From: a virus
Lineage: Duplodnaviria > Caudoviricetes
Strand: one strand, 5' to 3'
IMG/VR virus record: IMGVR_UViG_3300027808_003251
Location: 1-40,987 of that record
DNA length: 40,987 nt
Part shown: in pieces, positions 1 through 40,987 of the stretch
Layout of the letters: each line of letters opens with the position of its first letter
How positions within the stretch are numbered: the first letter of the stretch is position 1
Made by a program: the position numbers and the translations under genes
Notes under the pieces: model-generated
What the model saw: the letters and a program-made list of their open reading frames with translations, nothing else
What the model was told of the DNA's origin: nothing
Databases searched by the model: none

Positions 1-356
1 GTAATAAACTTGCTACGAGTAGTTCCGGGTAGCACCGTAGAAATCAACACAACCTTTTTGCTGGTCTTGGCATGCTGGTTGACTTTGTTGATGGCATCAA
101 TCACAGCGTCGTGGCCAAAGTCCTTGGGGGTCATGTGACTTGATGGTACTGAACCATCGTAACCTTCAGCATGTGGTGTTGGCACAGCAATAAAGATCCA
201 TTCGCTTTCATTGACCAACTCGTCAATGCTGCAAACTTTTACAGTGTCGCTGATACGTGGGTAAATATCATAACCCCGCACTGTGTGCTTTTCTGCCATT
301 ACTTCAGCGCAATCAAGGCCAAGTTTACCGATTCCGATAAATCCAATTTTTTTCAT
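1..356 (-). CDS. UDP-glucose/GDP-mannose dehydrogenase family protein (5' part; runs off the window edge)
   Basis: Not in the ORF track; translated by hand from ATG 356: MKKIGFIGIGKLG (Rossmann GxGxxG)...FIAVPTP...ISTVLPGTT, the hallmark N-terminal motifs of this family. AAGGA SD upstream. Confidence 0.85.
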   Translation of the reverse strand, partial: MKKIGFIGIGKLGLDCAEVMAEKHTVRGYDIYPRISDTVKVCSIDELVNESEWIFIAVPTPHAEGYDGSVPSSHMTPKDFGHDAVIDAINKVNQHAKTSKKVVLISTVLPGTTRSKFI

Positions 357-358
357 GT

Positions 359-1690
359 ATGAGTGTTCCTTTAGATAGATTATACAATCACTTAGACGTT
401 TTATGCAACCATGACATATTAATTTATCGCTTCTATCCACATGGATCAAAAAAACTTGACAATTTACTACCACTATCAGACAGTATAAACAATCGTGGCG
501 GTTGGCAGAGATTGCTCAAACCTGGTGCTATCTGCCATGATCAAGAACCTTTGTTCTTTGATCAATACAGTAATACTGACATGCTAAATCAATTTTTATA
601 CAATAAAAAAGTAAAGATGACTCCAGATATTCTTGGGCGCATAACGTCAGCTATTAACAATCAACACTTGAGATGCATAATTGATTCCCAATACAGTGTG
701 CATGATAAAACTTTGTTAGTACACAGTGAAAAAAACAGTATTAACTTGGATCGATACATACAAGCAGGGTTTATTGGTGTTTACTGGTGGGCACATGCTG
801 CCATTGCTTGTGATTGGTTTAGATATGCTCAACACGATGACGCTCTCAAAATCAATTTTGACGCCATTGACAAAGACTTTTTGATTTACAATCGTGCCTG
901 GACTGGCACACGAGAGTACAGATTAAAATTCGCTGAACTTGTAGTAAATAACCACCTACAAATGCATAGCGTAATGCGATTCAACTCTGATTCAGAAGGA
1001 AATAACTATCAAACGTTCACTCCTGTTAATTCTGCGTTTAAAATACAACGCACAGACCTGGAGAATCATTTTGACCCGTGTCTAGTAGATGCTACAGCCA
1101 GTGCAGATTATAACAATAACGATTATCAACACACTGCCATTGAAGTAGTATTAGAAACACTGTTTGATGATACCCGACTGCACTTGACTGAAAAGTCTTT
1201 AAGACCTATTGCCTGTGGCAGGCCTTTCATATTGGCCGCTGCTCCTGGAAGTTTAGCATATCTTAGAAGTTACGGTTTCAAAACATTCAATGGTTACATT
1301 GACGAAACTTACGATACTGTTCAAGATCCACTAGAAAGACTCATGTTCATTGTGAACGAAATGAAAAAAATATCGCAGTTGTCGCTGGATCAAAAACGTC
1401 AACTTTGGCAAAATCTCTATGCTATTGCTGACTATAATAAAAAATTATTTTTTGATCAATCATGGCAACAGAACATTTTTAATGAATTTAAAACCAATGC
1501 AAAATCAGCAATGGCAATATCTGAACACACCAAAACGGGCAAATACTGGAGAGCATTTTACGACGCCTGGAAAGAGTCTCCGGAAAAGTTTAACCACGTT
1601 GAGGTGCACGGATTAATTGATAGCATGTATCACGCTGAAGAAATTGAACAGTTACTTGGACAGCAGTCCAGATTGTTGAAATCTATCTAG
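359..1690 (+). CDS. Hypothetical phage protein, possibly glycosyltransferase (GT10-like C-terminal region)
   Basis: 443 aa ORF; LETLF...LTEKSLRPIACGRPFIL...GFKTF..IDETYD resembles the TEK motif region of GT10-like proteins common in large phages. Confidence 0.5.
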   Translation: MSVPLDRLYNHLDVLCNHDILIYRFYPHGSKKLDNLLPLSDSINNRGGWQRLLKPGAICHDQEPLFFDQYSNTDMLNQFLYNKKVKMTPDILGRITSAINNQHLRCIIDSQYSVHDKTLLVHSEKNSINLDRYIQAGFIGVYWWAHAAIACDWFRYAQHDDALKINFDAIDKDFLIYNRAWTGTREYRLKFAELVVNNHLQMHSVMRFNSDSEGNNYQTFTPVNSAFKIQRTDLENHFDPCLVDATASADYNNNDYQHTAIEVVLETLFDDTRLHLTEKSLRPIACGRPFILAAAPGSLAYLRSYGFKTFNGYIDETYDTVQDPLERLMFIVNEMKKISQLSLDQKRQLWQNLYAIADYNKKLFFDQSWQQNIFNEFKTNAKSAMAISEHTKTGKYWRAFYDAWKESPEKFNHVEVHGLIDSMYHAEEIEQLLGQQSRLLKSI

Positions 1691-2512
1691 CACCGCATCT
1701 AAATTTCCCACAGTGTCTGTGCCGTAATCAAAAGGTAAAATGTTACCAAATGGGTTTTTATCGCTAACACAGTTGATGTTAGCGGGAAAATCTTGATGGG
1801 TAAGATCTTCTAATTTTTTAATATCATATCTACGTTGGTGTGTCTGGATGTAATTGCTGTGTTGGCTAACAATCCAATTGCCCAAGAATTCATACTCGCT
1901 GAACCATTTGATGTTGCCAACATAGTCCCACGGGGTTTGTTCAATCAGCACATTAGACCACGGTTGTTCAAATCTACTGCTAATCAAGGTTTTTAGGCTA
2001 TTCCAGTCTCTCTTAAAGACAGGCATCATTTCGGTAATATAACAATCGGTAGACTGTCTCGGTAATCCTGTAACATTTTCAAATGCTCTGTAATATTCCC
2101 AGGCATGTGTGGTGTCTGGCAGATAAAATAAGTTTAGTTTGTGATCAACTATGCATTCATATGGTGTAACACAAAAACTATCAGCATCATGAATGAATAC
2201 TACATCTGCGTCAATTTTGTCAAGCATGTAAAACTTCATTGCTTGTTGGGTCAGCCAAGACCCGCGGTACTCGCCTGTGAGATACCAGTTGGCAATCAGG
2301 GGAAATTCTTTCACTAGGTCATAGTCATTGACATATTCAAATCCCTGAGTGTTGATTTTGTATTTTTCAAATACTTTTTGTAATCGATTGCCTGGAAGAG
2401 GGCATACTACATACGTTTTGTCAAATTTGCTAAGATTATGATCAAACTGTAGACTCAAACATGCGGCGCCTATACGATGTGCCCCAACCATCAAAACTCG
2501 TGATATTTTCAC
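1652..2512 (-). CDS. Putative nucleotide-diphospho-sugar transferase (DUF6492-like)
   Basis: GTG start with AGGGG SD; WLTQQAMK, DAD (DxD) and FSEYE motifs. Confidence 0.55.
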   Translation of the reverse strand: MKISRVLMVGAHRIGAACLSLQFDHNLSKFDKTYVVCPLPGNRLQKVFEKYKINTQGFEYVNDYDLVKEFPLIANWYLTGEYRGSWLTQQAMKFYMLDKIDADVVFIHDADSFCVTPYECIVDHKLNLFYLPDTTHAWEYYRAFENVTGLPRQSTDCYITEMMPVFKRDWNSLKTLISSRFEQPWSNVLIEQTPWDYVGNIKWFSEYEFLGNWIVSQHSNYIQTHQRRYDIKKLEDLTHQDFPANINCVSDKNPFGNILPFDYGTDTVGNLDAVLDRFQQSGLLSK

Positions 2513-2532
2513 TCTAGACCCCTGTTATTGTA

Positions 2533-2673
2533 TTATTTAGCGGGTACAGTAGGCTGTTTTTTTGGCGCAGATTCTTTGGCTTTTTCCAGTGCTTTTAAAG
2601 TAGCTGGACTGGTGTGATGTGGGCGCTGTTGTGATGGCAATTTTAAATGCGGTTTTCGTTTGAACCAACTCAT
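2533..2673 (-). CDS. Small basic protein, 46 aa (MSWFKRKPHLKLPSQQRPHHTSPATLKALEKAKESAPKKQPTVPAK)
   Basis: Below the ORF-track cutoff; strong GGGAGG SD 7 nt before ATG 2673; fills the intergenic gap; TAAATA promoter motifs upstream. Confidence 0.65.
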   Translation of the reverse strand: MSWFKRKPHLKLPSQQRPHHTSPATLKALEKAKESAPKKQPTVPAK

Positions 2674-2680
2674 GTGTTTT

Positions 2681-2719
2681 CCTCCCGGGGTATTTACATT
2701 TACCCGGAGGGTTTATTTA
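2681..2719 (-). promoter_or_regulatory. SD-sequestering hairpin with a late promoter (TAAATA) in its loop and a second TAAATA upstream
   Basis: Minus strand CCTCCGGGTA-aatgtaaa-TACCCCGGGAGG; TAAATA at 2691-2696 and 2714-2719. Confidence 0.6.
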
Positions 2720-3070
2720 CTGGGTGTTTTTGATCACAGCGCCATCCCACCCATCAGGCAATACTGATTCTTTGAGTTTTTTTATACGATCTAGTAGAGT
2801 TTGATAGAAACTGTCAACTTCCCCGTTCCATTTTCCCAGTAGTGCACTAATGGCTTTTTCACAGTAATCCCAGTGCTGTAGACGATAATTTTCAATTACA
2901 TCTGCATGTAGTTTGATGTGTGCATCAATCAAGGGAAACTCTTGTAATGGTATTTTTTCTATCACACAGTAGGCTGTGACTCGGGTACCGTTGGTATCAA
3001 TTGTGTCAAGTTCTAGTACTGTATAGCTGTTGGGGATTTCTTTAACGGCCTCGCCAAAAATAATGTGCAT
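2717..3070 (-). CDS. Hypothetical protein resembling the C-terminal tail of class III adenylate/guanylate cyclases
   Basis: ELDTI..NG..VTAY and Y..Q.WD...Y..L.DRI...LP.GWDGAV..T recall the cyclase C-terminal extension; no catalytic core present. AAGGA SD. Confidence 0.4.
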   Translation of the reverse strand: MHIIFGEAVKEIPNSYTVLELDTIDTNGTRVTAYCVIEKIPLQEFPLIDAHIKLHADVIENYRLQHWDYCEKAISALLGKWNGEVDSFYQTLLDRIKKLKESVLPDGWDGAVIKNTQ

Positions 3071-3091
3071 GTCAATTCCTTTTAAATATGT

Positions 3092-3883
3092 ATGATGACA
3101 TTCAGCTTTGATTTAATTTCTGATTTACACGTTGATACCTGGCCACGTTTTGACTGGACCGGTATTGCCACTAGCCCTGTCGCTGTGGTTGCAGGGGATA
3201 TAGCCATGGATCGCAATGATCTGGTGGAGGTACTCTCACACCTGGGTAAAAACTACCAGGCTGTGTTTTACATTGATGGAAATGATGAGCATACCAATTA
3301 CCTGGATAATTTAACCTACAGTTATGCCGATTTAGTAACTCGTCTTGAAACAATACCCAATCTAGTGTATCTTCAAGACAATGTTGTGGTGATTGATGGT
3401 GTTGCTATACTGGGTACCAATGGATGGTTTGGATTTGATTTTGACCCAAACATAGATCCCACGCAGTGTGCTCAGTGGTACCAAAATAAATTTAACCTAA
3501 CAGGCGACACAGTGAAAACCATCAGCAGAATGGCCACAACCGATGCCATGTACATGATTAACTCTGTGAAACGATTACAAACACATCAGGATGTCAAAAA
3601 GATTGTGATGGTAACCCATACTGTGCCGGATCCGGTGCTGATCAGTCATGACATCAATCTAGAAGCGACCTGGCGATTTAACACCATGGGCAACCAACTC
3701 ATGCGACAGGCTCATGCAGTGGATACTGAGAAAAAAATTCACACCTGGTGTTTTGGACATTACCACAGTGCTGTGGATCAAGTTCGCAACAATGTGCAAT
3801 ATCTTAATCACTGCCGAGGTCGTGGCAATACTGACTACGGACAGCATGTGTACTATCCGCGTCGAATTTCTGTGGAGTTTTAG
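3092..3883 (+). CDS. Calcineurin-like metallophosphoesterase
   Basis: SDLH, AGDI, GNDE, THT and FGHYH metal-binding motifs. Confidence 0.85.
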   Translation: MMTFSFDLISDLHVDTWPRFDWTGIATSPVAVVAGDIAMDRNDLVEVLSHLGKNYQAVFYIDGNDEHTNYLDNLTYSYADLVTRLETIPNLVYLQDNVVVIDGVAILGTNGWFGFDFDPNIDPTQCAQWYQNKFNLTGDTVKTISRMATTDAMYMINSVKRLQTHQDVKKIVMVTHTVPDPVLISHDINLEATWRFNTMGNQLMRQAHAVDTEKKIHTWCFGHYHSAVDQVRNNVQYLNHCRGRGNTDYGQHVYYPRRISVEF

Positions 3884-4188
3884 GCCTGATCAGGTTCAAG
3901 TTTGATCTGTAAAGGGTAGCTGTTACTTCTAGCTGCCAGGGTTACTTCGATACCTTTTTGTTCGGCAATCTCATATGGCAATACCGCAACGCATGCTGAT
4001 CCAGCATTGTGAATGTCTTCAGTAATGGTAAACGCTGTGTCAGTAGTGTAATTAAAAAATTCAATCAAGGTTTCAATCACAAATTCCATTGTGGTTTGGT
4101 TATCATTTAGATAGATTACCTTGTACATTGGTGGCTCTTTGAGTTGTTCACTTGGTTTGATTTTTGTACGTGTTTCTGATTGTGACAT
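3880..4188 (-). CDS. clpS: ATP-dependent Clp protease adaptor ClpS
   Basis: PPMYKVIYLNDNQTTMEFV...IHNAG.A....PYEIAEQK...YPLQIKLE. Confidence 0.92.
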   Translation of the reverse strand: MSQSETRTKIKPSEQLKEPPMYKVIYLNDNQTTMEFVIETLIEFFNYTTDTAFTITEDIHNAGSACVAVLPYEIAEQKGIEVTLAARSNSYPLQIKLEPDQA

Positions 4189-4202
4189 AATTTTCCCTGT
4201 TG

Positions 4203-4233
4203 CAGTGGCAGCACCTCGCTGCCACTGTATTTA
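4203..4233 (-). promoter_or_regulatory. Late promoter TAAATA followed by a perfect 10-bp hairpin upstream of clpS
   Basis: TAAATA at 4228-4233, then CAGTGGCAGC-gaggt-GCTGCCACTG; no U-tract after it on the minus strand. Confidence 0.5.
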
Positions 4234-4243
4234 CACTATTATA

Positions 4244-4702
4244 TTAGGAAGTGTAGGTGATAGCAATGGCCTTTGGCTTGGCTTCTTCGGGTATTTCACG
4301 CTTTAGGTGAATACTTAGGATACCAAGTTCAAGATGTGCTCCGGTAATTTCCACGTGATCCGCTAGTTGGAATTCTCTACGGAAACTACGCTCACTGATT
4401 CCTTTGTGCAGGTATTTTGCAGTCGAATCTTCATTCTTTACAGTTTCACGGCTGTGCTTGCCTTCAATAACCAAGATTTTTTTGTCCTTGGTTACTGCAA
4501 GGTCATCGTATCCAAATCCAGCCACAGCCACTGAGATCATGTACTCGTCGTCATTAACTTGTACAATATCATAAGGTGGATAGTTTGTTGAGCTTTGTTG
4601 AGCACTCACCCGCATGAGATCATCAAACATGTTATCGAAACCGATACCAAATTTAGTGAGTGAGGGAATGTCGAAAGAACGAAGGGTAAGAGTTTTTGTC
4701 AT
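4244..4702 (-). CDS. Small heat-shock protein (Hsp20/IbpA-like)
   Basis: IGFD, NYPPYDI, AVAGF, YLHKGISERSFRREF and GILSIHL..IPE motifs; AAGGAG SD. Confidence 0.95.
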   Translation of the reverse strand: MTKTLTLRSFDIPSLTKFGIGFDNMFDDLMRVSAQQSSTNYPPYDIVQVNDDEYMISVAVAGFGYDDLAVTKDKKILVIEGKHSRETVKNEDSTAKYLHKGISERSFRREFQLADHVEITGAHLELGILSIHLKREIPEEAKPKAIAITYTS

Positions 4703-4765
4703 TTGTTTTCTCCTTTATTAAGCAAGATGACTTGTAATGTAGCCCCACTATGGGCACTACAAACA

Positions 4766-4796
4766 TATTTATACAGGAAATCTCAACTGTTGTCAA
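4766..4796 (-). promoter_or_regulatory. Overlapping sigma70 promoter (TTGACA-17-TATAAA) and T4-type late promoter (TATAAATA) for hsp20
   Basis: -35 at 4791-4796; -10 at 4768-4773; TATAAATA at 4766-4773. Confidence 0.7.
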
Positions 4797-5011
4797 GACT
4801 TTTGGATATTTTTTATTGTGTAATCACATGCCGTCCAGGTCATAGTAAAAAGAGTAAAATGTTCCGGGTGATTTAGACCAAGTCGATATTTTAAACCTTT
4901 GGCAACTTTGGTTGTGTAAGGTACCTGGTGACGCCGAGCCCAGGCACTGACTGTATTTTTGAGACTATCGAAACTGTCCATGCTTGTGACAATGTCAAAC
5001 TCTATGTACAT
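4793..5011 (-). CDS. Hypothetical protein (72 aa)
   Basis: TAATG-coupled to the bS21 stop; fills the operon slot. Confidence 0.6.
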   Translation of the reverse strand: MYIEFDIVTSMDSFDSLKNTVSAWARRHQVPYTTKVAKGLKYRLGLNHPEHFTLFTMTWTACDYTIKNIQKS

Positions 5012-5235
5012 TAGAACTGTTTTTTAGGCAACTGTTGTTCGCGTAGTTTTTTATTCCAACGATTCTTGGCAGCACTTGCTTTTAGTTTGCGTTGGGTTGT
5101 GGGTTTTGTGTAGAATTCACGGTCTCTAAGCTCGTTTAACAAACCTGTTTCTTGTATTTTCTTCTTGAATTTACGCAGTGCTCGGTCTACGTTGCCATCT
5201 GTTACCAGGACTGATCTGCCGTGTAATTTTTCCAT
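5011..5235 (-). CDS. rpsU: 30S ribosomal protein bS21 (phage-encoded)
   Basis: V.V.DGNVDRALRKFKKK....G...ELRDREFYTKPTTQRK signature; TAAATA at 5260-5265 upstream. Confidence 0.92.
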   Translation of the reverse strand: MEKLHGRSVLVTDGNVDRALRKFKKKIQETGLLNELRDREFYTKPTTQRKLKASAAKNRWNKKLREQQLPKKQF

Positions 5236-5242
5236 GGGTTTG

Positions 5243-6433
5243 TTACAATTCCTTTGGACTATTTACCAGGTTTTGATCAATATCTACATGGCTGATGCCA
5301 CTGGTACGATAACGTGCTAGATTGTACATGTGCGGCATTAGCACACGTTCTAGCTCACTGTGTAGTCCACGTGCACCTGTTTTGTTTTTAAGTGTGCGTT
5401 CAGCAATAAGATCCAAGCTGTCAGATGAGAACTCAAGATCCACTTCATCTTGTTTGAACAACCACTGGTATTGACTCACATAGTTGTGTTTTACTTCTTT
5501 GAGAATACGCACAAGGTCTTTTTTGTCCAGTTCTTTGAGTGCAACCCAGGCAGGAAATCTGCCTACAAATTCAGGAATCAATCCAAATCGCACAAGATCA
5601 TCAGGGCTGGTTTTATCAAGATGTACATCGCTGGCTGTTTTAGTTGACACATCTGCTCCAAAGCCAATGCCGGTGCCTTGCACACGATTCTTAACAATGT
5701 TGTCTAGCCCCACAAACGCACCGCCTGCAATAAACAAAATATTGCGTGTGTCAATTTCCACAGTGTCCCCGCCTGGATGTTTACGACCACCTTGTGGGAT
5801 AATACGGCACTTGGTGCCTTCTACCAGTTTTAACAATGCCTGTTGTACACCTTCGCCCGACACATCTCGTGTGATGCTGGTGCTTTCGCTCTTTCGACTA
5901 ATCTTGTCAATTTCGTCCACAAACACAATACCACGTTGTGTTTTTTCAACATCGCCGCCGGCGGCAGCATACAAGCGACTGATCAAACTTTCCACATCAT
6001 CGCCTACATAACCTGCTTCGGTCAAACTGGTGGCATCAGCAATCACAAACGGCACATCTAGATAACGTGCCACTGTGCGAGCCAGCAAGGTCTTGCCCGA
6101 ACCTGTGGGACCAAGCATGAGGATGTTGGCTTTTTCAATTTCGGTATTGATATCTTTGTTGCGAATACGTTTGTAGTGATTGGCAATGGCCACACTCAGC
6201 ATGACCTTGGCAGCATCTTGCCCAATAACATACTGGTCAAGATGATTTTTAATTTCTCTTGGATCAAGATTGGCTTCTTCAGACTTGGCTTCTGGCTGAT
6301 CTACCAGTAGTGTCTGGCACAGGTCCACGCATTCATTGCAGATAGCAACGTTTTCACCCACAATTAGTTTTGTTACTGCATCTTTGTGCTTGCCGCAAAA
6401 ACTGCAGGTGCTGAGATTTTCATTTGATTTCAT
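5243..6433 (-). CDS. clpX: ATP-dependent Clp protease ATP-binding subunit ClpX
   Basis: C4 zinc domain (CSFCGK...CNEC), Walker A GPTGSGKT, GYVG pore loop, DEIDK, RKH loop, IGF loop, GARGL. Start moved to ATG 6433. Confidence 0.96.
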   Translation of the reverse strand: MKSNENLSTCSFCGKHKDAVTKLIVGENVAICNECVDLCQTLLVDQPEAKSEEANLDPREIKNHLDQYVIGQDAAKVMLSVAIANHYKRIRNKDINTEIEKANILMLGPTGSGKTLLARTVARYLDVPFVIADATSLTEAGYVGDDVESLISRLYAAAGGDVEKTQRGIVFVDEIDKISRKSESTSITRDVSGEGVQQALLKLVEGTKCRIIPQGGRKHPGGDTVEIDTRNILFIAGGAFVGLDNIVKNRVQGTGIGFGADVSTKTASDVHLDKTSPDDLVRFGLIPEFVGRFPAWVALKELDKKDLVRILKEVKHNYVSQYQWLFKQDEVDLEFSSDSLDLIAERTLKNKTGARGLHSELERVLMPHMYNLARYRTSGISHVDIDQNLVNSPKEL

Positions 6434-6437
6434 TGTA

Positions 6438-7958
6438 TTATTTTGTTTTGGCTTGTAAACGTTGCGCCACTTGTTCTTGTTCACCTGGATTTAAAAGTTC
6501 AGGATCATATTCACCAGTGGCAATTTTATCAATCAAATGATCAATATATGCTGTATCGTAAGTATAGTTATCTACTGTAGATTTGTCAACTAAAATCCAG
6601 ACGTCACCGTTGAATTTGTACAGTTGGTTAGGAATCACGTCTGTTTTGACAAAACTATCACCACGGTCGGGTGTGAGTGGGAACGCAGGGCCAAAGCTGG
6701 AATTAGGAGCAGGTTTCAAATACTGTAACCAAGGAAGCTCAGTAATTATACCTTTGGCCAATTTAATACGCTGATTTTTTAATGTGTCGTCTGGGTTGAG
6801 AGTTTTCCAAAGGCTCTTGGCCTCTTTGATTTCTGGAGTATCTTCGGGATCAAACGGATCAAAATTAATTACTTGCTGTGTGGCAGCTACAGATTTCACT
6901 GGTGCTGTCACAGTCTCTGACTTGGCAACTATGGGTTTGAGATTTTCAAAATGCACAAATGGTTTGTCCAAGTATGCATGACGACTGCGGTCAAACTCTG
7001 TTTTTAATTCTTCAACTTCTTCTTCGGTTGAAGGATATGTTGTTGTGGTAGTGGTGTACATCCAACCTGGAGGTGATGGGTCTGCATGTATCCTCCAACT
7101 GGGTTTGTCTGCTGTTTCTTTTATCTGTTCAATTTGTTCATCAGTCAATGGTCCATCATCTGGAGGATATGCAGGTTCGTCGTGTACAAACCCTCCCCGG
7201 CCTTGTCGCGCCCATTCAAATTGTTTGCTGGCAGCAAGAATAAGTGTAAGCGCCAGTGGATCAAATACCAACACAATCAATATAATGACAAAACGCACTG
7301 CTTTTTCCAACACATTGGCATCAGGATTATCTCCGTACACCAATGCCGCAATGTATTTTATAGGACCAACCTCTGCTTCAATCTTGCGGAACTCTGCCGC
7401 CAACGGTGCTCGCGCTTCATTAAGCTCAGTAATTGTTTTCTGTTCGGCTGAGATTTCAGCAAGGAGACGCCCACGTTCCTTTTGTTGAGCCCTACGGAGA
7501 GCCACGGATTTATCTGCCCCCGTTTCTGATGTACTTCGGCCCATGACTTGATCAACTGCCTCGTCCATTTGTTTAAGCGCCTTGCGATTGACATCTATAT
7601 TCTCCCGAGCAGTTTTAATTTTTTCATCATATATAGCAACCTTGCTCATTGAATCGCCTGATACCAGACTTTGATCCGAATGTGCCTTTGACAGGTATCC
7701 AAAGATGCCCATTGATGTCAGCAACATAAGAAATGCCACAGCAGGTATCAAATACATTTTGAATGCCCAGCCGGCTCGTTTCCAGTTGTTGTGCAACCAC
7801 ACTGTGGCCACAATCTTGCCAAGCTCTAAACTGCCACCCATGATGATCACAGGTATTGCCGCCGCAGAGAAGATTGCAACTAGGCCTGCTACTGAATAAT
7901 AAGCGGCTACCAAGCTCAGTAGCAGAGCTGTGGCCAATATGCCGAAACCAAATATCAT
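6438..7958 (-). CDS. Membrane-anchored coiled-coil protein
   Basis: Three N-terminal hydrophobic helices, a long coiled coil, a fourth TM (FVIILIVLVFDPLALTL) and a soluble C-terminus; TAAATA 6 nt before the ATG. Confidence 0.75.
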   Translation of the reverse strand: MIFGFGILATALLLSLVAAYYSVAGLVAIFSAAAIPVIIMGGSLELGKIVATVWLHNNWKRAGWAFKMYLIPAVAFLMLLTSMGIFGYLSKAHSDQSLVSGDSMSKVAIYDEKIKTARENIDVNRKALKQMDEAVDQVMGRSTSETGADKSVALRRAQQKERGRLLAEISAEQKTITELNEARAPLAAEFRKIEAEVGPIKYIAALVYGDNPDANVLEKAVRFVIILIVLVFDPLALTLILAASKQFEWARQGRGGFVHDEPAYPPDDGPLTDEQIEQIKETADKPSWRIHADPSPPGWMYTTTTTTYPSTEEEVEELKTEFDRSRHAYLDKPFVHFENLKPIVAKSETVTAPVKSVAATQQVINFDPFDPEDTPEIKEAKSLWKTLNPDDTLKNQRIKLAKGIITELPWLQYLKPAPNSSFGPAFPLTPDRGDSFVKTDVIPNQLYKFNGDVWILVDKSTVDNYTYDTAYIDHLIDKIATGEYDPELLNPGEQEQVAQRLQAKTK

Positions 7959-7963
7959 AGTGT

Positions 7964-8284
7964 TTATTTACCGGGATTTTTTATCACTATCACGGCGTGC
8001 TTTACCGCACACCAGGTAGCAAACGACGGATCTGGCACTTCAAACCAAACGTGGTTTTCAGGTCTATTTCTTTCCCATGCAAACTTATCTAGTCTACGTT
8101 TGACTCTGGGCTGACCACGCCAGCCATCTCGGCCATATAGTGTTGTGGCTTCTCTCATGATTGCGTACCAAGTTTCGGTATCACGCAGATCAAACCAAAT
8201 ACGGTGCATGATCAAGGGCGTTGATTCAAGCGAGCTGAGTGACGCAGACATGCTCAACGCAGAGGTCTCTGTTTCAACAGACAT
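7964..8284 (-). CDS. Hypothetical protein (alternative start ATG 8209, MHRIWF...)
   Basis: AAGGA SD before 8284; Trp-rich globular part starts at the second ATG; the 5' part overlaps the structured RNA. Confidence 0.65.
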   Translation of the reverse strand: MSVETETSALSMSASLSSLESTPLIMHRIWFDLRDTETWYAIMREATTLYGRDGWRGQPRVKRRLDKFAWERNRPENHVWFEVPDPSFATWCAVKHAVIVIKNPGK

Positions 8285-8463
8285 TAAAAATATCCTTTCA
8301 CTGTGTTAATCCCTAATGAGCATACTCCCGGGTATCAATCGGGGTTTGGACGAATCCAGGGACAGTGTCGCAACCTATGTGACTTATGTTCACATGCCAC
8401 GGTAGTAGCAGGCCTAGGAACCCCGCCACACCATTGAACAGCACCATCTCCCTGATCATGCTC
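8206..8463 (-). ncRNA. Putative structured non-coding or leader RNA (unassigned family)
   Basis: Starts at the predicted TSS of a perfect sigma70 promoter; several GC-rich stems whose mismatches are G-U only on the minus strand; 12-bp 5'/3' closing stem (8450-8461 with 8206-8217). Confidence 0.6.
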
Positions 8464-8467
8464 TATA

Positions 8468-8496
8468 ATTATAACGCCATGATCCAGTACTGTCAA
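8468..8496 (-). promoter_or_regulatory. Perfect sigma70 consensus promoter TTGACA-17-TATAAT
   Basis: -35 at 8491-8496; -10 at 8468-8473. Confidence 0.88.
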
Positions 8497-8509
8497 CAAG
8501 TCTGGCTAA

Positions 8510-8992
8510 TTACGTTGGGAATGGCCAGTTGTTGCTGGCAGTGGGGCGAGTCTTTAGTTTAATATTTTCTTTGATCACGGTGCCATCATCTTCACACAAG
8601 TCAACTTGATATGGTGCAATGATGTGTACTGCGGCATCTTCTTCAGACCAATCGTGTTCGCCATCATAGAGCCAACCTGCACCACCTTCGTAGTAAAGTT
8701 CTTTGAGTTCCTGTTGTTCTAGTTCACCAATATCATCGCTGAACTCCCACTCAACACTAACACTGTCATCAAACTCACAACCCCACCCTGCGTCTGTTCG
8801 AGCATAGGCTATTTTATCGCCTTCCCAGGGTAGATTGCAATCTAGGTCGCCCTCGATAAAACCTTGTCCCCAGCGATAGGTTTCGTCAATGTTGAACCAA
8901 CTAACACTGTCATCCGGATTCTTACGATACATTTCTACATGGTAGACAATGCTTTTCTTTTCCAATGGTCTGATTAGATATACTTTACTCAT
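8510..8992 (-). CDS. Acidic hypothetical protein (paralog of the upstream gene)
   Basis: Start moved to MSKVYLIRPLEKKS; D/E-rich; YRWG motif shared with 8985-9398. Confidence 0.7.
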   Translation of the reverse strand: MSKVYLIRPLEKKSIVYHVEMYRKNPDDSVSWFNIDETYRWGQGFIEGDLDCNLPWEGDKIAYARTDAGWGCEFDDSVSVEWEFSDDIGELEQQELKELYYEGGAGWLYDGEHDWSEEDAAVHIIAPYQVDLCEDDGTVIKENIKLKTRPTASNNWPFPT

Positions 8993-9398
8993 CTTTGCCC
9001 TCGTATACAACATTGCCTTCTTCATCGGTCAACTCCAATGGACCTTGTAAAATGTAATCTGTGTCACTGTTTGACCAACCCAGTTCTTCCATGCCGTCAA
9101 AGTAATCTTCATCCCAGGCGGTTTCGATAGCCGCTTGTTCTTCTTCCGTCATGTCATCAGGGAATGTCCAATCAGCCCAGCATCCATCGTCAAGGCTTGA
9201 TAGTTCCCAATCATAGTCGCTTTCGCTTAGATTGTATTCTCCATCTTCTGGCTCAATAACAGGTTGTTCATCGCTTTCGCAATAGAACTCGCCCCAGCGA
9301 TAGCCTTCTTCACGAATGATTGTTTTGCCGTCTTTGTACCAGAACTGCTTTTCAACCGCAGACTTTTTGTGTAGAGTTTTGAGTGTCCAAGTTGCCAT
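8985..9398 (-). CDS. Acidic hypothetical protein
   Basis: Start moved to ATG 9398 (TAATG coupling); D/E/W-rich; YRWG motif. Confidence 0.7.
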   Translation of the reverse strand: MATWTLKTLHKKSAVEKQFWYKDGKTIIREEGYRWGEFYCESDEQPVIEPEDGEYNLSESDYDWELSSLDDGCWADWTFPDDMTEEEQAAIETAWDEDYFDGMEELGWSNSDTDYILQGPLELTDEEGNVVYEGKDE

Positions 9399-9622
9399 TA
9401 CAACCACCTTAATGCAAATAATGTGTAGAAATCTTTTCTAACAGTTTCGAACTTAAACGGATTAAGTGGTGATGGACGTTCTGAATACCAGGATGTTAGA
9501 CCCCAATTAACATGATCATAACTGTCGTGTGACGGACCAAAATGTTCTTCGCACCAGTCATAAAGTACATCTTTTCCCACCATGCGTCCTGGATAACAAC
9601 TATAGATTGTTTCGGTTTCCAT
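9398..9622 (-). CDS. Hypothetical protein (WC.E.FG...F.LRW small phage family)
   Basis: Fits the operon; pattern typical of small large-phage proteins. Confidence 0.6.
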   Translation of the reverse strand: METETIYSCYPGRMVGKDVLYDWCEEHFGPSHDSYDHVNWGLTSWYSERPSPLNPFKFETVRKDFYTLFALRWL

Positions 9623-9624
9623 GA

Positions 9625-10320
9625 TTATTTCCTATCGCCAAACAACTGCAACAAATTCAAGAACAAGTTGATAAAGTCCATGTACAAGGTCAGTGCTCCG
9701 CGTACCTCAGCCACATCTGTAGCTTCTACACTAAGTTCTTCACGGATCTTTTGTGTGTCATAAGCAGTTAGTCCAAGGAAGATGATGATGGCCAATGCTG
9801 ATATAACCATCTGCATCACAGTTGATCCAATAAAGATATTAACAATACTGGCGATGACAATGGCTATCAATCCCACAAACATAAACTTACCAACACTGTC
9901 TAGACTTTGTTTGGTAAAGTAGCCATAGCCACTCATGACGCCAAACAAGATGCCTGCACCCATGAAGGCACTCACAATTGATCCCATGGTAAACACAGCA
10001 AAGATCATTGAAAAGCTCAACCCCATCAATGCCGCAAATCCATGCAGGCATAACTGTGCCACACTCTTGCTAGGGTTGTTGGCCAACACATATCCTACAG
10101 CAAAGATGGCCGCCAGTGGTGAAAAGATCACAATCCATTTCATCCAACCTGTAAAAAAGAATTGTAGCAACTCTGGACTAGATCCCACAAAGTAACTCAC
10201 AAACATTGACACAATTACAGCAAGACTCATGTGTCCATACACACGACCCATTGCTGAATTGATTTCTCCAGCAGAACGATATGCACCGCTATTATAAGTT
10301 GTTTCAAACATGTTAATCAT
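9625..10320 (-). CDS. Bax inhibitor-1/YccA family membrane protein
   Basis: Seven hydrophobic helices; TAYDTQKI and ALTLYMDFINLFLNLL motifs. True start may be ATG 10311. Confidence 0.92.
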   Translation of the reverse strand: MINMFETTYNSGAYRSAGEINSAMGRVYGHMSLAVIVSMFVSYFVGSSPELLQFFFTGWMKWIVIFSPLAAIFAVGYVLANNPSKSVAQLCLHGFAALMGLSFSMIFAVFTMGSIVSAFMGAGILFGVMSGYGYFTKQSLDSVGKFMFVGLIAIVIASIVNIFIGSTVMQMVISALAIIIFLGLTAYDTQKIREELSVEATDVAEVRGALTLYMDFINLFLNLLQLFGDRK

Positions 10321-10525
10321 CCCTTTCCATTTCTGTGACCTCTTTGATCAAGGCTTGTAACTGCTCTAATGCAGGAACCATGAGTTTGACTGTTTTGTAG
10401 TCGTTCTCACTGTCACGACCCGATACTTCAATCATGTATGCATTGTCATACATGTACACCGTGAACGATTCGTTGACCTTGATCAACTTGTCGCTAATTT
10501 TATTTACTGTTTTAGTCTTGGCCAT
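10313..10525 (-). CDS. Hypothetical protein (70 aa)
   Basis: AGGA SD; overlapping operon context. Confidence 0.65.
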   Translation of the reverse strand: MAKTKTVNKISDKLIKVNESFTVYMYDNAYMIEVSGRDSENDYKTVKLMVPALEQLQALIKEVTEMERDD

Positions 10526-10742
10526 TTTGTTTTCCTATTGTGTTTGGTGCGTGGTCTAACGCATCGTTATATTCGTCACGATAAAAATATGCATCTTCAT
10601 CGTCGATAGTCACTGTCAAGTCACTATGTCGTAAATCATAATCAACAAAATTATGATTGTCATCGTACACACGAAATACAGTCTGTCCTGTAAATATCTG
10701 TATCAAGTGTCCAGTAACACCGTTGGCTGATTGTGCTTTCAT
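10512..10742 (-). CDS. Hypothetical protein (76 aa)
   Basis: Tight operon packing. Confidence 0.6.
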   Translation of the reverse strand: MKAQSANGVTGHLIQIFTGQTVFRVYDDNHNFVDYDLRHSDLTVTIDDEDAYFYRDEYNDALDHAPNTIGKQNGQD

Positions 10743-10743
10743 G

Positions 10744-11175
10744 CTATTGATATTCTTTGTTTAATTTAACGTTGGTCAGACTAGCAACCACTTGAAACTT
10801 GTCCCAGGCATCCTTTGCCGCAGGGTTACGTTGTAGTTCAGAACTTGGCAACACTGCCTCCAACCAAATTTCTGGTCGTCGGGCAGGATGTGCTCCAAAC
10901 TTGCGTGGTTGATGAAACTTACCTTGTTCCCACAAGTCCATAGTGACCTGTCGAAACTTGTGTTCGTCTTCAGCCGGGTAGTCCATCCACTCGTGGCCGC
11001 CAAATATGCCTCCGAGTATTTGGCCTCCTCCATACCCTTCCCAAATACCTGACCATTGAGTGTCATCATTGGGATCAAAGTCGGTACGGGCAATGATAAC
11101 CAGCACATCGTCAATGTCTACTCGACCATCAACAATGTCTCGCACACATCGGCTATAACTAAGTCCAATTTTCAA
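10744..11175 (-). CDS. Hypothetical protein (143 aa)
   Basis: TTG start overlapping the ligase stop, with GGAG SD. Confidence 0.65.
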   Translation of the reverse strand: MKIGLSYSRCVRDIVDGRVDIDDVLVIIARTDFDPNDDTQWSGIWEGYGGGQILGGIFGGHEWMDYPAEDEHKFRQVTMDLWEQGKFHQPRKFGAHPARRPEIWLEAVLPSSELQRNPAAKDAWDKFQVVASLTNVKLNKEYQ

Positions 11176-12545
11176 AGTTTTTCTCCTGCTTCAAATCCAC
11201 GGAATCGCAAAAAGCGTGGGAATCTCAAACTGTATGATCCGTCTTGGTTTTGGGTAACTGCGTCCGCTTCAACCTCAACCACCCGATCAAGAAGCTCATT
11301 GCGAGCGGCCCAATACTCATCGCGATTGCTATCAGACAAACCGCTACCAACATTAACACGAATAGTTCTGTCATTGTCAACTCCTTCACATATTATAGCA
11401 CCCAGGCGGCCTAGATTGCGACCAGTACCTTCTTCAAATCCCACAATGTTCAAATCCACTGTGATTGTGGGTTTCCATTTCATCCAAAAGTCTGAACGTT
11501 TGCACTCATAAGGTGCATCCATGCTCTTGATCATGATGCCTTCGTAGCCTTCTTCTACTGAAGCTTCGGCAAAACGGCGCATGACATCATGTCCTTCTGC
11601 TGTGTCCAAGTCCACATCCATACCAGGCATCACACGCACACACCCATTTTCTGGTAACATTGCTTGAGCACGTTTTAAGAGATCAATGCGTTTGTGTTGC
11701 TGTAGATTACAGAAGCCATCGCGGAACTCCGTTAGTGGAAGAATATCAAACACATGATATACCATGTTTGTGGTTTTGGCATCTCGTTTGCGTTGTGCTT
11801 GTTTCATCAAGTCTTGGAAATTCTTGCCCACAATCTCACCATCCAACACAAACTGTCCGCCAAAGGCAGAATCACGCTGGAATGCTTTGCGATGTTCTTC
11901 GATAAAGTCTGCAATCTGTGGGAAGTTCTCAAACTCTTTGCCATTACGGCTGTACAATGTACAAGCAGATCCATTCACAACTGCCAACACACGTACACCA
12001 TCCAGTTTGACTTCCAGGCGTTTGATACCTTTTAGCTTTTTAGGTTGGTCTGTGGAGTCCTGTGCCAGTTGGCAACTGAACACGGGAATCTTCCATTCAG
12101 TTTTGCCCAGCACCTTGTTAAGTGTTTTTTCTGAGATACCGCATCTCAAGTCCTTGATCAGCACTCGACGAGCCAAGTTGTTCCACTCGTCTGAGTCAAA
12201 CATCTGACTGCAAGTTTCAATTGCTTCTCTTGCACGATTACCAGTGATGCTACGAGTACGCAGGCTTTCTAGCAAGGCCCAAAATCCAGGCCAGTGGTTT
12301 GGCTGTCCAGTTAACCCTTGAGTTTCTGGCACTTGCCGAACGCCAAACACATAGAAAGGATTGTAGGCTTGATAGCAGTTGAACAAGAAAGCCTGTGCGT
12401 CAGCTGAGCCTAACTTGGATGCCATCAGGGCCTTTTCAATAGTTTTTTCTTTATGTATGCGGCTGTCTGAGCTTTCGAGATCGCGGATCCAACCTGCTGC
12501 CATTATACCCGAGAACCTTGGGTCAGAGAAGTTTGTTTCATTCAT
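11172..12545 (-). CDS. ATP-dependent DNA ligase
   Basis: Motif I EVKLDGVR, LDGEI, VFDIL, EGIMIK, WMKWKP; OB-fold SLRFPRF. Confidence 0.95.
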   Translation of the reverse strand: MNETNFSDPRFSGIMAAGWIRDLESSDSRIHKEKTIEKALMASKLGSADAQAFLFNCYQAYNPFYVFGVRQVPETQGLTGQPNHWPGFWALLESLRTRSITGNRAREAIETCSQMFDSDEWNNLARRVLIKDLRCGISEKTLNKVLGKTEWKIPVFSCQLAQDSTDQPKKLKGIKRLEVKLDGVRVLAVVNGSACTLYSRNGKEFENFPQIADFIEEHRKAFQRDSAFGGQFVLDGEIVGKNFQDLMKQAQRKRDAKTTNMVYHVFDILPLTEFRDGFCNLQQHKRIDLLKRAQAMLPENGCVRVMPGMDVDLDTAEGHDVMRRFAEASVEEGYEGIMIKSMDAPYECKRSDFWMKWKPTITVDLNIVGFEEGTGRNLGRLGAIICEGVDNDRTIRVNVGSGLSDSNRDEYWAARNELLDRVVEVEADAVTQNQDGSYSLRFPRFLRFRGFEAGEKL

Positions 12546-12557
12546 ATATTTACTTGG

Positions 12558-12974
12558 TTACCATGAACTATTATAAAACACTTTAAGTCCCATGAACAAC
12601 TCGGCTCGGGCATTCTTGATGAATTCAAGATCTTCTTTACGGTAGTGATCGTCTGCGTCGTTGCCAAAAAAGAATCCTGAGGTGCCTGGCAAGGAACCAG
12701 CAATAACATCAAGCTCTAGTATTTCGAGATCCTCATAAGTGAGTTCTAGCTCAATTCCATTAAAGTTGCTACCATCCTGGTTGCCATCATTGCGCTTGTT
12801 CCAAAGTTGCTCCATCCAGCCATGTAGGTTAGGATGCTTACGCCAGTAAGCGATTTCACGTGGTTGAGTTACTTTGGTATTGGTGTACTCACCGTCCTTG
12901 AGCTCGCAACCGTCGTAGAACTCGCGTTGCTGGCCTGCACGGGCGGCCACATATGCATACATATCAAGACCCAC
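12558..12974 (-). CDS. Conserved phage hypothetical protein (MGLDMY...YWRKHPNLHGW)
   Basis: GTG start at 12974 with AAGGAG SD; shorter than the track ORF. Confidence 0.75.
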   Translation of the reverse strand: MGLDMYAYVAARAGQQREFYDGCELKDGEYTNTKVTQPREIAYWRKHPNLHGWMEQLWNKRNDGNQDGSNFNGIELELTYEDLEILELDVIAGSLPGTSGFFFGNDADDHYRKEDLEFIKNARAELFMGLKVFYNSSW

Positions 12975-13134
12975 GTCTAACTCCTTTTTGATACTGGTAC
13001 TCACGCTTGAGCCACCACTTGTACTTTGCAAAATATTCTGGCATGGTCATTCTAGGCTGTCCCCATCCGTCGTTTTCTTCGCAATTGTCTCGCCATACAT
13101 CAGCAAGCCAGATGCGAAACGGCTTGATGGTCAT
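12964..13134 (-). CDS. Small hypothetical protein, 56 aa (MTIKPFRIWLADVW...YKWWLKREY...)
   Basis: Below the track cutoff; ATGA overlap with the upstream gene and GGAGG SD; fills the gap. Confidence 0.7.
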   Translation of the reverse strand: MTIKPFRIWLADVWRDNCEENDGWGQPRMTMPEYFAKYKWWLKREYQYQKGVRRGS

Positions 13135-13403
13135 GCCGCCTCCAGCATGTTGGCTGGTACATTGAACAGGCCACCAGGTGTGTTAACCAGCACAAATTTA
13201 ATTTTGACTTTGCGCACGGTGCCAACATAGGTCAGGCCGTTGCGATTGCTGGTGAACTTTACAGAGTCACCAATTGAAAAAATACGTTTCTTTTGTTGGG
13301 TGAGTTGCGCACGGGCAAACTTCACAGCATCAATCACCGTAGACAGTTCGTCATTGGTGAGATTACCAAACATGATAGCAGAGTTGATTTCTTTGACATT
13401 CAT
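13131..13403 (-). CDS. Early small protein with KOW/SH3-like barrel
   Basis: FSIGDSVKF...YVGTVRKVKIKFVLV...VPANML; own sigma70 promoter and AAGGAG SD. Confidence 0.75.
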   Translation of the reverse strand: MNVKEINSAIMFGNLTNDELSTVIDAVKFARAQLTQQKKRIFSIGDSVKFTSNRNGLTYVGTVRKVKIKFVLVNTPGGLFNVPANMLEAA

Positions 13404-13419
13404 TTCAGGCTCCTTTTAG

Positions 13420-13464
13420 TTACTATACAAGTATTATAGCAGAATGGGATTTATTGGTCAACCA
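13420..13464 (-). repeat. Early promoter cassette, copy 1 (TTGACC-17-TATAAT, extended -10)
   Basis: 45-bp direct repeat of 13751-13795 with 1 mismatch; -35 at 13456-13461, -10 at 13433-13438. Confidence 0.9.
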
Positions 13465-13733
13465 AATTCGTACATGTATTGAGCCACTGTAGGATCCAGT
13501 TTGACCAAGTCTTTGGCGGCCGCTGTGAGTTCACGATAGCGTCTGTTTACTTCTGTACGGGGCAATTCGCCATCGCAAGAAAGATTCTCAGGGCTCAGGT
13601 CCGAATCAATCATTTCAGCCACACGTTTACGGCCTGCGGCGGTTTGAATTTCATACACGGGTTCTGTACGCTGACCGCGGAACAGGGCGGCATAACGGTT
13701 TTTGTTGTCAATAAAAGTGGTAAGTGCTCGCAT
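13458..13733 (-). CDS. Early hypothetical protein (LSPENLSCDGE motif)
   Basis: AAGGAG SD and own promoter; bracketed by the two promoter repeats. Confidence 0.8.
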   Translation of the reverse strand: MRALTTFIDNKNRYAALFRGQRTEPVYEIQTAAGRKRVAEMIDSDLSPENLSCDGELPRTEVNRRYRELTAAAKDLVKLDPTVAQYMYEFG

Positions 13734-13750
13734 CGCTAACTCCTTTTTAA

Positions 13751-13795
13751 TTACTATACAAGTATTATAGCAAAATGGGATTTATTGGTCAACCA
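13751..13795 (-). repeat. Early promoter cassette, copy 2
   Basis: -35 at 13787-13792; -10 at 13764-13769; 17-bp spacer. Confidence 0.9.
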
Positions 13796-13796
13796 G

Positions 13797-13824
13797 AAAA
13801 ATGTGGCTAAAAAGCCACACTTTT
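13797..13824 (-). terminator. Intrinsic terminator, possibly bidirectional
   Basis: TGTGGCT-tttt-AGCCACA stem with T-runs on both strands; lies just after the structural operon. Confidence 0.75.
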
Positions 13825-13839
13825 GAGTGATTTTTTAGG

Positions 13840-14979
13840 CTACATCGCCCCGCCACCACCACCACCACCACCACCTCCGTCACCTCCGTCACCACCGTCA
13901 CCACCGTCACCTCCGTCAGCGTCGGCAGAAGCATCTGCGTCAGCATCCGCATCTGCAGTAGCATCATCGCTAGTGAAGCCGCCCGGTGACGTATCACCGT
14001 CCATTACTAGGAATGTTTTCGATACAGGTGCTATTCCTGGAAATATAACTGTGAACGGCCAAGTTCCGCTTGCTAACGCTGTTCCAGTTACTACATCTCT
14101 ACCATTGGCATCGGTTGTACTTGTGCCAGAGGCCCAAGGCAACACATATGAATAGGTTGTTGAAGGTGGTCCAACCACTGCCAACTGCAACAATTGGCTA
14201 ACATATACCGAATCAACGTTAGCATCAGCTGATCCTGGAGTACTGATAATACCTGGGAACCATCCTTGTTGTTCTACAACAGCCACTACCACTGTGGGTG
14301 CAGACACAATTGGAATGGCTCCCGTCGCAGAGCCAAATGTTGGATTAATGGTTGGTTGGCCAGCAGTGAATGTCATAGTGGCTAGGCCAACTTGTCCAAT
14401 GTAAAAACTAGGAACTTTGTAAAATAATCCACCATAGTTTGAAGCACCGTCACCGGCAAAAGTACCCGGGTATCCTGGAGGATTAGGATAAGCAGTACCA
14501 TCGATGTTGTTGTCTAAGAAGATAATAGTAGGATCAAATCCATCTAACCCAACACTGGGTCGAATTCTTAAATTTACCCAAAAATCAGTATTGACCAATA
14601 GTTGAGTTGCTGGTAACTCAGGGTCATAGCCCAATGGCATAGAATCATCATTTGCATAAAAACCCAGAACTTGCACTACCACTTCAGGTGGAGTTATTGG
14701 TTCATCTAGCACTTTTTCTCTTGCTTCGGTGCCGCATGAATAGTCTGTAGAGTTTGCATTGCCAGGAACTTGATATATGGCAACTGGCGGCAATGCTTGT
14801 GGTGGCAATGTGTTGTTCACAAGTGTTGCTTGATTTTCTGCTCCACGAGAATTGAGATATCTCACAGTACCGCGAGTGGCTGGTTCTACTGATGCCACTA
14901 TGGCCGCAGGAATTCCCGCAGAATATTCTTGATTTTCCGGCCACACACTTGGCACAATGTTATCGTGTTTGATACTCAT
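13840..14979 (-). CDS. Putative virion structural protein with acidic Gly/Asp tail
   Basis: Beta-rich P/G/T composition; ATGA overlap with the upstream ORF; C-terminal (DA)n(GGD)nGn. Confidence 0.65.
   Translation of the reverse strand: MSIKHDNIVPSVWPENQEYSAGIPAAIVASVEPATRGTVRYLNSRGAENQATLVNNTLPPQALPPVAIYQVPGNANSTDYSCGTEAREKVLDEPITPPEVVVQVLGFYANDDSMPLGYDPELPATQLLVNTDFWVNLRIRPSVGLDGFDPTIIFLDNNIDGTAYPNPPGYPGTFAGDGASNYGGLFYKVPSFYIGQVGLATMTFTAGQPTINPTFGSATGAIPIVSAPTVVVAVVEQQGWFPGIISTPGSADANVDSVYVSQLLQLAVVGPPSTTYSYVLPWASGTSTTDANGRDVVTGTALASGTWPFTVIFPGIAPVSKTFLVMDGDTSPGGFTSDDATADADADADASADADGGDGGDGGDGGDGGGGGGGGGGAM
13847..13920. repeat. GGT and GGTGACGGW tandem microrepeats
   Basis: Directly visible; encode GGDGGDGGD and poly-G. 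Confidence 0.85.
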
Positions 14980-15665
14980 GTTTTGTCCATCAGTGTGTTG
15001 TTGCGACCTTCTCGCAGTGATCCAAGAATAGCTTGACCAGCTTGTGTTGCGGCATCTGCCACAGACGAAAGATAACTGCTCTGCCCGCCAATTTGAGTGT
15101 CTAATCCTGCTGATGCCAGACCACTCATAAAACTCATAGTAGATTGTTGGCTGCCTGATGTTAGATCAGCAAACGCCAACCCTGCTTTGGTCTGATTGGT
15201 GTATTCATACACATATTGTTCGCATATGGCATTGACACTGTTGTTCAACGATGTGGTAGCAGAAGGATATGTGGAAATCAAACTTGCTATCAAGGTATCG
15301 GCTGCCGGTATGAGTCCTGACGTAAAGGCATCGTTACCGCTGCCATATGTGCCGGCAGCAGGACCGCTTGGAATAATAATTTGTCCCGGATTTAACGGAT
15401 CATCGTACACGCCTTGTACCGTCAACAACATTTGATTGTACAAACTGGTCAATGCAGAAATATTCATGTTATACAGTGTGGCCACTATATTCTGTATTGA
15501 ATTTTTTGTAACGGTGCCAACTGCTGACCCCAAAAAATCCTGCATGGTAAATGTACCAAACTCGCCGGTGCCCGTGGCAAATGTATCTTTGTAATAGGTT
15601 GTTACTGTGTCCGGTACAGGTTTTGTAACATCTTCAACTAGCGGTAGACCTTTGAGCGTTTCCAT
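14976..15665 (-). CDS. Putative baseplate/tail-associated protein (middle piece)
   Basis: In frame with the upstream ORF across TAA-CGC; AGGA SD. Confidence 0.6.
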   Translation of the reverse strand: METLKGLPLVEDVTKPVPDTVTTYYKDTFATGTGEFGTFTMQDFLGSAVGTVTKNSIQNIVATLYNMNISALTSLYNQMLLTVQGVYDDPLNPGQIIIPSGPAAGTYGSGNDAFTSGLIPAADTLIASLISTYPSATTSLNNSVNAICEQYVYEYTNQTKAGLAFADLTSGSQQSTMSFMSGLASAGLDTQIGGQSSYLSSVADAATQAGQAILGSLREGRNNTLMDKT

Positions 15666-15668
15666 GCG

Positions 15669-16832
15669 TTATCCTAACAATGCTGTGGCCACTCGTGGCA
15701 GGGTGGTAGTGGAAATGCCGCCTACATTTTGCAATCCTGCCTGGAATGCTTTGTTCACTACTGCTTGGTCTGGGGGTATTATTTTGGCCAACTCATCGCA
15801 ACCTGCAGGAAGTACAATTGCCACACTGCTATTCAATGCCGCTTGCACTTCAGGGTTTACTGATCCATCAGGATTGAACAATAGTACTACGCCACCTGCT
15901 GCCGATGGTACTGTTAATGATATCCAACTTTCAGGAAGAATCTTTTTCAAATCCAACAAGTCAGCCATAGTTTTAATATTGGGAGTAACCACTCCGAGTA
16001 CATCTAACACATACTCCAAACAATCTGCATCAATCGCGGCCATTGCTTGGTATGCCTTTTTCTGTAAAGTATTGAATTCATTTGTTGATGGTGTTCTAGT
16101 GCTGGCATCTGGGGTACACAACAACACAATGTCGCTTTCAGTCAGGCCGTACTCTGCTAATTTTGATGCTACACAACTCAATGTGCCAGATGTGATTTTT
16201 CCTTCGTCACTAAGTTGTTGTAGCACGGCTGCAGGCGTGCCAAAGTTGTCTAGGTTGGCTAGATCAATTGCATTGCCCAGTTGTGCGCAATCTCTGCCTA
16301 GACATTTTAGTGCCAGATTCACGCTGGTAAATTGGCCAGTGATCAAATCATTCATTGTGGTGAATGTAGGGCCAAGATAAGTAGTGGCGTTGACTGCACT
16401 TTGTATTAGTTCGTTTGTTGTGCCACGATATCCCACAACAATTTGGTATGCTTGACAGAACCGGTCAACTTCTCCATCACCAAGATACAATTCGGCGTTG
16501 TTGACCACTAGGTTACCAAAGCCGCCGGTCTCAGTTGTGGGTATCAAGGGATTAACTCCGGCATATGCAGAAGGAATGCTGGCACCAAGTGCAGGGCACG
16601 TGGTGTTGCCTAGAGTTTTAAGACTGGCAATAACACCGGCATTTAGTCCAAAGGCCGGGCCAAGAGTGATTGTGCTCATTAGATCTTCTACAAAAGGCAG
16701 CGAGTTGTATGAGCTCACTGCATTGGTCAATGATGTGGGAATCGTGATACCTTGATTTTGTAATAGTCCTGCACCGGCAATCAATTGCAATGGTGTGTAT
16801 GTACCTGGTTGGCCAAATCCTGAACCTGCCAT
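15669..16832 (-). CDS. Putative baseplate/tail-associated protein
   Basis: Follows the PAAR gene with TAATG coupling; structural-protein-like composition. Confidence 0.6.
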   Translation of the reverse strand: MAGSGFGQPGTYTPLQLIAGAGLLQNQGITIPTSLTNAVSSYNSLPFVEDLMSTITLGPAFGLNAGVIASLKTLGNTTCPALGASIPSAYAGVNPLIPTTETGGFGNLVVNNAELYLGDGEVDRFCQAYQIVVGYRGTTNELIQSAVNATTYLGPTFTTMNDLITGQFTSVNLALKCLGRDCAQLGNAIDLANLDNFGTPAAVLQQLSDEGKITSGTLSCVASKLAEYGLTESDIVLLCTPDASTRTPSTNEFNTLQKKAYQAMAAIDADCLEYVLDVLGVVTPNIKTMADLLDLKKILPESWISLTVPSAAGGVVLLFNPDGSVNPEVQAALNSSVAIVLPAGCDELAKIIPPDQAVVNKAFQAGLQNVGGISTTTLPRVATALLG

Positions 16833-17098
16833 TATCCAGCCCTCACATCACCACTACCGCCAGTGCGTGTGTGCCCGCAGGTATCAGGATTACCTGCAAC
16901 ACTGATCGGCTGGCCTTCAACTCGTACACTGCTCACGCCTGTGGTGGTTTTTGCAGATGCATGTGCTTTTTTACCGTGCCAACTAACAGACAAGTTGATT
17001 GTGGCAGTAGGAATTCCGTTGGTTCGTACAGAACCCACGCCTGAAAGTATTTTTCCGCCGCCTGTGTCCAAATCACCTTGTCGCTGTACTGCTGGCAT
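16832..17098 (-). CDS. PAAR-like spike tip protein (T4 gp5.4-like)
   Basis: MPAVQRQGD...VRTNGIP...H..KAH...VRVEGQPI..AG..DTCGH...GS.DV.AG. Confidence 0.85.
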   Translation of the reverse strand: MPAVQRQGDLDTGGGKILSGVGSVRTNGIPTATINLSVSWHGKKAHASAKTTTGVSSVRVEGQPISVAGNPDTCGHTRTGGSGDVRAG

Positions 17099-17099
17099 A

Positions 17100-17414
17100 T
17101 TATCCTAGTATAAGTTTTTTCTCTGGTACTTTGATACCAGTTGTTGCTTCTAGATATTTCATCTTAACTGAATCATCAGTCTTGGACACTAAAGAAACAC
17201 TGTTAGTATTTAACCGGATTTCTTCCTTGGGATCTGCTGTAAACAAGCTGGGAATCAGGCCCATGCCCTGCGGACCCGGAGCAATGCTCACGGGTTCTTC
17301 TAGGACAATCCAGTCCCCGCCTGATTGCTTGACCTTGGCAACCATTTCTTCGCCTGAGTTCATTTTGAATGTGTATACCTGGTTGGGTTCTAGTGCTAGT
17401 TGTGCTGACATCAT
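17100..17414 (-). CDS. Conserved phage hypothetical protein (Sm-like fold suspected)
   Basis: FKMNSGEEMVAK...LEEP...Y.EATTGI pattern. Confidence 0.65.
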   Translation of the reverse strand: MMSAQLALEPNQVYTFKMNSGEEMVAKVKQSGGDWIVLEEPVSIAPGPQGMGLIPSLFTADPKEEIRLNTNSVSLVSKTDDSVKMKYLEATTGIKVPEKKLILG

Positions 17415-17641
17415 GTGCTTTCTGTTAATTTTGCTTTGAGTTCGGTAAATCCACCCACAAGTTCTCCGTCAAGGATAATCTGTGGTACTGTCCTGGCTGT
17501 GGGGATTGCTTCTAACAATTCTTCTCGGGTGTATCCGTCGCCAATTTTACGTTCTTCAAACGGGATACCTTTTTGTTTTAATAGTGCCTTTGCTTGATCG
17601 CAATAAGGGCAGTGGTACTTGCTCCATAAAATTGCTTGCAT
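17411..17641 (-). CDS. Glutaredoxin
   Basis: CPYC, RTVPQI and VGGF motifs; next to nrdAB. Confidence 0.95.
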   Translation of the reverse strand: MQAILWSKYHCPYCDQAKALLKQKGIPFEERKIGDGYTREELLEAIPTARTVPQIILDGELVGGFTELKAKLTEST

Positions 17642-17642
17642 T

Positions 17643-18077
17643 TTACTTTCCTAATAGTTTCATCATTGTGCGTACATGCACACGATCTTTTTCTTTTTCA
17701 TCTTCTGGCAGTTGATCATAGGGCACATGTTGTGCCGCATTATAGTCAGCCTTGGGATTACGCTTCATCCATTCAATGTGAATGTACTCTGCGGCTTTTT
17801 CCATGTCAGTAGGAAATTTAGTCACAGCATCAGCGGCAGCTTTGCCTGCAGCCAGATTTTCTCTTTGCCAGTCTGGATGAATCTTATCAAATGGTTGATT
17901 GATATCACCTTCAGATCCATCGCTGTTCTTTTTAATTCTGGGCTTTGTTCCGGTAGGATCAAAGTTGCGACGCCATTCTTCGTGCGCTGAACTGGCAAAT
18001 TGTGTGATAGGATCTTCGTTGATTTGCATCATCTCGTTAATTTTGTCCAAATGTTTTCTAATATCTTGTTGCATCAT
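17643..18077 (-). CDS. RyR (ryanodine-receptor repeat)-like domain protein
   Basis: Two repeats: AHEEW...PFDKIHPDWQREN and IHIEW...VPYDQLPEDEKEKDR. Confidence 0.65.
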   Translation of the reverse strand: MMQQDIRKHLDKINEMMQINEDPITQFASSAHEEWRRNFDPTGTKPRIKKNSDGSEGDINQPFDKIHPDWQRENLAAGKAAADAVTKFPTDMEKAAEYIHIEWMKRNPKADYNAAQHVPYDQLPEDEKEKDRVHVRTMMKLLGK

Positions 18078-19174
18078 AATTCTGGTAGTTCCTCATAGTC
18101 AATGCTGTCGCTCATTATGCCAATAACATAATTAGTTGATTCGTTTTCTTGCAGTGCAGTTTGTTTCTTGCTGGTGTCAACGTGTTTGTTGAACCAAGGA
18201 ATAGGGGTACTGCGTGGTGCAGGTTCCAGATACTTGATTCCAATTTCGTTCAGTGCATTCTTGGCAGTGAAGTCCACAAAGTCTCTCAAGATGTTGGCAT
18301 TAAGTCCAATCACTGGACCATGTTTGAACAAGTAATCAGCCCACTCTTTTTCTTCACGGATCACATCCAGGTACATTTGATACACTTCTGCTTCGCATTC
18401 TGCTTTAACGGCGGCAAAGCGTGGATCTTCTTTCACAACTTGATTGATCAAGAACGCAGTCCACTCTTTGTGTAAGATCTCGTCCTGCAAGATTAGCTGA
18501 ATGATGTTGCCATTGCCAATAAAGATTTTGTTTTCCACCATGGCCAGGCTTGTGGCAAATGATACCATAAAGCGGAATGCCTCTAGAGCATAGCTGGCAT
18601 GTAGTGCCATGTAGATTGCTTTAACGTGCTCCTGTTCAGTTACCTTTTCGCCCAGTTGTTTGCGACAGTTAACCACATGCAGTTCTTCGTAGTAGTTGCC
18701 AACGCTTGATGCCATGTCTACAATTTCTTTGGTGTCGTGGATTGTGTTAAACACTTCCTTGGGCACATTGTAGATATTGCGGATGATGTGACTGTAACTT
18801 CTTGAGTGAATATTGGTTTCAAAGAATGTCCAGTTGTAGACCAGGGCTTCTAGTTCTGGTAGGCTCACCACAGGTGTAAAGATTTGGCTTGGGCCACGAC
18901 CTTGCAAACTGTCCAGTGCTGTTTGCCGAAGCAGGTTTGATGTAAAGATGTGCTTGACTGTGTCTGACGCATCTTTAAAGTCTTGCGAATCCTTTGTCAA
19001 CGAGATCTCTTCGGGAATCCAAAAGAATCCACGTGCCTCTTGCTCATACTTGGCAATCTTGTTGTATTTGACTTCCTCAAATCGTTGAATAGTTACAGGC
19101 CCTGCTGGATCCAGAAACATCTTGCGGCTCAAGTAATCTGTTTTTGTTTTTAAATTGTATTGTGCTTGACTCAT
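18074..19174 (-). CDS. nrdB: Ribonucleotide reductase class Ia beta subunit
   Basis: LDSLQGR, FETNIHSRSY (radical Tyr), ALEAFRF and QDEILH di-iron ligands. Confidence 0.96.
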   Translation of the reverse strand: MSQAQYNLKTKTDYLSRKMFLDPAGPVTIQRFEEVKYNKIAKYEQEARGFFWIPEEISLTKDSQDFKDASDTVKHIFTSNLLRQTALDSLQGRGPSQIFTPVVSLPELEALVYNWTFFETNIHSRSYSHIIRNIYNVPKEVFNTIHDTKEIVDMASSVGNYYEELHVVNCRKQLGEKVTEQEHVKAIYMALHASYALEAFRFMVSFATSLAMVENKIFIGNGNIIQLILQDEILHKEWTAFLINQVVKEDPRFAAVKAECEAEVYQMYLDVIREEKEWADYLFKHGPVIGLNANILRDFVDFTAKNALNEIGIKYLEPAPRSTPIPWFNKHVDTSKKQTALQENESTNYVIGIMSDSIDYEELPEL

Positions 19175-19182
19175 TAATGTCC

Positions 19183-21498
19183 TTAAAGTTTACATGCTTC
19201 ACAGTCTTCGACATCGTCAAAGTCAATTTCTTCTAACGGTGTTTCTTCTGTTTTTTGTTTTGATCCTGCTTTGTTGATAAGACTGTAGTAGAATGTTTTC
19301 AATCCCCAGTAGTGTGCCTGCATCAAGTTCTTGGCAATCAGGGTTGTGGGAACCTTACGGTCTGCAAAGTGTGCAGGATTGTAGAATGTGTTGGTTGAGA
19401 TTGATTGATCAATGTAGGCTGCCAGCACTGCCGCTGTCTTCAAATATCCATCACAGTCTTTCTGCGCCCACATCTGTTGATACTTATTTTTTAACTTGTG
19501 ATACTCGGGCACAACCTGTGTTAGTGAGCCTGCTTTGGATTCTTTTACAGATATCAAACTCATGGGCATTTCAATGCCGTTGGTTGAGTTGATCACAACT
19601 GAGCTGGATTCCACTGGAGCAATGGCCATTTGTGTGGCATTGCGCACACCATAACTTCGCATTTCTGCACGTAGGCCTTCCCAGTTCAGTTCTGGAGTAA
19701 AGTCTGTGAGCTCGTTAACACCTTTGGCACGTAATTCCCAAGGGAAGATGCCTTTGCCATAACGTGTTTTATCACTGTGTTCACAACGACCACGTTCCTT
19801 GGCCAGTTCAACTGAGGCTTCTGTTAGGTAGTAGGCTTGATGTTCCATCCACGTCTTGACTTCAGCCAGGCTGTCTCGTTCTCCGTACTTGAATCCACGC
19901 TTGGCGTGCCAGTAGGCAAGGTTGGTGACTCCAATTCCCAGCGGTCTAATTTCGTCATTGGATAGTTTAGACTGGATGGAAAGAAAGTCTTGATAGTCAA
20001 GAATGTTATTGAGGCTACGATGCAGTATGCGGCAAGCACGGCGCATGTCTTCTGGGTTACGGAACGCACCCCAATTGATTGAGCCCAGTGTGCAAAGTGC
20101 AATACGACCAGACTCGTCATCCAGACGTTTAAAGGATTTAGTAGGTAAAAGTATTTCACAGCATAAGTTACTCTGGTAAATTGTATGATACTCAGGATCA
20201 AATGGACCTTGATTCATCACGTTGTCAACAAACACAAGATAGATACGTCCTGTATCTGTGCGTTCTTTCAAGATGCCGCCTTTGAATACTTCTTCAGCAC
20301 TCATGGTCTTTGTTCTTAGGTCTGTACGCTGTTCATATTCACAATAGAGTTGTTCAAAACGTTGTGTGTTTTGATAGAACGCTTCGTACAGGTCAGGAAC
20401 TTCGTTGGGATCAAAGAAAGTTATGTTTTCTTTGTTTCGGAATCGTCTCCAGAAGAAAGCACTAAGCACAATCCCATAATCCATATGACGGACTCGGGTT
20501 TCGTCGGTTCCTTGGTTGTTCTTAAGTACAATAAGATCATCAAACTGATGATGCCAAATAGGATAAAAAACAGTAGCACTTGCATTACGGATACCTCCTT
20601 GTGAACATGATCGTAAATCACCGAACCATTTTTTCAGGAAAGGTATCATACCTGTATGCATAATTTCGCCGCCCCTAATAGGGCTTCCTAACGACCGTAG
20701 TCGTCCAATCTCCAATCCAATGCCTGCACGTTTGCTGGCATACTTGGCCATCATTTCTCCGCTGGCGAAAATACTGTCCAGATCATCATCCGAGCGAATA
20801 AGAACACAACTACTAAACTGTTTTGTAGGAGTACCAAGCCCTGCCAACACCGGCGTGGCCAATGTAAAAAGTCCGTCGCTGGCTGCTGTGTAATACTCTT
20901 TGATGTATCGCATTCTCGCTGAGTTCGGTTCTTCTGAGTGAAATACAGTAGCGGCCGCGACCATGTATCTAATTTGTGGAGTTTCATATATTTGTTTGGT
21001 ACTACGGTTCTTGACCAAGTACTTCTCTATTAATTGTTCAATTGCCGCATATGAATATGTTTCATCCTTTGAGTGATCCAGCATGTCATTCATGCGGTTC
21101 CAATCTTCCTCTGTGTACCAATCCAGCAGTTCAGGGGTGTACAAGCCAGTGGCTACATTGGTCTTTACAATCTCATACAAGTGTGGTGGGGTATATGAAC
21201 CGTACACATCTTTACGTAGCATTGATAGTCGTTGTTTACCTGCTACGAATTGATAATTGGTATGACCTATATCAGGATTTGATTCTACATCAATAAGGTC
21301 AACTATGGCACGTAGGGTAATCTCGTCAATTTCCTTGGTGGTAATTCCATCGTAAAAATGCAACTGTGCCTTGATCTCTACCATGCTCTGACTTACGTCT
21401 GCTATGCCTGCACATACCTTGGCAATTTGGGTCTGCCACTTTTCCAATGCCAAAGGCTCTCTACGCCCTGAGCGTTTTACAACTGTTATTATTTTCAT
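19183..21498 (-). CDS. nrdA: Ribonucleotide reductase class Ia alpha subunit with ATP cone
   Basis: VVKRSG ATP cone; QFSSCV, QSNLCCEI, LCTL and KTFYY motifs; C-terminal CEAC. Confidence 0.97.
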   Translation of the reverse strand: MKIITVVKRSGRREPLALEKWQTQIAKVCAGIADVSQSMVEIKAQLHFYDGITTKEIDEITLRAIVDLIDVESNPDIGHTNYQFVAGKQRLSMLRKDVYGSYTPPHLYEIVKTNVATGLYTPELLDWYTEEDWNRMNDMLDHSKDETYSYAAIEQLIEKYLVKNRSTKQIYETPQIRYMVAAATVFHSEEPNSARMRYIKEYYTAASDGLFTLATPVLAGLGTPTKQFSSCVLIRSDDDLDSIFASGEMMAKYASKRAGIGLEIGRLRSLGSPIRGGEIMHTGMIPFLKKWFGDLRSCSQGGIRNASATVFYPIWHHQFDDLIVLKNNQGTDETRVRHMDYGIVLSAFFWRRFRNKENITFFDPNEVPDLYEAFYQNTQRFEQLYCEYEQRTDLRTKTMSAEEVFKGGILKERTDTGRIYLVFVDNVMNQGPFDPEYHTIYQSNLCCEILLPTKSFKRLDDESGRIALCTLGSINWGAFRNPEDMRRACRILHRSLNNILDYQDFLSIQSKLSNDEIRPLGIGVTNLAYWHAKRGFKYGERDSLAEVKTWMEHQAYYLTEASVELAKERGRCEHSDKTRYGKGIFPWELRAKGVNELTDFTPELNWEGLRAEMRSYGVRNATQMAIAPVESSSVVINSTNGIEMPMSLISVKESKAGSLTQVVPEYHKLKNKYQQMWAQKDCDGYLKTAAVLAAYIDQSISTNTFYNPAHFADRKVPTTLIAKNLMQAHYWGLKTFYYSLINKAGSKQKTEETPLEEIDFDDVEDCEACKL

Positions 21499-21505
21499 TC
21501 TACTC

Positions 21506-21931
21506 CTACTTTATTTGTAGTTTTATTTGGTTTTGTGTTATCTGATGTCGTATCTTTTTGGGACTCTGGTTGATATTTACGACAGTGTCTCGGTCCCAAT
21601 TCAATATATATTTTCCCTGGCTCACTTGGACTAAATTGTCGCTATCCACCTCTACAAGCACCGCATCTTGTAGGTCGGGTCTATCAAGTATTGTTATAGT
21701 ATACAGGATTCCCAGCCCGCGAGCAAGGCCACAATACAAGTTGTCATCCAGTAATTGCCAGGGATCTGGCCAATTTGCACGGTCATCCCAGTGCAGGTGA
21801 TAAGGTTGCCAAGGCGCAACAAACCACCAGGAGTTGATAATGGTTACTGCAGATTCAACATCTCCGGTTTCACAGCGGCGACGAAGTTCTGTCCAGGAGG
21901 CGAGTCTCTCGCCAAATGTTTTGGGCCACAT
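21506..21931 (-). CDS. Conserved phage hypothetical protein (possible transglutaminase-like Cys)
   Basis: WPDPWQLL..NLYCGLARGLG motif; TAATG coupling. Confidence 0.6.
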   Translation of the reverse strand: MWPKTFGERLASWTELRRRCETGDVESAVTIINSWWFVAPWQPYHLHWDDRANWPDPWQLLDDNLYCGLARGLGILYTITILDRPDLQDAVLVEVDSDNLVQVSQGKYILNWDRDTVVNINQSPKKIRHQITQNQIKLQIK

Positions 21932-23712
21932 TAAGATAAATGCGTGATTGAATATTTAATTGTACCTGGATCACCGGTGCTGGATGATGTGTAAGACACA
22001 GTTACATTTCCACCAGCTTGTGCGGCCAGCAACGTGATACCAGTTGAAGAATTTTCTGCATAATCATCTGAGTAGGTAAATCCAGTGCCGGATATGATAC
22101 TCATTGTACCACTTCGATAACTAGTGCTTCTTGTGATGGTATAGTCAATGTTGAATGCCACAATGGGATCACTCAGCCCTGTGTTGACAACAAACAAGTC
22201 TTCGGCTGTGTTATCTGTTAACACATCTGCTACACCAGTGGTACGAGTGTACTCACCCAGTTGCATTTGATTGGCAATGGTGTCATTGGCTGCGCCGTCA
22301 ATGATATAACTGATACCACGAATGTTCATGCCCAACACAACAGATCCAGTATTGTTTAATGCAATGCGAGGATGACTGATTGAGTCAGCAGTTGTGCGTT
22401 CAAACAGGTCACCAACACTGATGTTGTTGTCAGCATCTATGTCAATTACCGGAGTTGTTACAATGTCCAAGAATATATTACCAACATCATAGAAAATGTT
22501 GTATGCAGATGCATTCAGTGTGGCGCCTGTGATCACAATAGCTTCATGATAGATATTATCAAAAATATTTTCTACAATTCTCACTCCAGTAGGTTCAGTA
22601 TCCAGCATGACTCCCTGAAATAATGTGTCAAAGTATCCGCCGCTGATTGTACAACCTTTGATCACGTTGTCAGTCATGATACCATAGGTTGCTCCACTAA
22701 ATTTACATCCACTAAAGTTGATTTGCACACATGGCAAACTTGGACTGCTGTTAAAATGCACACATGCCAATGCGTCTATTTCTGTGTTGCCATCAGCCGT
22801 GGTAAACGGTCCTTGAAAGTTCACCTGCTCAAAACTCACCTGGCTGGTACGGTCAACCAAACACACATTATGTAGCACTGTGGTTCCGTTGCCTTGATTG
22901 GCAGTTTTTACTGCCATGTTAATCATTTCAATATTTTGCGGTGGGAGAGCACCATTAGTGCCAATGCTTACTCCGGTTTGCTGTAAACTGTCTGCGGTTT
23001 GTATCACATACTCTGGCAGGTCTTGTTGTTCCCAATAGGTGGTGTTTGTTGGGGCAATAGGACTTCCTGGACTGGCGGGATCTTCGGCCGGTACCACTGA
23101 CTTAGATCGGTAATAGTTGCCATTGACTGTGTAATAAACCATAACACCTGATGCATATGGTGTCAATGTCACCCAGTTGTTGACCTGGAAACTGATGATG
23201 CTGGAGTTAGAGCCTTCGCCATACAATTGCGCAAATGGTGGAACAAGTATAGTGTCTGTTACTAGATATGTTCCTGCTGGGAAAAACAAACTTCTACGAA
23301 TCTGTGTGTTGGTTTGGCGGCAATACAATTGATACAATGCACGATTGATAGCGGCAGTGTCGTCGGTCACTCCGTCGCCTGTTGCCCCAAAATCTTTAAC
23401 AATAGCGTAGCTATCTAATCGAGCTTGAATGCTTTGTGTTACTGGATTGCCCGATGTAGCACCCGTTTGTACTGTGTATCCAGCCGCATCTCCTTGATAG
23501 GTATACGCAGTAACATAACTCAGTAGGTCAGAAAACTCGGTTAGTACTTCGGTGTTACCAACAACAGGGGCGCCTTCGGCCAATTCGCCATTACCAATGT
23601 ATAATTTACGTTCATCAATGGCCCAGCCAAGTTCAGCGCCAGCCAGTGGTTGTGGTAGGTCCTGTTCAAGACCTTTGCGTTGGGTAATTCTAGATATTTG
23701 TAAAATGGCCAC
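21931..23712 (-). CDS. Virion tail protein with pectate-lyase-like beta-helix
   Basis: N-terminal LAGAELGWAIDERKLYIGNG; VKDFGATGDGVTDDTAAI...FFPAGTY; late promoter and GAGGA SD. Confidence 0.8.
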   Translation of the reverse strand: MAILQISRITQRKGLEQDLPQPLAGAELGWAIDERKLYIGNGELAEGAPVVGNTEVLTEFSDLLSYVTAYTYQGDAAGYTVQTGATSGNPVTQSIQARLDSYAIVKDFGATGDGVTDDTAAINRALYQLYCRQTNTQIRRSLFFPAGTYLVTDTILVPPFAQLYGEGSNSSIISFQVNNWVTLTPYASGVMVYYTVNGNYYRSKSVVPAEDPASPGSPIAPTNTTYWEQQDLPEYVIQTADSLQQTGVSIGTNGALPPQNIEMINMAVKTANQGNGTTVLHNVCLVDRTSQVSFEQVNFQGPFTTADGNTEIDALACVHFNSSPSLPCVQINFSGCKFSGATYGIMTDNVIKGCTISGGYFDTLFQGVMLDTEPTGVRIVENIFDNIYHEAIVITGATLNASAYNIFYDVGNIFLDIVTTPVIDIDADNNISVGDLFERTTADSISHPRIALNNTGSVVLGMNIRGISYIIDGAANDTIANQMQLGEYTRTTGVADVLTDNTAEDLFVVNTGLSDPIVAFNIDYTITRSTSYRSGTMSIISGTGFTYSDDYAENSSTGITLLAAQAGGNVTVSYTSSSTGDPGTIKYSITHLS

Positions 23713-23729
23713 GATGATTCCTCAATTGA

Positions 23730-24446
23730 TCACGTATTTAGTAGATAATACTGTTCAACCTTGCGCCACCACAAGTCTCTATATTTGTTGTACTCGGCAC
23801 CTTCTAGCACAAACTCTTGATATTCTGGGGGTTTAATGATGTTGAACTGTTCGTCTAAATCTGGTTTAACACACATTAAAATAACACCCTTGCGTATCTT
23901 GGTACCGTGCAATTCATTATGCGCCTCGGCATAGGCACACAATTGCACAAAATAATCTTCAATCCATTCACGCTTTTTGGGCTTGTTGGTTTGCTTGTAG
24001 TCTAGAATAGCTTCTTCGTTCAAGTGTATGCCAGCGCCATCTGTTGTGCCTGCGTAGATACTGGGAAAGTATAAGGGAACTTCGATACCCCAAAACTCTG
24101 ACACATTCCGTAGTCCCTTGTCCACAACAACCTTGGCCATGGCATGACTGGGCCAGGTGTAGGGATTTGACCCAGGGTCTTTGATTGCACCATCACGCAC
24201 GTACTGTTCGAGGTACGTGTGCATACGTGTGCCACGATTGGCAGCTTCAGTAGTGATCTGTTGTGCTTTTTCTACGCCCACACTCTTGCGCCAGCGATTT
24301 AATGCTTCTATTTTGTCCTGGCTTTTGGTTTTGTCAAGTATGGTTGTTACACTGGGCAAGTTATTGCCATCTGGTGTGGCATAGAAACGTTTGCCCTCTA
24401 TTACCACCCGAGGAATAGGTTTATAATCAAATTTTGGATTGTACAT
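23730..24446 (-). CDS. PD-(D/E)XK exonuclease
   Basis: PSVTTIL, RGTRMH, AGTTD...ILDYKQ and QLCAYA motifs. Confidence 0.85.
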   Translation of the reverse strand: MYNPKFDYKPIPRVVIEGKRFYATPDGNNLPSVTTILDKTKSQDKIEALNRWRKSVGVEKAQQITTEAANRGTRMHTYLEQYVRDGAIKDPGSNPYTWPSHAMAKVVVDKGLRNVSEFWGIEVPLYFPSIYAGTTDGAGIHLNEEAILDYKQTNKPKKREWIEDYFVQLCAYAEAHNELHGTKIRKGVILMCVKPDLDEQFNIIKPPEYQEFVLEGAEYNKYRDLWWRKVEQYYLLNT

Positions 24447-25763
24447 TTAGTTTAAATCTATGAGGCCTGTGGAAATATCATATACTGGTAAAATGATATC
24501 GGTATTATTAAAATGAGTGTGGTAAGTTTGCTGATCGGCATGCGTAAGCAGTCCATACAGTTTAGAATTCAAATCAAAACTGTTTGTGCCGGTTCTTTTG
24601 TCGTAATCAGCACTGAATTTTAAGTAGTCATCAAATATTGATCTAGGTGCCACTTTAGTTGACTGCAACAATAACAGCATGCTTTTAAAGTATTCATGTT
24701 GCACTTTGGTTGTGGCATACTTTGTGAAAAAAGGATGTGCTACTGCTGTTTGCAAAATCAAAATCAGGTGTGGTCTATATTCCGACGGCAATGATTCTAC
24801 CATCAACGCCAGTGGACGATTTATGTGTGTGGTTTGCAACCAAATTTCTATGTTGTTTTCGTTACACCAGTTGTACCAATAATCTAACCATTCTACTACG
24901 TAGAATATGTTGTTAAGACTGAATACTGGTGTTATCAATAGATCGTATTTGCTGGGATAGTTTTTCCTAACATACAAAAATTCATCTAGGCTTGATTGTA
25001 CCTTGCTGAATTTTGCAGGCCAACGAACATAATGATAGTTTTCATTTATGCTGTCAATGCTGGCTAAGAAAAATATATTTCTAAACTGTAACAATTTATC
25101 ACGCAACTCTTCAAGATTAACCACAAGGCTTGTGGTGATTCGAATGGAGGTGGTGGCAGCTAGACCTTGATCAATCATCCAGTCTAGTAGTTTAATAAAT
25201 CCAGCTTGTAGCATGGTTTCTCCACCAATGGGATGAAGAATAAAATTATCAGTTTGTCTGTGTTTGTCAGCAATCATGGCAGTCATTTGCTGCCAATACA
25301 TGTCATTGTCCGAGATATCCACATCCAATCCAGGTTCTGACGGCACCCGCATTTTTTCCGACCAATAACTGCTGTCAAAACTGTTGCAACTTCTGCAGGC
25401 CAAATTACAACGATTAGAAAATTTCATACCGACCTGAAGATCAGCTGGTTTTTTATCCTGTTCAAACTTGATCAACTGTTCAGGAGAGAAGTCTATTAGA
25501 TATTTGATTCGTTCGCTTTGTGCACCATTTTTTTCAATTGTGCCGCACAGGTGACAGGCTGCTGGCAACTTTTTGTTTTCAATGTCTGTTTGTAAACTGT
25601 TTATGAATTCATTATCTAATTCTAATTCAGTGTACGTGGTATCAAGATTACAACAAACTGTTATTTTTAATTTTTCTTGCTGAATTCTATAATCATAATT
25701 GTTGTAAGGACTTGCACACAGATGGGGACGATCCTTGATCCACTGTATTTTGTTTTCAATCAT
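24447..25763 (-). CDS. Radical SAM protein with N-terminal SPASM/twitch-like Cys cluster
   Basis: CNLACRSC and GGET; N-terminal C...CC...CHLC. Confidence 0.88.
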   Translation of the reverse strand: MIENKIQWIKDRPHLCASPYNNYDYRIQQEKLKITVCCNLDTTYTELELDNEFINSLQTDIENKKLPAACHLCGTIEKNGAQSERIKYLIDFSPEQLIKFEQDKKPADLQVGMKFSNRCNLACRSCNSFDSSYWSEKMRVPSEPGLDVDISDNDMYWQQMTAMIADKHRQTDNFILHPIGGETMLQAGFIKLLDWMIDQGLAATTSIRITTSLVVNLEELRDKLLQFRNIFFLASIDSINENYHYVRWPAKFSKVQSSLDEFLYVRKNYPSKYDLLITPVFSLNNIFYVVEWLDYWYNWCNENNIEIWLQTTHINRPLALMVESLPSEYRPHLILILQTAVAHPFFTKYATTKVQHEYFKSMLLLLQSTKVAPRSIFDDYLKFSADYDKRTGTNSFDLNSKLYGLLTHADQQTYHTHFNNTDIILPVYDISTGLIDLN

Positions 25764-26087
25764 TTAAACTCTGAAACTTTCTCCACATCCACAGCGGTCA
25801 CGTTCGTTCTTGTTGATAAACTCAAATCCTTCATTGAGTCCGTTGCGCTTGAAGTCTATGATCATGCCGTCAAGATAAGGTATATTTTTGGGATCTACAA
25901 ATATTCTAATTCCATTGCTATCGTAATGTCTAACACAATGCAAATTGGGATTATCTACATATTCTAGCACATAAGCCAGTCCTGAGCAACCTGTGGTTCT
26001 AACGCCTACCTGAATGCCTTCGCCACGTCCACGTTTGGCAATGCTCTTTAAGATTTTATTGGCAGCTACATCTGTTACAGAGATCAT
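25764..26087 (-). CDS. iscA: A-type Fe-S carrier IscA
   Basis: TTGCSGLAY and CGCGESF motifs. Confidence 0.93.
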   Translation of the reverse strand: MISVTDVAANKILKSIAKRGRGEGIQVGVRTTGCSGLAYVLEYVDNPNLHCVRHYDSNGIRIFVDPKNIPYLDGMIIDFKRNGLNEGFEFINKNERDRCGCGESFRV

Positions 26088-26983
26088 ACCGCAACGTCGT
26101 CTTTCTTCCAGTTCTTTTTCAAAGTGGTAAAAGTGATAGGCTTGTAGTCATAAGATTCAGGACAGAATTTGCATTGATCAATCATGTTGTCAATATTGCC
26201 CAAGAATTCGGCACCACGGGTGTCAAATTCGTCAATGCCCAAGGGTTGGTAACCTCTCATTAACAATCGATCTTCGTCAGAGATATCAAATTGATACTGA
26301 TCATCAAATTCAGGCATCAAGGCAGCTGGGCCACACTTGTAAATTTTACCACGGATCATGTGATAGTTTTTAAAGCGAGCAAATGCACAGTTGTCATGTG
26401 CCTTGACAGGATCACTGTTGTACAAGCCAAATCGTCCATTGGGCAATTCCAAGATGTTGCTTTGCACAAACTTGTTGCTCATCCAGGCATGCACGTAGTT
26501 TTTGTTTACATCGGTAAACTGAAAGTCCGACCCAATGGGGTGCGTGGGATCGCTGGTTTCCACAATAGGTGCTGTTAGAAAGTTTCTAATACGTGAAAAG
26601 ATTTCTTCTTTGTCGTCAGGATTGTGTATGCTGATGCCAATCCAGTGTCCTTGGCCGTTGCCCAGGGCTTCGTACAAGCCTTTGACTTTGTCAATGCGTG
26701 TGCCGTTGCTTTGTATCTGTACACCTGAATGATCAGGCCACAGTCGTTTTAAGCCTTCTACCCACTTGTTGATTTCTGGATTGAGCAAAGGCTCACCACC
26801 AAGTATAACAGGGTGACGGATGTCAATTTTCTCTGCCCAGCGTTCTAGTATGGGACCATATTCATCCCAACTTTGCCATCCAGAGAATTTATAATTGTTG
26901 TAGCGATTACAGCCAGTGCAGGTCAGGTTACAAACGTTTGTAACATAAAATTCCAGTTTATCAATTAAGATGCGTTGTGTCAT
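26084..26983 (-). CDS. Radical SAM protein
   Basis: CNLTCTGC and LGGEPLL; C-terminal C...YKC...CKFC. Start moved to ATG 26983. Confidence 0.88.
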   Translation of the reverse strand: MTQRILIDKLEFYVTNVCNLTCTGCNRYNNYKFSGWQSWDEYGPILERWAEKIDIRHPVILGGEPLLNPEINKWVEGLKRLWPDHSGVQIQSNGTRIDKVKGLYEALGNGQGHWIGISIHNPDDKEEIFSRIRNFLTAPIVETSDPTHPIGSDFQFTDVNKNYVHAWMSNKFVQSNILELPNGRFGLYNSDPVKAHDNCAFARFKNYHMIRGKIYKCGPAALMPEFDDQYQFDISDEDRLLMRGYQPLGIDEFDTRGAEFLGNIDNMIDQCKFCPESYDYKPITFTTLKKNWKKDDVAV

Positions 26984-27353
26984 GTTTCTTTCTGTAGTCT
27001 TCAACTGCGGCCTTGATAGCATCCTCCGCAAGAATACTACAGTGTATTTTTACAGGAGGCAGAGCCAGTTCTTCAGCAATTTCAGAATTTTTAATCTGTG
27101 AAGCATTATCTAATGTCATGCCTTTGACCATTTCAGTAATCAAGGAACTTGATGCAATGGCTGACCCGCAACCATATGTTTTAAATTTTGCATCTGTAAT
27201 TATTCCATCCACCACTTTGATTTGTAATTTCATTACATCTCCGCAAGCAGGTGCGCCAACCATACCAGTACCGATATCAGTATCGCTCTTGTCAAAAGAT
27301 CCGACGTTCCTGGGATTTTCATAGTGATCTACAACTTTTTCTGAGTATGCCAT
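26961..27353 (-). CDS. iscU: Fe-S scaffold protein IscU
   Basis: MAYSEKVVDHYENPRNVG, APACGD, GCGSA and LPPVKIHC motifs. Start moved to ATG 27353. Confidence 0.96.
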   Translation of the reverse strand: MAYSEKVVDHYENPRNVGSFDKSDTDIGTGMVGAPACGDVMKLQIKVVDGIITDAKFKTYGCGSAIASSSLITEMVKGMTLDNASQIKNSEIAEELALPPVKIHCSILAEDAIKAAVEDYRKKHDTTHLN

Positions 27354-27354
27354 A

Positions 27355-27657
27355 TTATTGTGTACAAGTTCTTTCTCGGTATGTTTGACCATCCGGTGTT
27401 TGGATTTCTTTCCAAGGTGTGCAATTCTCTTGCAGTTGTACAATTACAGGCTGCCGTTGAACAAACACAGTTTCTGCTTGCGCAGGACGATTGGCAATTG
27501 CGGCACCTACCACACCACCAATGATGATGGGAACAACCCAGTTGCCATGACCATAGTGTCTGGCATGACCGTGATGTCTGTGGCCATGATTCCAGTGTTG
27601 TGCCAGTACAGGCACAGTGACCATTAACAATGCTAGTGAAATTAAGATCTTTTTCAT
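27355..27657 (-). CDS. Secreted His-rich glycine-zipper protein
   Basis: Signal peptide (MKKILISLALLMVTVPVLA), His-rich stretch, GGVVGAAIA, two C-terminal Cys; AAGGAG SD. Confidence 0.75.
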   Translation of the reverse strand: MKKILISLALLMVTVPVLAQHWNHGHRHHGHARHYGHGNWVVPIIIGGVVGAAIANRPAQAETVFVQRQPVIVQLQENCTPWKEIQTPDGQTYRERTCTQ

Positions 27658-27675
27658 CGCGATCTCCTTTGAGTT

Positions 27676-27704
27676 ATTATACTATATATAACGCCTGCAG
27701 TCAA
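27676..27704 (-). promoter_or_regulatory. sigma70 promoter TTGACT-17-TATAAT heading the iscU operon
   Basis: -35 at 27699-27704; -10 at 27676-27681. Confidence 0.8.
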
Positions 27705-27724
27705 CCAAATGTTGACAGTTTTGA

Positions 27725-28084
27725 TTAAACGCCGCGATCTTTGTTCATTGCCGATTTGGCGGCATTGGCAACTATGTCTTGTGCTTTGTTAACGGGCATT
27801 GTAGCAGGAGCTTCTGGTTCTCCGGCACCTTTGAATATGATTTCTTGTGATTCTGGAGTCATGGGTTCTAGCACTGAACTCAAGGGAGGTTGGCCCACAA
27901 TTTCTTCAATGTTGTCTTCGGTAACATTTATATTCAGACTTTGTGCAAGACTAATAAATGCACCACGAGAAATTTGTTTTTGTGCGCCTTCGTCTTCTGC
28001 ACGTCCGGCAAGAAAATTGACCAGTCCCAATAGTTCATCGGAGCCGGGTGTTGAGGATTCCGTTATGAATTCACGGAATCGCAT
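27725..28084 (-). CDS. Hypothetical protein, putative internal head protein
   Basis: N-terminus MRFREFITES resembles T4 capsid-targeting sequences. Confidence 0.65.
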   Translation of the reverse strand: MRFREFITESSTPGSDELLGLVNFLAGRAEDEGAQKQISRGAFISLAQSLNINVTEDNIEEIVGQPPLSSVLEPMTPESQEIIFKGAGEPEAPATMPVNKAQDIVANAAKSAMNKDRGV

Positions 28085-28965
28085 TATCTACGTGCTCGGC
28101 CCAGTCCCGCACCTCCTGCGGCTGCTTCTGGTTCTGCAGGCATTTCGCCGCCCATTTCTGGAGCAGGAGCGGCCATACCGGCAGCTGGATCAACTGCGCC
28201 AGGTGCTGGTGCACTGGCCATGCCAGCGTCAGGAGCAGGTGCTTGACCTGTTACCACGCCTAGGGCTTGATCCAAGGCAGCTTTGGCACCTTGTAAATTT
28301 TGTACCAAGCCAGCAAGTGCGGCTGTGGCATCTGAATTGAATTGTGTGGCTTGCTCCATGCCCACTTGATTCTTGATAGAGTCTACTAGAGCTGGCAATT
28401 CTTTGAACTGTAATTCAGTTACATCTTCAAGCATGCCTTGCATTTTGTCAACCATGTCTTGTGCGGCCAACACCACTTGAGCTTGTTGAACTTCTGATTC
28501 ATTCAAGCGAGTCATCACACGACGCAATCGACTCTCGGCCTGCATCATGGCAGCGCCGGCTACTAGTTTTTGTTCTTCGGGACTGAGTGTTTGACCACTA
28601 GTGCTTTTCTTTAATGCAGCAGCCAATTTAGGATCTTTAACTTGCACAGTGTTTGGTTGTGCAGGTTTAGCACCCGGAGCAGGTGCTACACCAGCGGCTG
28701 GAGCAACAGGAATAGCTTCTTCGGCCATGCGTGTGGTCAATGCCTGTTCCATCATTACCAGTTTAAGGTAACCTGGATTTTGTTGGCTTTGATATCTGGC
28801 AGACCCCGAACGATGCTCATGTAGCAGACCTTGCACACGGTGCAACAGGTGTTGAGTCTGTCGAGATGTTAAACGGTCAAACTCAATGTTAGAGCCAAAG
28901 TAACTTTCGAAAACTTTAGCGATTTGTTTTGTTGGCGACGGAGCGGCCAGTTCTTGCAGTTTCAT
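28084..28965 (-). CDS. Hypothetical protein, putative prohead core/internal protein
   Basis: MKLQEL start, several LxE-type sites, coiled coil, Ala/Pro-rich linkers; late promoter and GAGGA SD. Confidence 0.7.
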   Translation of the reverse strand: MKLQELAAPSPTKQIAKVFESYFGSNIEFDRLTSRQTQHLLHRVQGLLHEHRSGSARYQSQQNPGYLKLVMMEQALTTRMAEEAIPVAPAAGVAPAPGAKPAQPNTVQVKDPKLAAALKKSTSGQTLSPEEQKLVAGAAMMQAESRLRRVMTRLNESEVQQAQVVLAAQDMVDKMQGMLEDVTELQFKELPALVDSIKNQVGMEQATQFNSDATAALAGLVQNLQGAKAALDQALGVVTGQAPAPDAGMASAPAPGAVDPAAGMAAPAPEMGGEMPAEPEAAAGGAGLGRARR

Positions 28966-29413
28966 TTGAGAATCCTCTAATTTGCATATATTTAGCCGAA
29001 TTTAAACATTTCTCTAATTCGGCATCAACTGTTTCCATTTGATCAATCTTGCGTTGAAGTTTGATGGAAACACCTTCGTAAAAATCTTCGTGCTTGCTAC
29101 GGTCTGCAAGTGTTTTGCGACAGTGTATATCCGCCGCTAGACTATGTTTTTTGGTATCTAGTGTGCGTATTATTCGTGCCAGTGTGAGTTGATTGTGTTG
29201 GTCTGCAATACACCAGCTGATTGCACTGCGCTTGCTGCCAAATGTTATGGGATCTTGATTTTTAATACTCACTATAAACTTGTAGTCTGTGGGTATGATA
29301 TTGTATTTGCCAAAAGCCATAATGCCACCGCGCCCATCACTCACAATCAACTTGTCAGTTAGATTGAGTAGTTCTTTTGCGGCAAAGGCTTCTAGCTTGT
29401 TTTGTTTGTTCAT
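28916..29413 (-). CDS. Hypothetical coiled-coil protein
   Basis: ATGA coupling; operon context. Confidence 0.65.
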   Translation of the reverse strand: MNKQNKLEAFAAKELLNLTDKLIVSDGRGGIMAFGKYNIIPTDYKFIVSIKNQDPITFGSKRSAISWCIADQHNQLTLARIIRTLDTKKHSLAADIHCRKTLADRSKHEDFYEGVSIKLQRKIDQMETVDAELEKCLNSAKYMQIRGFSNETARTGRSVANKTNR

Positions 29414-29670
29414 TTAAATACATACGTTGTGACTAGCCATCCAACAGTGGCCAACAGCATGCCAATGATGCCTGATCCCCAGGTAACCAACTGATCGTTA
29501 CGTTTGGCAGCCATCTCCTGCACTATATTATGCACTTCGTCAATGGTGGTTTTTAAACTGTCAACATTAGATTCGAGAGTCTCTAATTTGAGTTCTAGCA
29601 ATTTATATCGCTCGGCACACAATTCAACGTGCGCTTCAAGACTCTTTTTCTCAATATCAGTTGTGTCCAT
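29410..29670 (-). CDS. Coiled-coil protein with C-terminal TM (XhlA/holin-like)
   Basis: LEAHVELCAERY, heptad repeats, hydrophobic C-terminus; GGGAG SD. Confidence 0.6.
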   Translation of the reverse strand: MDTTDIEKKSLEAHVELCAERYKLLELKLETLESNVDSLKTTIDEVHNIVQEMAAKRNDQLVTWGSGIIGMLLATVGWLVTTYVFK

Positions 29671-29682
29671 TATAGGCTCCCA

Positions 29683-30105
29683 TCATTTATTTATGGGTTC
29701 AAACCAAATGTTCTGATCTGGTCCCGAGGTAACTAGTACCGCTTGTTCGGTGAGATTTTCTGTGAGTCCTGTGAGCATGGGCACACCTGCACACTCATTT
29801 ACCAGTCCGGTCAAGTCTCCGGCATAGCCAGTGGTACTATAAACTTCTCCGTGTTCAACTTCAAATTCAAATTGCCAGGTGCCTGAGTCACAGCCATTGG
29901 GCGTGACATTCAGTGGTTGGGTACGCAGGCTAATCAATTGATTTAGAGTTTCCCAGTTACGTTGCTGATTCCTGGCAAATGTCCAATCGTGCTGATTATT
30001 AATTGTGTTGCCAGCACCATCCCGAAATGGCACTTGGCTGGGCCTAAAATGACCTGTGATGCCAGTGGCCGAGCAATCAAACAGAGTTCTACAGAGTATT
30101 CGCAT
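29683..30105 (-). CDS. Hypothetical protein (RNQQRNWET motif)
   Basis: TAAATA 8 nt before the ATG. Confidence 0.7.
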   Translation of the reverse strand: MRILCRTLFDCSATGITGHFRPSQVPFRDGAGNTINNQHDWTFARNQQRNWETLNQLISLRTQPLNVTPNGCDSGTWQFEFEVEHGEVYSTTGYAGDLTGLVNECAGVPMLTGLTENLTEQAVLVTSGPDQNIWFEPINK

Positions 30106-30124
30106 TATACGAGTATTTAACGGC

Positions 30125-30164
30125 CAACAAAAAACCCAGGATATTTCTAACCTGGGTTTTGTTG
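30125..30164 (-). terminator. Intrinsic terminator
   Basis: AACCCAGG-loop-CCTGGGTT followed by a T-run, after the 133-aa gene. Confidence 0.85.
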
Positions 30165-30179
30165 TTAATCAGCAATTGA

Positions 30180-30581
30180 TTAGGTCGATAACTTGAAACC
30201 AACGCTGGTTGCACTGTCCAACTGATAACCGTTGTAGGTAATGTTGGCAGCTGCCAAGAACACAGCGGCGCTGGTGTTAGTAGAAGCATTAGCGAAAGCA
30301 CCTGTTGGGTAAGTAGCGAAACTCAACACTGTACCGTCAACTTGATACATTGCGATTGTAGCAGTTTGTTGGATAGCCTGAATAACGTTTCCAACGTACT
30401 CTTGAACACCTTGTTGTGAAACAACAGTAGTGTTAGCAACAGCACGGAAGAAGTCTAACTTAGGACCAGCTAGGTTGACTGGTGTAGCGGCTGTAGAAGC
30501 TGATGGGCTTACTGGGCCGTTTTGTACATCGATTGCGAATACCGGTTGGGAATCGCCATTTACGGGGGTTAAAAATGCCAT
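30180..30581 (-). CDS. Putative abundant virion protein (capsid decoration-like)
   Basis: A/T/S/V-rich; high-expression codon style (GCT, AAC, TTC); own late promoter, leader hairpin, AAGGA SD and terminator. Confidence 0.7.
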   Translation of the reverse strand: MAFLTPVNGDSQPVFAIDVQNGPVSPSASTAATPVNLAGPKLDFFRAVANTTVVSQQGVQEYVGNVIQAIQQTATIAMYQVDGTVLSFATYPTGAFANASTNTSAAVFLAAANITYNGYQLDSATSVGFKLST

Positions 30582-30645
30582 GATAAATTTCCTTTAAGTT
30601 TGTGACCCACTACGGGTCTGCTTTTATTTAGTCAATTTGGAAAAA

Positions 30646-32529
30646 TCACGTGGGTTGAGGGTTATTTCTCTGTCGGTTTTGTGCGGCAAAAGCATTGGGA
30701 TCAAAGCGATTCACAGCTTTGGCATAGCCTGCAGGGGTGGCCATGACCCAACCTTCTTGCCCGGGATGCTCTAGATCTGCTTGCTTTAGGATATCCATCT
30801 TTAGATCATGCAACAACAAGAACGCAGTAAAGGCAGCGGCCAAGGCAGGGGTATTGCTACTGGGGCTTTCCAGGTACTCCACAATGTTGCGGAACTTGCT
30901 GGGAGTTACTTTGCTTTGTAGCCATTCGCCAAACTCGGGCAACAGTGTTTGTGGATTCAGTGGAGCACCAACCTTGGTATTGATATAGTCCACGCATAGT
31001 TTGGCAAGGTCAGTGATCTTGTGTGCTCGTAATTCAGCAGGATTAAACAAGGTGGCAATGGCAGCACCATCTGTGCGAATCAACTGCTTGAGTTGTTTAA
31101 CTTTGGCAGGTTCTACTGCCAGTGCAGATGGTGTTGCAGGACGCTCTAACATGAGTCCAGGAACTTCAATAAACGTCACACCCTTTAATGGCTGTCGTGC
31201 ATCGCCCGCATCTGAATACATGCTGTGTACCGCAACGCCAATATCACTGTTGCCAATACGCTGACCCAAGTTACTTTGAGCTGGAATTTTGTACTCGATA
31301 GTGTTGGGACGGAACACATAGTTGCCGGCAATTTCTGGGGGTGTTGCCATGTACAGCAAGTCGCCCTTGACATAGCCTCGGAAGTTAGGCGGTAGTGTGG
31401 CTTCAAGTACCGGAAATAGCTGTGCATACAAGTTGATCAGCTCGTCTCGGCTGCCGGACCGTGTGCGTTGGATAGCGGCCATCATTTGGGGACTGGTAGC
31501 AAGACCATCGTAGCCCTTGGCTTCAAATCCTGATGCATCAGTAAGCACAAACTCGCCTGTGGCAGGTTTACGCCCCCAGATCACAGCAGGCTTACCGTCC
31601 CATTTAGCAGTGGTAGTTTTTTTAGGTGCTTCGGTAGCGTGAGCAACAATTTCTAACGCTTGCTGTATGCCAGCTGTGCCTTTACGAAACACATAGTCTT
31701 CCAGATGCTCAATGCCCTTGGCTCTGCCGCCTACTCCAGGCTCTTCTGCTTCTACTAGAGCAACATAACCACGATTAACAATACGATCACGCAAGCGACC
31801 CAGGAATCCCACATCATCTTCAGACACCGACAATTGTGGTTCTTTTAATCCTTCACGTGCTAGATATTCACGAAAGTCTTTTAGCTTGGCATCTTTATTG
31901 GGATCATTGCTCAATGCGGCGTAGATGCTTTCCACATTCTTTAAATTTTCTTTTGTGAATGCAGGACCCAATAACATTCGTGCCACATGGGTGGGATCTA
32001 GACCGCCTTTAACCAGTTCTTCAGTTGATCGACTGAACATGCCATTTGCACCCACTTTGAACCCCAGGGCCTTGGCCATTGAACTCATTAGCACATTACG
32101 GTTCATGCCCTTGAATGCCGAACCTTCTGCACCGCCATAATAGAACGTGCCCCAATCCAAGTTGGGAAAGAACATAAAGTCTGTTTGTACATAGCCTTTG
32201 TCAGGGTCTCCGGAAATGGGAGTTTTAAAATGTACTTCGCCCTTTTTAACCACCCATTCACGTGGATCTAATCCCTGGCTAGTCACAATCTGTTGTAGTG
32301 CTGTGGCCAATTGATCTTTTGAAATTTCATTCAGGTCCACCCCAAGATCCAAGTCGCCGGATGTGGGCTTGCGTCCTGTGGATCCCAGCCAGCGTTCTGG
32401 TGGAAAATCAATTCCCAGAACATTTTCAATGTATTTGATGGTGGCAGGCACATCCGCCTGATTGATGCGCTGTGTTAATGGGTTGCCTTGTTTGTCCTTA
32501 AAGACATTTCCGCCTTCTTTGAGATACAT
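30646..32529 (-). CDS. Pol-beta-type nucleotidyltransferase fused to a KxDG ligase-like (DUF6267-like) domain
   Basis: LGSTG....SGDLDL...VQTDF (NTase); IEHLED...AKWDGKPA...KGDLLY...EGWVM...KAVNR (ligase-like motifs). Confidence 0.7.
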   Translation of the reverse strand: MYLKEGGNVFKDKQGNPLTQRINQADVPATIKYIENVLGIDFPPERWLGSTGRKPTSGDLDLGVDLNEISKDQLATALQQIVTSQGLDPREWVVKKGEVHFKTPISGDPDKGYVQTDFMFFPNLDWGTFYYGGAEGSAFKGMNRNVLMSSMAKALGFKVGANGMFSRSTEELVKGGLDPTHVARMLLGPAFTKENLKNVESIYAALSNDPNKDAKLKDFREYLAREGLKEPQLSVSEDDVGFLGRLRDRIVNRGYVALVEAEEPGVGGRAKGIEHLEDYVFRKGTAGIQQALEIVAHATEAPKKTTTAKWDGKPAVIWGRKPATGEFVLTDASGFEAKGYDGLATSPQMMAAIQRTRSGSRDELINLYAQLFPVLEATLPPNFRGYVKGDLLYMATPPEIAGNYVFRPNTIEYKIPAQSNLGQRIGNSDIGVAVHSMYSDAGDARQPLKGVTFIEVPGLMLERPATPSALAVEPAKVKQLKQLIRTDGAAIATLFNPAELRAHKITDLAKLCVDYINTKVGAPLNPQTLLPEFGEWLQSKVTPSKFRNIVEYLESPSSNTPALAAAFTAFLLLHDLKMDILKQADLEHPGQEGWVMATPAGYAKAVNRFDPNAFAAQNRQRNNPQPT

Positions 32530-32532
32530 AAT

Positions 32533-33249
32533 TTATTTCTTCATGCCAAGTAATTGTTGTAACGCTGCCAGCGATGCTGGATCTCTTGCCATTTGTTGCA
32601 TTTGTGCAACTTGATTGTCGTCTAGGTCCAATTTATCAACAACTTGTTGAGACTGTGGAGTTATTCTGCTGGAAGCTGTTCGTCGAGTGCCACTGAATTG
32701 TGCTATGCTTTTTGCACGTTGCACTGACGTTGCCAAATCCATCCAGGTTTTTTTGGCTTGGCCAGCATTGGTTTTGGGATCCATGGTCACATCAATTGCG
32801 GCTTGAATTTGTGCTGGCAACTGTTGTGATAACATACGTGCATCATTGTTGTCACTCAAGGCCGCAAGCCCAGCAATGTCAATGCTGGGAGCAAACAAGC
32901 TGTTTAGGAATTTTTCAAATTCTTGTGTGAGTTCTGCGGGAGCCAACTGATCTGCACCAGTGGCAGGTATCTTGGGATCTGCCACTGACTTCGAAGTGCT
33001 CACAAGTTGTTGTACCACTTGAGCCCAGCGTTGTTGCATTTGTTTGGACAATGGCTCTAACAATGATCGATTCATTTCACCGGCTGCGGCCTGACGTTGA
33101 TTTGCTGACACAGGTGCGCCTGCAAATTGGTCTGCAGGAACTGATCCAGGCAACAATTTATTGGCCAGGCCCGTGGCAATGTTGCTGCCAATTTGTCCCA
33201 TTATGCCAGCTTCGTTTACGCGGCGTCGTGTTATTTCATGAATCTGCAT
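32533..33249 (-). CDS. Hypothetical protein, putative internal head protein
   Basis: Start moved to MQIHEITRRRVNEA (ATG 33249, AGGA SD); Gln/Ala-rich and helical. Confidence 0.65.
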   Translation of the reverse strand: MQIHEITRRRVNEAGIMGQIGSNIATGLANKLLPGSVPADQFAGAPVSANQRQAAAGEMNRSLLEPLSKQMQQRWAQVVQQLVSTSKSVADPKIPATGADQLAPAELTQEFEKFLNSLFAPSIDIAGLAALSDNNDARMLSQQLPAQIQAAIDVTMDPKTNAGQAKKTWMDLATSVQRAKSIAQFSGTRRTASSRITPQSQQVVDKLDLDDNQVAQMQQMARDPASLAALQQLLGMKK

Positions 33250-33484
33250 TGGTTTTCCTAACGGATCTAGAAAACTTTCCAGCATCCTTTGTTCTAATGG
33301 CATTGAGCAATTTTCTTGTGAGATTATCTGCTTGCTCGGCACCAAATTCTTTTTCAATTTGTTCTACTAGTCTAATGGCACTTGAGATAATATTGTCGGC
33401 TCTACTTTCAATAATTAGGCGACGATCACGCTCAACATACATTGAGTCTAATTCTTCCAACAAACTGCGTGTCTTTCTTTGCAT
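33236..33484 (-). CDS. Conserved hypothetical protein (82 aa)
   Basis: Late promoter and GGAG SD. Confidence 0.75.
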   Translation of the reverse strand: MQRKTRSLLEELDSMYVERDRRLIIESRADNIISSAIRLVEQIEKEFGAEQADNLTRKLLNAIRTKDAGKFSRSVRKTNADS

Positions 33485-33502
33485 TACTCCGGGGCCTTTG
33501 TA

Positions 33503-34525
33503 TTATTTAGTATTTGTTGGTAGGATAATTTGTTCTGCTGCCTTGGGAAAAACTTCACGCCAGTTAGTTCCACGACGTTGATCTATCTTGCCAAGATGTT
33601 CAATAACAATGTCATGAGCACTGGCTGCAGACAATGGTCCAAACGCCGAACTTAATTTGTGCTTTATTAGTCGACCCAGATTATCATGTTTAAAATTTGT
33701 TGCAAACCAGTCAGTGATTTCGTCAACGTAGTATTGGCTTAAAACATTTATAGTACTGTTGATTCCGTAGCGGGCATTTTCTCCGCAGTTGTTGATCATC
33801 CATTGAAAATTCTCTACAGTTTGTGTCCAGTTTGCTGGATATCTGATATACTCGTATCTTGGGCCAATATCGTCCAAACTACAATAAACGTCAACTTGAT
33901 TACATTCTTTCCATACTTCTAGCAATTCTGGACTGGGCTGTACTGTACCATTGGTGGTATAGTATAAAGTAACCTTTGATTTGTTTGGTAGTGCTTGTAG
34001 AAATTCCACGTGTTCCTTACTGAGAAACGGTTCACCGCCCCATAAATGAATAATTTCTATGTGACTTAAATCTAAGTTTTTCCAGGCGCGATTTACTATA
34101 GATTTTTTTTCGTCTTTGATAACTCCAAGTTCTTGTTTCCACAAACTGCTGTTATTAGGACCACACATGATACAGGCTAAATTGCAAATGTCGCCGACCC
34201 AGTAATCCATTTTTGTTAGTTCAACTGTGGGAATATCTCCAGGCCGAATTGGAGTGTTATTCCATGCCCATTTGTCAGCGGCGATTTGTTTGCGGCTGGG
34301 GAACCCTTGACTTTCCATTTCAGTACACGATTTACATCCAGCTGGCGGAGTTCCATCAATCCATTGTTGTCGGATGTTGACCAAGTTGGCATTGTTTACA
34401 AAATCTACAGTTTCAGCCTGGGCCAATGGATATATGCAACATGGAGCAATAGCAGGTTTATTGTTACGGAATTCAATGCTGAGATTTTTAAATGGCTCTA
34501 GGCAAACAGTGTTAGTATTATTCAT
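33503..34525 (-). CDS. Radical SAM protein with N-terminal SPASM/twitch-like Cys cluster
   Basis: CNLACIMC and GGEPFL; N-terminal C...CC...CKSC. Confidence 0.88.
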   Translation of the reverse strand: MNNTNTVCLEPFKNLSIEFRNNKPAIAPCCIYPLAQAETVDFVNNANLVNIRQQWIDGTPPAGCKSCTEMESQGFPSRKQIAADKWAWNNTPIRPGDIPTVELTKMDYWVGDICNLACIMCGPNNSSLWKQELGVIKDEKKSIVNRAWKNLDLSHIEIIHLWGGEPFLSKEHVEFLQALPNKSKVTLYYTTNGTVQPSPELLEVWKECNQVDVYCSLDDIGPRYEYIRYPANWTQTVENFQWMINNCGENARYGINSTINVLSQYYVDEITDWFATNFKHDNLGRLIKHKLSSAFGPLSAASAHDIVIEHLGKIDQRRGTNWREVFPKAAEQIILPTNTK

Positions 34526-34594
34526 TTGTATTATTTAGTGGGTGCAAAATTCTAATAAATATCTATTACTGCTTGCAAAGCAAAAGGAACAATA

Positions 34595-36259
34595 ATGACC
34601 AGTCAGATCAACCCAGAGAATATAGATGCTTCGTATCCGGTGGCCGGACAACCCAATAATACGCAAGGCTTTCGTGACAATTTCACCAACACCAAAGTCA
34701 ACTTTCAGTATGCTGAGGACGAAATCAACGACCTTCAGAGCAAAGCTGTATTAAAGGCCGCACTGACTGGTACCACATTAGATAACAACATGAATGATGC
34801 GCTGATTTATGCAGCCAAAATTCAAGACTTTTCAGCCACGTCAGTTGCTATCACTGCCACAGCAGGATCTATTGTGGTGGATTACAGTGCAGGACACTAC
34901 CAAACTATTTCAACAACAGGCAACATCAATGTCAGCATTGGCAATTTCCCAACTGCTCCGGCTTTTGGATATATTAAACTACAACTGGTAATAGATGCTC
35001 CTGGTAGAACTGTTACATTCTCGGGCATGACCACACTGTATGGCACCACAGGTGTTCAAGGCATGATAGGTAATACCATTACATTTGCTGCCACTGGCAC
35101 ATATGAGTTTGCATTCCAAACCAATAGTGGTGGCACAACTGTCACCATGTTTGATCTAAACAGACCGTTAAATTACTATACTAATTCAGTTACTATTGCC
35201 GGCAGTCTTTCTGTTAGTGGCAACATAGTTGGTAACATAGTTACTACTACACAAACATTCACAGGAAATCTAACAGGTGGAAATTTGCTTACAGCCGGAT
35301 ATGTAACAGCAACTGGCAATGTGACTGGTGGTAATATAGTAACTGCTGGCAATATCAGTGGCTCACACTTTATTGGTAACGGAAGTCAGTTGACTGGCAT
35401 AACAGTTTCCAGTGGCACCGCTATTACAAATGGCAGTAGTAATGTAATTGTTGCTGCCAATAGCAATGTAACCATTGGGGTCGCAGGCACATCAGATATT
35501 GTACATTGGTCCAGCACCGGTGAATATGTCACTGGTCTGATTAGTGCTACTGGCAACATCTCTGGTGGTAATTTATCAACCAATGGTAATATTATTGCTG
35601 GAGGGTATGTGCTTGGTAACGGTGCATTATTAACAGGGGTGGCAGCATCCACAAATATTGTGTCAGGCACCACACAAATGGCAATTGAGTTACCAAGTGG
35701 AAATATACAAGCAACCATTGGCGGTACTGCCAACGTGGTAGTAATTTCCACATCAGGGCTTGGTGTTGCTGGATTTTTAGCAGCTACCGGCAATCTAGTT
35801 GGAAGTAATGTCAGCACAGTTGGGTTGATGACTGCAACTGGCAATGTAACTGGAGGTAACCTACGCACTAGTGGATTAATCAGCGCCGCTGGCAATATCA
35901 CGTCGGGCAACGTTGCCGTGACTGGAAATGTTAGTTTAACTGCCAATGTTATCGCCGGTAATTTAACAACAGGTTCACAAGTGGTTGCACTAGGTAATGT
36001 AACTGGCGGCAATATCAGAACTGACGGACAAGTGCTTGCAATGAGTGCTACTGCTATTCCGGCTGGCGGCTCAGCAGGTGCAGGCTATCAATTTTCGACC
36101 ACTGCAAACTTTGGTGTGTTCTTTGGATCAGGTGTGCCCACACTAAGTGCCGCTCAGGGATCGTTGTACCTGCGCAGTGACGGCAGCACAACCAATAATC
36201 GAATGTATGTCAACACCAATGGCACCACTGGATGGACTGCGGTTACAACTGCTAGTTGA
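34595..36259 (+). CDS. Tail fibre/virion structural protein with GNVTGGN repeats
   Basis: Repeated ATGNVTGGN-type units; YPVAGQPNNTQGFRDNF N-terminus; TAAATA at 34556-34561 and AAGGA SD. Confidence 0.8.
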   Translation: MTSQINPENIDASYPVAGQPNNTQGFRDNFTNTKVNFQYAEDEINDLQSKAVLKAALTGTTLDNNMNDALIYAAKIQDFSATSVAITATAGSIVVDYSAGHYQTISTTGNINVSIGNFPTAPAFGYIKLQLVIDAPGRTVTFSGMTTLYGTTGVQGMIGNTITFAATGTYEFAFQTNSGGTTVTMFDLNRPLNYYTNSVTIAGSLSVSGNIVGNIVTTTQTFTGNLTGGNLLTAGYVTATGNVTGGNIVTAGNISGSHFIGNGSQLTGITVSSGTAITNGSSNVIVAANSNVTIGVAGTSDIVHWSSTGEYVTGLISATGNISGGNLSTNGNIIAGGYVLGNGALLTGVAASTNIVSGTTQMAIELPSGNIQATIGGTANVVVISTSGLGVAGFLAATGNLVGSNVSTVGLMTATGNVTGGNLRTSGLISAAGNITSGNVAVTGNVSLTANVIAGNLTTGSQVVALGNVTGGNIRTDGQVLAMSATAIPAGGSAGAGYQFSTTANFGVFFGSGVPTLSAAQGSLYLRSDGSTTNNRMYVNTNGTTGWTAVTTAS

Positions 36260-37384
36260 TTATAGATATCTACTGTAAAAGTCCACAATATCAGGAAAGG
36301 TTTTCTTCCAATCCTGACCTCTTAAGGCGTCAAATTTTTCAGTTTGTGTTATGAATCTTTTTATGGCTTTGGGATTTTCTTTCCAATTGTCACCAATGGT
36401 ATGAATCTGTTTGGTGCCTGCTAACGCATTTGCATATTCTTGTGTGATGTGTCTGACATCAAGATACTCATGGGATGCCAATTGTGCGCTATAATTAACT
36501 ACATCCCCTTCTCGATTAGAGTTAAAGTTTTTACTGACCCAGGTAGAAACTTCATCAAAATAAAACAAATTTAAACAACTGATAGTCTCTTGAACCATAA
36601 ACATCACATTACTCGGCAAAGATTGGCGTAGTTCTAAAATGTTGTTTGCAACTTGATTCCAGTCAGCTGGCCAACGCAAATATTCAAATCTATTTTGAGT
36701 ACTGTCCATGCTAATCATTAGTTTTACTAATTTAAATTTTTCAATAATATCAAAATATTTAGGGTCAATGGGTTGAGTCCCGTTGGTTTGAAAAACCAAC
36801 TGCAATCGATTTTTAGCATCAGGCACCAATTTACTTAGAAGGTTGGCAGTATGCCAATAGGTATTACCCATCAGAGTTTCACCGCCACAGAATTGAACCA
36901 TTTCAAGATTTGTAAGATCTAAATTTCTTAACATCTGTTCAATTTTAAACAGATTATCAGTTGCCGGAAAAGATGCTGTGTAAAGATTGTTGTCTTTAAG
37001 ATGCTTGGTCCAGAATGTACTAGAGTGTGGTCCACATATTCTACATGCTAGATTACAATTTCGATCAAATAATAAATCAATACGTTGTGGACCAGTTAAG
37101 TTTTGTTTGACTCCAAATTTGTCAATCATGGCCTGCCTAAAACTTCTTGATCCAGCTTTTTCCAAACGTTCACACTGCCAACATTCAGGATGCCATTCAT
37201 TACGATTATTTTTTTCTCGTAGTTGCTGTAAGTTTTCGTGGTTCCAGTCAACTGTTGATTCATCTGACAGATTTAGACTATTTGTACTTAAACAACATTG
37301 ATTGTATGTTAATTTATTAGTAGAATTTTTAATATCGATGTTGAGCCCACCATGAATCATTGGACAATAAATGTTGTTTTGCAT
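36260..37384 (-). CDS. Radical SAM protein with N-terminal SPASM/twitch-like Cys cluster
   Basis: CNLACRIC and GGET; N-terminal CP...CC...CWQC. Start moved to ATG 37384. Confidence 0.88.
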   Translation of the reverse strand: MQNNIYCPMIHGGLNIDIKNSTNKLTYNQCCLSTNSLNLSDESTVDWNHENLQQLREKNNRNEWHPECWQCERLEKAGSRSFRQAMIDKFGVKQNLTGPQRIDLLFDRNCNLACRICGPHSSTFWTKHLKDNNLYTASFPATDNLFKIEQMLRNLDLTNLEMVQFCGGETLMGNTYWHTANLLSKLVPDAKNRLQLVFQTNGTQPIDPKYFDIIEKFKLVKLMISMDSTQNRFEYLRWPADWNQVANNILELRQSLPSNVMFMVQETISCLNLFYFDEVSTWVSKNFNSNREGDVVNYSAQLASHEYLDVRHITQEYANALAGTKQIHTIGDNWKENPKAIKRFITQTEKFDALRGQDWKKTFPDIVDFYSRYL

Positions 37385-37385
37385 A

Positions 37386-38858
37386 TTATGACTTCTTAAT
37401 TTGACCCAGCAATTGCTTGAGTTTTGCACTTTGCACGTCGGCTGTGACTTTTTCTGTGTCTTCTGATTTTAACTCCTTACCCCCTGCTTGATACTCCCAG
37501 GCATGTGTGCCTGTGGGCTTCTCCCACTTGGTAGATTTAGTGCTTTCAGTATCAACAGTGGTTATTTGGCTACGTGCTTTGATTGTGTCCATGATGCTAC
37601 TCTGAGGCTTGTTGTAACCTGTGCCTTCATCTCCACCCTCATCTGTAATGCGCATGGTTTCAATGTTGTATTCCAGGTCAATCTTTTGTCCCACGCCTGT
37701 TGAACTACGACTCTTCATACATTGTATTTGATACTTGCCACGCTCTTTCATTGACCGACTTGTAAAGATACCAAACACATTATCAGCAGTATTAATCTTA
37801 GAGATACCGCCCGAAATGTGCGAGTGATCAAACTCAACTTCTTCTACTGCGCTTCTGTTCAACTGTGATGCTGTGACCATTAGCACACCCAGCTCTTTGG
37901 CCAGGTTACGCAGTTCCTCACTCACATACTTGTCTTTTACAAACAAGTCATTGGGACTGACTTTTGCACTTACTGGCATCAACAAGTCCAAATAGTCAAT
38001 CATCACAAAGTCCACTTTCTTACCTGTCTGAATTTGATACTCTTTTAAGTAAGCACGAATGTCGTTGATATTGCTCTGTGCTGGCAATCCTTTGACTTGA
38101 TAGTTGCCCGACTTCTTGCCTACCAACAGCACTTTCATTGTGGTTGTGTCAATGTCCTTACGAATATCCTTGGTACTTGTCTGTGTTAGCATGGCATCTG
38201 TACGCAAACTTGTGAGCTCTTCTGACAGTTCTAATGTGATATAAACTCCACTCAATCCCTGTTGTAGCCAGTTGAGTGCGATATTCATCATAACCAAGCT
38301 CTTGCCTGAACCTGATCCGCCTGCAAAGATGTTTAGTTCTCCTCTACTGAATCCACCATGCAACAGCCTGTCCATTTGTGGCCAGCCTGTTGATACTTGT
38401 CCACCAGAGTTGAAGTACTTGTTGATTCTGGCTGAAGGATTAGCAAAGTAGTCTGTGCCCATGTCCTTGGTCAAGCTAATTTGTACAGCATCTTTGATCA
38501 GTTTCTCTACAGGATCAAAGTCGCCTTTTTCCAGCAAGTCTGCTGCCTTTAAAATAGCACGTTCAAGTTCCTGGCGTTTTGTAAACGATTCAAACTCTTC
38601 CATAAACCAATCATAATGGCCTTGATTTAGATCCGGAACTGGCGCAAGTTTAACTCCAGTGGTTGCCGAAATCTGCAACCTGTCGGGCATGGTCTTGTGC
38701 TTGTCACTGTGTTCTTTGATGAACTCTGCGGCTTTGCGCAGGCTTCGGTCAAAGTTCTCTGGATTGTAAATATTTTGAATGCGCACATAGCTGGACGCAT
38801 CTTCCAACATCATCTCTAAAAATAGTCTTTGGACATCAAGTCCGTATTCTTTTAGCAA
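37386..38858 (-). CDS. DnaB-like replicative helicase (T4 gp41-like)
   Basis: GGSGSGKS, ITLEL, IDYLDL, TASQLNR and KSR motifs. Confidence 0.93.
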   Translation of the reverse strand: MLKEYGLDVQRLFLEMMLEDASSYVRIQNIYNPENFDRSLRKAAEFIKEHSDKHKTMPDRLQISATTGVKLAPVPDLNQGHYDWFMEEFESFTKRQELERAILKAADLLEKGDFDPVEKLIKDAVQISLTKDMGTDYFANPSARINKYFNSGGQVSTGWPQMDRLLHGGFSRGELNIFAGGSGSGKSLVMMNIALNWLQQGLSGVYITLELSEELTSLRTDAMLTQTSTKDIRKDIDTTTMKVLLVGKKSGNYQVKGLPAQSNINDIRAYLKEYQIQTGKKVDFVMIDYLDLLMPVSAKVSPNDLFVKDKYVSEELRNLAKELGVLMVTASQLNRSAVEEVEFDHSHISGGISKINTADNVFGIFTSRSMKERGKYQIQCMKSRSSTGVGQKIDLEYNIETMRITDEGGDEGTGYNKPQSSIMDTIKARSQITTVDTESTKSTKWEKPTGTHAWEYQAGGKELKSEDTEKVTADVQSAKLKQLLGQIKKS

Positions 38859-39819
38859 GTTGTTTCTTCCTTATTTCTATCTTGATTTTACTTGTTTCTC
38901 TTGATTGCATTATAGTCAGCAAGGTACCAAGTCGACCCAACTCTACCACAGCATCGTTTATATCTTTAACGTGTGCAGGCCAGTTGGGTATGCTCACAGC
39001 CCATCCTAGTTCTACAGCACGATCAATTAGTTCTAGGCCAGCCATGTCCTGGTCTGGCACTACTGTTATTTGTTTTCCTAGACTGCGTATGAGTCTAGCC
39101 TGTCCATCGCTGATGGTGTTGTGCATCACGGCAAGTCCTCCAATGCTAAGTGCATCAAAGATACCTTCCATTACTAACGCATGGTCCCAGGCTTTGTTTT
39201 GTAGATCTGTGCCAAACACGTAGTTAGGTTGGCTGTCGGATATGTACTTAGGCGTTTTGTTGTCGAGAAATCTACATGTATAACCCACAATCTGGTCATT
39301 ATGGGTAAATGGAATTATCACATGCGGTCTTGTCCAGTGGATGCCATCGTTTTGTATCTGTACCATGACAGGAAAGTCTTCTGGCACCTTCCTTGAACGC
39401 ACGTAGTCTCTGTAGTTGCCTTCATCAGTTAGCAGTTCAGCAAACGGTGGCAGGTCACGTTCTTCAAACTCAATTGCAGAGAGTGAGTTAAAAGTTTTTT
39501 GCCGATCTTCTAATATGCCATTGATACTCCTGTGGCGCAGACTTTCCAAGTTAAGATAATCAATGTCTGCGTCTGCAACACCGAGCCAGGTTAAGAGCCT
39601 GCGGGCCTTAAAGCTCACTGAGCGGCCAAGGATAAAGCTGGCGGTGTATCCACAGTTGAAGCAGTGATAACTCCAACCTTGTTCGGTGGCCTTTAGGCCA
39701 CCACGTTGTCTTTTGTCTGGACTGTTGCCGTTGTGCCCGCAACAAACCGCATTGAAGCTGATCCATCCTGATGGAGTGTGTTTGCGTTTGCCGGGTAAGT
39801 AGGAGACAATGTCTAGCAT
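38836..39819 (-). CDS. DNA primase (T4 gp61-like)
   Basis: Zn finger (CC...YHCFNC); TOPRIM EGIFDA and PDQD; KDINDA. Confidence 0.9.
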   Translation of the reverse strand: MLDIVSYLPGKRKHTPSGWISFNAVCCGHNGNSPDKRQRGGLKATEQGWSYHCFNCGYTASFILGRSVSFKARRLLTWLGVADADIDYLNLESLRHRSINGILEDRQKTFNSLSAIEFEERDLPPFAELLTDEGNYRDYVRSRKVPEDFPVMVQIQNDGIHWTRPHVIIPFTHNDQIVGYTCRFLDNKTPKYISDSQPNYVFGTDLQNKAWDHALVMEGIFDALSIGGLAVMHNTISDGQARLIRSLGKQITVVPDQDMAGLELIDRAVELGWAVSIPNWPAHVKDINDAVVELGRLGTLLTIMQSRETSKIKIEIRKKQLAKRIRT

Positions 39820-39857
39820 CTGTTATACAGTATAACAGATTACTTAACACAAGTCAA
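39818..39857 (-). promoter_or_regulatory. sigma70 promoter TTGACT-17-TATACT embedded in a 23-bp palindrome
   Basis: -35 at 39852-39857; -10 at 39829-39834; ATCTGTTATAC-A-GTATAACAGAT at 39818-39840. Confidence 0.75.
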
Positions 39858-40928
39858 TTAACGATACATCAAATTGGTAACAGTACCGTTGTTTATGACA
39901 ACACTGGCGTAGACAGGATTACCAAATGTAATTGGCAAATAACCCGAACCACCATCTGTCACTGTGATAGGACCGCAACCACCATCAGATCCTATACTGG
40001 CCACTGCCTTGGCTCCTGCACCATTGCCCACAATTAACACATTTGGTGCTGCCACATAATTTTGGCCGGTGTTGTTGACTGTGATACCTGTGACCATTCC
40101 GTCAACCACTGTGGCAGTGGCAGTGGCGCCAAATCCTTGGCTCTGATTGAATGCCACCCGAAGCAGTGGATGAAACCCAAGCACATTAAGATAAATGCTT
40201 TCTGTTGCATCCATGTACTGTGTTGAGTCGGTCACATCATACCAAGGTGCTTCATAGTCCTCGGCTGCTTGTGCTTTGATTGTGCCTGTGTAATGTGTTA
40301 GATCCATTTTAATTGTGGTCAAGCTGGCACCGTGTGTGGGAATTTGACTTGAATAAAATTCTGTTGCGTGTGCGGCATTCAATGGCTGCGGTGTAAGAGC
40401 CCAGTCTGGCCAGGTGCTTGGAGGATTTTGCGGCCAAGCATTTGGGCCATAAATTGTGGGTATAGTCAAGTTGGCACTGTCTTGAAATTCTGGCAGTATA
40501 GAGTCCACAATGTTGCAATCTGCTCGTGCTTGGCTATTGGCATCTGTGTACACAGCTTGAACATAATTTCCTGAAGTACGTTGTATGCTGTAACTAGCAG
40601 GCTGTGCTACCAAATCAATGGTATCTTCTGTTGTCAGCACTACCTTGACTCTGCCAAGTGCGGCACTCAACGTTTCCATTGGTTTGCTGAGCAACAGCAC
40701 ATCGCCATTTTGGCCAATCATACGGAACACAAATGTGCTGCCGGTGATGTTTACAGGTTTTTGTTCCTGATTAATAAATTCAAACAAAAGCACATTATCA
40801 ACGCCTTTGTTTACAGTTAGTTGTTTTGCGTACACTGGATCGTACCTCGCTGTGAAATAGCCACCGCTGGTGTCAATCAATAACACTCTGGTGATTTGCT
40901 GATATAAGTAAACGGTGGTGGAATACAT
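39858..40928 (-). CDS. Virion structural protein (baseplate/tail-associated)
   Basis: C-terminal GATATA...ITV.N.G..Y repeats typical of large-phage structural proteins; TAAATA 7 nt before the ATG. Confidence 0.7.
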   Translation of the reverse strand: MYSTTVYLYQQITRVLLIDTSGGYFTARYDPVYAKQLTVNKGVDNVLLFEFINQEQKPVNITGSTFVFRMIGQNGDVLLLSKPMETLSAALGRVKVVLTTEDTIDLVAQPASYSIQRTSGNYVQAVYTDANSQARADCNIVDSILPEFQDSANLTIPTIYGPNAWPQNPPSTWPDWALTPQPLNAAHATEFYSSQIPTHGASLTTIKMDLTHYTGTIKAQAAEDYEAPWYDVTDSTQYMDATESIYLNVLGFHPLLRVAFNQSQGFGATATATVVDGMVTGITVNNTGQNYVAAPNVLIVGNGAGAKAVASIGSDGGCGPITVTDGGSGYLPITFGNPVYASVVINNGTVTNLMYR

Positions 40929-40940
40929 AGAACAATATTT

Positions 40941-40987
40941 ATGGGTAATAATATCTTTGACAAATTGACGGAAAAGTATCCGTTTAT
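40941..40987 (+). CDS. Start of a divergent hypothetical gene (MGNNIFDKLTEKYPF..., partial)
   Basis: ATG at 40941; frame open to the window end; only 15 codons visible. Confidence 0.45.
   Translation, partial: MGNNIFDKLTEKYPF

Follow-up and report, generated by a model that had tools for sequence, protein, structure and literature searches.

Comparative evidence for a conserved, pseudoknotted phage RNA that overlaps the candidate start codons of the small gene behind it

In autoregulatory operators of ribosomal-protein and phage genes, including the S4 alpha-operon and S15 pseudoknots and the operator of T4 gene 32, an RNA structure extends across the beginning of the first cistron, and the unit codes for a small basic protein. 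In the SAM-II, SAM-III and preQ1 riboswitches, the Shine-Dalgarno sequence lies in a conserved helix beside conserved junction bases. The leader of the maturation gene of the levivirus MS2 hides its ribosome-binding site in the folded form. Its upstream sequence pairs with the Shine-Dalgarno sequence, a metastable hairpin delays this pairing, and translation would take place in the interval before folding, according to the available text of PMC4615214. Besides such leaders, the ornate RNAs OLE, GOLLD, ROOL and ARRPOF are, like the RNA described here, multi-helix and pseudoknotted, and their function is unknown; GOLLD and ROOL are phage-borne, and ARRPOF is 255 nt long and dimeric (available parts of 10.1101/2024.12.08.627333; PMC12990946). 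For OLE L9.3 and GOLLD L21a, a dimer contact has been argued from the covariation of adjacent bases (Kretsch et al., 10.1101/2024.12.08.627333, available part).

The locus considered here lies in a 41-kb fragment of a large phage (the whole stretch analysed, 40,987 nt, is called the window below). Genes of the window include those for DNA ligase, ribonucleotide reductase, helicase, Bax1-I, ClpX, bS21, HSP20 and ClpS, and a Shine-Dalgarno-like word stands upstream of 19 of its 39 genes. Its relatives are viral contigs of up to 364 kb, and the RNA runs in which it occurs carry the labels riverine, freshwater or lake. The best-scoring PDB chains for bS21 of the window, 7unr, 6spe and 6v39, are from Pseudomonas and Acinetobacter, which makes a proteobacterial host no more than a guess. 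As judged by sequence comparison, the region in front of the small gene ORF106 encodes a real RNA fold that is conserved, covarying and pseudoknotted, overlaps every candidate start of ORF106 and has a fixed link to that gene (Table 1). By the same comparison it is an uncatalogued structured phage RNA, kin either to structured leaders or to the ornate RNAs.

Table 1. Coordinates of the promoter, the parts of the RNA fold and the genes around it
Feature	Position	Strand	Remarks
Sigma-70 promoter TTGACA-17-TATAAT	8468..8496	-	conserved in the alignment of 63 homologues
Whole structured RNA	8206..8461	-	256 nt, 15 helices including one pseudoknot
P1, 5' strand	8450..8461	-	pairs with 8206-8217; closes the whole fold
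P1, 3' strand	8206..8217	-	contains AUG3 (8209-8207), start of the folded protein domain
Long arm P2/P3/P4/P4b	8377..8447	-	covariation; P2 8447-41/8383-77, P3 8439-35/8392-88, P4 8433-31/8402-00, P4b a variable hairpin
Palindrome CCUAGG in the P4b loop	8413..8418	-	predicted RNA-RNA dimer contact
Pseudoknot, 5' strand GGCA	8395..8398	-	in the P3/P4 loop; 99.6% paired
Pseudoknot, 3' strand UGCU	8319..8322	-	inside the P5 domain
P8, 5' strand GCGA	8368..8371	-	pairs with UCGC 8233-8230 (codons 18-19)
P5a/P5b domain	8299..8367	-	encloses hairpins P6 and P7, invariant AAAC and G-UA, and a pseudoknot strand
P9 hairpin 8295-92/8282-79	8279..8298	-	with Shine-Dalgarno AAAGGA 8298-8293 and AUG1 8284-8282
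Coding-region arm P10, P11, P12	8234..8278	-	contains AUG2 (8251-8249)
ORF106	7964..8284	-	residues 1-22 low-confidence, likely disordered; basic ferredoxin-like domain, no family match
506-aa protein	6438..7958	-	hydrophobic, likely membrane-spanning N-terminus
ClpX	5243..6484	-	own 11/12 promoter at 6589-6561
Ribosomal protein bS21	5011..5235	-	

An earlier note, made from the letters of this DNA, had claimed a perfect promoter here followed by an ORF-free gap in an otherwise gap-free genome. The first claim holds: 8496-8468 is the sole 12/12 sigma-70 site in bases 1-40000, the span of the scan (the last 987 bases were left out), and its TTGAC is conserved in 56/63 homologues. The conserved 5' GCAUG begins 6 nt (52 homologues) or 8 nt (11 homologues) past the -10 box, and the likely transcription start is therefore about 8461. 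No conserved ORF occurs in 8285-8509, in agreement with the described gap, but the word gap-free was overstated, as 2513-2716 is also a gap, of 204 nt.

Homologous loci were gathered via the protein and, independently, via RNA-only patterns. Of the first 177 loci, 12 had too little upstream sequence, and the 119 distinct regions were reduced to 63 sequences at <90% identity and aligned (alignment A3). The resulting fold model contains 71 pairs, and 94.1% of cells are paired in the 63 homologues, compared with 83.8% in shuffled sequences and 30-43% with slid partners; since the model was derived from the same 63 sequences, these counts are biased in its favour. Two-sided change was seen at 50/71 pairs. 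In a blind covariation test with a tree-based null, 10 of 47,895 column pairs reached E<1 and three E<0.05; nine of the ten are pairs of the final model, the top match being 8443/8380 in P2. As a guard against circularity, independent switches were counted on a tree computed from DNA lying beyond the RNA. By this count 20 of 23 tested helix pairs displayed 4-12 independent Watson-Crick switches; the remaining three had fewer, with a single switch at either pseudoknot pair and two at a pair of P8. In addition, about 20 unpaired bases of the RNA are near-invariant. The minimum free energy of 8463-8206 is -91.9 kcal/mol (z -3.0, with 3 of 200 shuffles equally good), and the folding energy is -91.7 on the minus strand versus -74.4 on the plus strand. 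The structured minus-strand RNA of the earlier note is real, although its fold is in part a different one. In 14 divergent alleles (alignment A6) the pseudoknot, P8, P10 and P11 are still paired in 13-14 of the 14. L501, a locus that the training set did not contain, reaches 91 bits under model R1, which uses an automatic structure of 22 pairs and not the 71-pair model.

The helices are supported to different degrees. P1 is paired in 97.5% of cells, with two-sided change at 9/12 pairs and 5-11 independent switches at four tested pairs, so the 12-bp helix formerly proposed between the 5' end and 8206-8217, over the AUG at 8209, was confirmed. The pseudoknot is switched to GGCU/AGCC in 11/14 divergent alleles. 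P8 closes a four-way junction of P8, P5, P9 and P10; it is paired in 63/63 homologues at all four positions, and 12 independent switches were counted at 8370/8231. The P5 domain is the weakest-aligned region (P5a 80%, P5b 86% paired), and the P7 loop is variable, with UGGUAC in 25, UGAUAC in 12, none in 16 and other sequences in 8 of 61 scored. In P9 the Shine-Dalgarno sequence pairs with codons 1-2, in 63/63 homologues at three positions, and the pair 8293/8281 is A-U in 41, U-A in 18 and G-U in 4 of 63 (8 switches). P10-P12 are 96-100% paired and persist in eight alleles where the stretch before AUG2 is noncoding.

Counted on the 63 homologues, the stems GGUGUGGCGGG/CCUGCUACUACC and CCCG/CGGG of the earlier note are also supported. 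For UGGA-UUCG-UCCA the stem of 3 bp stands, but the UUCG loop is not conserved. Three further stems found no support: CAGGGA..UGGUG/CACUGUCCCUG, with key positions paired in 19/63, 25/63 and 19/62; AUGUGA/UCACAU, paired in 10/61 at 8392/8380; and GCGUUGA/UCAACGC, paired in 11/56 and 35/63 with no compensatory switch at 8256/8222. These were rejected as single-sequence artefacts, their key positions pairing in 16-56% of homologues with 0-3 switches. The 5' end had also been given a second, mutually exclusive partner, UAUGCUC. This pairing involves invariant bases only, its flanks pairing in 20/63 and 22/63, and it is broken where 8322 is A (12/14 divergent alleles, with UAAGCC) while 8459 stays A. 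Moreover, UGCU 8322-8319 is the strand that the pseudoknot uses in pairing with GGCA 8398-8395, and a switch between the two partners lacks covariation support. Among the five alternatives of the first reading, no covarying 'on' conformer was found.

The beginning of ORF106 bears the constraint of the RNA. Synonymous difference is 0.23 at codons 2-27 versus 0.49 at codons 28-106 (p 1e-7, 63 sequences), and at codons 8 and 21 the third position does not vary even though the amino acid does, in line with the earlier suggestion that the first 25 codons are RNA-constrained. The start used here is most likely 8284 and not 8209, as read from the alignments, because the Shine-Dalgarno sequence and AUG at 8284 are conserved in 63/63 homologues and in 166/166 loci the distance between AUG1 and codon 26 is divisible by three (72, 75 or 78 nt); these loci were retrieved with a profile covering the N-terminus, which favours alleles that retain N-terminal codons. 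AUG1 is lost in eight alleles, whose reading frame instead begins at the counterpart of AUG 8251, in seven of them behind an in-frame stop. Since these eight, without Shine-Dalgarno sequence and AUG1, retain P9-P11, the fold is not organised around one ribosome-binding site. L411 has AUG1 only, whereas L432 and L501 have AUG2 only, so in these lineages translation must begin inside the fold. Every start used in RNA-bearing alleles contacts a helix, AUG2 lying in P11/P12 and AUG3 in P1. The RNA itself is absent from three syntenic alleles (L450, L453 and L454, on contigs 4-8% complete) that keep the protein and its conserved residues. In two RNA-less alleles the promoter is followed 6 nt later by ATG-CAC; the RNA thus separates a promoter from a potentially leaderless start.

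The reading we prefer, while holding it at somewhat less than an even chance, is a translate-or-fold switch, probably shut by its own protein, in which each transcript would be either translated or folded. Ribosome loading at AUG 8284 on the nascent RNA would strip the 3' strands of P10, P8 and P1 and yield ORF106. The 506-aa protein would probably be made as well, by coupling: its gene starts 5 nt past the ORF106 stop without a Shine-Dalgarno sequence and is possibly coupled translationally to ORF106. A transcript not caught in time would close the fold, become translationally off and persist as a stable RNA, which would probably dimerise via its loop palindrome. In the third and weakest step, ORF106, with its basic ferredoxin fold, would bind the folded RNA and favour the off state, giving negative feedback. 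The kinetic interval draws weak support from the cost of opening the AUG1 footprint, since this rises only from 5.2 kcal/mol in the nascent to 6.9 kcal/mol in the full-length RNA (mean of 63, pseudoknot energy excluded). In favour of the switch are the covarying fold, its overlap with the starts, its link to ORF106, the basic and conserved protein and the covariation within the palindrome. Several observations stand against it: the near-invariant unpaired bases are more than simple occlusion would need, the fold outlives the loss of the Shine-Dalgarno sequence and AUG1, the three syntenic alleles keep the protein without the RNA, no covarying 'on' conformer was found among the five alternatives, ClpX has a promoter of its own, some lineages lack the palindrome, and the protein fold is generic.

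The strongest rival is a stand-alone ornate ncRNA, probably dimeric and serving as scaffold, decoy or ligand sponge, that would be excised from the transcript; the ORF would then start inside the RNA only because the latter lies behind the promoter and ahead of an AUG that used to be leaderless. Its rank follows from the fold outlasting changes of the start codon, even where codons 1-11 no longer code, and from the roughly 20 near-invariant unpaired bases. The two RNA-less alleles with ATG 6 nt behind the promoter also agree with it. Nevertheless, the RNA never occurs apart from ORF106 among the matches listed, a terminator was looked for behind it and none was found, and 12-27 in-frame codons inside the fold would be costly if RNA and ORF were independent. 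We consider such an ncRNA possible, though rather unlikely.

The palindrome in the P4b loop bears on both readings. Its central bases 8416/8415 are CG in 29, UA in 18, UG in 8, AG in 4, CC in 2 and CA in 1 of 62 sequences, with 11 parsimony switches. Since adjacent bases are unable to pair within one molecule, this covariation points to dimers. The same kind of covariation at adjacent bases characterises OLE L9.3 and GOLLD L21a in the available account of those RNAs. Because U-G is tolerated and C-A is not, pairing between RNAs is a better explanation of this pattern than a DNA operator. A strict six-base palindrome occurs in 53/58 P4 arms versus 25.6 +/- 3.8 in dinucleotide shuffles, a count over related sequences and so not a probability, and CCCGGG occupies the same loop in the distant L432 and L501; both facts speak for the stand-alone ncRNA. 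The palindrome is accessory to the core, because L008 and the L406 group lack its loop. The cofold energy is barely different from that of shuffles (-9.5 versus -8.1). The covariation suggests that the RNA probably dimerises via this loop palindrome.

The association of RNA and gene is close. The RNA precedes the same ORF106 in 167 of 170 distinct full loci and is absent in three. Viral contigs hold at least 118 matches to the RNA pattern and at least 96 to the RNA profile; among the 96 profile matches listed, 94 come with ORF106 and two end at a contig edge, and RNA-only pattern scans revealed no RNA apart from ORF106 among the matches listed. Each of two near-complete genomes has one RNA copy and one ORF106 copy. 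A scan of GTDB, using an RNA pattern that recovers 40/63 known members, gave 105 pattern matches, of which 103 have neither the RNA profile nor the ORF. The two positives, which also have the ORF, come from a single Haliscomenobacter bin; these contigs probably belong to a phage and were not counted as host evidence. No locus was recovered with the distant protein P0143 as query. That the RNA was lost twice is only suggestive, because 61 of 94 branches of the protein tree, a quick tree, are unresolved.

Downstream of ORF106, the order of genes is conserved as well. Within a 3-kb flank of 76 loci, the 506-aa gene is present in 75, ClpX in 74 and bS21 in 54; bS21 is dispensable for the RNA, as L027, L028 and L078 run from ClpX to the next gene without it. 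This neighbourhood brings in a riboswitch or thermosensor, through which a metabolite, an ion or temperature would control a run of stress and proteostasis genes (ClpX, bS21, HSP20, ClpS). The proteostasis-related genes downstream agree with such control, as do the 5' position behind a strong promoter, the conserved junction bases and the Shine-Dalgarno sequence in P9, where the ribosome-binding site lies in a conserved helix as in translational riboswitches. However, most riboswitch classes occur in more than one gene context, whereas here there is one only, with no metabolic gene downstream and no Rfam match, and typical RNA thermometers are less conserved in sequence than the present RNA. 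Control by the RNA may also not reach ClpX, because that gene has a near-consensus promoter of its own. A riboswitch or thermosensor is thus quite improbable.

Contigs assembled from RNA libraries cover the fold in 6/8 runs, namely X1 (7775-8449, a single contig), X8 (8218-8424), X11 (8267-8449), X12 (8253-8424), X14 (8138-8351) and X17 (8233-8425), while X3 has traces only and X9 none. The runs were chosen for containing the stretch, a conserved RNA pools many strains, and only assembled contigs were considered. In X8, X11, X12 and X17 the greatest contig depth falls within the fold, although contig depth cannot rank parts of a gene. Those four runs, from four studies, have contigs that cover parts of 8218-8449 separately, as the stand-alone ncRNA would lead one to expect; since contigs carry no information on strand, ends or level, this hints only weakly at a discrete RNA. 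Some contigs end at 8449, in two studies and with adapter sequence, or at 8218; both positions coincide with the borders of the part enclosed by P1, but library effects account for them just as well. The end at 8449, directly behind the 5' strand of P1, would also be expected from a new ribozyme cutting at or inside P1 and freeing a short-leader or leaderless mRNA. Such a ribozyme would be in keeping with the pseudoknot, the invariant junction bases and the leaderless look of the RNA-less alleles. Yet Rfam yielded no known core or intron, joints were looked for in the 8 RNA runs and none was found, a start at 8461 with about 12 nt lost in the library accounts for the adapter-bearing ends at 8449 equally well, and the in-frame starts upstream of AUG3 are conserved. 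We therefore rate a ribozyme as very unlikely.

The protein offers fewer clues. In the structure model, the core of ORF106 (residues 24-106, pLDDT 92) is a ferredoxin-like domain into which a helix is inserted, and residues 1-22 have pLDDT <50. GRAVY is -0.48 and pI 8.9; in the family, represented by 86 sequences at 50% identity, the core pI is >9 in 98% of 189 homologues, and W, Y, R and K residues are invariant or near-invariant. No match was found in Pfam, PHROGs, NCBIfam or PDB sequences, or by tblastn in GenBank phages. The best structural match, a V-ATPase subunit domain (Z 6.8, rmsd 2.8 A, 71 aligned), is generic; there are none at Z >=8, and ACT, HMA and ribosomal-protein chains tie at 5-6. 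A Foldseek search (E>=0.024) returned only generic ferredoxin-like matches with no RNA-binding family prominent, and the ESM Atlas gave, besides unnamed viral clusters (0.87-0.88), only RF3_C at chance level (0.76). The basic core is compatible with nucleic-acid binding. In type I toxin mRNAs, long-range 5' pairing silences a small ORF, and the pairing over ORF106 resembles this arrangement. A type I toxin-antitoxin-like locus, or alternatively conservation from protein constraint alone, is nonetheless hardly credible. ORF106 is soluble and basic, with a globular model and the hydropathy given above; plus-strand promoters facing 8206-8461 amount to two chance-level 9/12 sites at 7816 and 7931, about 250-400 nt away. 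Protein constraint would not account for the fixed third positions of codons 8 and 21 where the amino acid varies, nor for two thirds of the fold being noncoding. By the covariation data this pair of readings is largely refuted, and no support was found for the antitoxin-like and RNAP-decoy readings raised in the earlier note.

Comparison with known families placed the RNA in none of them. Rfam 15 gave 0 matches at the gathering threshold in the window and 20 homologous loci; at E<=10 there was one fungal snoRNA (E 2.5) on the wrong strand, and none for the divergent L407. The description of the locus as a structured phage RNA that matches no known family and is tied to a small Trp-rich protein is thereby upheld on 63 homologues. 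A tmRNA or tRNA-like RNA was rejected, ARAGORN having found 0 tRNA or tmRNA in the window and in 32 loci and the ORF running 80 codons past the fold. Words resembling RNase P, tmRNA PK1, T-box, FMN and c-di-AMP riboswitches stand in the wrong order, and the required pairing is absent. Covariance models of OLE, GOLLD, ROOL and ARRPOF gave no match. Unlike these ornate RNAs, the present RNA is not near tRNA genes (0/32 loci) and has one candidate intermolecular contact only; its fold also contains the start of a translated ORF, a feature absent from the available accounts of OLE, GOLLD, ROOL and ARRPOF. In the literature searched, no oligomerising ornate RNA was found that both carries and regulates the start of its partner's gene.

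Among the leaders, that of MS2 is the established precedent for an interval of translation before folding, and there too a conserved phage leader hides the ribosome-binding site in its folded form. Here, in contrast to MS2 as described there, the Shine-Dalgarno sequence pairs locally with codons 1-2 and the long-range helices use codons 16-27, the RNA has a pseudoknot and a four-way junction, and the phage is a DNA phage. No conserved transient hairpin like the one in that account of MS2 was found in the present RNA. Compared with the S4, S15 and T4 gene 32 operators, the fold is larger and more conserved, and its protein is not ribosomal and belongs to no known family. Compared with SAM-II, SAM-III and preQ1, there is no Rfam match, a single gene context, no ligand clue, and 27 codons lie inside the fold. 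A literature search found no description of the RNA, which may sit among the >10,000 unnamed candidates of Fremin et al., 2023 (PMC10690425, available part); four supplementary files of PMC10690425 gave no match for its motifs or sample numbers. The available part of the bS21-phage paper PMC9723584 does not mention ClpX and probably concerns another clade.

New RNA folds of such size and conservation are rare, and have often proved to be riboswitches, ribozymes or RNA-only assemblies. The locus may, though we find this doubtful, represent a new class of dual-fate phage RNA, either an mRNA translated from a start inside its fold or a dimeric pseudoknotted ncRNA that has a ligand-binding or catalytic core of its own and assembles with its small encoded protein. 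A deep, covariation-backed model is available, together with natural variants that separate the features by loss of the first AUG, of the palindrome or of the whole RNA, as well as a candidate protein partner, and the size of 256 nt makes the RNA experimentally tractable. Its study would show how large lake phages adjust the series of genes that ends in ClpX and bS21 of their own; alternatively, it would supply a compact and accessible case of the role of phage RNAs that dimerise.

In several homologous loci, the structured RNA that precedes the gene of the 106-aa basic ferredoxin-like protein (ORF106) is retained without the first start codon of that gene. The Shine-Dalgarno sequence together with the first AUG has been lost and the fold kept in L406, L407, L409, L410, L413, L417-L419 (about 2800-3045), L432 and L501, and in these alleles the second AUG opens the frame, preceded by a CUCU word without a Shine-Dalgarno sequence. 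Syntenic alleles from which the RNA is absent were also found (L450, L453 and L454), and it was not detected elsewhere on the short contigs of these three loci. In L453 and L454 (about 2960-3010), a TTGACA..CATAAT promoter is followed by an ATG; because this lies only 6 nt past the promoter, the two alleles look leaderless from their sequence.

The fold itself also varies among homologues. An extra element between the closing helix P1 and the next arm P2, located just past the P1 5' strand, was observed in L400-L404, L411 and L431, and within it lies the ten-base palindrome CCUGGCCAGG. The element is possibly a second dimer route or a short hairpin-like insert. Many homologues in A3, the alignment of 63 homologues, carry a second palindrome (AUCGAU, GUCGAC, UUCGAA, UAGCUA or AGAUCU) in an inserted loop of the variable hairpin P4b, and the window allele is without it. 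Two contigs of one Haliscomenobacter bin (L342 and L394) each contain the RNA and the ORF, and are probably phage contigs within this bin.

Further promoters and neighbouring genes are listed in the table below. The RNA is retained where bS21 (L027, L028 and L078) or ClpX (L413) is missing from the downstream genes, and the 506-aa protein has a hydrophobic N-terminus and belongs to no known family. The acidic ORF pair is often located immediately upstream of the RNA promoter. At 24447-27443 and 33503-37429, the phage also carries IscA-like and NifU-like genes for Fe-S assembly as well as three genes of the radical-SAM type.

Promoters and genes in the window
Feature	Position	Strand	Remarks
11/12 sigma-70 site	6561-6589	minus	within 3' end of 506-aa gene, just ahead of ClpX
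11/12 sigma-70 site	13433-13461	minus	
11/12 sigma-70 site	13764-13792	minus	
11/12 sigma-70 site	27676-27704	minus	
Conserved proteostasis run	3880-7958		506-aa protein, ClpX, bS21, 72-aa ORF, HSP20, ClpS
Two adjoining acidic ORFs	8510-9407		171 and 140 aa; mutual likeness, 27-33% identity
Small ORF	9398-9622		Trp/Phe pattern reminiscent of ORF106
Small ORF	4793-5011		Trp/Phe pattern reminiscent of ORF106

The nearest viral structures to the ORF106 model are many small uncharacterised phage proteins, which suggests that its predicted fold is part of a large paralogous fold family.
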